DNA from: Escherichia coli | Lineage (GTDB): Bacteria; Pseudomonadota; Gammaproteobacteria; Enterobacterales; Enterobacteriaceae | Assembly (NCBI RefSeq): GCF_003018255.1 | Contig: NZ_CP027440.1 | DNA length: 64,000 nucleotides | Reading direction: 5' to 3' (one strand) | Shown: in pieces, positions 1-64,000 of the stretch | Position numbering within the stretch: position 1 is the first letter of the stretch | Layout: each line of letters begins with the position of its first letter | The notes under the pieces: generated by a model | What the model was told of the DNA's origin: nothing | Databases searched by the model: none | What the model saw: the letters and a program-made list of their open reading frames with translations, nothing else | Made by a program: the position numbers and the translations under genes

Positions 1-1046
1 CCGTTCAGCTTGTCGTTTTCCTGGCTGATGTGCGAAAGCATCTCTTCGGCAATACCATGCGAATACGGCACCGCCACACAGAAGCTGGCCCCGGCAGGCA
101 TACTGTTCCATACCGGCGTAAAATCGAAACTGGCATCTACGCTGGCGGATTCATCATTTAACGCCACAAAGCTATGCCAGCCGTCGTTGCTCATTTCGAA
201 GCGTACGCCAGCAAAAGAAGGCATTAATCGCTGGTAGCCAAACCCCAGCAACCTGGCGCTGACAACAATACGCTGGCGTACTGGCGTTTTTTCAGCAGCA
301 CGCTCTTCCAGGCCAAAGCTGGCTTGCCAGCGTTTTTTACCGCTCAACAAATCACTTGCGATCGCCGTGGCTTCGGTATCCTGCTGGTCATCTTTAAACA
401 GCATATCCGTACTGGAAAACACCAGCATCTTGTCCTGATAAGTCGCGAACATCAGGGCGTTATTGCCGTTATAGCGCAACTGATAAACCGGGATGGTTTC
501 ACTATTTAGCTTAATACTACTGATTTCCGTTTTGCTTAACTGGCTGTCGCTGGTAGCGGCAAACAACAATGGCTCCAACAGTTTGCTTAAACCACTGCGC
601 TGGATCAGCACCATGTAATGTGAAAGATGGCCTTGTTTATCGTGCCATAGCGCCGCCTGCGCGGGCTGATCTAAGAGTGACGAAAAGAGCTTATCTTTCA
701 GCGTGAGATCGTGTTCATAGACAATGCGGCGAATGCTGCCTTCAATGCCCAGACGATCGGCATGATTCTGATAATAGAAAACGAAATCTTCACTCAGAAC
801 ATCGTGGAGAAACGGAATGGTAAGGAGGTCTTTGGGAAGCTGGCTCAGAGAGTCGCTGTCGAGAAAGAGGTCCGGCTCATTGAGATCGATTTGCAGATTG
901 TTGTGCACCACCAGCGGCGACAACGTTTTTTCTGGCCCACTGCCAGCATATTGCAACGCCCAGACGCCAGCGGAAAGCAGTACTATTGCGCCCAAACCTA
1001 CAAGACCATAGAACCGCCAGCCTTTCGCCTTTTTTTCACCACTCAT
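1..1046 (-). CDS. yfaA: DUF2138-family protein YfaA, N-terminal part (gene continues beyond window start)
   Basis: Manual minus-strand translation from the ATG at 1046-1044 stays open to position 1 (MSGEKKAKGWRFYGLVGLGAIVLLSAGVWALQYAGSG...), with a signal/TM-like N-terminus. It is absent from the ORF track only because it has no stop inside the window. Position downstream of gyrA matches my recollection of E. coli synteny. Confidence 0.6.
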   Translation of the reverse strand, partial: MSGEKKAKGWRFYGLVGLGAIVLLSAGVWALQYAGSGPEKTLSPLVVHNNLQIDLNEPDLFLDSDSLSQLPKDLLTIPFLHDVLSEDFVFYYQNHADRLGIEGSIRRIVYEHDLTLKDKLFSSLLDQPAQAALWHDKQGHLSHYMVLIQRSGLSKLLEPLLFAATSDSQLSKTEISSIKLNSETIPVYQLRYNGNNALMFATYQDKMLVFSSTDMLFKDDQQDTEATAIASDLLSGKKRWQASFGLEERAAEKTPVRQRIVVSARLLGFGYQRLMPSFAGVRFEMSNDGWHSFVALNDESASVDASFDFTPVWNSMPAGASFCVAVPYSHGIAEEMLSHISQENDKLN

Positions 1047-1194
1047 TGCCACATTCCTTGTGTAAAGCCAGCCATTTTTTACGAGCACAGCAAAACTTTA
1101 CCGCGCCCTAATACGACAAAAGCCCAGACTTTGCAGCCTGGACTTTTCAATTCAAACAAGGGAGATAGCTCCCTTTTGGCATGAAGAAGTAAAA

Positions 1195-3822
1195 TTATTC
1201 TTCTTCTGGCTCGTCGTCAACGTCCACTTCCGGAGCGATTTCATCGTCCCCTTCCGCGGCACTGCCGTCGATGGTATCCAGATCTTCCTCGTCAACCGGT
1301 TCAGCAACACGTTGCAGACCCACTACGTTTTCATCTTCCGCAGTACGGATGAGGATCACGCCCTGGGTGTTACGGCCCACGATGCTGATTTCCGAAACGC
1401 GAGTACGTACCAGCGTACCGGCATCGGTGATCATCATGATCTGGTCGCAGTCATCTACCTGCACCGCGCCAACCACTAAACCGTTACGTTCGGTAACCTT
1501 GATGGAGATAACCCCTTTCGTCGCACGCGACTTAGTCGGGTATTCCGCCACTGCGGTACGTTTACCATAACCGTTCTGCGTTGCGGTGAGGATTGCGCCA
1601 TCGCCACGAGGCACGATCAGAGAGACGACTTTATCGCCTTCGCCTAAACGAATACCGCGAACACCGGTGGTGTTGCAGCCCATCGCACGGACAGAAGACT
1701 CTTTAAAGCGCACCACTTTACCTTCGGCGGAGAACAGCATTACTTCGTCTTCGCCGCTGGTCAGGTCAACGCCGATCAGCTCATCGCCTTCAACCAGTTT
1801 GATCGCCACTTTACCGGCGGTACGCAGACGGTTGAACTCGGTGAGGACGGTTTTCTTCACAGTACCGTTAGCGGTCGCCATGAAGACTTTCACGCCTTCT
1901 TCAAACTCGGTCACCGGCAGGATCGCAGTGATACGTTCGTCCTGCTCCAGCGGCAGCAGGTTGACGATCGGACGACCACGCGCGCCACGAGTGGCTTCTG
2001 GTAACTGGTAGACCTTCATCGAATAGACGCGGCCACGGCTGGAGAAGCACAGAATATGGTCGTGGGTGTTCGCCACCAGCAGTCGGTCAATAAAGTCTTC
2101 TTCTTTAATACGTGCGGCAGATTTGCCTTTCCCGCCACGACGCTGCGCTTCGTATTCAGAAAGCGGCTGATACTTCACGTAGCCCTGGTGAGAGAGTGTT
2201 ACCACCACATCTTCCTGGGTGATTAGATCTTCCAGGTTGATGTCAGCGCTGTTGGCAGTGATTTCAGTACGACGTTTGTCGCCGAACTGTTCACGAACCA
2301 GCTCCAGCTCTTCGCGGATCACTTCCATCAGACGATCGGCACTGCCAAGAATACGCAGCAGTTCTGCGATCTGATCCAGCAGCTCTTTGTATTCGTCGAG
2401 CAGTTTTTCATGCTCAAGGCCGGTCAGTTTCTGCAAACGCAGATCCAGAATCGCCTGAGCTTGCTGTTCGGTCAGGTAGTACAGACCATCACGCACGCCG
2501 AACTCTGGCTCCAGCCATTCCGGACGCGCAGCATCATCGCCCGCACGTTCGAGCATGGCGGCAACGTTGCCCAGCTGCCACGGATTAGCCACCAGCGCAG
2601 TTTTCGCTTCTGCAGGCGTCGGCGCATGACGGATCAGTTCGATGATCGGGTCGATGTTCGCCAGCGCTACGGCTAATGCTTCAAGGATATGAGCACGATC
2701 GCGAGCTTTACGCAGTTCGAAAATAGTACGACGAGTCACCACTTCGCGGCGGTGACGAACAAACGCCGCGATGATGTCTTTCAGGTTCATGATCTTCGGC
2801 TGACCATGGTGCAATGCCACCATGTTGATACCGAAAGAAACCTGCAACTGGGTCTGGGAGTAGAGGTTGTTGAGCACAACTTCACCGACCGCATCGCGTT
2901 TCACTTCAATCACGATGCGCATACCGTCTTTGTCAGACTCGTCACGCAGCGCGCTGATGCCTTCCACGCGTTTTTCTTTTACCAGTTCCGCAATCTTCTC
3001 GATCAGGCGCGCTTTGTTTACCTGATACGGAATTTCGTGGACGATAATGGTTTCACGTCCGGTTTTGGCGTCAACTTCCACTTCAGCACGGGCGCGGATA
3101 TATACCTTGCCGCGACCGGTACGGTAAGCTTCTTCAATACCGCGACGACCGTTAATGATTGCCGCCGTCGGGAAGTCCGGCCCGGGGATGTGTTCCATCA
3201 GCCCTTCAATGCTGATGTCTTCATCATCGATATACGCCAGACAACCGTTGATGACTTCCGTCAAGTTGTGCGGCGGGATGTTGGTTGCCATACCTACGGC
3301 GATACCGGAAGAACCGTTCACCAGCAGGTTAGGAATTTTGGTTGGCATGACGTCGGGAATTTTTTCCGTGCCGTCATAGTTATCTACGAAATCGACCGTC
3401 TCTTTTTCGAGATCGGCCATCAGTTCATGGGCAATTTTCGCCAGACGGATTTCCGTATAACGCATTGCCGCCGCAGAGTCGCCGTCGATGGAACCGAAGT
3501 TACCCTGACCGTCTACCAGCATGTAACGCAGCGAGAATGGCTGCGCCATACGGACGATCGTGTCATAAACCGCCGAGTCACCATGGGGATGGTATTTACC
3601 GATTACGTCACCAACGACACGGGCAGATTTTTTATAGGCTTTGTTCCAGTCATTGCCTAGTACGTTCATGGCGTAAAGTACGCGACGGTGTACCGGCTTC
3701 AGGCCATCTCGGACATCTGGCAGCGCACGGCCAACAATGACCGACATCGCATAATCCAGATAGGAGCTCTTCAGCTCTTCCTCAATGTTGACCGGTGTAA
3801 TTTCTCTCGCAAGGTCGCTCAT
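1195..3822 (-). CDS. gyrA: DNA gyrase subunit A
   Basis: 875-aa ORF starting [17 protein letters not shown], with the GyrA active-site and QRDR region (..[20 protein letters not shown]..) and the acidic C-terminal tail DEPEEE. Confidence 0.97.
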
Positions 3823-3968
3823 CTAACCGCTATCCCTCTACTGTATCCCGGATTCAAAGGTCGCAAATTATAACACAGCCGCGCAGTTTGAGGTAAACCT
3901 ATACGCTTTATTCACATCCAATGCCTGATATACTCGTTTGTCTTGCCAATTACGGAGTAGAAGTGCCA

Positions 3969-4691
3969 ATGAATGCCGAAAAATCGCCGGTAAACCATAA
4001 CGTAGACCACGAAGAGATCGCTAAATTTGAAGCTGTCGCCTCCCGCTGGTGGGATCTTGAAGGTGAGTTCAAACCGCTGCACCGCATTAACCCGCTGCGT
4101 CTGGGCTATATTGCCGAGCGTGCTGGCGGTTTATTTGGCAAAAAGGTGCTCGATGTCGGTTGTGGCGGCGGCATTCTGGCCGAGAGTATGGCGCGCGAAG
4201 GTGCGACGGTGACCGGTCTGGATATGGGCTTTGAGCCATTGCAGGTGGCAAAGCTGCACGCGCTGGAAAGCGGCATTCAGGTGGATTACGTGCAGGAAAC
4301 CGTGGAAGAGCACGCGGCAAAACATGCCGGGCAGTATGATGTGGTGACCTGCATGGAGATGCTGGAGCACGTCCCCGATCCGCAGTCAGTGGTCAGAGCC
4401 TGTGCGCAACTGGTGAAACCGGGCGGCGATGTCTTTTTCTCGACGCTTAACCGCAACGGCAAGTCATGGCTGATGGCGGTGGTTGGCGCGGAATATATTT
4501 TGCGCATGGTGCCCAAAGGCACGCATGATGTGAAGAAGTTTATTAAACCGGCAGAGCTGCTGGGCTGGGTGGATCAGACCAGTCTTAAAGAGCGACATAT
4601 AACCGGGTTACATTACAACCCGATCACTAATTCCTTTAAGCTCGGCCCCGGCGTGGATGTGAACTATATGCTGCACACGCAGAATAAGTGA
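3969..4691 (+). CDS. ubiG: bifunctional 3-demethylubiquinone / 2-polyprenyl-6-hydroxyphenol O-methyltransferase
   Basis: ORF 3921-4691; the internal start [20 protein letters not shown] at 3969 matches the UbiG N-terminus as I recall it. SAM-methyltransferase motif [13 protein letters not shown]. Divergent from gyrA. Confidence 0.92.
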
Positions 4692-4727
4692 GGTTGTTGT
4701 TTGGATTCATCCGGCAACCGCGCCAAT

Positions 4728-4809
4728 GCCTGATGCGACGCTTGCCGCGTCTTATCAGGCCTACAAATGCTCTCCGTAGGCCTGATAAGGCGTTTACGCC
4801 GCATCCGGC
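4728..4809. repeat. REP/BIME element (two inverted REP units) between ubiG and yfaL
   Basis: GCCTGATGCGACGCTTGCCGCGTCTTATCAGGCCTAC at 4728-4764 and the inverted copy GTAGGCCTGATAAGGCGTTTACGCCGCATCCGGC at 4777-4809; classic REP consensus. Confidence 0.6.
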
Positions 4810-4831
4810 AATAGTGATGGTCAGACAGCGA

Positions 4832-7800
4832 TTACCATTTCACCGTCATCGACAAAAACCCTGCCGTCTGGGCAAAATCATCACTCCCTTTCTGCCACGC
4901 CACGCTGCCGCGCAGGGACACTCGCTGACTGATATTGCCCGTGACTCCCACTTTTATTTCACCCCGTTGCTTCACCCCATCGTCACTGATAGTGCTGCCA
5001 TCTTCTTCAATTTCCGTCGCATGGGGATCGTGATAATAATTCAGATCTAATGTTGGTATGACATGAACAGCGGTACGCCATTCGCTGTGTAAACCCAGCC
5101 GCGTCTGAATATCATCACCCTGCGATTGTGACACGCGCGCATGGTTAGCGGCGGTAAAATCATCCTGCTGCACGCCCTGATAAATCACCTGCGCCTGCGG
5201 TTCAATCACCACACCACGCCCCGGTAACCATTGATACCCGGCTTCCAGCGAGGCGATAATCCCCGACGAGTGGTAATGATCCACGCCATCGTCTTGTTCA
5301 GAAACATCATTGTTAAACCACGCATATTGCAGCCAGCTATCCAGCCAGACCCCCTGCTTCTGATTACCGTGCTGATACCAGCTTGAGGTCAGCCCAACGG
5401 CATAACCGTGGTTCTGGTTATCGGCGCGAGTTCCGCTCATATTCGAGCGGCTGTCGCCCTGGTTATCGCTGTAGCCACCAACAATCCCAAGCATCCACTC
5501 GCCATCATCACCCCAGTGCCTGCTAAACAGATCGCCGCTAAGCTGCACCGTAGAAGTGTCTTCATGCTGAGCCAGTTGCCCTGCCGCCGTGTAATGATAA
5601 CGCCCGCCGATAACGCGTAAATTCAGCGTCTGACCATCGCCACCAGCGTGATCGCGTCGCTCCATCACAAATGCCTGATTTGCCGCACGTAGGTTATTAA
5701 AATATCCACCAACTTTGGCATTCAACACCGGCTGGTAAGCAGGCGTAGGTCCAGGGTCGGGGGTTGGGTCGGGATCCGGCGTGGGATCAGGATCTGGAGT
5801 CGGGTCCGGATCGGGCGGCGGCGTCGGAGTGACTTCTTGCGATCGCAGATACCAGTCATTGTTATCTTCCACCAGCGTATAGTCATACGCCCCCATATTG
5901 ACGTAGCCGCTTCCTGCCAGACGGAACTGCGCATTGTTTTGAAACTGCGTGGGATCAGCTGCGAAATCAACCACTTTAATACCTGTAGATGTCGGCTCAC
6001 CAATACCCGTAATGGGGTTAATTACCACGGCCGTGTTGCCAGCAGTATTACCGTTCAATACCAGTTGGTCACTTGCCGAGTCATCGCCGTTTAATTCGCT
6101 GTCGAGCAGTAGCGTACCGCCGCCGGTATAATCACCATTTACCGTCAGCGTGTCGCCAGCGACGCCATTTTGCAGGCTAATCGCACCGGACGTATTGGTC
6201 AGATTGCCATTAACCGTCACGTCGGAAAGATAAGTCAGGCTGTCAGTTTCAAGGTTGGTATTAAGCTCGCCTGTCAGCGTCACGCCATCGGTGGCATTCA
6301 CCAACGTACCGTCGCCGCTAAACAGCGAGGCATCCAGCACCTGGTTCGTATCCTGCTGCGTCAATCGCAACACAGTACCATCGGTTATGTCGATATCGCC
6401 GCCAGAGGTGGCATCGATTGAGCGAATATCCTGATTTTGCCCGGTTTCAAAAACACCGTCTTCCCCCACCCACAGTGAAGAAACATAAGGAATAATATTC
6501 TCCGCTTCACCTTTTAGCGTTCCGTCCTCCACACGTACCGCAGACGTCGCAGTGCCGCTGGCGGTCAACTCCAGCGTACCGCCGCCACTTTTAGTCAACG
6601 TGCTTACGCTATCCAGTTGTTGCCCGGTACTATCCGCCATCAACCCGCCCCATTGCGTATCTACGCCATCCTCAACGTGTATTTCGCCATCAGCGCGCAT
6701 TTCAATATTCCTGCCCTGACCTGTTGTAGCCGAGCGAGTGTCAACATCAGTCGTCACATCCATTTCACTGTGTTGTTGGGGATCTGTGAAGATCACTGAA
6801 CGGTTGTAACTTGTGTCCCCCAATTGCGAATTATCGCTGACTTCAAGCGTACCGGAGGCGATTTGCGTATTACCGAGATAACCGTTGTTATTCGCCAGCG
6901 TTACGCGCTGATCCCCCGCATTAATGACGACATAAACGCCATTCTGGCTGGCATCACTGCCGCCAATATGTAAATCATCGCCACTGCTGATATCAACGAC
7001 ATCATTACTGCCAATCACTGTCCCCCCGCTGCCGCTGATTTGCAGACCGTCATTGTATGAGCTATCGCCATCCCAGGTGGTGAAATCAGAGAGATCCAAT
7101 ACTCCGCCATTTAGCACGATCGATTGCGGATCGCTCTGCATTGCCCGTAAATCGGCCTGATTCCCCGCTAGCGACAATACGGCGTTATCTTCCACCACAA
7201 TATCGCCGGTTAATGCCATCGACTGCGCCCCTGTCAGGAGATAGCTGCCATCTTGCGCTACCGTCAACTGTCCTTCACCCTGAATCGAGCCGGAAAAACC
7301 GCCCTGGTTTACGGTAACATTGCCGCCTGCGTCGATATTCAAAATGCCATTAGCAAAACCGGTTAATGAGTGCACAAACGTTTGTTGTGTATTGCCAACA
7401 TTCAGTTCTGCCTGATACTCAGAATGAACAGTGCTGCCGACCATCAGACCAAAGCAATCCTGCGGATCGCTCTGACAGTGCGTGTCGCCGACATTCATTA
7501 ACTCATCGCTGCGCCCCAACGTCACCTCGCCATTCTGGATACTTATCTCGCCGGTAAACGCATTATTGTCGGCATTGAGGACTAACTCTCCCGCTCCCTC
7601 TTTAACGATGACTCCCGTTCCGGCAAGAGAATCAATCGCGCCATCGTTGCTGGTATTGCCTATTACCAGCGTTTTATCGGCGGCAATGTTAAATTCAGCC
7701 ACACTATGACCGATATACATAAAGCCCCCCGCCGCTGCCGTCGCCGAATGGTCATATCCCGAGGCGCTGTTATTTTCATCAATCATCACACCATTGTTTT

Positions 7801-8596
7801 GGTCATAATTATCATCAACAGAAATATCAATAAGATACGGGGATGTGGTGCTGCTGGTATAAATTGCTCCGCCATAACCTTCTGCATAGTTATTGGTAAA
7901 GGAGGTATTATTAATTATCGTTTTTCCTGAAAGATGTGTGTTATCCGTACTATTATCCGTAACATCAATAGCGCCGCCATCCCCATCACTATAACTTGTT
8001 GATGTATATGCCTGGTTATTATTAAAAGCATCATCACTTAAATAGTCGTCATTATTGATGGTATAAATTGCACCGCCTTTGCCGTCATTAGCGATGTTAT
8101 TGTGAAATACGGCGTTAGTGACACGTAAATCGGCGGCACCGGTATCATTGGTACCGGCAGAATAGATTGCTCCGCCATAGCCTCCTGCAACATTACTGTC
8201 GAAAATAACATTCGCAAGATTTATCGTTGAGTTTTCTTTAGCAAAGATAGCCCCACCATTATTATATTCGCCACTAACCGAGTTATCAGCAAACAGGGTC
8301 ATCCCTGTTTCATTTTGTGGTGAAATCGTAAATTCAGCACTTTGCTGCAAAAATACTGCGCCACCGCTGGCATTATTGGCCATACCCGAAAAAATCAACC
8401 ATTGCCCATCCGCGATGCTCCAGTCCTGCATATTGCCCGAAAGGCTTTGCCTGCTGGCCTGACAGTTCGCTTTGATATCATATCCCTGGCATGAATCGAT
8501 GACCGCTGCGGCACCGTTACCAGAGAAAAGAGATGCAATCATTGACGGGAGTAAAGATAAATACTCCTTGCGTAGAAAGATAATCCGCATATTCAT
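4832..8596 (-). CDS. yfaL: AIDA-I-type autotransporter adhesin (passenger with beta-helix repeats, Pro-rich linker, C-terminal beta-barrel)
   Basis: 1254-aa ORF with an N-terminal signal peptide (true start may be the Met 2 codons in, at 8590), repetitive GGAIY / N-rich passenger, a TPDPDP linker and a C-terminal barrel domain ending ..FLSMTVKW. Confidence 0.9.
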   Translation of the reverse strand: MNMRIIFLRKEYLSLLPSMIASLFSGNGAAAVIDSCQGYDIKANCQASRQSLSGNMQDWSIADGQWLIFSGMANNASGGAVFLQQSAEFTISPQNETGMTLFADNSVSGEYNNGGAIFAKENSTINLANVIFDSNVAGGYGGAIYSAGTNDTGAADLRVTNAVFHNNIANDGKGGAIYTINNDDYLSDDAFNNNQAYTSTSYSDGDGGAIDVTDNSTDNTHLSGKTIINNTSFTNNYAEGYGGAIYTSSTTSPYLIDISVDDNYDQNNGVMIDENNSASGYDHSATAAAGGFMYIGHSVAEFNIAADKTLVIGNTSNDGAIDSLAGTGVIVKEGAGELVLNADNNAFTGEISIQNGEVTLGRSDELMNVGDTHCQSDPQDCFGLMVGSTVHSEYQAELNVGNTQQTFVHSLTGFANGILNIDAGGNVTVNQGGFSGSIQGEGQLTVAQDGSYLLTGAQSMALTGDIVVEDNAVLSLAGNQADLRAMQSDPQSIVLNGGVLDLSDFTTWDGDSSYNDGLQISGSGGTVIGSNDVVDISSGDDLHIGGSDASQNGVYVVINAGDQRVTLANNNGYLGNTQIASGTLEVSDNSQLGDTSYNRSVIFTDPQQHSEMDVTTDVDTRSATTGQGRNIEMRADGEIHVEDGVDTQWGGLMADSTGQQLDSVSTLTKSGGGTLELTASGTATSAVRVEDGTLKGEAENIIPYVSSLWVGEDGVFETGQNQDIRSIDATSGGDIDITDGTVLRLTQQDTNQVLDASLFSGDGTLVNATDGVTLTGELNTNLETDSLTYLSDVTVNGNLTNTSGAISLQNGVAGDTLTVNGDYTGGGTLLLDSELNGDDSASDQLVLNGNTAGNTAVVINPITGIGEPTSTGIKVVDFAADPTQFQNNAQFRLAGSGYVNMGAYDYTLVEDNNDWYLRSQEVTPTPPPDPDPTPDPDPTPDPDPTPDPGPTPAYQPVLNAKVGGYFNNLRAANQAFVMERRDHAGGDGQTLNLRVIGGRYHYTAAGQLAQHEDTSTVQLSGDLFSRHWGDDGEWMLGIVGGYSDNQGDSRSNMSGTRADNQNHGYAVGLTSSWYQHGNQKQGVWLDSWLQYAWFNNDVSEQDDGVDHYHSSGIIASLEAGYQWLPGRGVVIEPQAQVIYQGVQQDDFTAANHARVSQSQGDDIQTRLGLHSEWRTAVHVIPTLDLNYYHDPHATEIEEDGSTISDDGVKQRGEIKVGVTGNISQRVSLRGSVAWQKGSDDFAQTAGFLSMTVKW
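5745..5830 (-). repeat. in-frame Pro/Asp/Thr tandem repeat (PTPPPDPDPTPDPDPTPDPDPTPDPGPTP) inside yfaL
   Basis: Near-perfect 18-nt periodicity on the coding strand; linker between the passenger and translocator domains. Confidence 0.7.
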
Positions 8597-9123
8597 CTAA
8601 CCATCATTTTCTATAAGATGGCGTATTTAATCGCATTATGCGATATAGGGTATTTTTCTTTTGTAAATTCTGCCCCTGATGTAATAACTATTTTGTTATT
8701 ATCTGATAATTAATTTAGATGCATCACAATTCAAATTAATAACTTTAAGGTAAATCGGTTATATTTAAACTAAATTAAAGCAATAAATAATATTCTTATA
8801 ATAAATACAAAAGTAACAAATTGGCTTAGTATTTAACAATAACCGCATAGAAAACAACCATTTCGACATCAACAATCGCTTACATTCGCTTATATATTGA
8901 CCACAACTGATACATCAGATTATGTGATGACTCGTGCTTAGATCAATTTTTGCAATCATTAGCAAAAAGATTAATAAACCATCTATATCAATTTATCCAA
9001 CCTATTCTGCCGTTCAAGAAATCACCGAACAGTTATTTTTAACAAATTTTTCTCTTCCCATTGACTTTCCCGGACACCTTGTCTGACCTAAGGTGCGCGA
9101 AAGCCACTTTTTCCTTCCTGAGT

Positions 9124-9208
9124 TATCCACAAAGTTATGCACTTGCAAGAGGGCCATTTTCACACTATCTTGCAGTGAATCCCAAACATACCCCCTATAT
9201 ATAGTGTT
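9124..9208 (+). promoter_or_regulatory. nrdAB promoter region with a DnaA box (TTATCCACA, 9124-9132) and two NrdR-box-like palindromes (9161-9177, 9193-9208)
   Basis: Exact DnaA-box nonamer; CACACTATCTTGCAGTG and CCCTATATATAGTGTT resemble the NrdR box consensus; located about 80-160 bp upstream of the nrdA ATG. Confidence 0.5.
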
Positions 9209-9284
9209 CTAAGCAGCTTCCCTCACTACAGGTAGTCTGCATGAAACTATTGCGGAAAGAATTCCAAAAACAGGTACGACATAC

Positions 9285-11570
9285 ATGAATCAGAATCTGC
9301 TGGTGACAAAGCGCGACGGTAGCACAGAGCGCATCAATCTCGACAAAATCCATCGCGTTCTGGATTGGGCGGCAGAAGGACTGCATAACGTTTCGATTTC
9401 CCAGGTCGAACTGCGCTCCCACATTCAGTTTTATGACGGTATCAAGACCTCTGACATCCACGAAACCATTATCAAGGCTGCCGCAGACCTGATCTCCCGT
9501 GATGCGCCGGATTATCAGTATCTCGCCGCGCGCCTGGCGATCTTCCACCTGCGTAAAAAAGCCTACGGCCAGTTTGAGCCGCCTGCGCTGTACGACCACG
9601 TGGTGAAAATGGTCGAGATGGGCAAATACGATAATCATCTGCTGGAAGACTACACGGAAGAAGAGTTCAAGCAGATGGACACGTTTATCGATCACGACCG
9701 TGATATGACCTTCTCTTATGCTGCCGTTAAGCAGCTGGAAGGCAAATATCTGGTACAGAACCGCGTGACCGGCGAAATCTACGAAAGCGCCCAGTTCCTT
9801 TATATTCTGGTTGCCGCGTGCCTGTTCTCGAACTACCCGCGTGAAACGCGCCTGCAATACGTGAAGCGTTTTTACGACGCGGTTTCCACATTTAAAATTT
9901 CGCTGCCGACGCCAATCATGTCCGGCGTGCGTACCCCGACTCGTCAGTTCAGCTCCTGCGTACTGATCGAGTGCGGCGACAGCCTGGATTCCATCAACGC
10001 CACCTCCAGCGCGATTGTTAAATACGTTTCCCAGCGTGCCGGGATCGGCATCAACGCCGGGCGTATTCGTGCGTTGGGTAGCCCGATTCGCGGTGGCGAA
10101 GCATTCCACACCGGCTGTATTCCGTTTTACAAACATTTCCAGACAGCGGTGAAATCCTGCTCTCAGGGCGGTGTGCGCGGCGGTGCGGCAACACTGTTCT
10201 ACCCGATGTGGCATCTGGAAGTGGAAAGCCTGCTGGTGTTGAAAAACAACCGTGGGGTTGAAGGCAACCGCGTGCGTCATATGGACTACGGGGTACAAAT
10301 CAACAAACTGATGTATACCCGTCTGCTGAAAGGTGAAGATATCACCCTGTTCAGCCCGTCCGACGTACCGGGGCTGTACGACGCGTTCTTCGCCGATCAG
10401 GAAGAGTTTGAACGCCTGTACACCAAATATGAGAAAGACGACAGCATCCGCAAGCAGCGTGTGAAAGCCGTTGAGCTGTTCTCGCTGATGATGCAGGAAC
10501 GTGCGTCTACCGGTCGTATCTATATTCAGAACGTAGACCACTGCAACACCCACAGCCCGTTTGATCCGGCTATTGCACCAGTGCGCCAGTCTAACCTGTG
10601 CCTGGAAATCGCCCTACCGACCAAACCACTGAACGACGTCAACGACGAGAACGGTGAAATCGCGCTGTGTACGCTTTCTGCTTTCAACCTGGGCGCAATT
10701 AACAGCCTGGATGAACTGGAAGAGCTGGCAATTCTGGCGGTTCGCGCACTCGACGCACTGCTGGATTATCAGGATTACCCGATCCCGGCCGCTAAACGTG
10801 GAGCGATGGGGCGTCGTACGCTGGGTATTGGTGTGATCAACTTCGCTTACTACCTGGCGAAGCACGGTAAACGCTACTCCGACGGCAGCGCCAACAACCT
10901 GACGCATAAAACCTTCGAAGCCATTCAGTATTACCTGCTGAAAGCGTCTAATGAGCTGGCGAAAGAGCAAGGCGCGTGCCCGTGGTTTAACGAAACCACT
11001 TACGCGAAAGGGATCCTGCCGATCGATACCTATAAGAAAGATCTGGATGCCATCGCTAATGAGCCGCTGCATTACGACTGGGAAGCACTGCGTGAGTCAA
11101 TCAAAACGCACGGCCTGCGTAACTCCACGCTTTCTGCTCTGATGCCGTCAGAGACCTCTTCGCAGATCTCTAACGCCACTAACGGTATTGAACCGCCGCG
11201 TGGTTACGTCAGCATCAAAGCGTCGAAAGACGGTATTCTGCGCCAGGTGGTGCCGGACTACGAGCATCTGCACGACGCCTATGAACTGCTGTGGGAAATG
11301 CCGGGTAACGATGGCTATCTGCAACTGGTGGGTATCATGCAGAAATTTATCGATCAGTCGATCTCTGCTAACACCAACTACGATCCGTCACGCTTCCCGT
11401 CAGGAAAAGTGCCGATGCAGCAACTGCTGAAAGACCTGCTCACCGCCTACAAATTCGGGGTCAAAACGCTGTATTATCAGAACACCCGTGACGGTGCTGA
11501 AGACGCACAAGACGATCTGGTACCGTCAATCCAGGACGATGGCTGCGAAAGCGGCGCATGTAAGATCTGA
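9285..11570 (+). CDS. nrdA: ribonucleoside-diphosphate reductase 1 alpha subunit (class Ia)
   Basis: 761-aa ORF starting [26 protein letters not shown] (ATP-cone), catalytic Cys/Glu region, C-terminal CESGACKI. Confidence 0.97.
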
Positions 11571-11578
11571 TATTGAGA

Positions 11579-11610
11579 TGCCGGATGCGGCGTAAAATGC
11601 CTTATCCGGC
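11579..11610. repeat. REP-like palindrome in the nrdA-nrdB spacer
   Basis: GCCGGATGCGGCGTAAAATGCCTTATCCGGC imperfect palindrome of REP type. Confidence 0.45.
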
Positions 11611-11635
11611 ATTAAACTCCCAACAGGACACATTC

Positions 11636-12766
11636 ATGGCATATACCACCTTTTCACAGACGAAAAATGATCAGCTGAAAGAACCGATGTTCTTTGGTCA
11701 GCCGGTTAACGTGGCTCGCTACGATCAGCAAAAATATGACATCTTCGAAAAGCTGATCGAAAAGCAGCTCTCTTTCTTCTGGCGTCCGGAAGAAGTTGAC
11801 GTTTCTCGTGACCGTATCGATTACCAGGCACTACCTGAACACGAAAAACACATCTTTATCAGCAACCTGAAATATCAGACGCTGCTGGACTCCATTCAGG
11901 GTCGCAGCCCGAACGTGGCACTGCTGCCGCTGATCTCGATCCCTGAGCTGGAAACCTGGGTCGAAACCTGGGCGTTCTCAGAAACCATTCACTCTCGTTC
12001 TTATACCCATATCATTCGTAATATCGTTAACGATCCGTCTGTTGTGTTTGACGATATCGTCACCAACGAGCAGATCCAGAAACGTGCGGAAGGGATCTCC
12101 AGCTATTACGATGAGCTGATCGAAATGACCAGCTACTGGCATCTGCTGGGCGAAGGTACCCACACCGTTAACGGTAAAACCGTAACCGTTAGCCTGCGCG
12201 AGCTGAAGAAAAAACTGTATCTCTGCCTGATGAGCGTTAACGCGCTGGAAGCGATCCGCTTCTACGTCAGCTTTGCTTGTTCCTTTGCCTTTGCAGAACG
12301 CGAACTGATGGAAGGTAACGCCAAAATTATTCGCCTGATTGCCCGCGATGAAGCCCTGCACCTGACCGGTACTCAGCATATGCTGAATCTGCTGCGCAGC
12401 GGCGCGGATGATCCGGAGATGGCGGAAATTGCCGAAGAATGTAAGCAGGAGTGCTATGACCTGTTTGTCCAGGCGGCACAGCAAGAGAAAGACTGGGCGG
12501 ATTATCTGTTCCGTGACGGTTCGATGATTGGTCTGAATAAAGACATTCTCTGCCAGTACGTTGAATACATCACCAATATCCGCATGCAGGCAGTCGGTTT
12601 GGATCTGCCGTTCCAGACACGCTCCAACCCGATCCCGTGGATCAATACCTGGCTGGTGTCTGATAACGTGCAGGTTGCTCCGCAGGAAGTGGAAGTCAGT
12701 TCTTATCTGGTCGGGCAGATTGACTCGGAAGTGGACACCGACGATTTGAGTAACTTCCAGCTCTGA
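11636..12766 (+). CDS. nrdB: ribonucleoside-diphosphate reductase 1 beta subunit (diferric-tyrosyl radical)
   Basis: ORF 11573-12766; internal start [22 protein letters not shown] at 11636 matches the NrdB N-terminus as I recall it; the 5' extension lies in the REP-containing spacer. Confidence 0.95.
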
Positions 12767-13020
12767 TGGCTCGCGTTACCCTGCGCATCACTGGCACACA
12801 ACTGCTGTGCCAGGATGAACACCCTTCCCTTCTGGCGGCGCTGGAATCCCACAATGTGGCGGTTGAGTACCAGTGCCGCGAAGGTTACTGCGGTTCCTGT
12901 CGCACGCGCCTTGTTGCAGGCCAGGTGGACTGGATTGCCGAACCGTTAGCCTTTATTCAGCCGGGGGAAATTTTGCCCTGTTGTTGCCGGGCAAAAGGCG
13001 ATATTGAAATCGAGTTGTGA
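12766..13020 (+). CDS. yfaE: 2Fe-2S ferredoxin involved in maintaining the NrdB cofactor
   Basis: 84-aa ORF with the CxxxxCxxC...C ferredoxin cysteine pattern (CREGYCGSCRTRL...CCC); ATG overlaps the nrdB stop (TGATGG), suggesting translational coupling. Confidence 0.9.
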   Translation: MARVTLRITGTQLLCQDEHPSLLAALESHNVAVEYQCREGYCGSCRTRLVAGQVDWIAEPLAFIQPGEILPCCCRAKGDIEIEL

Positions 13021-13032
13021 TCGGGTACTAGC

Positions 13033-13068
13033 GCCAGATACGACGCTTACGCGTATTATCTGGCCTAC
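13033..13068. repeat. REP-like palindrome downstream of yfaE / inaA
   Basis: GCCAGATACGACGCTTACGCGTATTATCTGGCCTAC. Confidence 0.45.
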
Positions 13069-13073
13069 AACGA

Positions 13074-13724
13074 TTACATGGCGTAGTAATACGCTTTCAC
13101 CTGCTCCCAGTCCGCTTTAGGGATCGGCTCCAGATATTTTTCCAGCTGGCGGAAGTCATGATTAATCGCTTTATCGCGACGCAAGCGGCGACGACTTTTC
13201 TCCAGATCAAGAAAACCAGCTTCTGACTTACCTTCTGTTTTCACATAGATATGGCGAACATAGCAACAGCCATGCTGACGATTAACGCTATGCATTTTCT
13301 TAAACGCCAGCGCCACTGCTTTCAACATGGCTTGCCGTACTTCGTCAGAATAGGGCGTTACTGCATGCTGGGCATACCAGTCAGCAATGCTGATGAACCC
13401 CGCCATATCTTCAGTCACCAGCAACGCGCGCCATTCCCCCTCAATTTTCACCGCTTCACCAAAAACGATCTTCGGCACGATGACACCGGCCCGTTCCAGT
13501 TCTTTAATTACCGCAACCTCACGGACAATCGTTGGTCGGCCGAACGGATAACGTACGGAATGAAACAGATGATGCGTCATGCGCTTTACATATAGCTTTT
13601 TGCCGTTGCGCTCGACGCATTGCACCCCGCTCATACCATTACGGCGATAGTTAGGCTCTTCAACCCAGTCGCCCTCTGTTGCCCACCAGTGATTAAATTC
13701 GTCGTGCTTTGCTGAAACTGCCAT
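13074..13724 (-). CDS. inaA: acid-inducible Kdo/WaaP-family kinase-like protein
   Basis: 216-aa ORF starting MAVSAKHDEFNHWWATEGDWVEEPNYRRNGMSGVQ; position matches InaA. Confidence 0.88.
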   Translation of the reverse strand: MAVSAKHDEFNHWWATEGDWVEEPNYRRNGMSGVQCVERNGKKLYVKRMTHHLFHSVRYPFGRPTIVREVAVIKELERAGVIVPKIVFGEAVKIEGEWRALLVTEDMAGFISIADWYAQHAVTPYSDEVRQAMLKAVALAFKKMHSVNRQHGCCYVRHIYVKTEGKSEAGFLDLEKSRRRLRRDKAINHDFRQLEKYLEPIPKADWEQVKAYYYAM

Positions 13725-13926
13725 ACCCTATCGCCTGTCGTTTTTTATTAACGACAATGACTATAGATGTTTAGCTGAGGAAAATCTTAATAATACGTGT
13801 TGTATTGACGAGTATCTTATGCCGGGAACAAGTCATCTCGCTCAAAATAATTGCAATTAAGGATAACCCACAGACTTTAATGAAGAGTGGTATCGGATAG
13901 CACATAAGTGCCATCCGGTAGTTAAT

Positions 13927-15003
13927 TTACTCTTTATTAAGAAATTTTACTGCCTTATCAGGGAAATCAGTAAATAGCCCATTTACACCCGCTTTGTTAT
14001 ACAGAGCATCATATAACTGATTCACATCAGTAGTGTATTCAGGCAGTTTATCTGACCGCACGGTATAAGGATGCACTACCAGCTTGTTCTGCTGAGCATC
14101 TTGCACCATGCCAGTGAGTTTGATATTACCCGGCTGCGATGTCTCCTCAATCAACATATGGTAATCCGGACCAATACCATCTGCATATTCCGCCACCTGT
14201 TTCATGGCTCCCGGCTTAAACATCCAGTCGTAGTTGTAATTAACCCAGCTTCCGTCCGGCTGTTTCTGCTGCGTTTCATTCCAGTCGGTATAGGCAATCA
14301 GCTGTACCAGATTGAGGTCCATGCCCATTTTAGGTTCCAGCTCATTCTTAATACGCTTCAGTTCATCGGCATCAAAACATTGCAAATAAACTTTGTCGTC
14401 CTTACCGCTGTAACCATATTTCTTCAGCACTTCCAGCGTTTTTGCCGCAATATCCTTCCCTTCCTGATGATGGAACCACGGCGCTTTAATTTCTGGATAG
14501 ATACCGATATTTTTCCCGGTAGAGTGATTTAACCCCTGAACAAATTCAATCTCTTCTTCGAAAGTGTGTACCCGGAAGTCAGATTTACCCATCGGGAAAC
14601 GGCCCGGATAAGTCTGTACTTTCTTACCGTTTTCAATATCGAAACCTTCGGTAAATTTCAGTGACTTAATTTCATCGAGCGTGAAATCTATCGCGTAGTA
14701 ACGACCGTCTTTGCGCGCCCGATCCGGGAAACGATCGGCAACATCAGTAACACGATCGAGATAATGGTCATGCAGGACAACCAGATGGTCGTCCTTCGTC
14801 ATCACCAAATCCTGTTCCAGATAATCCGCTCCCTGCGCATACGCCATCGCTTTTGCTGGCAGCGTATGCTCCGGCAAATATCCACTGGCACCGCGATGGG
14901 CGATGACTATTTTTTCGTTGCTGTCCGCCGCCATTGCACTACTTCCCATGACCATAGTGCTCATCATGATCGCCATGCTAAGGTTTTTCAGCGTCAATTT
15001 CAT
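13927..15003 (-). CDS. glpQ: periplasmic glycerophosphodiester phosphodiesterase
   Basis: ORF 13927-15060; the signal-peptide start MKLTLKNLSMAIMMSTMVMGSSAMA at 15003 is preferred; lies 4 nt downstream of glpT. Confidence 0.93.
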   Translation of the reverse strand: MKLTLKNLSMAIMMSTMVMGSSAMAADSNEKIVIAHRGASGYLPEHTLPAKAMAYAQGADYLEQDLVMTKDDHLVVLHDHYLDRVTDVADRFPDRARKDGRYYAIDFTLDEIKSLKFTEGFDIENGKKVQTYPGRFPMGKSDFRVHTFEEEIEFVQGLNHSTGKNIGIYPEIKAPWFHHQEGKDIAAKTLEVLKKYGYSGKDDKVYLQCFDADELKRIKNELEPKMGMDLNLVQLIAYTDWNETQQKQPDGSWVNYNYDWMFKPGAMKQVAEYADGIGPDYHMLIEETSQPGNIKLTGMVQDAQQNKLVVHPYTVRSDKLPEYTTDVNQLYDALYNKAGVNGLFTDFPDKAVKFLNKE

Positions 15004-15007
15004 GCCA

Positions 15008-16366
15008 TTAGCCTCCGTTGCGTTTTTGCAGTAATTCCTGATGGCGACGTTTTTCGCCAATCATCACAACAATCAACAAGATAACCGCGAGAATGCTGCC
15101 GCCAATCATTACCATAAAGCCGCCATCCCAGCCGAAGAAGTCCACGGTGTAGCCAACAATCGCGCTCGCCGCCACCGAACCGCCCAGGTAACCAAACAGC
15201 CCGGTAAAGCCCGCTGCCGTACCTGCCGCTTTTTTCGGTGCCAGTTCCAGCGCATGCAGACCGATCAACATCACAGGACCGTAAATCAGGAAGCCGATAA
15301 CAATCATACAGATCATATCGACGTTCGGATTGCCCGCCGGGTTCATCCAGTAAACGATAGTCGCGATGGTCACCAGTGTCATAAAGAAGACGCCGGTGGC
15401 CCCACGGTTGCCACGGAAGACTTTATCCGACATCCAGCCGCACAGCAGGGTGCCCGGAATGCCCGCATACTCATAGAAGAAGTAGGCCCAGGAGGATTTA
15501 TCCAGCGCGAAGTGTTTCACCTCTTTCAGATAAGTCGGTGACCAGTCGAGGATGCCGTAACGCAGCAGATAAACGAACACGTTGGCGATAGCGATGTACC
15601 ACAGCAATTTGTTCGGCAGCACGTACTGCATGAAGATTTGCTTCGCAGTCAGCTCCTGTTCCGCTTTTTCGTTATAGTCGTCCGGATAATCATTTTTGTA
15701 CTCTTCGATCGGCGGCAGGCCACAAGATTGCGGGGTATCGCGCATCATCGCAAAGGCGAACAGTGCCACCAGAATGGCGCAGAAAGCGGGCATATAGAGC
15801 GCCGCGTGCCAGTCATTGAACCAGGCCATCCCCAGCAGGAACAGCAGCGGCGGAATACCACCACCGACGTTGTGCGCACAGTTCCACACTGACACAATGC
15901 CGCCACGTTCTTTCTGCGACCACCAGTGCACCATAGTACGACCACACGGCGGCCACCCCATCCCCTGGAACCAACCGCAGAGGAACAACAGTACAAACAT
16001 CACCGCAATGCTCGACGTCGCCCACGGCACAAAGCCCATAAACAACATCACTGCCGCCGCCAGAATCAAACCTGCGGGCAGGAAAACGCGCGGATTCGAG
16101 CGATCCGACACCGAGCCCATGATGAATTTCGAAAATCCATAAGCGATCGAGATCCCAGAAAGCGCGAAACCTAAATCACCGCGTGAGAATCCCTGCTCGA
16201 CCAGGTAAGGCATAGCAAGCGCAAAGTTCTTACGAACCAAATAGTAAGCAGCATAGCCAAAGAATATCCCCAGGAAAATTTGCCAGCGCAATCGACGATA
16301 AGTCGGATCGATCTCCGCGGCAGGTAAGCGCGCTTTGTGTGGCGCTGGTTTAAAAATACTCAACAT
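15008..16366 (-). CDS. glpT: glycerol-3-phosphate:phosphate antiporter (MFS)
   Basis: 452-aa ORF starting [31 protein letters not shown], multi-TM MFS. Confidence 0.95.
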
Positions 16367-16638
16367 TGATAGCCTCCGTGGCCCGTGGTCTTATTTATGA
16401 TTAACAGCCTGATTCAGTGGGAGAACCTGCCGTTTCTTGAGTTGCCGCGATGTTAAGAAAACATTCATAAATTAAATGTGAATTACCGCACACATTATTA
16501 AATACGATGGTTTAAATGTTCAGAATGACGCATGAAATCACGTTTCACTTTCGAATTGTGAGCGAATATGCGCGAAATCAAACAATTCATGTTTTTACTA
16601 TGGCTAAATGGTAAAAAACGAACTTCAGAGGGATAACA
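16367..16638. promoter_or_regulatory. divergent glpTQ / glpACB control region; CRP-like site TGTGAattaccGCACA at 16477-16492
   Basis: 272-bp divergent spacer; sequence match to the CRP consensus TGTGA-N6-TCACA; GlpR operators are expected here but I did not map them confidently. Confidence 0.45.
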
Positions 16639-20703
<4,065 letters not shown>

Positions 20704-20717
20704 AACTCCCATCTGAT

Positions 20718-20749
20718 GCCCGGTAAGCATGTTGTTACCGGGCATTTTT
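20718..20749 (+). terminator. rho-independent terminator of glpACB
   Basis: GC-rich hairpin GCCCGGTAAGCATGTTGTTACCGGGC followed by ATTTTT. Confidence 0.6.
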
Positions 20750-20896
20750 GCGTCCACGATTCCGCGCTCAATGTATACGTTGCAACGCAGTGAAAATTCC
20801 TCTGAAAACGTCTCGCAAAGGCTGAAACTGGCAGATGTCAAAGGCCTGGGATAACCGTAATGTCGCGTTATCATAAATATCAGGTGACGGACAACC

Positions 20897-21856
20897 ATGA
20901 CCGAATCAACAACCTCCTCCCCGCATGATGCGGTATTTAAAACCTTTATGTTCTCGCCCGATACGGCGCGAGATTTTCTCGAAATACATCTGCCAGAGCC
21001 GCTGCGCAAGCTTTGCAACCTGCAAACCTTACGCCTGGAACCCACCAGCTTTATTGAAAAAAGTTTACGCGCTTACTACTAGGATGTTTTGTGGTCGGTG
21101 GAAACCAGCGACGGTGACGGCTATATCTACTGCGTGATTGAACATCAAAGTTCTGCAGAAAAGAATATGGCTTTTCGACTAATGCGCTATGCCACTGCCG
21201 CCATGCAACGTCACCTGGATAAAGGCTATGACAGAGTTCCGCTGGTGGTGCCATTGCTGTTTTATCATGGCGAAACCTCGCCCTACCCGTACTCACTCAA
21301 CTGGCTGGATGAGTTTGACGATCCGCAACTTGCCCGGCAGTTGTACACCGAAGCTTTTCCGTTGGTGGATATCACCATCGTACCTGACGATGAGATCATG
21401 CAACATCGGCGTATAGCTCTGCTGGAACTGATTCAAAAGCATATTCGCGACCGCGATTTAATCGGTATGGTCGACAGGATCACCACGCTTTTGGTTAGAG
21501 GCTTCACTAATGACAGCCAGCTACAAACGCTGTTTAATTATCTGCTGCAATGCGGCGATACCTCCCGTTTCACCCGCTTTATTCAGGAGATTGCCGAACG
21601 TTCACCACTACAAAAGGAGAGATTAATGACTATTGCTGAACGGCTACGGCAGGAAGGACATCAAATTGGCTGGCAGGAAGGTAAATTAGAAGGCTGGCAG
21701 GAGGGGAAATTGGAGGGTTTGCAGAAAGGCAAAGTAGAAGGTATGCATGAACAAGCCATTAAAATTGCCTTGCGCATGCTGGAACAGGGCTTTGAACGTG
21801 AGATTGTGCTGGCGACAACCCAACTCACTGATGCTGATATTCCGAACGGTCATTAA
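20897..21856 (+). pseudogene. yfaD: Rpn-family (PDDEXK nuclease-like, YhgA-like) protein gene interrupted by an in-frame TAG at 21080-21082
   Basis: Two same-frame ORFs (20897-21082 and 21089-21856) separated only by TAG. Translation across it reads ..[34 protein letters not shown].., a continuous Rpn N-terminal motif as I recall the family. The 255-aa downstream ORF in the track begins at a TTG. Confidence 0.55.
21626..21856 (+). CDS. candidate intragenic C-terminal small protein of the Rpn gene (76 aa, same frame)
   Basis: Internal ATG at 21626 preceded by AAGGAG with 6-nt spacing (..caAAAGGAGagattaATG..); encodes [39 protein letters not shown]...; the same SD+ATG block is duplicated at ypaA. 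Confidence 0.35.
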
Positions 21857-21868
21857 AAGGAGAGATTA

Positions 21869-22042
21869 ATGACTATTGCTGAACGGCTACGGCAGGAAGG
21901 ACATCAAATTGGCTGGCAGGAAGGCATGCATGAACAAGCCATTAAAATTGCTTTGCGCATGCTGGAGCAGGGCATTGATCGTGATCAGGTGCTCGCGGCC
22001 ACTCAGCTAAGCGAAGCCGATCTGGCAGCGAATAACCACTAA
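21869..22042 (+). CDS. ypaA: free-standing Rpn C-terminal-tail small protein (57 aa)
   Basis: ATG at 21869 with AAGGAG at 21857-21862; [57 protein letters not shown]. Its first ~70 nt are identical to 21611-21680 inside yfaD. Below the 60-aa ORF-track cutoff. Confidence 0.6.
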   Translation: MTIAERLRQEGHQIGWQEGMHEQAIKIALRMLEQGIDRDQVLAATQLSEADLAANNH

Positions 22043-22049
22043 TTAACAC

Positions 22050-22079
22050 AGGCCCACAGCCGATCCCCATGGGCCTTTG
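22050..22079. terminator. hairpin between convergent ypaA and rhmA (possible bidirectional terminator)
   Basis: AGGCCCA...TGGGCCT stem followed by TTTGA. Confidence 0.35.
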
Positions 22080-22082
22080 ATA

Positions 22083-22886
22083 TCAATAACTACCTTTTAC
22101 GCGTGGCCCATTTTTGCCTGATTTAAACATCGCCAGTCGTTGATCCAGGGCATCGCTGTAGAGCATCGTGTCAACGCCAACAGCGACAAAGTTCGCTCCC
22201 CACGCCAGGCATTGCTGCGCCATATCAGGAGCCACAGCCAGAAAACCAGCCGCTTTACCCGCAGCACGGATCCGCCGAATGCTGGTTTCAATAATTCGCT
22301 GCACTTCCGGGTGCCCGGCGTTATCCGGGTAGCCCAACGACGCAGAAAGATCCGCAGGTCCAATAAACACGCCATCAATCCCTTCAACATCGAGGATTTC
22401 GTCCAGGTTATCCAGTGCCGTTTTACTTTCCACCTGCACCAACAGACAAAGCGAATCGTTGACTTGCGCCATGTAATTCTCAATGCGTCCCCAGCGCGCA
22501 GCCCGTGCCACACTGGCCCCAACACCACGCTCACCGTAGGGAGGATAGCGCGTGGCAGACACCACCTGACGTGCCTGATCGGCAGTATCGACCATTGGGA
22601 TCAGTAGAGTTTGCGCGCCAATATCCAGGACTTGTTTAATCAGCGGCTTACTGCCTTCCACCGGACGGATCACGGGGTGGCTGGCATAGGGCGCTACCGC
22701 CTGTAGCTGGTGATAAAGATCCTGAATGGTGTTTGGCGCATGCTCCCCGTCAATCAGCAACCAGTCATAACCGGAAGTGGCGGCAATTTCTGCCATATAG
22801 GCAGTCGTTGAGCTTAACCACAGACCAATTTGCACTTCGCCCTTGCGTAAACGTTCTTTAAAGGGATTGGTTAATAATGCGTTCAT
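22083..22886 (-). CDS. rhmA: 2-keto-3-deoxy-L-rhamnonate aldolase (HpcH/HpaI family)
   Basis: 267-aa ORF starting [26 protein letters not shown]; class II aldolase fold motifs. Confidence 0.9.
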
Positions 22887-22902
22887 CGTGTTCCTTAACT
22901 AT

Positions 22903-23990
22903 TTAATGATGTGCCACGTCGGTCTGCGCAACAGTGCGATTTACACGCAGAGTGAAAATAATCAGCGAACCGATGACCGCCACCGCTGCCAGCGTCAGTA
23001 ATCCCGCCGCATCGCTGGAAAATAACGTTTCTGCTTTCACGCGCAGGATCGGGGCAATAAACCCGCCCACTGCACCAAACAGGTTTATAAAACCAATCCC
23101 CGCAGCCAGCGCCGTACCGGAAAGAAGCTGTGTCGGCATCGTCCAGAACACTGGCTGTACGGCAATAAACCCGATGGCTGCAACACACAGCGCAACGATC
23201 GCCAGTAATGTCAGCGCCGCGACATTACGCCGCTCGCCGGTTTTATCGGAATAGCGCGGAATAAGCCAGGTCCCAAACAAGGCCGCGACCCACGGAATGG
23301 CGGTGACCACCGACGCCGTAAAGCCCACTTTTGTCCCCAACAATGCAGCAACCTGCGTCGGCAGGAAGAAAATTAATCCGTAAACCGCCACCTGAATGGT
23401 CAGGTAGATAATCGCCAGTTGCCAGACTCGGCCATTACGCAGCGCATCGCTCAATCGAGAAGTCACTTTCTGTTGTTCTTCACTTGCCAGTTGGTTGATA
23501 AGCAACGTTTTTTCTTCTTTACTCAGAAAACGTGCCTGCTCCGGCGTGTCATCAAGCCAAAAGAATGTGAATACCCCAGCGCCGACTGCCAGCAATCCTT
23601 CAATCACAAACATCCAGAACCAGCCGGGATGCCCCATAAATCCATGCATCTCCAGCAGCGCGCCGGAAAGCGGTGATCCCAGTGTTAACGCCAACGGTGC
23701 GCCCATATAGAACAGCCCCATAATGCTGGCGCGATTACGCTGCGGAAACCATTGCGAGGTGAGATAAATCATACCAGGGAAGAACCCGGCCTCCGCAGCA
23801 CCAAGCAGAGTACGAACGATCAGAAATTTCGCTTCAGTATCGGCCCATGCCATGGCTGCCGAAAGAAATCCCCACAGCAGTGTTGTCGTACCAATCCAGG
23901 TTCTTGCCCCCAGTTTGCGCATCAAAAGATTCGCCGGAACACCCAGAAACGCATATACCACAAAGAAAATGCCTGCTCCCAGACCAGCCC
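22903..23990 (-). pseudogene. rhmT: L-rhamnonate transporter (ACS-family MFS), N-terminally truncated
   Basis: ORF 22903-24039; the MFS sequence begins only at ..GLGAGIFFVVYAFLGVPANLLMRKLGAR (the TM2 region). About 50 N-terminal residues including TM1 are missing, and the 5' end of the ORF overlaps rhmR' in another frame. Confidence 0.55.
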
Positions 23991-24464
23991 TTCGATAATA
24001 CTTTGCTGTACAGCTGCAGGTTGCCAGGCAAGCAGGCATTTACCTATTCCGGAGCGATAAAGCGAAAGGCTTTTTCCTTCATGGGAACGCACGCTGATAG
24101 TGGCTGATGACTCCACTTTCAAAATGTAATAAGCGCTGCCGTTATCAATAATCCCCAGGTGACATAACAGCCCAGTGGTATCCATCAGTTGCGTCAAACG
24201 CGGTCGAGCCAGTTCCCGGAGATCCATCTTGCTTAACGCATGACCGGAAAGCTCCACCAGCCTGGTCCACAAACAAAAATTTTCCTGGTGATCAAGGCTA
24301 AGAAAACGCTGACGCCTGAGTTCATTAAGCAGCAAATAGGCCGTGCTTTTAGGGATCCCCAATGTGTCAATGATCGTCGCAGCACTACAGGGGCCAATGC
24401 GGGCAATCAAATTGAGAATATCAATAGCCCGTGTCAGGGCGGGAACTTTGCTTGATTCCAACAT
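23922..24464 (-). pseudogene. rhmR: IclR-family transcriptional regulator, C-terminally truncated (180 aa versus about 260 expected)
   Basis: N-terminal IclR HTH (ALTRAIDILNLIARIGPCSAATIIDTLGIPKSTAYLLLNEL); the effector domain ends prematurely in ..WYMRFWVFRRIF*; overlaps the rhmT' ORF by about 118 nt. Confidence 0.55.
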
Positions 24465-24683
24465 ACTGGACTCCAGTCTTAGATACTGGAATCAGTCTCG
24501 TTGCTCAGGGGGAGTAAAATTGTGAAGCTCATCAAATCCCGCTCCTCGTCCAGCGGACTGGAGAAATTACGCACAAATTTGTGAATTAGCGCACGGATTT
24601 TTTCTTATTGAGTACAACAGGTTGGACAAATTTTGCCGGAGGGGGAATGTGCCGGTGCAGTAAACCGGCACAGAGTGGCGGAA

Positions 24684-25886
24684 TCAGACAGATAAGGTCA
24701 TGGACTCAACAACCTCAATCCAGCCATGCTCACTGGCGATGTCCTGGCCGTTTAACCAACGGCGCAGCATATTCAGTGCCATCATTGCGCACACTTCCTG
24801 ACGGATAGCCAGGCTGTAGCGTGTAGTGCTGAAACGCACACGCAGAGCGAAAGTGCCATCTGGCGTGGATAGCGCAAAGTTGAGATGCTCGTTCTCGAAA
24901 CCCGAAACAGCCAGTGCCAGCCCGGCAAAATGGTTGGCCCGCCGTTCTGTAATCCAGTGCGCAGTTTGCGCCAGGGTTTCTTCCTGTGAAGGAACCACTT
25001 CACACGCCAGCAATGGAGCACCTGCGCGAGAAAGTTGCAAAGCCAATAAACCGCCGGTGAATTGCTCGCTCAACGTCAGGCTGAACTGGCGGTTTTGCAA
25101 TTCGCGACTGATCTGCGCGGGCAGTCCTTCGGTGCCTTCGAAAATCACGCTCTGTCCGGCAACACGTTTAACGTCCAGCCACAGTTTTTCCATCGCCTGT
25201 TGCTCGCTTGCCGGTCCGGTGAGTTTCAGTTCGATGATAGGCATTGAGGAGCGATAACCCATTGTTACGCCCGGCGGCAGTTGTAGAGTGTCCAGGCTTT
25301 GTGCCAGATCGCTTTCCGAACGACCAAAGGTAGTTAAACGCAGACAAACCGGCGGCTGTGGTAAAGAAAAACGCTCGCGCAGGCGCGGCAGGATTTCGTG
25401 CTCGACCATCACCTTAAATTCTGACGGTACGCCGGGGGTAAAGAACATCAGGCAACGATTAAGCTGCACGGCAAAACCACAGGCGGTGCCTACCGGGTTA
25501 TTGATAAATTCAGCACTGGCAGGTAGCTCCGCTTGTTTACGGTTGCTCGGTGCCATTACTCGTCCACGTTCGTGGAAATAGCGTTCCATCTCTTTGAGCC
25601 AGGCTTCATGCAGCACCAGGCCTTCACCTTTTGCTGTCGCAGCGGCGAGTGCGCTTAAATCATCACTGGTCGGCCCCAGCCCGCCGTTAACGATCAGCAC
25701 ATCGGTGTGCTGACTCCGTTCGCGAAGAATGGTGACTAAGTCATCAAGGTTATCCCCCACCGTATTGCGGCGAGATAATGGCAACCCCTGATGAAAGAAA
25801 AAATCGGCCAGCCAGGCAGCGTTAGTGTCAACGATTTGCCCGTGTAACACTTCATCCCCGGTGGATAACATTTCCACTTTTAACAT
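24684..25886 (-). CDS. yfaY: CinA-like protein (MoCF-binding domain plus CinA C-terminal domain)
   Basis: 400-aa ORF starting MLKVEMLSTGDEVLHGQIVDTNAAWLADFF. Confidence 0.85.
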   Translation of the reverse strand: MLKVEMLSTGDEVLHGQIVDTNAAWLADFFFHQGLPLSRRNTVGDNLDDLVTILRERSQHTDVLIVNGGLGPTSDDLSALAAATAKGEGLVLHEAWLKEMERYFHERGRVMAPSNRKQAELPASAEFINNPVGTACGFAVQLNRCLMFFTPGVPSEFKVMVEHEILPRLRERFSLPQPPVCLRLTTFGRSESDLAQSLDTLQLPPGVTMGYRSSMPIIELKLTGPASEQQAMEKLWLDVKRVAGQSVIFEGTEGLPAQISRELQNRQFSLTLSEQFTGGLLALQLSRAGAPLLACEVVPSQEETLAQTAHWITERRANHFAGLALAVSGFENEHLNFALSTPDGTFALRVRFSTTRYSLAIRQEVCAMMALNMLRRWLNGQDIASEHGWIEVVESMTLSV

Positions 25887-25985
25887 GGTTATCTCCTGCT
25901 TTTGTTATCGAATCACTATAACGCAAAGGGAGACAGGGCGTAGTAACAAACTGAATGGCGCGACAGAATGCCGCGCCGGAAGGGA

Positions 25986-26528
25986 TCAGAAACTGGCGTT
26001 AACCCCCACATACGGGCCGTCAGCCACGGCGTTGTCGCGGTTACCGTCTTTACCAGAAAGGTTCAGGTAGCGATAACCCGCCTCAATACTGACTGGACGC
26101 ATAATGGTGTAACGCGCGCCAACATTCGCTTCCTCATAACTTTGAATACCGCTGGAGAGCGAATCCGGAGAGTAGTAATACTCGCCAAACAAACGGAAGC
26201 TGTTGCCAATTTTCCACTGCAAACCACCTCCTACCGCTGCGGCATAACCTTCATCGCCGTAATTCGGGTTGGTGTAAACGCCTTTTCCGCCAACGGTCGC
26301 CATTAACGGCCCGAGAGGCAGATTCAACCCCAGCCCCACGCCCGCGACGTCACCGTCGTCGTCGTTATGTGTCCAGTTACCGCTTAACGCCAGGCCCGTT
26401 GATTCAGTCCCAAAACCGACACCAATATTGGTGTATTCTTTACCCGCCTGGCCGCTGATGCTCATTGCATTGACCGATGCAGAAACCAACAGCATTCCGG
26501 CCAGACCTGCTAGCGCAATTTTTTTCAT
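25986..26528 (-). CDS. yfaZ: outer-membrane beta-barrel protein YfaZ
   Basis: ORF 25986-26603; signal-peptide start MKKIALAGLAGMLLVSASVNA at 26528; C-terminal aromatic residue (..VGVNASF). Confidence 0.8.
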   Translation of the reverse strand: MKKIALAGLAGMLLVSASVNAMSISGQAGKEYTNIGVGFGTESTGLALSGNWTHNDDDGDVAGVGLGLNLPLGPLMATVGGKGVYTNPNYGDEGYAAAVGGGLQWKIGNSFRLFGEYYYSPDSLSSGIQSYEEANVGARYTIMRPVSIEAGYRYLNLSGKDGNRDNAVADGPYVGVNASF

Positions 26529-26806
26529 TTTCCCCTCTCCCACAAGCAATAAATCAAAATTCCCAAAGCTGCGGGATTGTACTGCCTGGCACAGAGGATT
26601 CAATGAGCGAAAAAAGGGATCTAGTCACTTATTGTAACTAAATACTTCTTAAATAATTAAACGCCGAAAAAATAAACATACTTTATCGATACACACAAAA
26701 ATAATAATAAGTGCAGTTATCATCGCAAAAGAGATTACTGTCACTTTCACATATTTCTGAGTTACCGTATTCTCATGGTTTCTTTTTATTTATAAGGAAT
26801 ACCCCT

Positions 26807-27232
26807 GTGCGACAACGGACTATTGTATGCCCTTTGATTCAAAATGATGGTGCTTATTTGCTGTGTAAAATGGCCGACGATCGCGGCGTTTTCCCCGGTC
26901 AATGGGCGCTTTCGGGTGGCGGCGTAGAGCCTGGCGAACGAATTGAAGAGGCACTACGCCGCGAAATTCGCGAAGAACTGGGAGAACAGCTGCTTTTGAC
27001 AGAAATCACGCCGTGGACCTTCAGCGATGATATTCGCACCAAGACGTATGCAGATGGTCGCAAGGAAGAGATTTATATGATTTACCTGATTTTTGACTGC
27101 GTTTCTGCCAACCGAGAAGTGAAAATAAACGAAGAGTTTCAGGACTACGCGTGGGTAAAACCTGAAGATCTGGCGCACTATGATTTGAATGTCGCCACCC
27201 GAAAAACGTTACGTTTGAAAGGTCTTCTGTAA
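26807..27232 (+). CDS. nudI: Nudix nucleoside-triphosphatase NudI
   Basis: Nudix box [24 protein letters not shown]; the 141-aa product requires a GTG start at 26807 ([10 protein letters not shown]); the ORF-track 5' extension to 26711 has no support. Confidence 0.8.
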
Positions 27233-27270
27233 CAATGATGACAGCCATTACTGGCTGTCAGATTGAAAAT

Positions 27271-27873
27271 TTAGTGGTTAACGAATTCCCCATCCAGATA
27301 AACTTTGCCTTTTTCCACATGCATGACTAAACCATCCAGATAATCAGGTTTAAATGTCGCATCACGCTTATCTTTAGCAATATATGTCAGGCAATGATTA
27401 TGGGTGAAAATAACGATATTTTTATCAGGCGCTTTGCTTTGTAAGTCCTTAATTGCACTATAAATCTCATTACCGCACTGAAGAAGTCGTTTATCTACCG
27501 TCAGCTTTTTACCCGCTGAAAACCAGGTCGCCGACTGAATGGTCCGGACGGTATTACTGGAATAAAGATCGAAATCAGGGATATCAGCACTAAAAGCGTT
27601 GCCCAGTTCACGGGCATCCTGGGTACCTTTAACCGTAATACCTGTTTTATCTGACAAGCATTGGTTGGTTGAACGATCGCAACGTTCAGCATGGCGAAAC
27701 AAAACGACAACCGGATGCTGCTGTGCCAGTCTGGCCAGCGTTTTATTGTCGATACGTGGCAAACCATTGCTACTCCAGGCGGCATGAGTACCCAGTCCGG
27801 CAATTGCAGCGAGCGCCAGTAAAATGATGAAATATTTTTTTGACTTCAACGAAGAGCGGCAAAAAGCTAACAC
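27271..27873 (-). CDS. ais: Ais (aluminium-inducible, histidine-phosphatase-like) protein
   Basis: ORF 27271-27930; probable GTG start at 27873 giving 200 aa with a signal peptide; histidine phosphatase motif RHAERCD. Confidence 0.75.
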
Positions 27874-28065
27874 GTAAACTCCACCTATAGACAAGCGCAA
27901 CCAGACAATTACCGTGAAATTGAGCGACATTTCTGGCGATAATTAGCAGTTGGTGTAATATTAAAAATCCTGCGATGCCGGCAAAATGCCTCAAAATTTT
28001 GCCAAATGCAAAGCCTAAATAAGAAAAAATATAAAAATTTCAATATTTACGTCTAATATTAGTTT

Positions 28066-28082
28066 CTTAAGGTTAAGTTAAT
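28066..28082. promoter_or_regulatory. PmrA(BasR)-box-like direct repeat CTTAAG-GTTAA-GTTAAT upstream of arnB
   Basis: Matches the YTTAAK-N5-YTTAAK PmrA box; lies about 100 bp upstream of the arnB start in the ais/arnB divergent region. Confidence 0.45.
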
Positions 28083-28180
28083 ATTCTATCCTTAAAATTT
28101 TGCTCCAAATGGCAAAATATACACAACACTCTTTATAGCAAATATAAGTGGACAGGTATTCAATGGCGGAAGGAAAAGCA

Positions 28181-29320
28181 ATGTCAGAATTTTTGCCTTT
28201 TTCGCGACCAGCAATGGGCGTGGAGGAACTCGCTGCAGTTAAAGAGGTTCTCGAATCCGGTTGGATCACAACCGGTCCGAAGAATCAGGCGCTTGAACAA
28301 GCCTTTTGCCAGTTGACGGGAAATCAGCATGCCATCGCGGTCAGTTCAGCCACCGCCGGAATGCATATCACGCTAATGGCGTTGGAAATTGGCAAGGGCG
28401 ATGAAGTGATTACGCCTTCCCTGACCTGGGTTTCAACCCTCAATATGATTTCCTTGTTGGATGCAACGCCGGTAATGGTGGATGTCGACCACGATACGCT
28501 GATGGTCACGCCTGAAGCGATCGAGTCAGCCATTACGCCACGCACTAAAGCCATCATTCCGGTGCATTATGCCGGTGCGCCAGCAGATATTGACGCCATT
28601 CGCGCCATTGGCGAACGTTACGGCATCGCAGTTATCGAAGATGCTGCCCATGCCGTCGGTACGTATTACAAAGGCCGACATATTGGCGCAAAAGGTACCG
28701 CTATTTTTTCGTTTCACGCCATCAAAAATATTACCTGTGCGGAAGGTGGCCTGATTGTTACAGATAATGAAAACCTTGCCCGCCAGCTACGGATGCTAAA
28801 ATTTCACGGTCTGGGTGTCGATGCCTATGACAGACAAACCTGGGGCCGTGCACCGCAAGCTGAAGTCTTAACGCCGGGCTATAAGTATAATCTGACCGAT
28901 ATTAACGCCGCGATTGCCCTGACCCAGTTAGCCAAATTAGAGCACCTCAACACCCGTCGGCGCGAAATTGCTCTGCAATATCAACAAGCACTGGCAGCTC
29001 TCCCTTTTCAGCCATTAAGCCTTCCCGCCTGGCCGCACGTTCACGCCTGGCATCTGTTTATTATTCGTGTCGATGAACAACGTTGTGGTATCAGTCGCGA
29101 TGCGTTGATGGAAGCGTTAAAAGAAAGAGGCATTGGTACCGGGTTACATTTCCGCGCCGCTCACACACAAAAATATTATCGCGAGCGTTTTCCCACGCTG
29201 TCGTTACCGAATACCGAATGGAATAGCGAACGCATCTGTTCGTTGCCGCTGTTCCCGGATATGACCACCGCCGATGCCGACCGCGTCATCACAGCCCTTC
29301 AGCAACTCGCAGGACAATAA
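28181..29320 (+). CDS. arnB: UDP-4-amino-4-deoxy-L-arabinose--oxoglutarate aminotransferase (PLP)
   Basis: ORF 28148-29320; start [23 protein letters not shown] at 28181 preferred (28148 is an alternative); DegT/ArnB aminotransferase family. Confidence 0.93.
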
Positions 29321-30291
<971 letters not shown>

Positions 30292-30292
<1 letters not shown>

Positions 30293-32274
30293 TGAAAACC
30301 GTCGTTTTTGCCTACCACGATATGGGATGCCTCGGTATTGAAGCCCTGCTGTCTGCCGGTTACGAAATTAGCGCCATTTTTACCCATACCGATAATCCCG
30401 GTGAAAAAGCCTTTTATGGTTCGGTGGCTCGTCTGGCGGCGGAAAGAGGCATTCCAGTTTATGCGCCGGATAACGTTAATCATCCGCTGTGGGTGGAACG
30501 TATTGCCCAACTCTCACCAGAGGTGATTTTCTCTTTTTATTATCGCCATCTTATTTGCGACGAGATTTTGCAGCTCGCTCCCGCAGGTGCATTTAATCTG
30601 CACGGTTCGCTGTTACCAAAATATCGTGGTCGCGCGCCGCTGAACTGGGTGCTGGTGAACGGTGAAACGGAAACTGGCGTTACATTGCACCGAATGGTGA
30701 AACGTGCCGATGCCGGGGCCATTGTGGCGCAACTGCGCATTGCCATTGCGCCAGACGATATCGCCATTACGCTGCATCATAAATTGTGCCATGCCGCGCG
30801 CCAGCTACTGGAACAGACATTACCCGCCATTAAACACGGTAATATTCTGGAAATCGCCCAGCGCGAAAACGAAGCCACCTGTTTTGGTCGCAGAACACCG
30901 GAAGACAGTTTCCTCGAATGGCATAAACCGGCATCCGTGCTGCACAACATGGTGCGTGCCGTTGCCGATCCGTGGCCGGGTGCCTTCAGCTATGTTGGTA
31001 ATCAGAAATTTACCGTCTGGTCGTCACGCGTGCATTCTCATGCGCCCGCAGCACAACCGGGGAGCGTGATTTCTGTTGCGCCACTGCTGATTGCCTGTGG
31101 CGATGGCGCGCTGGAAATCGTCACCGGACAGGCGGGCGACGGCATTACTATGCAGGGCTCGCAATTAGCGCAGACGCTGGGCCTGGTGCAAGGTTCACGC
31201 TTGAATAGCCAGCCTGCCTGCACCGCCCGACGCCGTACTCGGGTACTCATCCTCGGGGTGAATGGCTTTATTGGCAACCATCTGACAGAACGCCTGCTGC
31301 GCGAAGATCATTATGAAGTTTACGGTCTGGATATCGGCAGCGATGCGATAAGCCGTTTTCTGAATCATCCGCATTTTCACTTTGTCGAAGGCGATATCAG
31401 TATTCATTCCGAATGGATTGAGTATCACGTCAAAAAATGTGATGTCGTCTTGCCGCTGGTGGCGATAGCCACGCCGATTGAATATACCCGCAACCCACTG
31501 CGCGTATTTGAACTCGATTTTGAAGAGAATCTGCGCATTATCCGCTACTGCGTGAAGTACCGTAAGCGAATCATCTTCCCGTCGACTTCAGAAGTTTATG
31601 GGATGTGTAGCGATAAATACTTCGATGAGGACCATTCTAATTTAATCGTCGGCCCGGTGAATAAACCACGCTGGATTTATTCGGTGTCTAAACAATTACT
31701 TGATCGAGTGATCTGGGCCTATGGCGAAAAAGAGGGTTTACAGTTCACCCTCTTCCGCCCGTTTAACTGGATGGGGCCTCGACTGGATAACCTTAATGCG
31801 GCACGAATCGGCAGCTCCCGCGCTATTACGCAACTCATTCTCAATCTGGTAGAAGGTTCACCGATTAAGCTGATTGATGGCGGAAAACAAAAACGCTGCT
31901 TTACTGATATTCGCGATGGTATCGAGGCGTTATACCGCATCATCGAAAATGCGGGAAATCGCTGCGACGGCGAAATTATCAACATTGGCAATCCTGCGAA
32001 CGAAGCGAGCATTGAGGAACTGGGCGAGATGCTGCTGGCGAGCTTCGAAAAACATCCGCTGCGCCATCACTTCCCACCGTTTGCGGGCTTTCGTGTTGTC
32101 GAAAGTAGCAGCTACTACGGCAAAGGATATCAGGACGTAGAGCATCGTAAACCGAGCATCCGCAATGCCCGCCGCTGCCTGGACTGGGAACCCAAAATTG
32201 ATATGCAGGAAACCATCGACGAAACGCTGGATTTCTTCCTGCGCACCGTTGATCTTACGGATAAACCATCATGA
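30292..32274 (+). CDS. arnA: bifunctional UDP-glucuronate decarboxylase / UDP-Ara4N formyltransferase
   Basis: 660-aa ORF; N-terminal formyltransferase domain and C-terminal SDR domain ([10 protein letters not shown]). Confidence 0.96.
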
Positions 32275-33161
32275 CCAAAGTAGGCTTACGCATTGATGTC
32301 GATACCTTTCGTGGCACCCGTGAAGGCGTGCCGCGTCTGCTGGAAATCTTGAGTAAGCATAATATTCAGGCCAGCATTTTTTTCAGCGTCGGCCCGGACA
32401 ATATGGGCCGCCATCTCTGGCGACTGGTGAAGCCACAGTTTTTGTGGAAGATGCTGCGCTCAAACGCGGCATCGCTTTATGGCTGGGATATTTTACTGGC
32501 AGGTACGGCCTGGCCGGGTAAAGAGATTGGTCATGCCAATGCCGATATCATTCGTGAAGCGGCTAAACATCACGAAGTCGGCCTGCACGCCTGGGATCAC
32601 CATGCCTGGCAAGCCCATAGCGGTAATTGGGATCGGCAAACAATGATCGACGATATCGCACGCGGCCTTCGCACCCTGGAAGAAATTATCGGCCAACCGG
32701 TAACCTGCTCCGCAGCCGCTGGCTGGCGTGCCGACCAGCAGGTGATCGAAGCAAAAGAAGCGTTCCATTTGCGCTACAACAGCGATTGTCGTGGGGCGAT
32801 GCCGTTTCGTCCACTGCTCGAATCAGGAAACCCTGGTACTGCGCAAATTCCGGTGACCTTACCCACCTGGGATGAAGTGATTGGTCGGGATGTGAAAGCA
32901 GAAGATTTTAACGGTTGGTTACTCAATCGCATCCTGCGAGATAAAGGCACGCCGGTTTATACCATTCATGCAGAAGTTGAAGGCTGCGCTTATCAGCATA
33001 ATTTTGTGGATCTCCTTAAACGGGCAGCCCAGGAAGGCGTGACATTTTGCCCTTTAAGCGAACTGTTATCAGGGATGTTGCCGCTCGGACAAGTTGTTCG
33101 CGGAAATATTGCCGGACGTGAAGGCTGGCTGGGTTGCCAACAAATTGCGGGTAGTCGCTGA
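32271..33161 (+). CDS. arnD: 4-deoxy-4-formamido-L-arabinose-phosphoundecaprenol deformylase
   Basis: 296-aa polysaccharide-deacetylase-like ORF overlapping the arnA stop (ATGA). Confidence 0.93.
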
Positions 33162-34813
33162 TGAAATCGGTACGTTACCTTATCGGCCTCTTCGCGTTTA
33201 TTGCCTGCTATTACCTGTTACCGATCAGCACGCGTCTGCTATGGCAACCCGATGAAACGCGTTATGCGGAAATCAGTCGAGAAATGCTGGCATCCGGCGA
33301 CTGGATTGTGCCCCATCTGTTAGGGCTACGTTATTTCGAAAAACCCATTGCCGGATACTGGATTAACAGCATTGGGCAATGGCTATTTGGCGCGAATAAC
33401 TTTGGTGTGCGGGCAGGCGTTATCTTTGCGACCCTGTTAACTGCCGCGCTGGTGACCTGGTTTACTCTGCGCTTATGGCGCGATAAACGTCTGGCTCTAC
33501 TCGCCGCAGTGATTTATCTCTCATTGTTTATTGTCTATGCCATTGGCACTTATGCCGTGCTCGATCCGTTTATTGCCTTCTGGCTGGTGGCGGGAATGTG
33601 CAGCTTCTGGCTGGCAATGCAGGCACAGACGTGGAAAGGCAAAAGCGCGGGATTTTTACTGCTGGGAATCACTTGCGGCATGGGGGTGATGACCAAAGGT
33701 TTTCTCGCCCTTGCCGTGCCGGTATTAAGCGTGCTTCCATGGGTTGCAACGCAAAAACGCTGGAAAGATCTCTTTATTTACGGCTGGCTGGCGGTCATCA
33801 GTTGCGTACTGACGGTTCTCCCCTGGGGACTGGCGATAGCGCAGCGGGAGCCTGACTTCTGGCACTATTTTTTCTGGGTTGAGCATATTCAACGCTTTGC
33901 AATGGATGATGCCCAACATAGAGCTCCGTTCTGGTACTACTTGCCGGTCATCATTGCCGGTAGCCTGCCGTGGCTGGGATTACTCCCCGGAGCACTGTAC
34001 GCAGGCTGGAAAAACCGCAAGCATTCCGCAACCGTCTATTTGTTGAGCTGGACGATAATGCCGCTGTTGTTTTTCTCCGTCGCCAAAGGCAAATTGCCCA
34101 CCTATATTCTTTCTTGCTTTGCTCCTCTGGCAATGCTGATGGCGCATTACGCTTTGCTGGCAGCAAAAAATAATCCTCTGGCGTTGCGGATTAATGGCTG
34201 GATTAACATCGCTTTTGGCGTCACTGGCATTATTGCCACATTTGTGGTCTCCCCCTGGGGAGCAATGAACACGCCGGTGTGGCAAACCTTCGAGAGCTAT
34301 AAAGTCTTTTGTGCCTGGTCGATTTTTTCGCTATGGGCATTTTTCGGCTGGTACACCTTAACAAACGTCGAAAAGACCTGGTCTTTTGCCGCGCTTTGCC
34401 CGCTGGGGCTGGCGTTGCTGGTAGGATTTTCAATTCCTGACAGAGTCATGGAAGGAAAACATCCGCAATTTTTTGTCGAGATGACACAAGAATCACTTCA
34501 GCCAAGCCGCTATATTCTTACTGATAGCGTCGGTGTTGCCGCAGGTCTGGCATGGAGCCTGCAACGCGATGACATCATCATGTATCGCCAGACAGGTGAG
34601 TTGAAATACGGCCTTAATTATCCGGATGCGAAAGGGAGATTTGTCAGCGGTGATGAGTTCGCAAACTGGCTTAATCAACATCGTCAGGAGGGGATTATTA
34701 CACTCGTGCTTTCGGTTGACCGCAATGAAGATATCAACAGTCTCGCCATTCCGCCCGCAGATGCCATCGATCGTCAGGAGCGTCTGGTGCTGATTCAGTA
34801 TCGTCCCAAATGA
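33161..34813 (+). CDS. arnT: undecaprenyl-phosphate-alpha-L-Ara4N:lipid A arabinosyltransferase (GT83)
   Basis: 550-aa polytopic membrane protein. Confidence 0.95.
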
Positions 34814-35145
34814 TCTGGCTAACATTAGTCTTTGCCAGCTTGCTTAGCGTTGCCGGGCAGTTGTGTCAGAAACAGGCAACCTGCTTTGTGGCGATAAACA
34901 AACGGCGCAAACATATCGTGCTGTGGCTGGGACTGGCGCTGGCTTGTCTTGGTCTTGCCATGGTGCTCTGGCTGCTGGTCTTGCAGAACGTACCGGTAGG
35001 CATTGCCTACCCGATGTTAAGTCTGAATTTTGTCTGGGTGACGCTGGCTGCAGTAAAACTGTGGCACGAACCGGTATCGCCGCGTCACTGGTGTGGGGTG
35101 GCGTTCATTATTGGTGGCATTGTGATCCTCGGGAGTACCGTGTAA
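34810..35145 (+). CDS. arnE: undecaprenyl-phosphate-Ara4N flippase subunit ArnE
   Basis: 111-aa 4-TM SMR-like protein; overlaps the arnT stop. Confidence 0.85.
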
Positions 35146-35531
35146 TGGGCCTGATGTGGGGATTATTCAGCGTCATTATCGCCTCCGCTGCGCAATTAAG
35201 CCTGGGTTTTGCGGCGAGTCATCTGCCGCCGATGACGCACTTATGGGATTTTATCGCGGCGTTGTTAGCTTTTGGCCTGGATGCCCGGATACTGTTACTC
35301 GGGCTGCTGGGTTATCTGCTTTCCGTTTTTTGTTGGTATAAAACACTACATAAACTTGCACTAAGCAAAGCCTATGCCTTGCTCAGTATGAGTTATGTGC
35401 TGGTATGGATTGCTTCAATGGTACTTCCCGGCTGGGAAGGGACTTTTTCGCTGAAAGCACTACTGGGAGTAGCCTGTATTATGAGCGGGTTGATGCTGAT
35501 TTTCCTGCCCACAACAAAACAACGTTACTGA
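35145..35531 (+). CDS. arnF: undecaprenyl-phosphate-Ara4N flippase subunit ArnF
   Basis: Internal start [22 protein letters not shown] at 35145 within ORF 34863-35531, overlapping the arnE stop; 128-aa 4-TM protein. Confidence 0.8.
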
Positions 35532-35791
35532 GTTTTCCCTGCCGCTTTACACTGCCGTTCCCACTCATCGGGGCTATAACAGCTTGCAGAAAGGACTTTC
35601 ACCGTGTGCAGCTTTTCACGATTAATACAGTAAAGCGCATTCTGCAAAGGCGAGAGTAAATCCCCCACTTTCACGGCGAAGTCACTCTTCACTTCGGCGA
35701 TCATTTTTATCGCGCCGCCAGCATCGCAGAGCATAATTACATGTCTGTTATCTTGTTTATTGCAGCACGATTTTTTGACCAGCCATTCCAT
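35525..35791 (-). CDS. pmrD: PmrD connector protein (links PhoPQ to PmrAB/BasRS)
   Basis: ORF 35525-35821; start [18 protein letters not shown] at 35791 (88 aa). Confidence 0.8.
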
Positions 35792-35900
35792 TGCATTATC
35801 CTGTTTGCTAAGAGTTTTCACATCAATTTACAGATTAACAGATAAACTCTTTATCAACGGCAATGGAATGGCAGAAATGAGAAGTGAAACGGAGGGTTAA

Positions 35901-37256
35901 TTATTGCTGGCGTTGCACCCACTCTTTTAGCGCCTGACGTGAAATTTTAATACCGCCGTTTTTCAGCTCCGGCGGCAGATTCAGCCAGCGCACCGGTTGT
36001 TGAAAACGAGCCAGCTTGTCTTTCACCCATTCGTCAAGATCAACGGTTTGCTGGTCATACTCCACCACCGCCACCGGTCGATGACCAAACTCCTTGTCGG
36101 CAACGGGGACGATAAACACCTGCAAAACCGCAGGATGTGCAGCAATTACGCGCTCGACTTCTTCCGGCTGAATACCCTCTCCGCCACTGAAGAATAGATT
36201 GTCTAAACGTCCGACAATGGTCAGCTTGCCATTATGCATCTCACCGCGATCGCGCGTAGCGTACCAGCCTTCGTCATTAACCAGTGAAACCAGTTGCCCG
36301 TTACGCCAGTAACCTTCTGCCATACTGGCAGCCCGCAGCCACACTTCATCATTAACGATTTTCACTTCCCGACCCGGCAGCGGCGAACCAACGTCTGCCA
36401 GACCGTCGGCTTCTTTCGCACACACCGTGGAGGCAAACTCGGTCAGACCATAGCCGCAAAAGCAACGAATCCCCTGCTCGCGCGCCTGTTCCGTCAACTC
36501 GACCGGGATAGCCGCGCCGCCAAGTAACACCGCTTTCAGGGAAACGGAACTGCGGTTAACCAGCAAACGCCAGAGTTGTGTTGGCACCAGTGAAGCGTGA
36601 GTACAGCCTGCCAGCATTTGCTCCAATGGCTGTTTATCACGCACCGTCATCCGCGCACCAGCGTATAACCAGCGCCACATAATTCCCTGACCGGAGACGT
36701 GAAACAGCGGTAAAGAGAGCAACCAGTCATCGTGATCGCCAAACGGAATCAACGATAACACCCCTTCGGCACTGGCAAGATGGGCCTGATAAGTATGGAC
36801 AGCGGCTTTCGGCAGCCCGGTAGAACCCGAGGTCAACGTCATTGAGCACAGACGCGTCGGCTGCCACGTAGCGGCATGTGCGCCTTCAACCCGCTGAATG
36901 TGCAGCGACGTTAATGCCGGAAACGTGTTTTCCCCATCCGGCACCAGCGCAAATTGCAGCGTAAGATTGGGGAGCAATTCCTCAAGTAACGGTTGCGGCA
37001 GCTGTGGATTCACGGGCAGCACCCGCGCCCCGCATTGCAGTAACGCCAGCCAGGCCAGCAGCGTTTGCGGCGTATTCCACGCCCGCAACATCACGCCGCT
37101 GCCCTCAACCACACCCTGCATCGCAAAGCTGGAGGCTAATTCATCGACGCGAGCACAAAGCTCGCGCCAGTTGAGTTGCTCGTCATTAAGACGTAAGGCG
37201 ATGGCTTCTCCCCGCACTTGCCGCCAGTGACGCCACGGCCAGTCAGAGAAGATCAT
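35901..37256 (-). CDS. menE: o-succinylbenzoate--CoA ligase
   Basis: 451-aa adenylate-forming enzyme (TSGSTGLPK motif). Confidence 0.93.
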
Positions 37257-48241: not shown

Positions 48242-49771
48242 TTACGGCCTTGTAGTAGTAACGGAATTAACAAACCACTGCTGGATATTGCCAATCGCGG
48301 AGTGCGAGGTATCCAGAATCGGCTGCGGATAGAAGCCCAGCAGTACCAGCAGCACCACCAGCAACAGGATCATAAACAGCTCACGCAGCGACATCCCTGG
48401 CAGTTCCTGGCTGGCAATCTGGCTTTTCGCTTTACCGAAGTAAGCGCGATGTAACATCGCCAGCGAATAAACAGATGCAAAGACCAGCCCAAAGGTAGAG
48501 ATAACGGTAATCACCGGGACAACCTGGAAGCTGCCGAACAGAATCATAAATTCGCCGACGAAGTTACCGGTGCCAGGCATCCCAAGCGTTGCCACCGCAA
48601 AGAACAGCGACAGTGCTGGCAGCCATTTCATCTTGCTCCACAGACCGCCCATCATGCGCATGTCGCGGGTATGGATACGTTCATAAAGCTGACCGCAGAG
48701 AATAAACAGACCCGCCGCCGACAAGCCGTGCGCAATCATCTGGATTACCGCGCCCTGGTAGGCCAACTGGCTGCCAGTGTAGATAGCAATCAGCACGAAG
48801 CCCATGTGGGAAACCGAGGTGTAGGCGATCAGACGTTTGATATCGGTCTGGGCGAAGGCCATCCACGCACCGTAGAAGATGCCGATAACACCCAGCCACA
48901 TAGCGATTGGCGCGAACTCTGCCGACGCGTTCGGGAACAACGGTAGGGAGAAACGCAGCAGACCGTAAGCGGCGGTTTTCAGCAAGATCCCCGCGAGGTC
49001 AACGGAACCGGCGGTTGGAGCCTGTGAGTGCGCATCCGGCAGCCAGCCATGCAGCGGAACCACCGGCATTTTCACCGCAAATGCGATGAAGAAGCCCAGC
49101 ATCAACAGATATTCCACACCACTGGACATTGGCGTATTCAACAGCTCTTCATAGTTGAAGGTCCAGACGCCGGTCGCATTGTAGTGAACAAAAACCAGCG
49201 CCAGGATGGCGATCAACATCACCAGACCACTCGCCTGGGTGTAAATGAAGAACTTGGTTGCCGCCGTGATACGCGTTTTACCGTCAGAGGCTTTATGCCC
49301 CCACAGTGCGATCAGGAAGTACATCGGCACCAGCATCATTTCCCAGAAGAAGAAGAACAGGAACATGTCGATGGCAAGGAACACGCCGATAACGCCGCCC
49401 AGGATCCACATCAGGTTGAGGTGGAAGAAGCCCTGATATTTTTCGATCTCTTTCCACGAACAGAGTACCGCCAGCACACCGAGCAGACCGGTCAGCACGA
49501 CCATCAGCAGCGACAGCCCGTCAATGGCGAGATGGATAGAGATACCAAAACGCGGGATCCACGGCATGTCGAATTCAGACTGCCACTGCGGAATTCCGGC
49601 GGATTGCGTCAGTGAATAACCGCCCTGCAACCACAGTTGCAGCGACAGCGCCAGCGTCAATCCCATGGTGATCAGCGCGATCCAGCGCGGCACCTTGACG
49701 CCAAAGCGTTCGGTCTGCCAGCACAGGAAGCCGCCGATAAAGGGAATTAATATTAGCCAGGGTAGTAACAT
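48242..49771 (-). CDS. nuoM: NADH:quinone oxidoreductase subunit M
   Basis: 509-aa antiporter-like subunit. Confidence 0.96.
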   Translation of the reverse strand: MLLPWLILIPFIGGFLCWQTERFGVKVPRWIALITMGLTLALSLQLWLQGGYSLTQSAGIPQWQSEFDMPWIPRFGISIHLAIDGLSLLMVVLTGLLGVLAVLCSWKEIEKYQGFFHLNLMWILGGVIGVFLAIDMFLFFFFWEMMLVPMYFLIALWGHKASDGKTRITAATKFFIYTQASGLVMLIAILALVFVHYNATGVWTFNYEELLNTPMSSGVEYLLMLGFFIAFAVKMPVVPLHGWLPDAHSQAPTAGSVDLAGILLKTAAYGLLRFSLPLFPNASAEFAPIAMWLGVIGIFYGAWMAFAQTDIKRLIAYTSVSHMGFVLIAIYTGSQLAYQGAVIQMIAHGLSAAGLFILCGQLYERIHTRDMRMMGGLWSKMKWLPALSLFFAVATLGMPGTGNFVGEFMILFGSFQVVPVITVISTFGLVFASVYSLAMLHRAYFGKAKSQIASQELPGMSLRELFMILLLVVLLVLLGFYPQPILDTSHSAIGNIQQWFVNSVTTTRP

Positions 49772-49860
49772 GGCGATCTTTATTCCTTGTAAAAGTCCCG
49801 TCAGGACCGGATTTTCAACGAATTCTCACGACAGAAAATTCTCTTCGGACTGGGGGTAGT

Positions 49861-49896
49861 GTCGGATGCACCGCGAATGCGGCTTATCCGACCTAC
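49861..49896. repeat. REP element between nuoL and nuoM
   Basis: GTCGGATGCACCGCGAATGCGGCTTATCCGACCTAC. Confidence 0.5.
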
Positions 49897-49934
49897 GTTC
49901 TTATATGCCCAGGGGCAATCCCACAATCCTTAAC

Positions 49935-51776
49935 TCAACGCAGTACCATCAACAGTGCCAGCACCACGACCGCACCGATGCTCATGGATGCCACATACCA
50001 GCGCAGATAACCGTTCTCGCTTAACAGCAGACCTTTACCTGCAAAGCGGGAAAGGACAGCCGGGATGTTCATCATTGAGTTCAGCGGATCGCGTTTCAGC
50101 AACCAGGCAATACCCAGGAACGGCTTGACGAACACTTTGTCGTACAGCCAGTCAAAGCCCCAGGCGTTGTACCACCAGGTACCCAGCAGACGGCCCGGCG
50201 CACTGTTGGCGATGGAGGTCACCAGAGTACGTTTACCCAGCCACAGCCAGGCAGCCAGCAGAATGCCGACCACCGCGACCACGCCAGAGGTAATTTCCAG
50301 GGTCAACATGCTGCCGTGCGCCAGTTCCGTCGTTTGCGGAAGCACGCCCTGCAGCGGCGGTACAATCAGTGCGCCAACGAAGGTGGAAAGGATCAGCAGC
50401 ACAATCAGCGGCAGGCTGTGAGTTACCCCTTTCACGGCGTGAGCGTGAATTTGTTCTTTTCCGTGGAAGACGATGAAAATCATACGGAAGGTGTAGAGCG
50501 AGGTCATAAACGCACCGACCAGACCTGCCACCATCAGATTGATATGACCATTCGCCATCGCACCCGCGAGGATCTCATCCTTACTGAAGAAGCCCGCAGT
50601 GACCAGCGGCAGTGCCGACAGTGCTGCGCCGCCCACCAGGAAGCAGAGATAAACCAGCGGAATAGATTTACGCAGACCGCCCATCTTGAAGATGTTCTGT
50701 TCGTGATGGCAGGCCAGAATGACGGAACCGGATGCCAGGAACAGCAGCGCTTTAAAGAACGCGTGGGTCATCAAGTGGAAAATCGCCGCATCCCATGCCT
50801 GCACGCCAAGCGCGAGGAACATGTAGCCAATCTGGCTCATGGTAGAGTAAGCGAGAACACGTTTGATATCGGTCTGTACCAGCGCCGCAAAACCGGCCAG
50901 CAGCAGCGTAACCGCCCCGACAATGCCCACCAGATGCAGAACTTCCGGCGTCATCAGGAACAGGCCGTGGGTACGAGCGATCAGGTAGACACCCGCGGTT
51001 ACCATCGTTGCGGCGTGGATCAGCGCGGAGACAGGCGTCGGGCCCGCCATCGCGTCGGCAAGCCATGTCTGCAACGGCAACTGCGCAGATTTACCGACCG
51101 CACCGCCCAGCAGCATCAGCGTCGCCCACATCAGCATGTTATTGCCGTCAGCAAAGTGCGCTGGTGCCAGTTCCACCATTTCGCGGAAGTTCAGGGTGCC
51201 CAGTTCGTTGTAAAGAATGAACAGCGCGAAAGCGAGGAACACGTCACCCACACGGGTCACGACGAACGCTTTCATTGCCGCTGCGCCATTCTTCGGATCG
51301 GTGTAATAGAAACCGATCAGCAGATAGGAGCACAGGCCCACGCCTTCCCAGCCGAGGTACATCAACAGTAGGTTATCGGCGAGAACCAGAACTACCATGC
51401 TGGCGATGAACAGGTTGGTGTAAGCGAAGAAGCGAGAGTAGCCCTCTTCTCCGCGCATATACCAGGAGGCATACATGTGAATAAGGAAACCCACACCAGT
51501 GACCACTGAGAGCATGGTCAGCGACAGGCCGTCCAGCACCAGATTGAAACCAATGTTAAAGTCGCCTACCGACATCCACGTCCACAGCGGCTGGCTGTAT
51601 GCCTGCTCACCGTTAGCGAAGAAGTCAACGCCGATAAAGGCGGTTACCAGCGCCGCCAGGCCCACAGAGCCAACGCCGACGATCGCCGAGACGTTTTCAG
51701 ACCAGCGCCCACGGGAGAACGCCAGCAGGACGAAGCCAATCAATGGCAAAATAATGGTTAAGGCAAGCATGTTCAT
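49935..51776 (-). CDS. nuoL: NADH:quinone oxidoreductase subunit L
   Basis: 613-aa antiporter-like subunit. Confidence 0.96.
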
Positions 51777-52075
51777 CCGCGCATCTCACTTACTGAATCG
51801 ATGTTCAGGTTCTGGCGACGACGGTGAAGTTGCAGCAGCAGCGCAAGGCCGATACTCGCTTCCGCCGCCGCGAGGCTGATGGCGAGAATGTACATCACCT
51901 GACCGTCGGTCTGGCCCCAGTAGCTTCCGGCGACCACAAAGGCCAGCGCAGAGGCGTTAATCATGATTTCCAGACCAATCAGCATAAACAGCAGATTGCG
52001 ACGGATAACCAGACCGGTTAAGCCAAGAACGAATAAGATTGCCGCGAGGATCAGTCCATGTTGTAAGGGGATCAT
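51773..52075 (-). CDS. nuoK: NADH:quinone oxidoreductase subunit K
   Basis: 100-aa 3-TM subunit. Confidence 0.93.
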
Positions 52076-52626
52076 GCGTGCTCCTCCGTTTTTCTTTTCG
52101 CGCTGTCGTCTTTACGATTGCTCAGCACTTCACCCGCACGCTCTTCACGACCGACGTGGAAGGCCACAACCAGACCCGCGAGCAGCAGCATAGAAGCCAG
52201 TTCCACCGCCAGTACGTAAGGCCCGAACAGCGTAATACCCACTGCTTTAGCACTGATTGGCGTACCGTCGATACCCTGATCATTAACACCAAGGATGGCG
52301 TAAACAATCACCACCAGCATGATGGCCGACAAAATCGCCGGACCAATCCACACCTGCGGTTTCAGCCACTGGCGTTCCTGTTCGATTTCTGAACCGCCCA
52401 GGTTGAGCATCATCACCACGAACACGAACAGCACCATAATGGCACCCGCGTAGACGATAATTTCCAGCGCACCGGCGAAGTAAGCGCCCAGTGAGAAGAA
52501 CACCCCAGAAATCGCCAGCAGCGAAATAATCAGGTACAGCAGCGCGTGTACCGGATTGGTATGGGTGATCACTCGCAAGGTCGCAAGTATGGCTATCAGG
52601 CCACAGATATAAAAAGCGAACTCCAT
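52072..52626 (-). CDS. nuoJ: NADH:quinone oxidoreductase subunit J
   Basis: 184-aa ORF. Confidence 0.93.
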
Positions 52627-52637
52627 TGCCCCTCTCC

Positions 52638-53180
52638 TTACGGTAACAGGCTCTTGACGTCGATAGGCTTGGCTTCGTTCTCTGCTTCGCCCTTATCTTT
52701 GCCGTCGATTGCCATACCTGCCATCCGGTAGAAGTTATATTCCGGGTATTTGCCCGGACCGGAGATCAGCAGATCCTCTTTCTCGTAAACCAGATCCTGG
52801 CGCTTGTATTCCCCCATTTCGAAATCCGGGGTTAACTGAATCGCCGTGGTCGGACAGGCTTCTTCGCACAGACCACAGAAAATGCAGCGTGAGAAGTTGA
52901 TGCGGAAAAATTCCGGATACCAGCGACCGTCTTTGGTTTCTGCTTTTTGCAGCGAGATACAGCCGACCGGGCAGGCTACCGCGCAGAGGTTACAGGCTAC
53001 GCAACGCTCTTCGCCGTCCGGATCGCGGGTCAGAACGATACGACCACGATAACGGGGCGGCAGATAGACCGGCTCTTCCGGGTACATTCGCGTTTCGCGT
53101 TTGGCGAACGCGTGCAGGCCGATCATCCAGATACTACGAACCTGGGTGCCGAAACCTACTAACAATTCTTTTAAGGTCAT
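52638..53180 (-). CDS. nuoI: NADH:quinone oxidoreductase subunit I (2x[4Fe-4S])
   Basis: 180-aa ORF with two CxxCxxCxxxCP motifs. Confidence 0.95.
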
Positions 53181-53194
53181 GGTCTTATTGCCCC

Positions 53195-54172
53195 TTATTG
53201 CGCCTGCCAGAGAATGACAGCCGCCGTTACCAGCAAGTTGATCAGCGTCAGCGGCAGGCAGATTTTCCAGCCGAAGGACATTACCTGGTCATAACGCGGA
53301 CGCGGTAACGACGCACGAATCAAAATGAACATCATCATAAAGAACGCGGTTTTCAGCGCGAACCAGATGAATGGCGGTAACAACGGGCCTTGCCAGCCAC
53401 CGAAGAACAGCGTCACCATCAGTGCAGAGATGGTCACAATCCCGATGTATTCGCCCACGAAGAACAGACCGAACTTCATGCCGGAATATTCAATGTGGTA
53501 ACCATCCGCCAGTTCCTGCTCGGCTTCCGGCTGGTCAAACGGGTGACGGTGACACACCGCCACGCCCGCGATGGCAAAGGTAATAAAACCAAAGAATTGC
53601 GGGATGACGTTCCACACATGCGCCTGGCTGTTGACGATGTCGGTCATGTTGAATGAACCGGCCTGCGCCACCACGCCCATCAGGGAAAGCCCGAGGAACA
53701 CTTCGTAGCTCAGGGTCTGCGCAGAAGCACGCATCGCACCCAGCAGCGAGTATTTGTTGTTACTTGACCAGCCCGCAAACAGCACCGCGTAAACCGCCAG
53801 ACCGGCCATCATCAGGAAGAACAAAATCCCGATGTTCAGGTCGGCAACCACCCAACCCGGACTGACTGGCACAATCGCAAAGGCCAGCAGCAGCGAGGTA
53901 AAGGCAATCATCGGTGCCAGGGTAAAGATGACGCGATCCGAGAATTTCGGGATCCAGTCTTCTTTAAAGAACATCTTGATCATGTCCGCGACCAGCTGGA
54001 GCGAACCGCCCCAGCCAACACGGTTAGGTCCGTAACGGTTCTGGAACAGACCCAGCAGGCGACGTTCGCCAAAGCTCATGAATGCCCCACAGGTGACAAC
54101 CACCAGCAGGATCACCACCGCTTTGAGGATGGTCAGCAGGATCTCAATCAGTTCCGGTGATATCCAACTCAT
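53195..54172 (-). CDS. nuoH: NADH:quinone oxidoreductase subunit H
   Basis: 325-aa polytopic subunit. Confidence 0.95.
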
Positions 54173-56895
54173 TGTTGTGCCTCCTTGAGATCCTCAAGAT
54201 GCGCGCCAGCCAGTACCGGAGCAATGCCGGACATACCCATCGGCAAGCCCACCTGCCCTGCCGTCAGTCCTTCGGCGATTTCAACCGGCAGCGTGACCGT
54301 GTTGCCATCGTAACTAAAGGAGACGCGTGTACCCGCGTTCACACCCAACTTCGCGGCATCCGCTGGGTTGAGTTTGATGTACGGCTGCGGCATACGGCTC
54401 TGGAAGACCGGAGCACGCTGTGACAATTCATCGCTACCAAACAGGTGGTAGTACGGCGCGATACGCCATTTCCCGTCCTGCGGCTGGAAGCGTGCCGGTA
54501 CGCTGGTGAAGTAATCCAGACCATTTTCGCTGGTTTCAAACAGACGCACGCCCGGATCGCCAAAGCGCAGTTTGCCGCCCACTTCGTCCTGGAATTTGTT
54601 CCACGCCTGCGGGGAGTTCCAGCCTGGCGCCCAGGCAAACGGCACTTGCGAACGGTGCGCGGTCGGCTGGTTGTTACCTTCCATCGAGAAGGTGAACATG
54701 GTGTCAATATCCTGCGGCTGACGCGGCTCATGAACGCTGATATTGGCGCGCATGGCGGTACGACCGCTGTAACGGTGCGGTTCACGGGCCAGTTTCTGCC
54801 CACGAATACGGAATGTCGCATCCGGCGCAGCATCTTTGATACCCGCCAGTTCCGGGATTTTCGCCACAACAGCGTCAATCACATGGTCGAGCTGCGTCCA
54901 GTCCACTTCACGGCTCAGCAAGGTGCTGTGCAGCGAGTGTAACCAACGCCAGCTTTCCAGCATGACAGTTTTGCTGTCGTAATAAGCCGGATCGTAAACC
55001 TGGAAGAAACGTTGGGCACGGCCTTCGTTGTTAATCACCGTACCGTCGCTTTCAGCAAAGCTGGCAGCAGAAAGTACCAGATGGGCGTTTTCCATAATCG
55101 CTGTGCGTTGATGGTCAACCACCATCACCAGCGGCGCTTTAGCCAGCGCAGCATTCACGCGGGTAGCGGAAGCGTGACGATGCAGATCGTTTTCCAGCAC
55201 CACCACCGCGTCGGCGCGTCCGGTTTCCAGTTCGGTTAACGCTTCTTCAAGCGATCCACCGCCCATAATGCCCAGCCCCATGCTGTTGACGGAACGGGCA
55301 ATCATGGTGATACCGACGTCAGCGCCGCGACCTTTCAGGGCTTTCGCCACGTTAGCCGCAGCCTGAATCACTTCAGCGCTACCGGCGTTCGTCCCGGAGA
55401 TAATCAACGGTTTCTTCGCACCTGCCAGTGCCTGCACGATGACGTCGATTTTGCTTTGCAGCTCAGGTTCAATACCGTCAACCGCTGGCGCGGAGTTATC
55501 CAGCGCATGGGCGATGGCAAAACCTAAACGCGCCTGATCTTCAACCGGTGCGCGGTAAGTCCACGCCGCGATATCATCCAGACGGGTGTCATCAACGTTG
55601 GTAACAAACAGCGGATGCTTCGCACGTTGGCCGATGTTGAGGATTGCCGCAATCTGCCAGTCAGCCACTTTCTGTGCTGCCGCCATTTCGCGCGCTTTAC
55701 CTTTCACCGCCTGACGAACTGCCAGCGCGACGCGCGCGCCGGTCTGGGTAACGTCTTCGCCCAGCACCAGTACCGCATCGTAAGATTCGATTTCGCGCAG
55801 TGCCGGCGTATAAATGCCGCCTTCACGCAGCACTTTCAGCGCCAGTTGCAGACGTTCCTGCTCACCGTGAGCGATACCGGTGTAGAAGTTTTCTTCGCCC
55901 ACCAGCTCACGCAGCGCAAAGTTGCTTTCCACGCTGGCACGCGGAGAACCAATGCCGATCACTTTCTTCGACTGACGCAGAATATCTGCCGCGCCCTGCA
56001 TTGCCTGTTCGGCGTTGAGGGTAATGAAATCATCGCCACGACGCTGTACTGGCTGACGCGGACGATCTTTCAGGTTGACGTAACCGTAACCGAAACGACC
56101 ACGGTCGCAGAGGAAGTAGTGGTTTACCGTACCGTTGTAACGGTTTTCGATACGACGCAGTTCGCCGTAACGCTCGCCGGGGCTGATGTTACAGCCGATG
56201 GAACATTGCTGGCAGATGCTCGGCGCAAACTGCATATCCCATTTACGGTTGTAACGCTCGGAGTGCGTTTTGTCGGTGAATACGCCGGTCGGGCAAATCT
56301 CGACCAGATTACCGGAAAATTCGCTTTCCAGCGTGCCGTCTTCCGGGCGACCGAAGTAGACGTTGTCGTGCGCACCGTAAACGCCCAGGTCCGTGCCGTC
56401 AGCGTAATCTTTGTAGTAACGCACGCAGCGGTAGCAGGCGATGCAGCGGTTCATTTCGTGAGAGATGAATGGCCCCAAATCCTGATTACGGTGGGTACGT
56501 TTGGTGAAACGGTAGCGACGGAAGCTGTGTCCAGTCATCACAGTCATATCCTGAAGATGGCAGTTACCGCCCTCTTCACATACCGGACAGTCGTGCGGGT
56601 GGTTGGTCATTAACCACTCGACCACACTTTCACGGAACTGTTTCGCTTCTTCATCGTCAATGGAAATAAAGGTGCCATCGGAAGCCGGTGTCATACAGGA
56701 CATCACCAGGCGACCACGCGTGTCTTCCGCGTTTTGGTATTGCTTCACCGCACACTGGCGGCAAGCACCGACGCTTCCCAGCGCCGGATGCCAGCAAAAG
56801 TAAGGAATATCAAGGCCCAGAGACAGACAAGCTTCCAGCAAGTTGTCCGCTCCGTTGACCTCGTATTCTTTGCCGTCTACATGAATTGTAGCCAT
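54169..56895 (-). CDS. nuoG: NADH:quinone oxidoreductase subunit G
   Basis: ORF 54169-56901; start [15 protein letters not shown] preferred; N-terminal Fe-S cysteine clusters and a molybdopterin-like domain. Confidence 0.95.
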
Positions 56896-56947
56896 TAGCA
56901 TGCTTCCAGTTTTCTCAGTCAGAGACTGAGCGTTAATCGAAATTCGG

Positions 56948-58285
56948 TTACCAGCGCTCTTTCAGCAGGTTCGGCTGAATCCCATTAATCAAATGGGTAT
57001 TGCTGAACGGCTGTTTGATTCCCGCCTCAAATTCTTCGCGGAAATATTTGATGGCGCTCTGTAACGGCTCCACTGCACCAGGTGCGTGGGCACAGAAAGT
57101 TTTACCCGGGCCTAAGAATCGACACAGTTGCTCAAGTGTTTCGATATCGCCCGGCTGACCTTCGCCACGCTCCAGCGCACGCAGAATTTTCACGCTCCAC
57201 GGCAGACCGTCGCGGCACGGCGTACACCAGCCACAGGACTCACGGGCGAAAAACTCTTCCAGGTTACGCACCAGCGACACCATGTTGATCTCATGGTCAA
57301 CCGCCATCGCCAGCGCCGTACCCATACGGCTTCCCGCTTTACCGATACTTTCGAATTCCATCGGCAGATCAAGGTGCGCTTCGGTCAGGAAGTCGGTGCC
57401 AGCGCCGCCTGGCTGCCAGGCTTTGAATTTCAGACCGTCACGCATACCACCGGCGTAATCTTCGAGGATCTCGCGTGCGGTGGTGCCGAATGGCAGTTCC
57501 CACAGGCCCGGATTTTTCACCCGACCGGAGAAGCCCATCAGCTTGGTGCCAGCATCTTTACTTTTCGAGATGTTCTGATACCACTCCACGCCGTTAGCGA
57601 GGATCGCCGGAACGTTACACAGGGTTTCGACGTTATTGACACAGGTCGGTTTGCCCCATGCACCGGAGGTTGCCGGGAATGGAGGCTTCGAGCGAGGGTT
57701 AGCGCGACGCCCTTCCAGGGAGTTGATTAACGCTGTTTCTTCACCGCAGATGTAGCGCCCAGCCCCGGTATGGACGAACAATTCGAAGTCGAAACCTGTT
57801 CCCATAATGTTTTTGCCAAGCAGACCCACTTCGGTGGCTTCGGCAATGGCACGGCGCAGATTCACTGCCGCTTCGATATACTCGCCACGCAGGAAGATGT
57901 AGCCACGGTACGCTTTCAGCGCAAACGCGGAGATGAGCATACCTTCCACCAGCAGGTGCGGCAGTTGTTCCATCAGCAGGCGGTCTTTATAGGTGCCCGG
58001 CTCCATTTCATCGGCGTTACACAGCAGGTAACGGATGTTCATGGATTCGTCTTTCGGCATCAGGCTCCATTTCAGGCCGGTAGAAAAGCCCGCGCCGCCG
58101 CGCCCTTTCAGACCAGCGTCTTTTACCTGATTAACGATTTCGTCCGGAGACAGCCCGGTCAGCGCCTTACGCGCGCCTTCGTAACCGTTTTTGCTGCGAT
58201 ATTCGTCCAGCCACACTGGCTGTTTGTCATCGCGCAGACGCCAGGTCAGCGGATGCGTTTCGGGAGTACGGATAATGTTTTTCAT
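56948..58285 (-). CDS. nuoF: NADH:quinone oxidoreductase subunit F (FMN, NADH site)
   Basis: 445-aa ORF. Confidence 0.96.
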
Positions 58286-58782
58286 TTATACCGCTCCAGC
58301 AGTTCAGGGATCGCTTCCGGGGTCAGATGCGCGTGAGTGTCCTCATCGATCATCATGTTTGGCCCTTTGTCGCAGTTCCCCAGGCAGCAAGTTGGCAGCA
58401 GCGTAAAGCGGCCATCAAATGTCGTTTGCCCTGGTTTGATGTTCAGCTTTTTCTCCAGCGCCGCCTGAATACCCTGGTAACCGTTGATGTGACAGACCAC
58501 GCTGTCGCAATAACGGATCACATGGCGACCAACCGGCTGGCGGAAGATCTGGCTATAGAACGTTGCCACGCCTTCGACGTCGCTCGCCGGAATACCCAGC
58601 ACATCGGCGATCGCGTGGATCGCGCCATCCGGCACCCAGCCACGCTGCTTCTGAACGATTTTCAGCGCTTCAATGGACGCCGCACGCGGGTCTTCGTAGT
58701 GGTGCATCTCGTGCTCAATCGCTTCACGCTCTGCCGCACTCAGCTCAAAAGCCTCGGTTTGTGGTTGTTGATTCTCGTGCAT
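58282..58782 (-). CDS. nuoE: NADH:quinone oxidoreductase subunit E (2Fe-2S)
   Basis: 166-aa ORF. Confidence 0.95.
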
Positions 58783-58784
58783 AA

Positions 58785-60587
58785 TTAGCGGTCCACATCT
58801 GACATAACAAAATCGATACTGCCCAGATAAACAATCAGGTCAGACACCAGGCTGCCGCGGATCGCCGCCGGAATTTGCTGCAAATGCGCATAACTCGGCG
58901 TACGGATACGGGTGCGATAACTCATGGTGCTACCGTCGCTGGTCAGGTAGTAACTGTTGATCCCCTTGGTCGCCTCAATCATCTGGAAAGATTCATTGGC
59001 TGGCATCACCGGACCCCACGACACTTGCAGGAAGTGGGTGATCAGGGTTTCGATATGTTGCAGCGTGCGCTCTTTCGGCGGCGGCGTGGTCAGCGGATGA
59101 TCCGCTTTGAACGGGCCTTCCGGCATGTTGTTGAGGCACTGCTCAAGAATGCGCAGACTCTGGCGCAGCTCTTCCACTTTCAGCATTACGCGGGTGTAGC
59201 AGTCAGAAACACCACCACCCACCGGGATTTCAAAGTCGAAGTTTTCATAGCCAGAATAAGGACGCGCCTTACGCACGTCGAAGTCGATCCCGGTGGCGCG
59301 CAGGCCCGCGCCAGTGGTGCCCCACTCCAGCGCCTCTTTCGCGCCATAGGCGGCAACGCCCTGGGAACGACCTTTCAGAATGGTGTTTTGCAGCGCCGCT
59401 TTCTCGTAAGACGCCAGACGTTTCGGCATCCAGTCGAGGAACTCACGCAGCAGGCGATCCCAGCCACGCGGCAGGTCGTGCGCTACACCGCCAATACGGA
59501 ACCACGCCGGGTGCATACGAAAACCCGTGATCGCTTCCACCAGATCGTAAATTTTCTGACGATCGGTAAAGGCGAAGAACACTGGCGTCATCGCGCCGAC
59601 GTCCTGAATAAAGGTGGAGATATACAGCAGGTGACTGTTGATGCGGAACAGTTCGGAGAGCATTACGCGAATGACGTTAACGCGATCCGGCACGGTGATC
59701 CCGGCCAGTTTCTCTACCGCCAGCACGTAAGGCATTTCGTTAACGCAGCCGCCGAGGTATTCGATACGGTCGGTATACGGAATGTAGCTGTGCCAGGACT
59801 GGCGTTCGCCCATTTTCTCCGCACCACGGTGGTGGTAGCCGATGTCTGGTACGCAGTCGACAATTTCTTCGCCATCAAGCTGCAAAACGATGCGGAAAGC
59901 CCCGTGCGCCGACGGGTGGTTCGGGCCGAGGTTGAGGAACATGAAGTCCTCGTTTTCGGTGCCGCGCTTCATCCCCCACTCTTCCGGTTTGAAGGTCAGG
60001 GCTTCCATCTCCAGGTCCTGTTTGGCTTTGGTCAGCTCAAACGGCGAGAATTCGGTAGCGCGCGCCGGATAATCTTTACGCAGCGGGTGACCTTTCCAGG
60101 TTTGCGGCATCATGATGCGGCGCAGGTTCGGGTGACCGTCGAAAGTAATGCCAAACAGATCCCAGGTTTCACGCTCATACCAGTTAGCGTTCGGGAACAG
60201 TTTGGTGAAGGTCGGTACGTGCAGGTCGTTTTCTGCCAGCGCCACCTTCAGCATGATGTCGCGGTTACGATCGATAGAAATCAGATGGTAGAAAACGGAA
60301 AAATCCGCGGCAGGTAACCCTTCGCGGTGTGTGCGCAGACGTTCGTCCATGCCGTGTAAGTCAAACAGCATGACGTAAGGTTTCGGCAGTTTCTTTAAGA
60401 AATCGCCCACTTCCAGTAATTGTTCACGCTTGATCCACACAACGGGAACCCCGGTGCGAGTCGCCTGAACAGTAAAGGCATCCGGCCCAAAACGGTTGCG
60501 CAGTTCGCCAATCACCGGATCATCAAGATGATCGCGGGTCTGCCAGGCGGGTTCTTGCGCGGTTAAGTCGGTCATATTGTTCACCAT
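58785..60587 (-). CDS. nuoC: NADH:quinone oxidoreductase fused subunit C/D
   Basis: 600-aa fused NuoCD characteristic of E. coli (start may be 4 codons in, at MTDLTAQ). Confidence 0.95.
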
Positions 60588-60680
60588 TGCAAATGGTCCG
60601 TGGTGACTGTCGGCGCAGTAAGCTTCGCGAAATAGATTTAGGAATAAGCGAAGAAAAATTCCTTTGCCGACAGGCGCAAA

Positions 60681-61343
60681 TTAAATCTCGTCAGGTGTAC
60701 GCAGGTTGGTTACGGCAATGCGTTCACCGCGCTTGCGTTCGCGCTCTGATTGCATATTGGCGCGATAAACGCCCTGATCGCCAACCACCCAGGAGAGCGG
60801 ACGACGTTCTTTACCGATAGATTCCTGCAACAGCATCAGTGCCTGCATGTACGCTTCAGGACGCGGAGGGCAGCCCGGGATATACACATCAACCGGGATG
60901 AATTTATCGACGCCCTGCACAACGGAATAAATATCGTACATACCGCCGGAGTTGGCACAGGCACCCATTGAGATAACCCATTTTGGTTCCAGCATCTGGT
61001 CATACAGACGCTGAATAACCGGTGCCATTTTTGTAAAGCAGGTTCCTGCAACGACCATCAGGTCAGCCTGACGCGGCGAAGCTCGCAATACTTCTGCGCC
61101 AAAACGCGCCACGTCATGCACCGCGGTAAACGAAGTCACCATCTCAACGTAACAGCAGGAAAGACCGAAGTTATACGGCCAAATTGAGTTTTTACGACCC
61201 CAGTTAACCATGTCATTGAGCTTGCCCATAAACACGTTTTTATTAACTTCTTGCTCCAGAGGGTCGGTTACGATCTCCTGCTTTTGCAGGGGGTAACGGT
61301 CGTTCTCACCGTTGGGATCTATGCGGGTGAGCGTATAATCCAT
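60681..61343 (-). CDS. nuoB: NADH:quinone oxidoreductase subunit B
   Basis: 220-aa ORF with the CCxxE...C...CP N2-cluster motif. Confidence 0.95.
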
Positions 61344-61358
61344 CTTAATGCCTCGCGG

Positions 61359-61802
61359 TTAGCGTTGACGATTAGCGATACTGTTCGTTTCCGGGTTCAT
61401 ACGCTCGCGGCGTGAACGCGCGGGCGTCCAGTCCAGCGCGCCAATACGCACCAGATAAACCAGACCTGCCAGTAACACAAAAATAAAAATTGCAGCTTCC
61501 ACAAAGCCTACCCAGCCGCTTTCGCGGATAGAGGTTGACCATGCGAACAGATACAGCGCTTCAACGTCGAAGATAACGAAGAACATGGCCACCAGATAAA
61601 ACTTGGCGGACAGGCGTAAGCGGGCGGAGCCGACCGAGTCGATACCGGATTCAAACGGAACGTTTTTCGACCTTGCGCGTGCGCGACCGCCTAAAAACCA
61701 ACCGCCTACCAGCATCAGGCAACACAGGCCAATGGCAACGATAAGAAAGATAGCGAATGCCCAGTGATGAGCGATGACTTCAGTGGATGTTGACATACTC
61801 AT
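61359..61802 (-). CDS. nuoA: NADH:quinone oxidoreductase subunit A
   Basis: 147-aa 3-TM subunit; first gene of the operon. Confidence 0.93.
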
Positions 61803-62350
61803 TGCTTACTCATCAAAAGTAGCGCCAGATTCACTGCTCTTCACGGCAGATGGACGCCACATCGATTCATGGGGAGGAATAAAAAAAACCTTACAATCAC
61901 TGTAGAAATTCTTTTATACAGCTAATTGATGTGGTCTTTTACTCCTTTCTATAACCTTTTGTCAACTTTAACAAAAGTTTCTTCACATTAGTTTACATAA
62001 TATCAACACCATTAGCATTTAATGCCCTTTCACCCCAGATCCTTGACGACTCCAGGATAATTAGATGTTGTTGAATCGTGTCCGTTGTGAAGCAATGGAA
62101 AAAATACGGGTCTATTTTGACAGGAATTTGTGTCGATTCCTCCCCCCAAAAGAGAGTATTTTCTTGATCTGTGACACGCTTTTGTCATTCCATAACAAAA
62201 ACGCAGCAACAAATTTACGTATTTTTTAACATCATTGTAGCAGGTGATTTTTTTCAGGCGATTATTTGTGCGTTCGGGACGTGAATCTCTGGTGATTGAA
62301 AAATGAACAGTTTTGTACGTTCTGCACGATACGAGGAAGGCTTTTTACTA
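61803..62350 (-). promoter_or_regulatory. nuo operon promoter / long 5' leader region
   Basis: About 550 bp non-coding AT-rich region upstream of nuoA; individual regulator binding sites not mapped here. Confidence 0.45.

Positions 62351-64000: not shown

Follow-up and report, generated by a model that had tools for sequence, protein, structure and literature searches.

The L-rhamnonate locus of the analysed Escherichia coli DNA (the whole stretch of 64,000 nucleotides from contig NZ_CP027440.1, hereafter the window) is very probably a decaying remnant of a rhmR-rhmD-rhmT-rhmA operon, shaped by repeat-bounded deletions, carried as an inherited allele and left to neutral drift. Compared with intact loci, it lacks a segment of 1,739 bp that holds all of rhmD and the adjoining ends of rhmT and rhmR, as well as 48 bp inside the retained part of rhmT. 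The larger deletion belongs to a known class of alleles that RefSeq genomes contain and flag; it would come from a textbook mutational process and is a case of ordinary gene loss, while the smaller one appears to be specific to the clone of the window.

Organisation of the rhm locus

By comparison with a 4.64-Mb K-12-type record, the gene order in the window runs through gyrA, yfaL, nrdAB, glpTQ, glpABC, rpnE, rhm, yfaY, yfaZ, nudI, ais, arn and men into nuo. Judged from their 95-100% DNA identity to annotated genomes, the gene identities can be taken as unambiguous. Three genomes with an intact locus were used for comparison, namely LWY24 (L002), the K-12-type record (L003) and 2017.09.02CC (L004), and all three carry, between rpnE and yfaY, yfaU/rhmA, yfaV/rhmT (1,290 nt), rhmD (1,206 nt) and yfaX/rhmR (783 nt). 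In the K-12-type record, the corresponding proteins are 429 aa (RhmT), 401 aa (RhmD) and 260 aa (RhmR) long. A separate rhmD and full-length rhmT and rhmR had been ascribed to K-12 by the first, sequence-only reading of this DNA, and the four-gene locus of the record bears this out. As for the distance between rhmA and yfaY, its estimate of about 1.8 kb for the window agrees with the 1,797 bp found, while the figure of about 3.3 kb given for K-12 has to be corrected to a gap of 3,585 bp.

The window locus occupies the same chromosomal position as the K-12 rhmRDTA genes (yfaX-yfaW-yfaV-yfaU), between rpnE and yfaY. Its RhmA is 98.5% identical in protein to that of K-12, and what is left of rhmT and rhmR is collinear with the K-12 genes at 97-99% DNA identity, whereas rhmD, RhmT residues 1-54 and 315-330, and RhmR residues 166-260 are missing. 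The features of the locus are as follows:

22083..22886, minus strand: rhmA (yfaU), 2-keto-3-deoxy-L-rhamnonate aldolase, 267 aa, intact, with a full-length alignment to K-12-type RhmA
22903..24039, minus strand: chimeric MFS ORF of 378 aa (ORF list and protein alignment)
22903..23982, minus strand: rhmT (yfaV) remnant, codons 55-429 minus codons 315-330 (BLAST, protein alignment, Pfam)
23200..23207: junction of the 48-bp in-frame deletion, with one copy left of the 8-bp direct repeat CGCCAGTA
23971..23982: junction of the 1,739-bp deletion, with one copy left of the 12-bp direct repeat GCCTGCTCCCAG
23971..24464, minus strand: rhmR (yfaX) remnant, codons 1-165, with an intact wHTH and a halved effector domain
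23922..24464, minus strand: IclR-type ORF, truncated RhmR of 180 aa (residues 1-165 of RhmR, the last 15 out of frame from rhmT DNA)
24465..24683: retained rhmR-yfaY intergenic region, collinear with the intact loci
24684..25886, minus strand: yfaY (ORF list)

The ORF list thus has the layout first described, with a 378-aa MFS ORF and a 180-aa IclR ORF that overlap, here by 118 nt. The promoter and operator of the operon presumably lie within the intergenic region 24465..24683.

Several further features were also seen elsewhere in the window. In rpnE/yfaD (20897-21856, plus strand), an in-frame TAG at 21080-21082 leaves two ORFs, 20897..21082 and 21089..21856, in place of one; at 21081 the window has A, where each of the nine genomes compared has C and hence TCG (Ser). 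A 70-bp direct repeat at 21612-21681 and 21855-21924 duplicates the 3' end of rpnE in the downstream fragment ORF 21869-22042, which is annotated as a partial hypothetical protein in other genomes. Positions 1-11610 (gyrA-ubiG-yfaL-nrdA) show only 92.3% identity to the K-12-type record, with many indels, and the inaA-glpQ spacer (13823-13895) falls some 260 bp short of its K-12 counterpart, in which pseudogene fragments, including a LysR fragment, are annotated. Further downstream, by comparison with the K-12-type record, some 3.0 kb (yfbK and most of elaD) is missing at around 45076-45084 and some 2.6 kb (yfbN, yfbO, yfbP) at around 46712-46730; these two gaps are a common polymorphism, since the arrangement is 100% identical in 14EC020, in which a 'deubiquitinase' remnant is annotated.

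The 1,739-bp deletion

When positions 22001-25000 were compared by BLAST with the three intact loci, the alignment fell into two blocks, 22001-23982 and 23971-25000, which overlap at 23971-23982, and the intact genomes hold 1,739 extra bases between the two. Both alignment registers pass through the 12 bases GCCTGCTCCCAG. In the intact locus of 2017.09.02CC, this 12-mer is present twice, with a spacing of exactly 1,739 bp between the copies, and no perfect direct repeat of the 4.2-kb rhmA-rhmR span is longer; a single copy is found in the window. The deletion announced by the sequence-only reading is therefore real, and its junction falls inside the interval expected for it (23960-24000), with 12 bp of microhomology, even though its size had been set too low, at about 1.6 kb, and the further loss of 48 bp had been missed.

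At both deletion sites the spacing of the repeats equals the length deleted and one repeat copy is kept, as is the hallmark of microhomology deletions. No foreign, filler, IS or mobile-element bases were found at either junction, the flanks aligning base for base up to the repeat. The two copies of the 12-mer correspond to rhmT codons 51-54 and rhmR codons 161-165, and they are read as CTG GGA GCA GGC in rhmT vs. C TGG GAG CAG GC in rhmR; because the reading frames differ, the rhmR'-rhmT' fusion is out of frame.

State of the rhm gene products

In total, the 1,739-bp deletion removed RhmT residues 1-54, the whole of RhmD and RhmR residues 166-260. No rhmD sequence was found between rhmA and yfaY in the window, and in intact loci the 1,206-nt rhmD is located in the missing segment, in line with the absence proposed earlier. 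The two flanking genes had been described as truncated and overlapping, and protein alignment and Pfam searches showed them to be so, and fused out of frame.

Concerning RhmR, residues 1-165 are followed by 15 out-of-frame residues. The HTH_IclR domain is complete (residues 9-58), whereas IclR_C, matched at residues 75-165, covers just model positions 2-92 of 174; the product would accordingly fall short of a full-length IclR-type regulator, which has both domains complete. The MFS ORF begins with an ATG and about 19 codons that come, out of frame, from rhmR-derived DNA, after which RhmT is read from residue 55, as anticipated by the proposal that some 50 initial residues had been lost. Its Pfam MFS_1 match begins at model position 34 of 347. 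The lost N-terminus comprises the first transmembrane helix, including the conserved D31/R32. In the homologue DgoT, we take D46 and E133 to be protonation sites and R47 to bind the substrate carboxylate. RhmT D31/R32 align without gaps to D46/R47 of DgoT, whose structure is solved (6e9n), and RhmT E118 has its aligned counterpart in DgoT E133, which is replaced by Q in entry 6e9o (E133Q); a preprint has confirmed E133 as a protonation site. The chimeric product would thus not qualify as a full-length RhmT, an ACS-family MFS protein with 12 TM helices and an Asp-Arg pair in TM1.

The aldolase is in a different state. RhmA is full length (267 aa), with four substitutions vs. the K-12-type protein, and with RhmD gone it is left as an orphan, as had been predicted. 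Taken together, the locus retains an intact rhmA and lacks rhmD, and so is not expected to work as a rhmRDTA operon.

Prevalence and decay of the allele in E. coli

The sequence-only reading had implied that the deletion was unique to this DNA, a view that has to be abandoned. With a 160-nt junction probe matched over its full length, the 1,739-bp junction was recovered in 143 of 5,426 complete E. coli genomes (about 2.6%), and the probe was 100% identical in 43 of these carriers. In carriers, rhmR is flagged by RefSeq as a pseudogene ('incomplete; missing C-terminus'). No paper describing the 1,739-bp rhm deletion was found in a literature search.

In strains 181.1, 21F61, H9Ecoli and APEC O2-211, the junction is identical to the base with that of the window, and the ORF layout is the same, with a chimeric MFS ORF overlapping an IclR pseudogene. 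In three carriers (L001, L005 and L006), the chimeric ORF has been called by RefSeq/PGAP as an intact 394-aa 'MFS transporter' (WP_047340797.1, WP_042107171.1, WP_061360280.1); in L001, for example, it extends over 2904-4088. This ORF lacks TM1 and starts in out-of-frame rhmR sequence.

Additional lesions are present in some carriers: the MFS ORF of TA8571 is interrupted by an internal stop, the rhmR remnant of MB10 has a frameshift, and that of HUE1 (L010, 4406-6331) contains ISEc46, an inserted IS200/IS605-family element with tnpA and a TnpB-like gene. A longer probe, from the junction to yfaY, matched end to end in only 79 of the 143 junction carriers, a shortfall for which an ISEc46 insertion like that of HUE1 would account. 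As for rhmA, yfaU is annotated as intact in all fetched carriers of the 1,739-bp deletion, and the gene is intact in the window and in the seven carrier genomes inspected.

A larger rhm deletion, of the LY180 type (L011, 2841-3366), arose independently and affects the same locus and operon, with different endpoints: the 5' part of rhmA has gone together with all of rhmT, rhmD and rhmR. It was found in 1,239 of the 5,426 complete genomes (23%). With the 143 carriers of the 1,739-bp junction, about a quarter of complete E. coli genomes are therefore without an intact operon.

The 48-bp deletion

At 23200-23207, the window is 48 bases shorter than every comparison genome, whether intact or a carrier of the 1,739-bp deletion. 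There, the 8-mer CGCCAGTA is present in two copies 48 bp apart in intact genomes and in 1,739-bp carriers, and in one copy in the window. The loss is in frame and removes RhmT residues 315-330, in the C-terminal transmembrane region.

A 46-nt probe spanning this junction, each half of which is too short to seed a match, had no match among the 5,426 complete E. coli genomes; a 62-nt probe was uninformative, as genomes in which the 48 bp are present also gave alignments, pieced together by BLAST from two half-matches. The exact 378-aa product of the deletion is encoded on two public contigs. The contig RREC01000137.1, from the draft GCA_005046355.1, is 100% identical to window positions 19903-27039 (7,137 bp), and may come from the same isolate; the stop in rpnE is also present on it. 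A metagenome scan for the 48-bp junction gave no match, and a control scan for the common 1,739-bp junction gave none likewise, so that this collection is silent either way. These data suggest that the 48-bp deletion is specific to the clone of the window.

Both junctions lie at direct repeats and the smaller deletion is in no complete genome, as might be expected if the two losses were assembly or sequencing artefacts produced by collapse at short repeats. Such an origin is scarcely credible: the 1,739-bp junction recurs in its 143 complete genomes from many laboratories, repeats of 12 and 8 bp are far too short for assembly collapse, and the 48-bp deletion is shared with another public assembly, though possibly of the same isolate.

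Origin of the deletion allele in the window

Over 25 kb, the closest complete genome to the window is that of 2017.09.02CC (99.5% identity), in which the locus is intact, while carriers of the deletion reach 98.9%. Over rhmA and the rhmT remnant (about 1.9 kb), the window differs at one site from 2017.09.02CC and at 6-16 sites from carriers. This near-identity to an intact genome was first read as a sign of a de novo deletion; a site-by-site table of the flanks and a rare-allele probe shifted the interpretation towards shared ancestry with recombination.

The two sides of the junction indeed give different pictures. On the rhmT side, the haplotype of the window is nearer to the intact genome than to the RefSeq deletion allele: it is identical to 2017.09.02CC for 1,335 bp, whereas the first mismatch between the window and any carrier examined lies 29-445 bp from the junction. 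On the rhmR side, identity to the carriers extends for 410-545 bp from the junction, and all four intact genomes mismatch the window within 2-43 bp of the repeat. Four positions, namely 23984 (two bases past the repeat), 24174, 24297 and 24346, set the window apart from 2017.09.02CC and group it with the carriers. One carrier, 21F61, is identical to the window over 23538-24392, that is, 855 bp spanning the junction. The flanking allele 24174A is rare, a 33-nt probe requiring it having matched 111 of the 5,426 genomes; among the 60 matches listed, 59 have, like deletion carriers, an IclR annotated as truncated or partial, and one (GF3-3) is intact.

These shared sites suggest that the 1,739-bp allele most likely pre-existed as an E. 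coli polymorphism and would have reached the lineage of the window by descent or by homologous recombination. As the rhmT flank is nearer to an intact genome, a single origin would require recombination with one or more breakpoints near the junction.

That the same deletion arose independently on a 2017.09.02CC-like haplotype, with the 12-bp repeat acting as a recurrent slippage hotspot, is unlikely, yet it has several points in its favour. Besides the affinity of the window to 2017.09.02CC over 25 kb and over rhmA and the rhmT remnant, carriers form at least three haplotypes, and conservation of the 12-bp repeat extends to every intact locus examined. Against it are the four sites at which the window sides with the carriers, the rarity of 24174A and its near confinement to carriers, and the 855 bp of identity to one carrier across the junction; moreover, the flanks are visibly mosaic, which makes recombination a sufficient explanation.

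The mosaic aspect extends to the wider flanks of the locus. Relative to 2017.09.02CC, dense SNP blocks are seen in yfaY (25000-26000) and in arnA-arnD-arnT (31500-33500), a sign of recombination mosaicism around the locus; 25000-25500 alone has 19 SNPs, vs. one differing site between the window and the deletion carriers.

Formation and subsequent fate of the locus

Deletions between short direct repeats, by slipped-strand, RecA-independent events, are classically known from plasmids and from lacI of E. coli. Repeats 1.7 kb apart lie towards the upper end of the range reported for slippage, yet still inside it. The window matches this type of event, as perfect repeats of 12 and 8 bp flank the losses, one copy is kept and no base is added. 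Judged from junction anatomy only, both deletions would have occurred by slipped-strand mispairing or another form of short-homology, RecA-independent recombination during replication. The first joined the two 12-bp copies, and thereby rhmT with rhmR, leaving one copy behind; the second, a later event between the 8-bp repeats, took 16 more residues from an already dead rhmT.

After these events, L-rhamnonate dehydration, dedicated uptake and RhmR regulation would have been lost, whereas rhmA would survive, possibly still transcribed, as a promiscuous 2-keto-3-deoxy-acid aldolase, and the remnants would drift neutrally. The 48-bp loss, together with the stop, the frameshift and the IS insertion in other carriers, fits the neutral decay of dead genes, and it is from this handful of secondary lesions that we infer it. 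For rhmA, a rough calculation gave about 1.9 expected lesions vs. none seen, a difference not statistically distinguishable from chance.

An adaptive loss, in which the removal of RhmR, RhmD and RhmT with retention of rhmA would be favoured (through a de-repressed aldolase or the avoidance of a toxic intermediate) and spread by recombination, appears improbable. The allele is found in small genomes (4.5-4.8 Mb) as well as in large ones (5.0-5.3 Mb, many of them poultry/APEC), a second, independent rhm deletion exists in 1,239 genomes, and rhmA has stayed intact wherever the 1,739-bp carriers were inspected, all of which such selection would explain. However, the larger and far commoner deletion also destroys rhmA, and there is thus no consistent retention of this gene; the remnants gather stops, frameshifts and IS elements, as expected of junk; and clonal poultry isolates predominate among the carriers sampled.

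Less probable still is a broader reading, in which the 12-bp pair would be a recurrent hotspot and/or the allele would be positively selected and move between unrelated E. coli lineages by recombination. If it were true, these lineages would include phylogroup-A-sized as well as poultry/APEC genomes; with 23% of genomes carrying the larger deletion, the loss of L-rhamnonate catabolism would be a repeatedly favoured trait, and the orphan rhmA, freed from RhmR repression, would be kept for another role. A remnant formed by repeat-bounded deletions, inherited and drifting neutrally is by far the preferred reading.

Significance for L-rhamnonate metabolism and genome annotation

Since RhmD is absent, L-rhamnonate would not be dehydrated via the rhm pathway in the strain of the window. 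The dedicated transporter and the regulator are predicted to be non-functional, and rhmA may still be transcribed from the retained region upstream of rhmR. The loss of L-rhamnonate catabolism predicted at the outset is nevertheless uncertain as a phenotype, and a growth test may show no difference, because K-12 BW25113, which has an intact operon, reportedly fails to grow on L-rhamnonate (2026 preprint). The same preprint could assign no substrate to RhmT, and L-rhamnonate is among the dead-end metabolites listed by EcoCyc curators (PMC3781023).

The absence of a working L-rhamnonate operon in this strain, as in about a quarter of sequenced E. coli, should be taken into account in metabolic models and annotations. 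A small annotation error is exposed as well, the automated pipeline taking the chimeric rhmR'-rhmT' frame of carriers for an intact MFS transporter of 394 aa. The locus might be of use as a lineage marker, and it offers a natural example of stepwise pseudogene decay, in which a large deletion is followed by small deletions, stops, frameshifts and an IS insertion.

Follow-up and report, generated by a model that had tools for sequence, protein, structure and literature searches.

The closest described counterparts of the two genes studied here are those of Escherichia coli K-12. K-12 nudI (yfaO, b2251, NP_416754.1) encodes a 141-aa protein. K-12 ais (b2252, NP_416755.1), whose Salmonella counterpart is pmrG, encodes a 200-aa protein. 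About 14% of E. coli genes start with GTG (bioRxiv 10.1101/063800). In reporters, GUG initiates less well than AUG, with canonical non-AUG starts reaching 10-100% of the AUG level (bioRxiv 10.1101/063800). Among prokaryotes, start codons are under weak selection, which favours AUG and acts most strongly in highly expressed genes, and related genomes switch between GTG and ATG (Belinky et al., PMC5622118). ‘Start-stop’ sites have also been described in E. coli; ribosomes bind them, their effect on expression is slight, and they had Shine-Dalgarno-like sequences (bioRxiv 10.1101/520783).

We analysed nudI and ais in a 64-kb stretch of E. coli chromosomal DNA, called the window below. The two genes are convergent, with nudI on the plus strand and ais on the minus strand; yfaZ lies upstream of nudI, and the arnBCADTEF operon is divergent from ais. 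Window positions 26600-28150 (1,551 bases) were 100% identical to E. coli strain 2017.09.02CC, and nearly all of the 5,426 complete E. coli genomes in the search matched them at 98-99.7% identity. Outside this region, the window and the matching RefSeq record are not base-for-base identical. In the matching RefSeq record, window positions 19110-20295, between glpC and yfaU, hold a transposase gene of the ISNCY family next to a truncated hypothetical pseudogene.

The RefSeq/PGAP annotation of strain 2017.09.02CC places nudI and ais at the coordinates given in Table 1, and the K-12 MG1655 annotation agrees by length (426 nt and 603 nt). We observed GTG at 26807-26809 on the plus strand and CAC at 27871-27873, which is GTG on the minus strand. 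The reading frames that open with these codons measure 426 nt (141 aa) and 603 nt (200 aa). Longer open reading frames exist in the same frames, starting at 26711 (173 aa, nudI frame) and at 27930 (219 aa, ais frame). A preliminary description of this DNA took both of these to be ATG-initiated, which is true of 27930 but not of 26711, where the frame opens with GTG. The same description had both genes flanking a short spacer. That fits their 3′ ends, where the stop codons are 38 nt apart, and not their start codons, which lie 1,066 nt apart at the outer ends. The spacer contains a hairpin with a 9-bp stem plus outer pairs (−17 kcal/mol, z = −3.3; 0 of 200 shuffled sequences folded as well) and weak T-tracts on both strands. 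In its simplest reading it is probably a bidirectional terminator, and the spacer has no bearing on the initiation of either gene.

Table 1. Features of the nudI-ais locus (window coordinates).
Feature	Coordinates	Strand	Evidence
nudI coding sequence, 141-aa predicted Nudix hydrolase	26807..27232	+	RefSeq coordinates, NF012016 profile, PDB constructs
nudI Shine-Dalgarno sequence AAGGAA, 7 nt upstream of GTG	26794..26799	+	Duplex energy, 16 aligned sequences
nudI upstream in-frame extension, 32 codons, very probably non-coding, probable promoter	26711..26806	+	No Shine-Dalgarno sequence, stops and indel in relatives
ais (pmrG) coding sequence, 200-aa histidine-phosphatase-family protein, signal-peptide-like N-terminal segment	27271..27873	-	RefSeq coordinates, NF011945
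ais Shine-Dalgarno sequence GGTGGAG, 5 nt upstream of GTG	27879..27885	-	Duplex energy, conserved purine-rich cores
ais upstream in-frame extension, 19 codons from ATG 27930, 5′ leader, very probably non-coding	27874..27930	-	Stops and indels in relatives
Hairpin between the convergent stop codons, probable bidirectional terminator	27239..27260	.	Terminator-like match, folding

Annotation, Shine-Dalgarno pairing, orthologs and population data agree on GTG 26807 as the start of the 141-aa NudI and on GTG 27873 as the start of the 200-aa Ais, as the preliminary description had proposed. These GTG starts are already in the public annotation and are in that sense already known. The case for them is comparative and thermodynamic, and it is very consistent. 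We hold with high confidence that nudI and ais are ordinary, correctly annotated genes translated from these two codons.

We calculated the duplex energy of the 16S rRNA 3′ tail against positions −20 to −4 of each in-frame candidate start. A Shine-Dalgarno sequence was present only at GTG 26807 (AAGGAA, −6.2 kcal/mol) and at GTG 27873 (GGTGGAG, −5.9 kcal/mol), in both cases at a spacing within 5-10 nt of the GTG. The alternatives ranged from +1.9 to −3.0 kcal/mol. In the nudI frame these were GTG 26711 (+1.8 kcal/mol) and the internal ATG 26870 (+0.9 kcal/mol); in the ais frame they were ATG 27930 (+1.9 kcal/mol), TTG 27900 and TTG 27894 (both −3.0 kcal/mol), and TTG 27849 (+1.3 kcal/mol). For scale, −6 kcal/mol is reached at ~6% of random window positions.

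We compared the locus with its orthologs, using one genome per species. The scan covered 17 loci from Escherichia (several species and cryptic clades), Salmonella, Citrobacter and Intestinirhabdus, most of which have nudI and ais in the same arrangement. For both genes, conservation sets in abruptly at the Shine-Dalgarno sequence and the start codon (15-19 ortholog lineages, four genera). Upstream of the starts, relatives have in-frame stop codons and frame-shifting indels, and single-base indels occur even among Escherichia lineages. The position of the start is thus kept in the orthologs of both genes, and the upstream frame is not.

The codon aligned with the nudI start was GTG in 10 of 16 sequences and ATG in the other 6 (two Salmonella, three Citrobacter and one divergent E. 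coli lineage), always behind AAGGA. A core of AAGGA or GAAGGAG occupied the Shine-Dalgarno position in all 16. Outside Escherichia, the peptide encoded by the upstream extension was 6-19% identical to that of the window, and the first 16 codons of the gene were 81-100% identical. In-frame stops interrupt the extension at −27/−30 in Salmonella and at −72 to −105 in the other sequences except Citrobacter sedlakii, whose upstream frame was open over the 130 nt examined. Escherichia sp. E1V33 has a 1-nt indel in the extension.

Alleles in the 5,426 complete E. coli genomes were counted with exact-context 33-mers, which megablast matches only if the central base agrees. In the sequence context of the window, the nudI start was GTG in at least 2,229 genomes and ATG in at least 1,254. 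In the K-12 context it was GTG in at least 1,443 genomes and ATG in 0. Over both contexts, at least 3,672 E. coli genomes carry GTG at the nudI start and at least 1,254 (at least 23%) carry ATG, so the start codon is a common polymorphism of the species, within a 33-nt context that is otherwise identical. The ATG allele has no compensatory change in the Shine-Dalgarno sequence, and PGAP annotates the same 141-aa product from it. Because the codon varies only between GTG and ATG, both within and between species, it bears the signature of a start codon and not of an internal Val or Met. This is the same GTG/ATG switching among relatives that Belinky et al. described (PMC5622118).

We observed a different pattern for ais. 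The codon aligned with 27873 was GTG in 19 of 19 ortholog sequences, with a purine-rich Shine-Dalgarno sequence 5-8 nt upstream. The cores (GGTGGAG, GAGAGG, GTGGAA and GTGGAGAG) are related, purine-rich and conserved in all lineages. The 33-mer spanning the Shine-Dalgarno sequence and the start had GTG in 5,389 of the 5,426 E. coli genomes and ATG in 0. In E. coli E69, E. albertii, both Salmonella, Intestinirhabdus and most Citrobacter, the upstream frame is closed by a stop codon 3-30 nt before the GTG. Outside Escherichia, the extension peptide is 0-32% identical to that of the window.

The K-12 locus differs from the window in ways that account for the longer reading frames. K-12 nudI is the same gene with the same GTG start position. 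Its product differs from that of the window at few amino acids (for example, V and I in K-12 at window residues A131 and L35), and one SNP separates the two between the Shine-Dalgarno sequence and the start (C in the window, T in K-12). At −96, where the window has GTG 26711, K-12 has GTA, and no ATG, GTG or TTG occurs anywhere in its nudI extension. The 173-aa frame therefore cannot be made in K-12, and in the window it is spurious. K-12 ais has the same GTG and GGTGGAG, and its product is 99% identical to Ais of the window. Positions 27925-27930 (minus strand) read ATGTCG in the window and ATGTAG in K-12, a minimal start-stop that has no Shine-Dalgarno sequence. The TAG directly after the ATG means that the 219-aa frame cannot be made in K-12; in the window, the TCG yields a spurious 219-aa frame.

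Protein-level comparisons place the N-termini at the same codons. The NCBIfam NudI equivalog NF012016 matched over its full length (302.1 bits; cut-off 95), and its positions 1-141 aligned to residues 33-173 of the 173-aa frame, that is, from GTG 26807. The Nudix box is GX5EX7REUXEEXGU, and the NudI translation fits it except at the last position. Solved structures of the Salmonella and Klebsiella NudI orthologs matched with E = 2e-84 to 2.6e-75, and past their tag residues the PDB constructs 3OGA, 3N77 and 6DT3 open with MRQRTIV. The alignment to more distant Nudix structures begins near residue 5 of the 141-aa protein, so a later start would truncate the NudI fold. Annotation, family profiles and crystal constructs all stem from earlier gene calls and are mutually non-independent. 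By sequence, NudI is predicted to be a nucleoside triphosphatase of the Nudix family with pyrimidine (deoxy)nucleotide hydrolase activity. The internal ATG 26870 (M22) was also considered as the nudI start and was rejected: it lacks a Shine-Dalgarno sequence, and starting there would remove a segment to which the N-terminal part of other Nudix structures aligns.

For Ais, the NCBIfam subfamily profile NF011945 matched over its full length (390.6 bits; cut-off 142), and its positions 1-201 aligned to residues 20-219 of the 219-aa frame, that is, from GTG 27873. The PmrG equivalog NF052369 scored 145.4 bits, below its cut-off of 170, so E. coli Ais is filed in the subfamily and not in the PmrG equivalog. 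PF00300 is precomputed for Ais homologs, and the catalytic RH motif (FRHAERCDR) was invariant in 11 of them. The K-12 annotation labels the function ‘putative’ (LPS core heptose(II)-phosphate phosphatase). All Ais homologs open with ML(A/P/V). A basic n-region comes next, then a hydrophobic core, and a conserved A-W-S leads into the conserved mature domain. These features suggest a cleavable signal peptide, and Ais is predicted to be exported. Such cleavage would leave the same mature N-terminus for either start, and N-terminal mass spectrometry would then be uninformative about the start of ais.

Inside ais, at 27721-27738 (minus strand), near-tandem 9-bp units (CTGGCCAGA/CTGGCACAG) encode LAR-LAQ. 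ARL occurs once, twice or three times in E. coli Ais variants, which accordingly measure 200, 203 or 206 aa. This copy variation suggests replication slippage just after the predicted signal peptide.

We looked for published start-site data on both genes. Searches by gene names, b-numbers, UniProt accessions and K-12 coordinates returned no ais or nudI entry in the supplements of the TRAINSPOTTER N-terminomics, Cappable-seq and SMRT-Cappable-seq studies. The same was true of the supplements of the TetRP study (where only arnB appears), of a ribosome-signature start-site study and of a Salmonella riboproteogenomics study. The main text of a Mg-starvation Ribo-RET preprint mentions neither gene. 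We found nothing in the literature on the start sites of pmrG/ais or of nudI/yfaO/Orf141.

Taken as ordinary genes, nudI and ais would be translated as follows. Pairing of 16S rRNA with the Shine-Dalgarno sequence of AAGGAA-N7-GTG (26807, plus strand) and of GGTGGAG-N5-GTG (27873, minus strand) would position the 30S subunit, and the initiator tRNA would read GTG as fMet. The expected products are NudI, a cytoplasmic Nudix hydrolase of 141 aa, and an Ais precursor of 200 aa in which residues 1 to ~34 resemble a Sec signal peptide. The longer frames from GTG 26711 and ATG 27930 would exist only because the leader in the window strain happens to have no stop codon. In ordinary GTG-initiated bacterial genes, the GTG likewise lies 5-7 nt past the Shine-Dalgarno sequence and is read as fMet, and nothing sets nudI or ais apart from that class. 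GTG would not be a coordinated device common to the two genes: in nudI, GTG and ATG appear to be interchangeable alleles, and in ais the GTG is fixed, possibly under mild constraint.

The preliminary description had raised the possibility of weak translation by design for both genes. We consider it unlikely that GTG is kept in both to hold translation low. The lower efficiency of GUG in reporters (bioRxiv 10.1101/063800) is consistent with the idea, and so is the invariance of the ais GTG in 5,389 E. coli genomes and 19 lineages, where four-fold sites are saturated (0 of 21 invariant). For nudI, however, the idea fails, since at least 23% of E. coli genomes and 6 of the 16 lineages naturally have ATG behind an unchanged Shine-Dalgarno sequence. 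The two genes are also convergent, in separate transcription units, with no common control region. Start-codon selection is weak and falls mostly on highly expressed genes, so a GTG kept in a weakly expressed gene needs no design. We also counted GTG starts in the annotated 64-kb stretch and found 3 among 55 coding sequences (nudI, ais and menF). Two of three such genes would be neighbours by chance with a probability of ~0.11, so the pairing of nudI and ais is not remarkable.

The ais half of this idea has a version of its own, in which the GTG is actively maintained to cap the level of a periplasmic LPS-core phosphatase and the leader ATG-TAG/ATG-TCG could tune ribosome access. Its basis is that no ATG allele was seen for ais in 5,389 genomes and 19 lineages, while nudI switches freely. 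The invariance fits constraint. In the same genome set, however, 5 of 17 conserved A/G two-fold synonymous sites were also invariant (~30%), a small baseline with 2 columns in ais and 15 in nudI, and the ais GTG is a single site whose invariance is not significant. We regard active maintenance of the ais GTG as doubtful.

Much less probable is dual initiation in ais, in which ATG 27930 of the TCG allele would give a minor extended precursor and the ATG-TAG of the TAG allele would act as a start-stop element in the leader. Both alleles are common: the codon after ATG 27930 is TCG in at least 1,800 E. coli genomes and TAG in at least 1,278. ATG 27930 probably lies in the 5′ leader, judging by a TAATAT hexamer that resembles a −10 element and by a conserved motif upstream. 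As the leader is open in the window strain and in at least 1,800 others, and ATG 27930 is probably transcribed, an extended precursor could be made at a low level. Start-stop sites are also known in E. coli, but those described had Shine-Dalgarno-like sequences (bioRxiv 10.1101/520783), and ATG 27930 has none. The ATG itself is absent from most other Escherichia lineages and from all other genera.

We give very little credence to the possibility that the longest frames are real in the window strain, with a 173-aa NudI from GTG 26711 and a 219-aa Ais from ATG 27930. Both frames are open in the window, and a few database entries carry a 219-, 222- or 213-aa Ais (short ENA/Logan contigs and one nr entry). 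Against this, neither upstream start has a Shine-Dalgarno sequence, and K-12, at least 1,278 E. coli genomes and nearly all other lineages lack the extensions or have them interrupted. The extension peptides are unconserved outside Escherichia. PGAP annotates neither extension and places no feature over that of ais even in TCG-allele genomes. For nudI, a promoter-like site at 26746-26773, with a −10 element (cgTATTCT) kept in Escherichia and in four of eight Citrobacter lineages, is probably the nudI promoter. With transcription starting there, 26711 would fall outside the transcript. For E. coli as a whole species, the longest frames are contradicted. Least probable of all, to the point that we set it aside, is an Ais start at TTG 27849 (codon 9), which is in frame and would yield a tidier signal peptide (MKSKKYF, then a canonical n-region and h-region) but has no Shine-Dalgarno sequence, is TTG only in Escherichia (elsewhere GTA, ATT, TTA, TCT, TTT, GTT or ATC) and follows eight codons that are kept as protein within Escherichia.

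The region between ais and arnB held further observations. On the ais strand, a GGCATTTTGC motif at 27981-27992, ~110 nt upstream of the ais GTG, is kept in Escherichia, Salmonella and Citrobacter and may be part of the ais promoter or a regulator site. Upstream of arnB, CTTAAGGTTAAGTTAAT (28066-28082) resembles the PmrA/BasR direct-repeat box. A scan for that box (YTTAAK-N5-YTTAAK, at most 2 mismatches) showed no enrichment in the window (40 matches; 36 expected), so the pattern is unusable for placing the ais promoter. The 5′ end of arnB (28148-28183, plus strand) has nested candidate starts at GTG 28148 (longest frame), ATG 28163 and ATG 28181. ATG 28163 is the K-12 annotation (385 aa) and ATG 28181 that of PGAP (379 aa), and the tetracycline-profiling (TetRP) study lists arnB(yfbE) with ‘multiple’ starts. 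The arnB start is a more genuinely open question than the starts of nudI and ais.

Overall, our data indicate that a longest-frame track over-extends nudI and ais in the window strain and that the curated GTG starts are right. The importance of this is small beyond annotation hygiene. In the ais leader, the TCG/TAG polymorphism is common and opens or closes an upstream in-frame ATG. In nudI, the GTG and ATG alleles form a natural pair in which the effect of a start-codon switch could be measured in its native context.

Follow-up and report, generated by a model that had tools for sequence, protein, structure and literature searches.

The PmrA/BasR Box of the arnB Promoter in Escherichia coli: Sequence, Conservation, and Promoter Geometry

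The spacer between the divergent genes ais and arnB of Escherichia coli carries a direct repeat of two hexamers, CTTAAG-N5-GTTAAT, ahead of the operon for aminoarabinose (Ara4N) modification of lipid A. Is this repeat the site through which PmrA (BasR) controls the operon, and does it serve ais as well? Here, we report an analysis of the spacer within a stretch of 64,000 nucleotides (the window, to which all coordinates refer). The repeat at 28066-28082 is the PmrA/BasR box already described for the arnB promoter; it is not a discovery, and our analysis adds nothing to established, textbook PmrA/BasR regulation. Through this box the cell switches on aminoarabinose modification of lipid A, which in enteric bacteria is the main way in which the chromosome confers tolerance to polymyxin and colistin, and its correct annotation helps, for example, when promoter mutations or IS insertions are interpreted in isolates from the clinic.

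The locus is on the E. coli chromosome, where a 701-bp query across the ais-arnB region matched 5,418 of 5,426 complete E. coli genomes, several of them with 100% identity and with ais and arnB annotated. By the RefSeq annotation of identical E. coli sequence, positions 27874-28180 are exactly the non-coding ais-arnB spacer, and the order in one identical strain is nudI, ais (−), arnB-C-A-D-T-E-F (+), pmrD (−), menE. An earlier note on this DNA, made from sequence alone, had proposed that ais and arnB diverge here, that the arn operon follows, and that pmrD lies at the operon end; all three were identified from the open reading frames and RefSeq annotation, as follows.

27271..27873, minus strand: ais (pmrG), lipopolysaccharide (LPS) core heptose(II)-phosphate phosphatase, divergent from arnB (open reading frames and RefSeq annotation).
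28181..35531, plus strand: arnBCADTEF operon, Ara4N modification of lipid A (open reading frames and RefSeq annotation of identical sequence).
28181-29320, plus strand: arnB, with its ATG at 28181.
35525..35791, minus strand: pmrD, PhoP-activated connector protein protecting phospho-PmrA (annotation and sequence).

The start codon of ais is GTG (27873-27871, minus strand), and pmrD is convergent with arnF, whose stop at 35531 it overlaps. The start of arnB is annotated inconsistently: the K-12 RefSeq record uses an in-frame ATG at 28163 (385 amino acids), and other RefSeq records use 28181 (379 amino acids). Both ATGs are kept in four species. An AAGGA Shine-Dalgarno sequence stands ahead of the second ATG (28181), and residue 1 of the 379-amino-acid form is where the alignment of distant ArnB orthologues begins.

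Within the spacer, the feature in question is a single 17-mer, supported by its sequence, a position weight matrix (PWM), orthologues, and the literature.

28066..28082, plus strand: PmrA/BasR box, CTTAAGGTTAAGTTAAT.

The box is made up of half-site 1, CTTAAG (28066-28071), a 5-nt spacer, GTTAA (28072-28076), and half-site 2, GTTAAT (28077-28082), that is, two YTTAAK-type hexamers in direct repeat 5 bp apart. Its sole departure from YTTAAK is the G at the first base of half-site 2, a position that is variable (A15/C36/G14/T9) among 74 orthologous boxes. The direct repeat read in the earlier note is present on the arnB strand and unique in the window (one exact match, 0.01 expected), and its hexamer-repeat architecture is that of the experimentally defined Salmonella PmrA box (CTTAAG, 5 bp, XTTAAT; PMC3973317). 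A PmrA PWM scan, which the same note had put forward as a check, was run with a matrix built from 43 distinct non-Escherichia boxes of arnB promoters; 28066-28082 ranked first of ~128,000 positions (64-kb window, both strands) with 25.8 bits, and the runner-up scored 13.5 bits. The loose consensus YTTAAK-N5-YTTAAK with one mismatch allowed gave four matches in the window versus 2.6 expected. Such a degenerate pattern is not rare, so the significance of the box rests on context, and this lack of enrichment is the point in favor of taking the repeat for a functionless chance match in an AT-rich spacer.

Context was provided by orthologous promoters. An ArnB protein scan (one genome per species) yielded 80 orthologous loci spanning Escherichia albertii, Citrobacter, Salmonella, Klebsiella, Enterobacter, Kosakonia, Erwinia, Pantoea, Dickeya, and others. 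In almost every one, the arnB strand carries a CTTAAK-N5-nYTAAK box 115 to 250 nt ahead of the start codon, and the box scored at least 10 of 11 in 77 of the 80. When counting was confined to the 78 loci whose upstream sequence reached 300 nt or more, the full box was found on the arnB strand in 62 and on the opposite strand in 2, with 0.7 expected by shuffling. Related species thus keep the site ahead of the same target gene, and the literature likewise describes the yfbE (arnB) motif instance as conserved across Salmonella, E. coli, and Yersinia.

We then aligned 74 distinct orthologous promoters with the box as anchor and examined the columns that had not been used in site selection. A T directly precedes the box in 63 of the 74 promoters, TT occupies box positions 8 and 9 (55/74 and 71/74, respectively), and columns 28, 29, and 33 are T (72/74), A (74/74), and T (74/74). 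Of the 62 loci whose box is complete, 61 have a TAnnnT hexamer that begins 11 nt after it (a 10-nt gap). This comparison over ~75 species amounts to clean confirmation of the site, with TAnnnT 10 nt past the box and the first base of half-site 2 free. At closer range, the box is invariant in six diverse E. coli strains (including K-12, UTI89, and an O157-like isolate), among which positions of the nearby spacer vary, and the E. albertii box differs only in its last base, which is C instead of T. A chance match, to which we give a negligible probability, is already refuted by the PWM ranking, in which the box leads by 12 bits, and by orthologue conservation, as position, strand, and −10 spacing are kept in 61 to 62 of 78 orthologous loci versus 0.7 expected; the invariance within E. 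coli also stands against it.

The conserved columns downstream of the box define the remainder of the arnB promoter.

28093..28098, plus strand: −10 hexamer TAAAAT of the PmrA-dependent arnB promoter (orthologue columns; fixed spacing to the box).
28104..28106, plus strand: predicted arnB transcription start (from the −10 position).

TAAAAT was invariant in the six sampled E. coli strains. With a start near 28105, the predicted 5′ untranslated region (UTR) would be ~76 nt long to the ATG at 28181, and the box would span about −39 to −23. No TTGACA-like −35 hexamer was reported by a promoter consensus scan at the right place on the plus strand, and the arnB promoter lacks one because the box occupies that position. 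As the conserved −10 follows at fixed spacing, the box replaces the −35 element. It is oriented with arnB, at a fixed distance from the −10, and lies on the correct side of the predicted start, upstream of the conserved −10 with a fixed 10-nt gap.

A comparison with the Salmonella pbgP promoter, also suggested in the earlier note, supported this anatomy. Salmonella enterica pbgP (pmrH/arnB) belongs to the same orthologous divergent pair (pmrG/ais and pbgP/arnB). The box of S. diarizonae, CTTAATGTTAATTTAAT, is at the same offset as the window box (115 nt before the ATG), the gap from box to TAnnnT −10 is 10 nt in both, and the pattern published for Salmonella, CTTAAG-N5-XTTAAT, is matched exactly in the window (PMC3973317). 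The differences are three bases within the 17-mer, a −10 of TAGGGT in Salmonella versus TAAAAT in the window, and an ais-side spacer that is 10 nt shorter in Salmonella.

The same features recur in Klebsiella pneumoniae. Box1 of its pbgP promoter (CTTAAT-ATTAT-CCTAAG) is, like the window box, a direct repeat in an 11-bp register that replaces the −35 element, and the Klebsiella locus in our set (L038) has the same 10-nt gap to its native −10; the footprint of box1 at −170 coincides with the box position found in that locus. Half-site 2 is CCTAAG in Klebsiella versus GTTAAT in the window. Cryo-electron microscopy (cryo-EM) of K. pneumoniae PmrA with E. coli RNA polymerase and DNA places the pmra-box at about −37 to −21, where it replaces the −35 element (PMC10570014), a crystal structure for the Klebsiella system is available (4S05), and PmrA is ~76% identical between the species (PMC3973317). 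PmrA footprints have been reported for Salmonella and Klebsiella promoters (PMC3973317, PMC2565834). Klebsiella differs further in having a PhoP box and another promoter that depends on PhoP (PMC2565834), whereas the E. coli spacer has no PhoP-box-like site: a search of 27874-28180 for (T/G)GTTTA-N5-(T/G)GTTTA with up to two mismatches gave no match. The arnB promoter of the window is therefore not of the PhoP-box type, in which PhoP controls arnB directly, as in Klebsiella and Yersinia. This agrees with reports that E. coli and Salmonella are without an arnB PhoP box (PMC2565834; bioRxiv 10.1101/2020.05.05.080051). A more distant likeness is to the pho-box promoters of PhoB (pstS), where an activator of the OmpR/PhoB family binds head-to-tail on an 11-bp-spaced repeat, stands in for the −35 element, and touches sigma region 4 (PMC10570014); half-site sequence and regulator are different there, making it a mechanistic analogue and not the same site family.

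Published work on E. coli bears directly on whether the box is used. In strain MG1655, a ParnB-gfp fusion was induced by FeSO4 and by pH 5.8, and induction at pH 5.8 needed pmrA, pmrD, and phoP (bioRxiv 10.1101/2020.05.05.080051). Elsewhere, pbgP and pmrG (ais) of E. coli are counted among the genes that PmrA activates and that respond to Fe3+ (PMC3140997), and a 2023 paper on enteropathogenic E. coli (EPEC) O125ac:H6 had already pointed to this exact 17-mer as the PmrA site in the arn promoter (PMC10729948). The earlier note had named two findings that would count against its reading, namely, no BasR-dependent induction or a box on the wrong side of the transcription start. With pmrA dependence published and the box upstream of a conserved −10, neither is the case.

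Very probably, then, the box is part of an activator-dependent sigma-70 promoter that drives arnBCADTEF and is bound by phosphorylated BasR (BasR-P). This model draws on the sequence, uniqueness, conservation, orientation, and fixed −10 spacing observed here, relies on the literature for the dependence of E. coli induction on pmrA and for the way in which protein, DNA, and polymerase are arranged with the Klebsiella orthologue, and includes the exact start site as a prediction. The sequence of events would be as follows. BasS (PmrB) would sense Fe3+, Al3+, or mild acid or, as an alternative trigger, PhoP-induced PmrD would shield BasR-P. A BasR-P dimer, its receiver domains paired head-to-head, would bind the box with its two DNA-binding domains arranged head-to-tail, one per TTAA half-site and 11 bp apart. 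The bound dimer would bend the DNA and contact sigma region 4 and the RNA polymerase core, and the polymerase thus recruited would transcribe from near 28105. For the family, it has been described that PmrA-P dimerizes via its receiver domains, with winged-helix domains head-to-tail reading a TAA core, that the DNA is bent, and that the proximal PmrA domain makes up for the absent −35 element by touching sigma region 4 and the polymerase core (all PMC10570014, PMC3973317).

A different reading of the same DNA has been proposed for EPEC O125ac:H6. Here, the site would be mainly a QseB operator, or one shared by QseB and PmrA, at which PmrA occludes polymerase and represses while QseB-P, phosphorylated by PmrB, activates. 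The only electrophoretic mobility shift assay (EMSA) on an E. coli fragment that we found in the literature was performed with QseB (PMC10729948), on the following fragment.

28045..28104, strand not specified: 60-bp fragment shifted by phosphorylated QseB in EMSA (oligonucleotide identical to the window; PMC10729948).

The shift of this 60-mer by QseB-P, together with the constitutive upregulation of arnB and eptA in a pmrA qseC double mutant (PMC10729948), speaks for the proposal. However, the 60-mer includes the complete PmrA box, so the EMSA cannot tell whether QseB has a site of its own there or, as a paralogue of PmrA, binds the box, and the QseB motif predicted just upstream of the box is not kept even in E. 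albertii. The need for pmrA in low-pH induction of E. coli ParnB-gfp (bioRxiv 10.1101/2020.05.05.080051) also runs against QseB as the main activator, as does the promoter itself: the lack of a −35 hexamer and the fixed box-to-(−10) spacing across 61 species are the signature of an activator-dependent promoter, and the geometry matches the Klebsiella PmrA activation complex. We consider an operator mainly of QseB, or shared by QseB and PmrA with PmrA as repressor, improbable and retain activation by BasR-P as the preferred reading.

The other half of the question concerns ais. Among the loci fetched, ais was divergent from arnB only in Escherichia, Salmonella (S. diarizonae), and one Citrobacter. 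Alignment of four ais-arnB spacers (E. coli, E. albertii, Citrobacter R56, and S. diarizonae) revealed a second conserved block at ~27983-28015, the core of which, AAAATGCCTYAAA, occurs only in ais-carrying loci. This block holds a promoter-like element.

27983..28011, minus strand: candidate ais promoter, TTGCAT (28011-28006), 17 nt, CATTTT (27988-27983), deduced from the conserved block.

Both hexamers and their 17-nt spacing are kept, and the sequence between them differs in Citrobacter. On this pattern, TTGCAT-17-CATTTT is plausible as a weak sigma-70 promoter from which ais would be transcribed starting near 27976; the block at 27983-28015 was not found annotated or described elsewhere. 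Two other candidates in this part of the spacer were set aside. A minus-strand promoter, TAGACG-16-TATATT (28055-28028, consensus scan), was a weaker candidate for ais than TTGCAT-17-CATTTT because its −10 is absent in E. albertii. A hairpin, GGCAAAAT-N8-ATTTTGCC (27980-28003), is not kept in Salmonella or Citrobacter, though the sequence block is conserved, and its region may be read instead as part of the promoter-like block.

Scanning both strands of these four spacers with the PWM gave no second PmrA box facing ais; the best minus-strand matches were the same box read backwards (0.5 to 9.4 bits). The distance from the box to the ais promoter-like element is 54, 54, 54, and 44 nt in the four species. 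These distances would be compatible with a shared, helically phased site, the length being kept within one helical turn; as this evidence consists of four sequences, two of them from close relatives, it is only a lead. The activator model could be extended so that the single box works both ways, with a BasR-P dimer activating arnB from −35 and ais from about −90 to −100, an extension that we offer tentatively and think rather unlikely. No description of far-upstream, reverse-oriented activation by PmrA was found in the accessible literature.

Several further elements were noted in and around the spacer. A palindrome across the predicted arnB start, ATTTTGC-N8-GCAAAAT (28097-28118, 7-bp arms), was rejected as an operator or 5′ UTR hairpin because it is broken by T28102C in K-12 and is unsupported as a conserved E. 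coli element. Differences from the window in the 50-mer holding this palindrome were found in 3,602 of 5,413 genomes, and the three such strains that were aligned all carried T28102C; the palindrome is also mismatched in E. albertii. Apparently, T28102C disrupts the palindrome in most E. coli genomes; it is a change in the initial transcribed region that varies from strain to strain. A perfect 10-bp palindrome, CTAATATTAG (28053-28062), abuts the box upstream, inside the region of the QseB-motif prediction of PMC10729948, and is not conserved in E. albertii. Searches for Rfam families (27600-28500, E value of ≤1) and for terminators in the spacer found none, and the only small open reading frames in the spacer were unconserved frames overlapping known genes. 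Elsewhere in the window, a weak PmrA-like/PhoP-like repeat, TTTAAGAAGTATTTAGT / TATTTAAGAAGTATTTA, lies on the minus strand in the yfaZ-nudI spacer (26637-26655); it came up in both consensus scans with one to two mismatches and is probably an AT-rich chance match.

Finally, IS1 was found inside the PmrA box in 2 of 5,426 complete E. coli genomes, those of strains 266917_2 and EC5931, at the same position (28066-28074) and in opposite orientations, which indicates two independent insertion events.

L087 (CP026723), 440-520 and 1200-1300: IS1 insertion locus.
L085 (CP104592), 150-330: IS1 insertion locus.

These insertions are possibly related to a reading of the box in two directions. In strain 266917_2, the 9-bp IS1 target duplication, CTTAAGGTT, rebuilds an intact box beside arnB, half-site 1 alone is left on the ais side, and the IS1 cuts ais off from the box.
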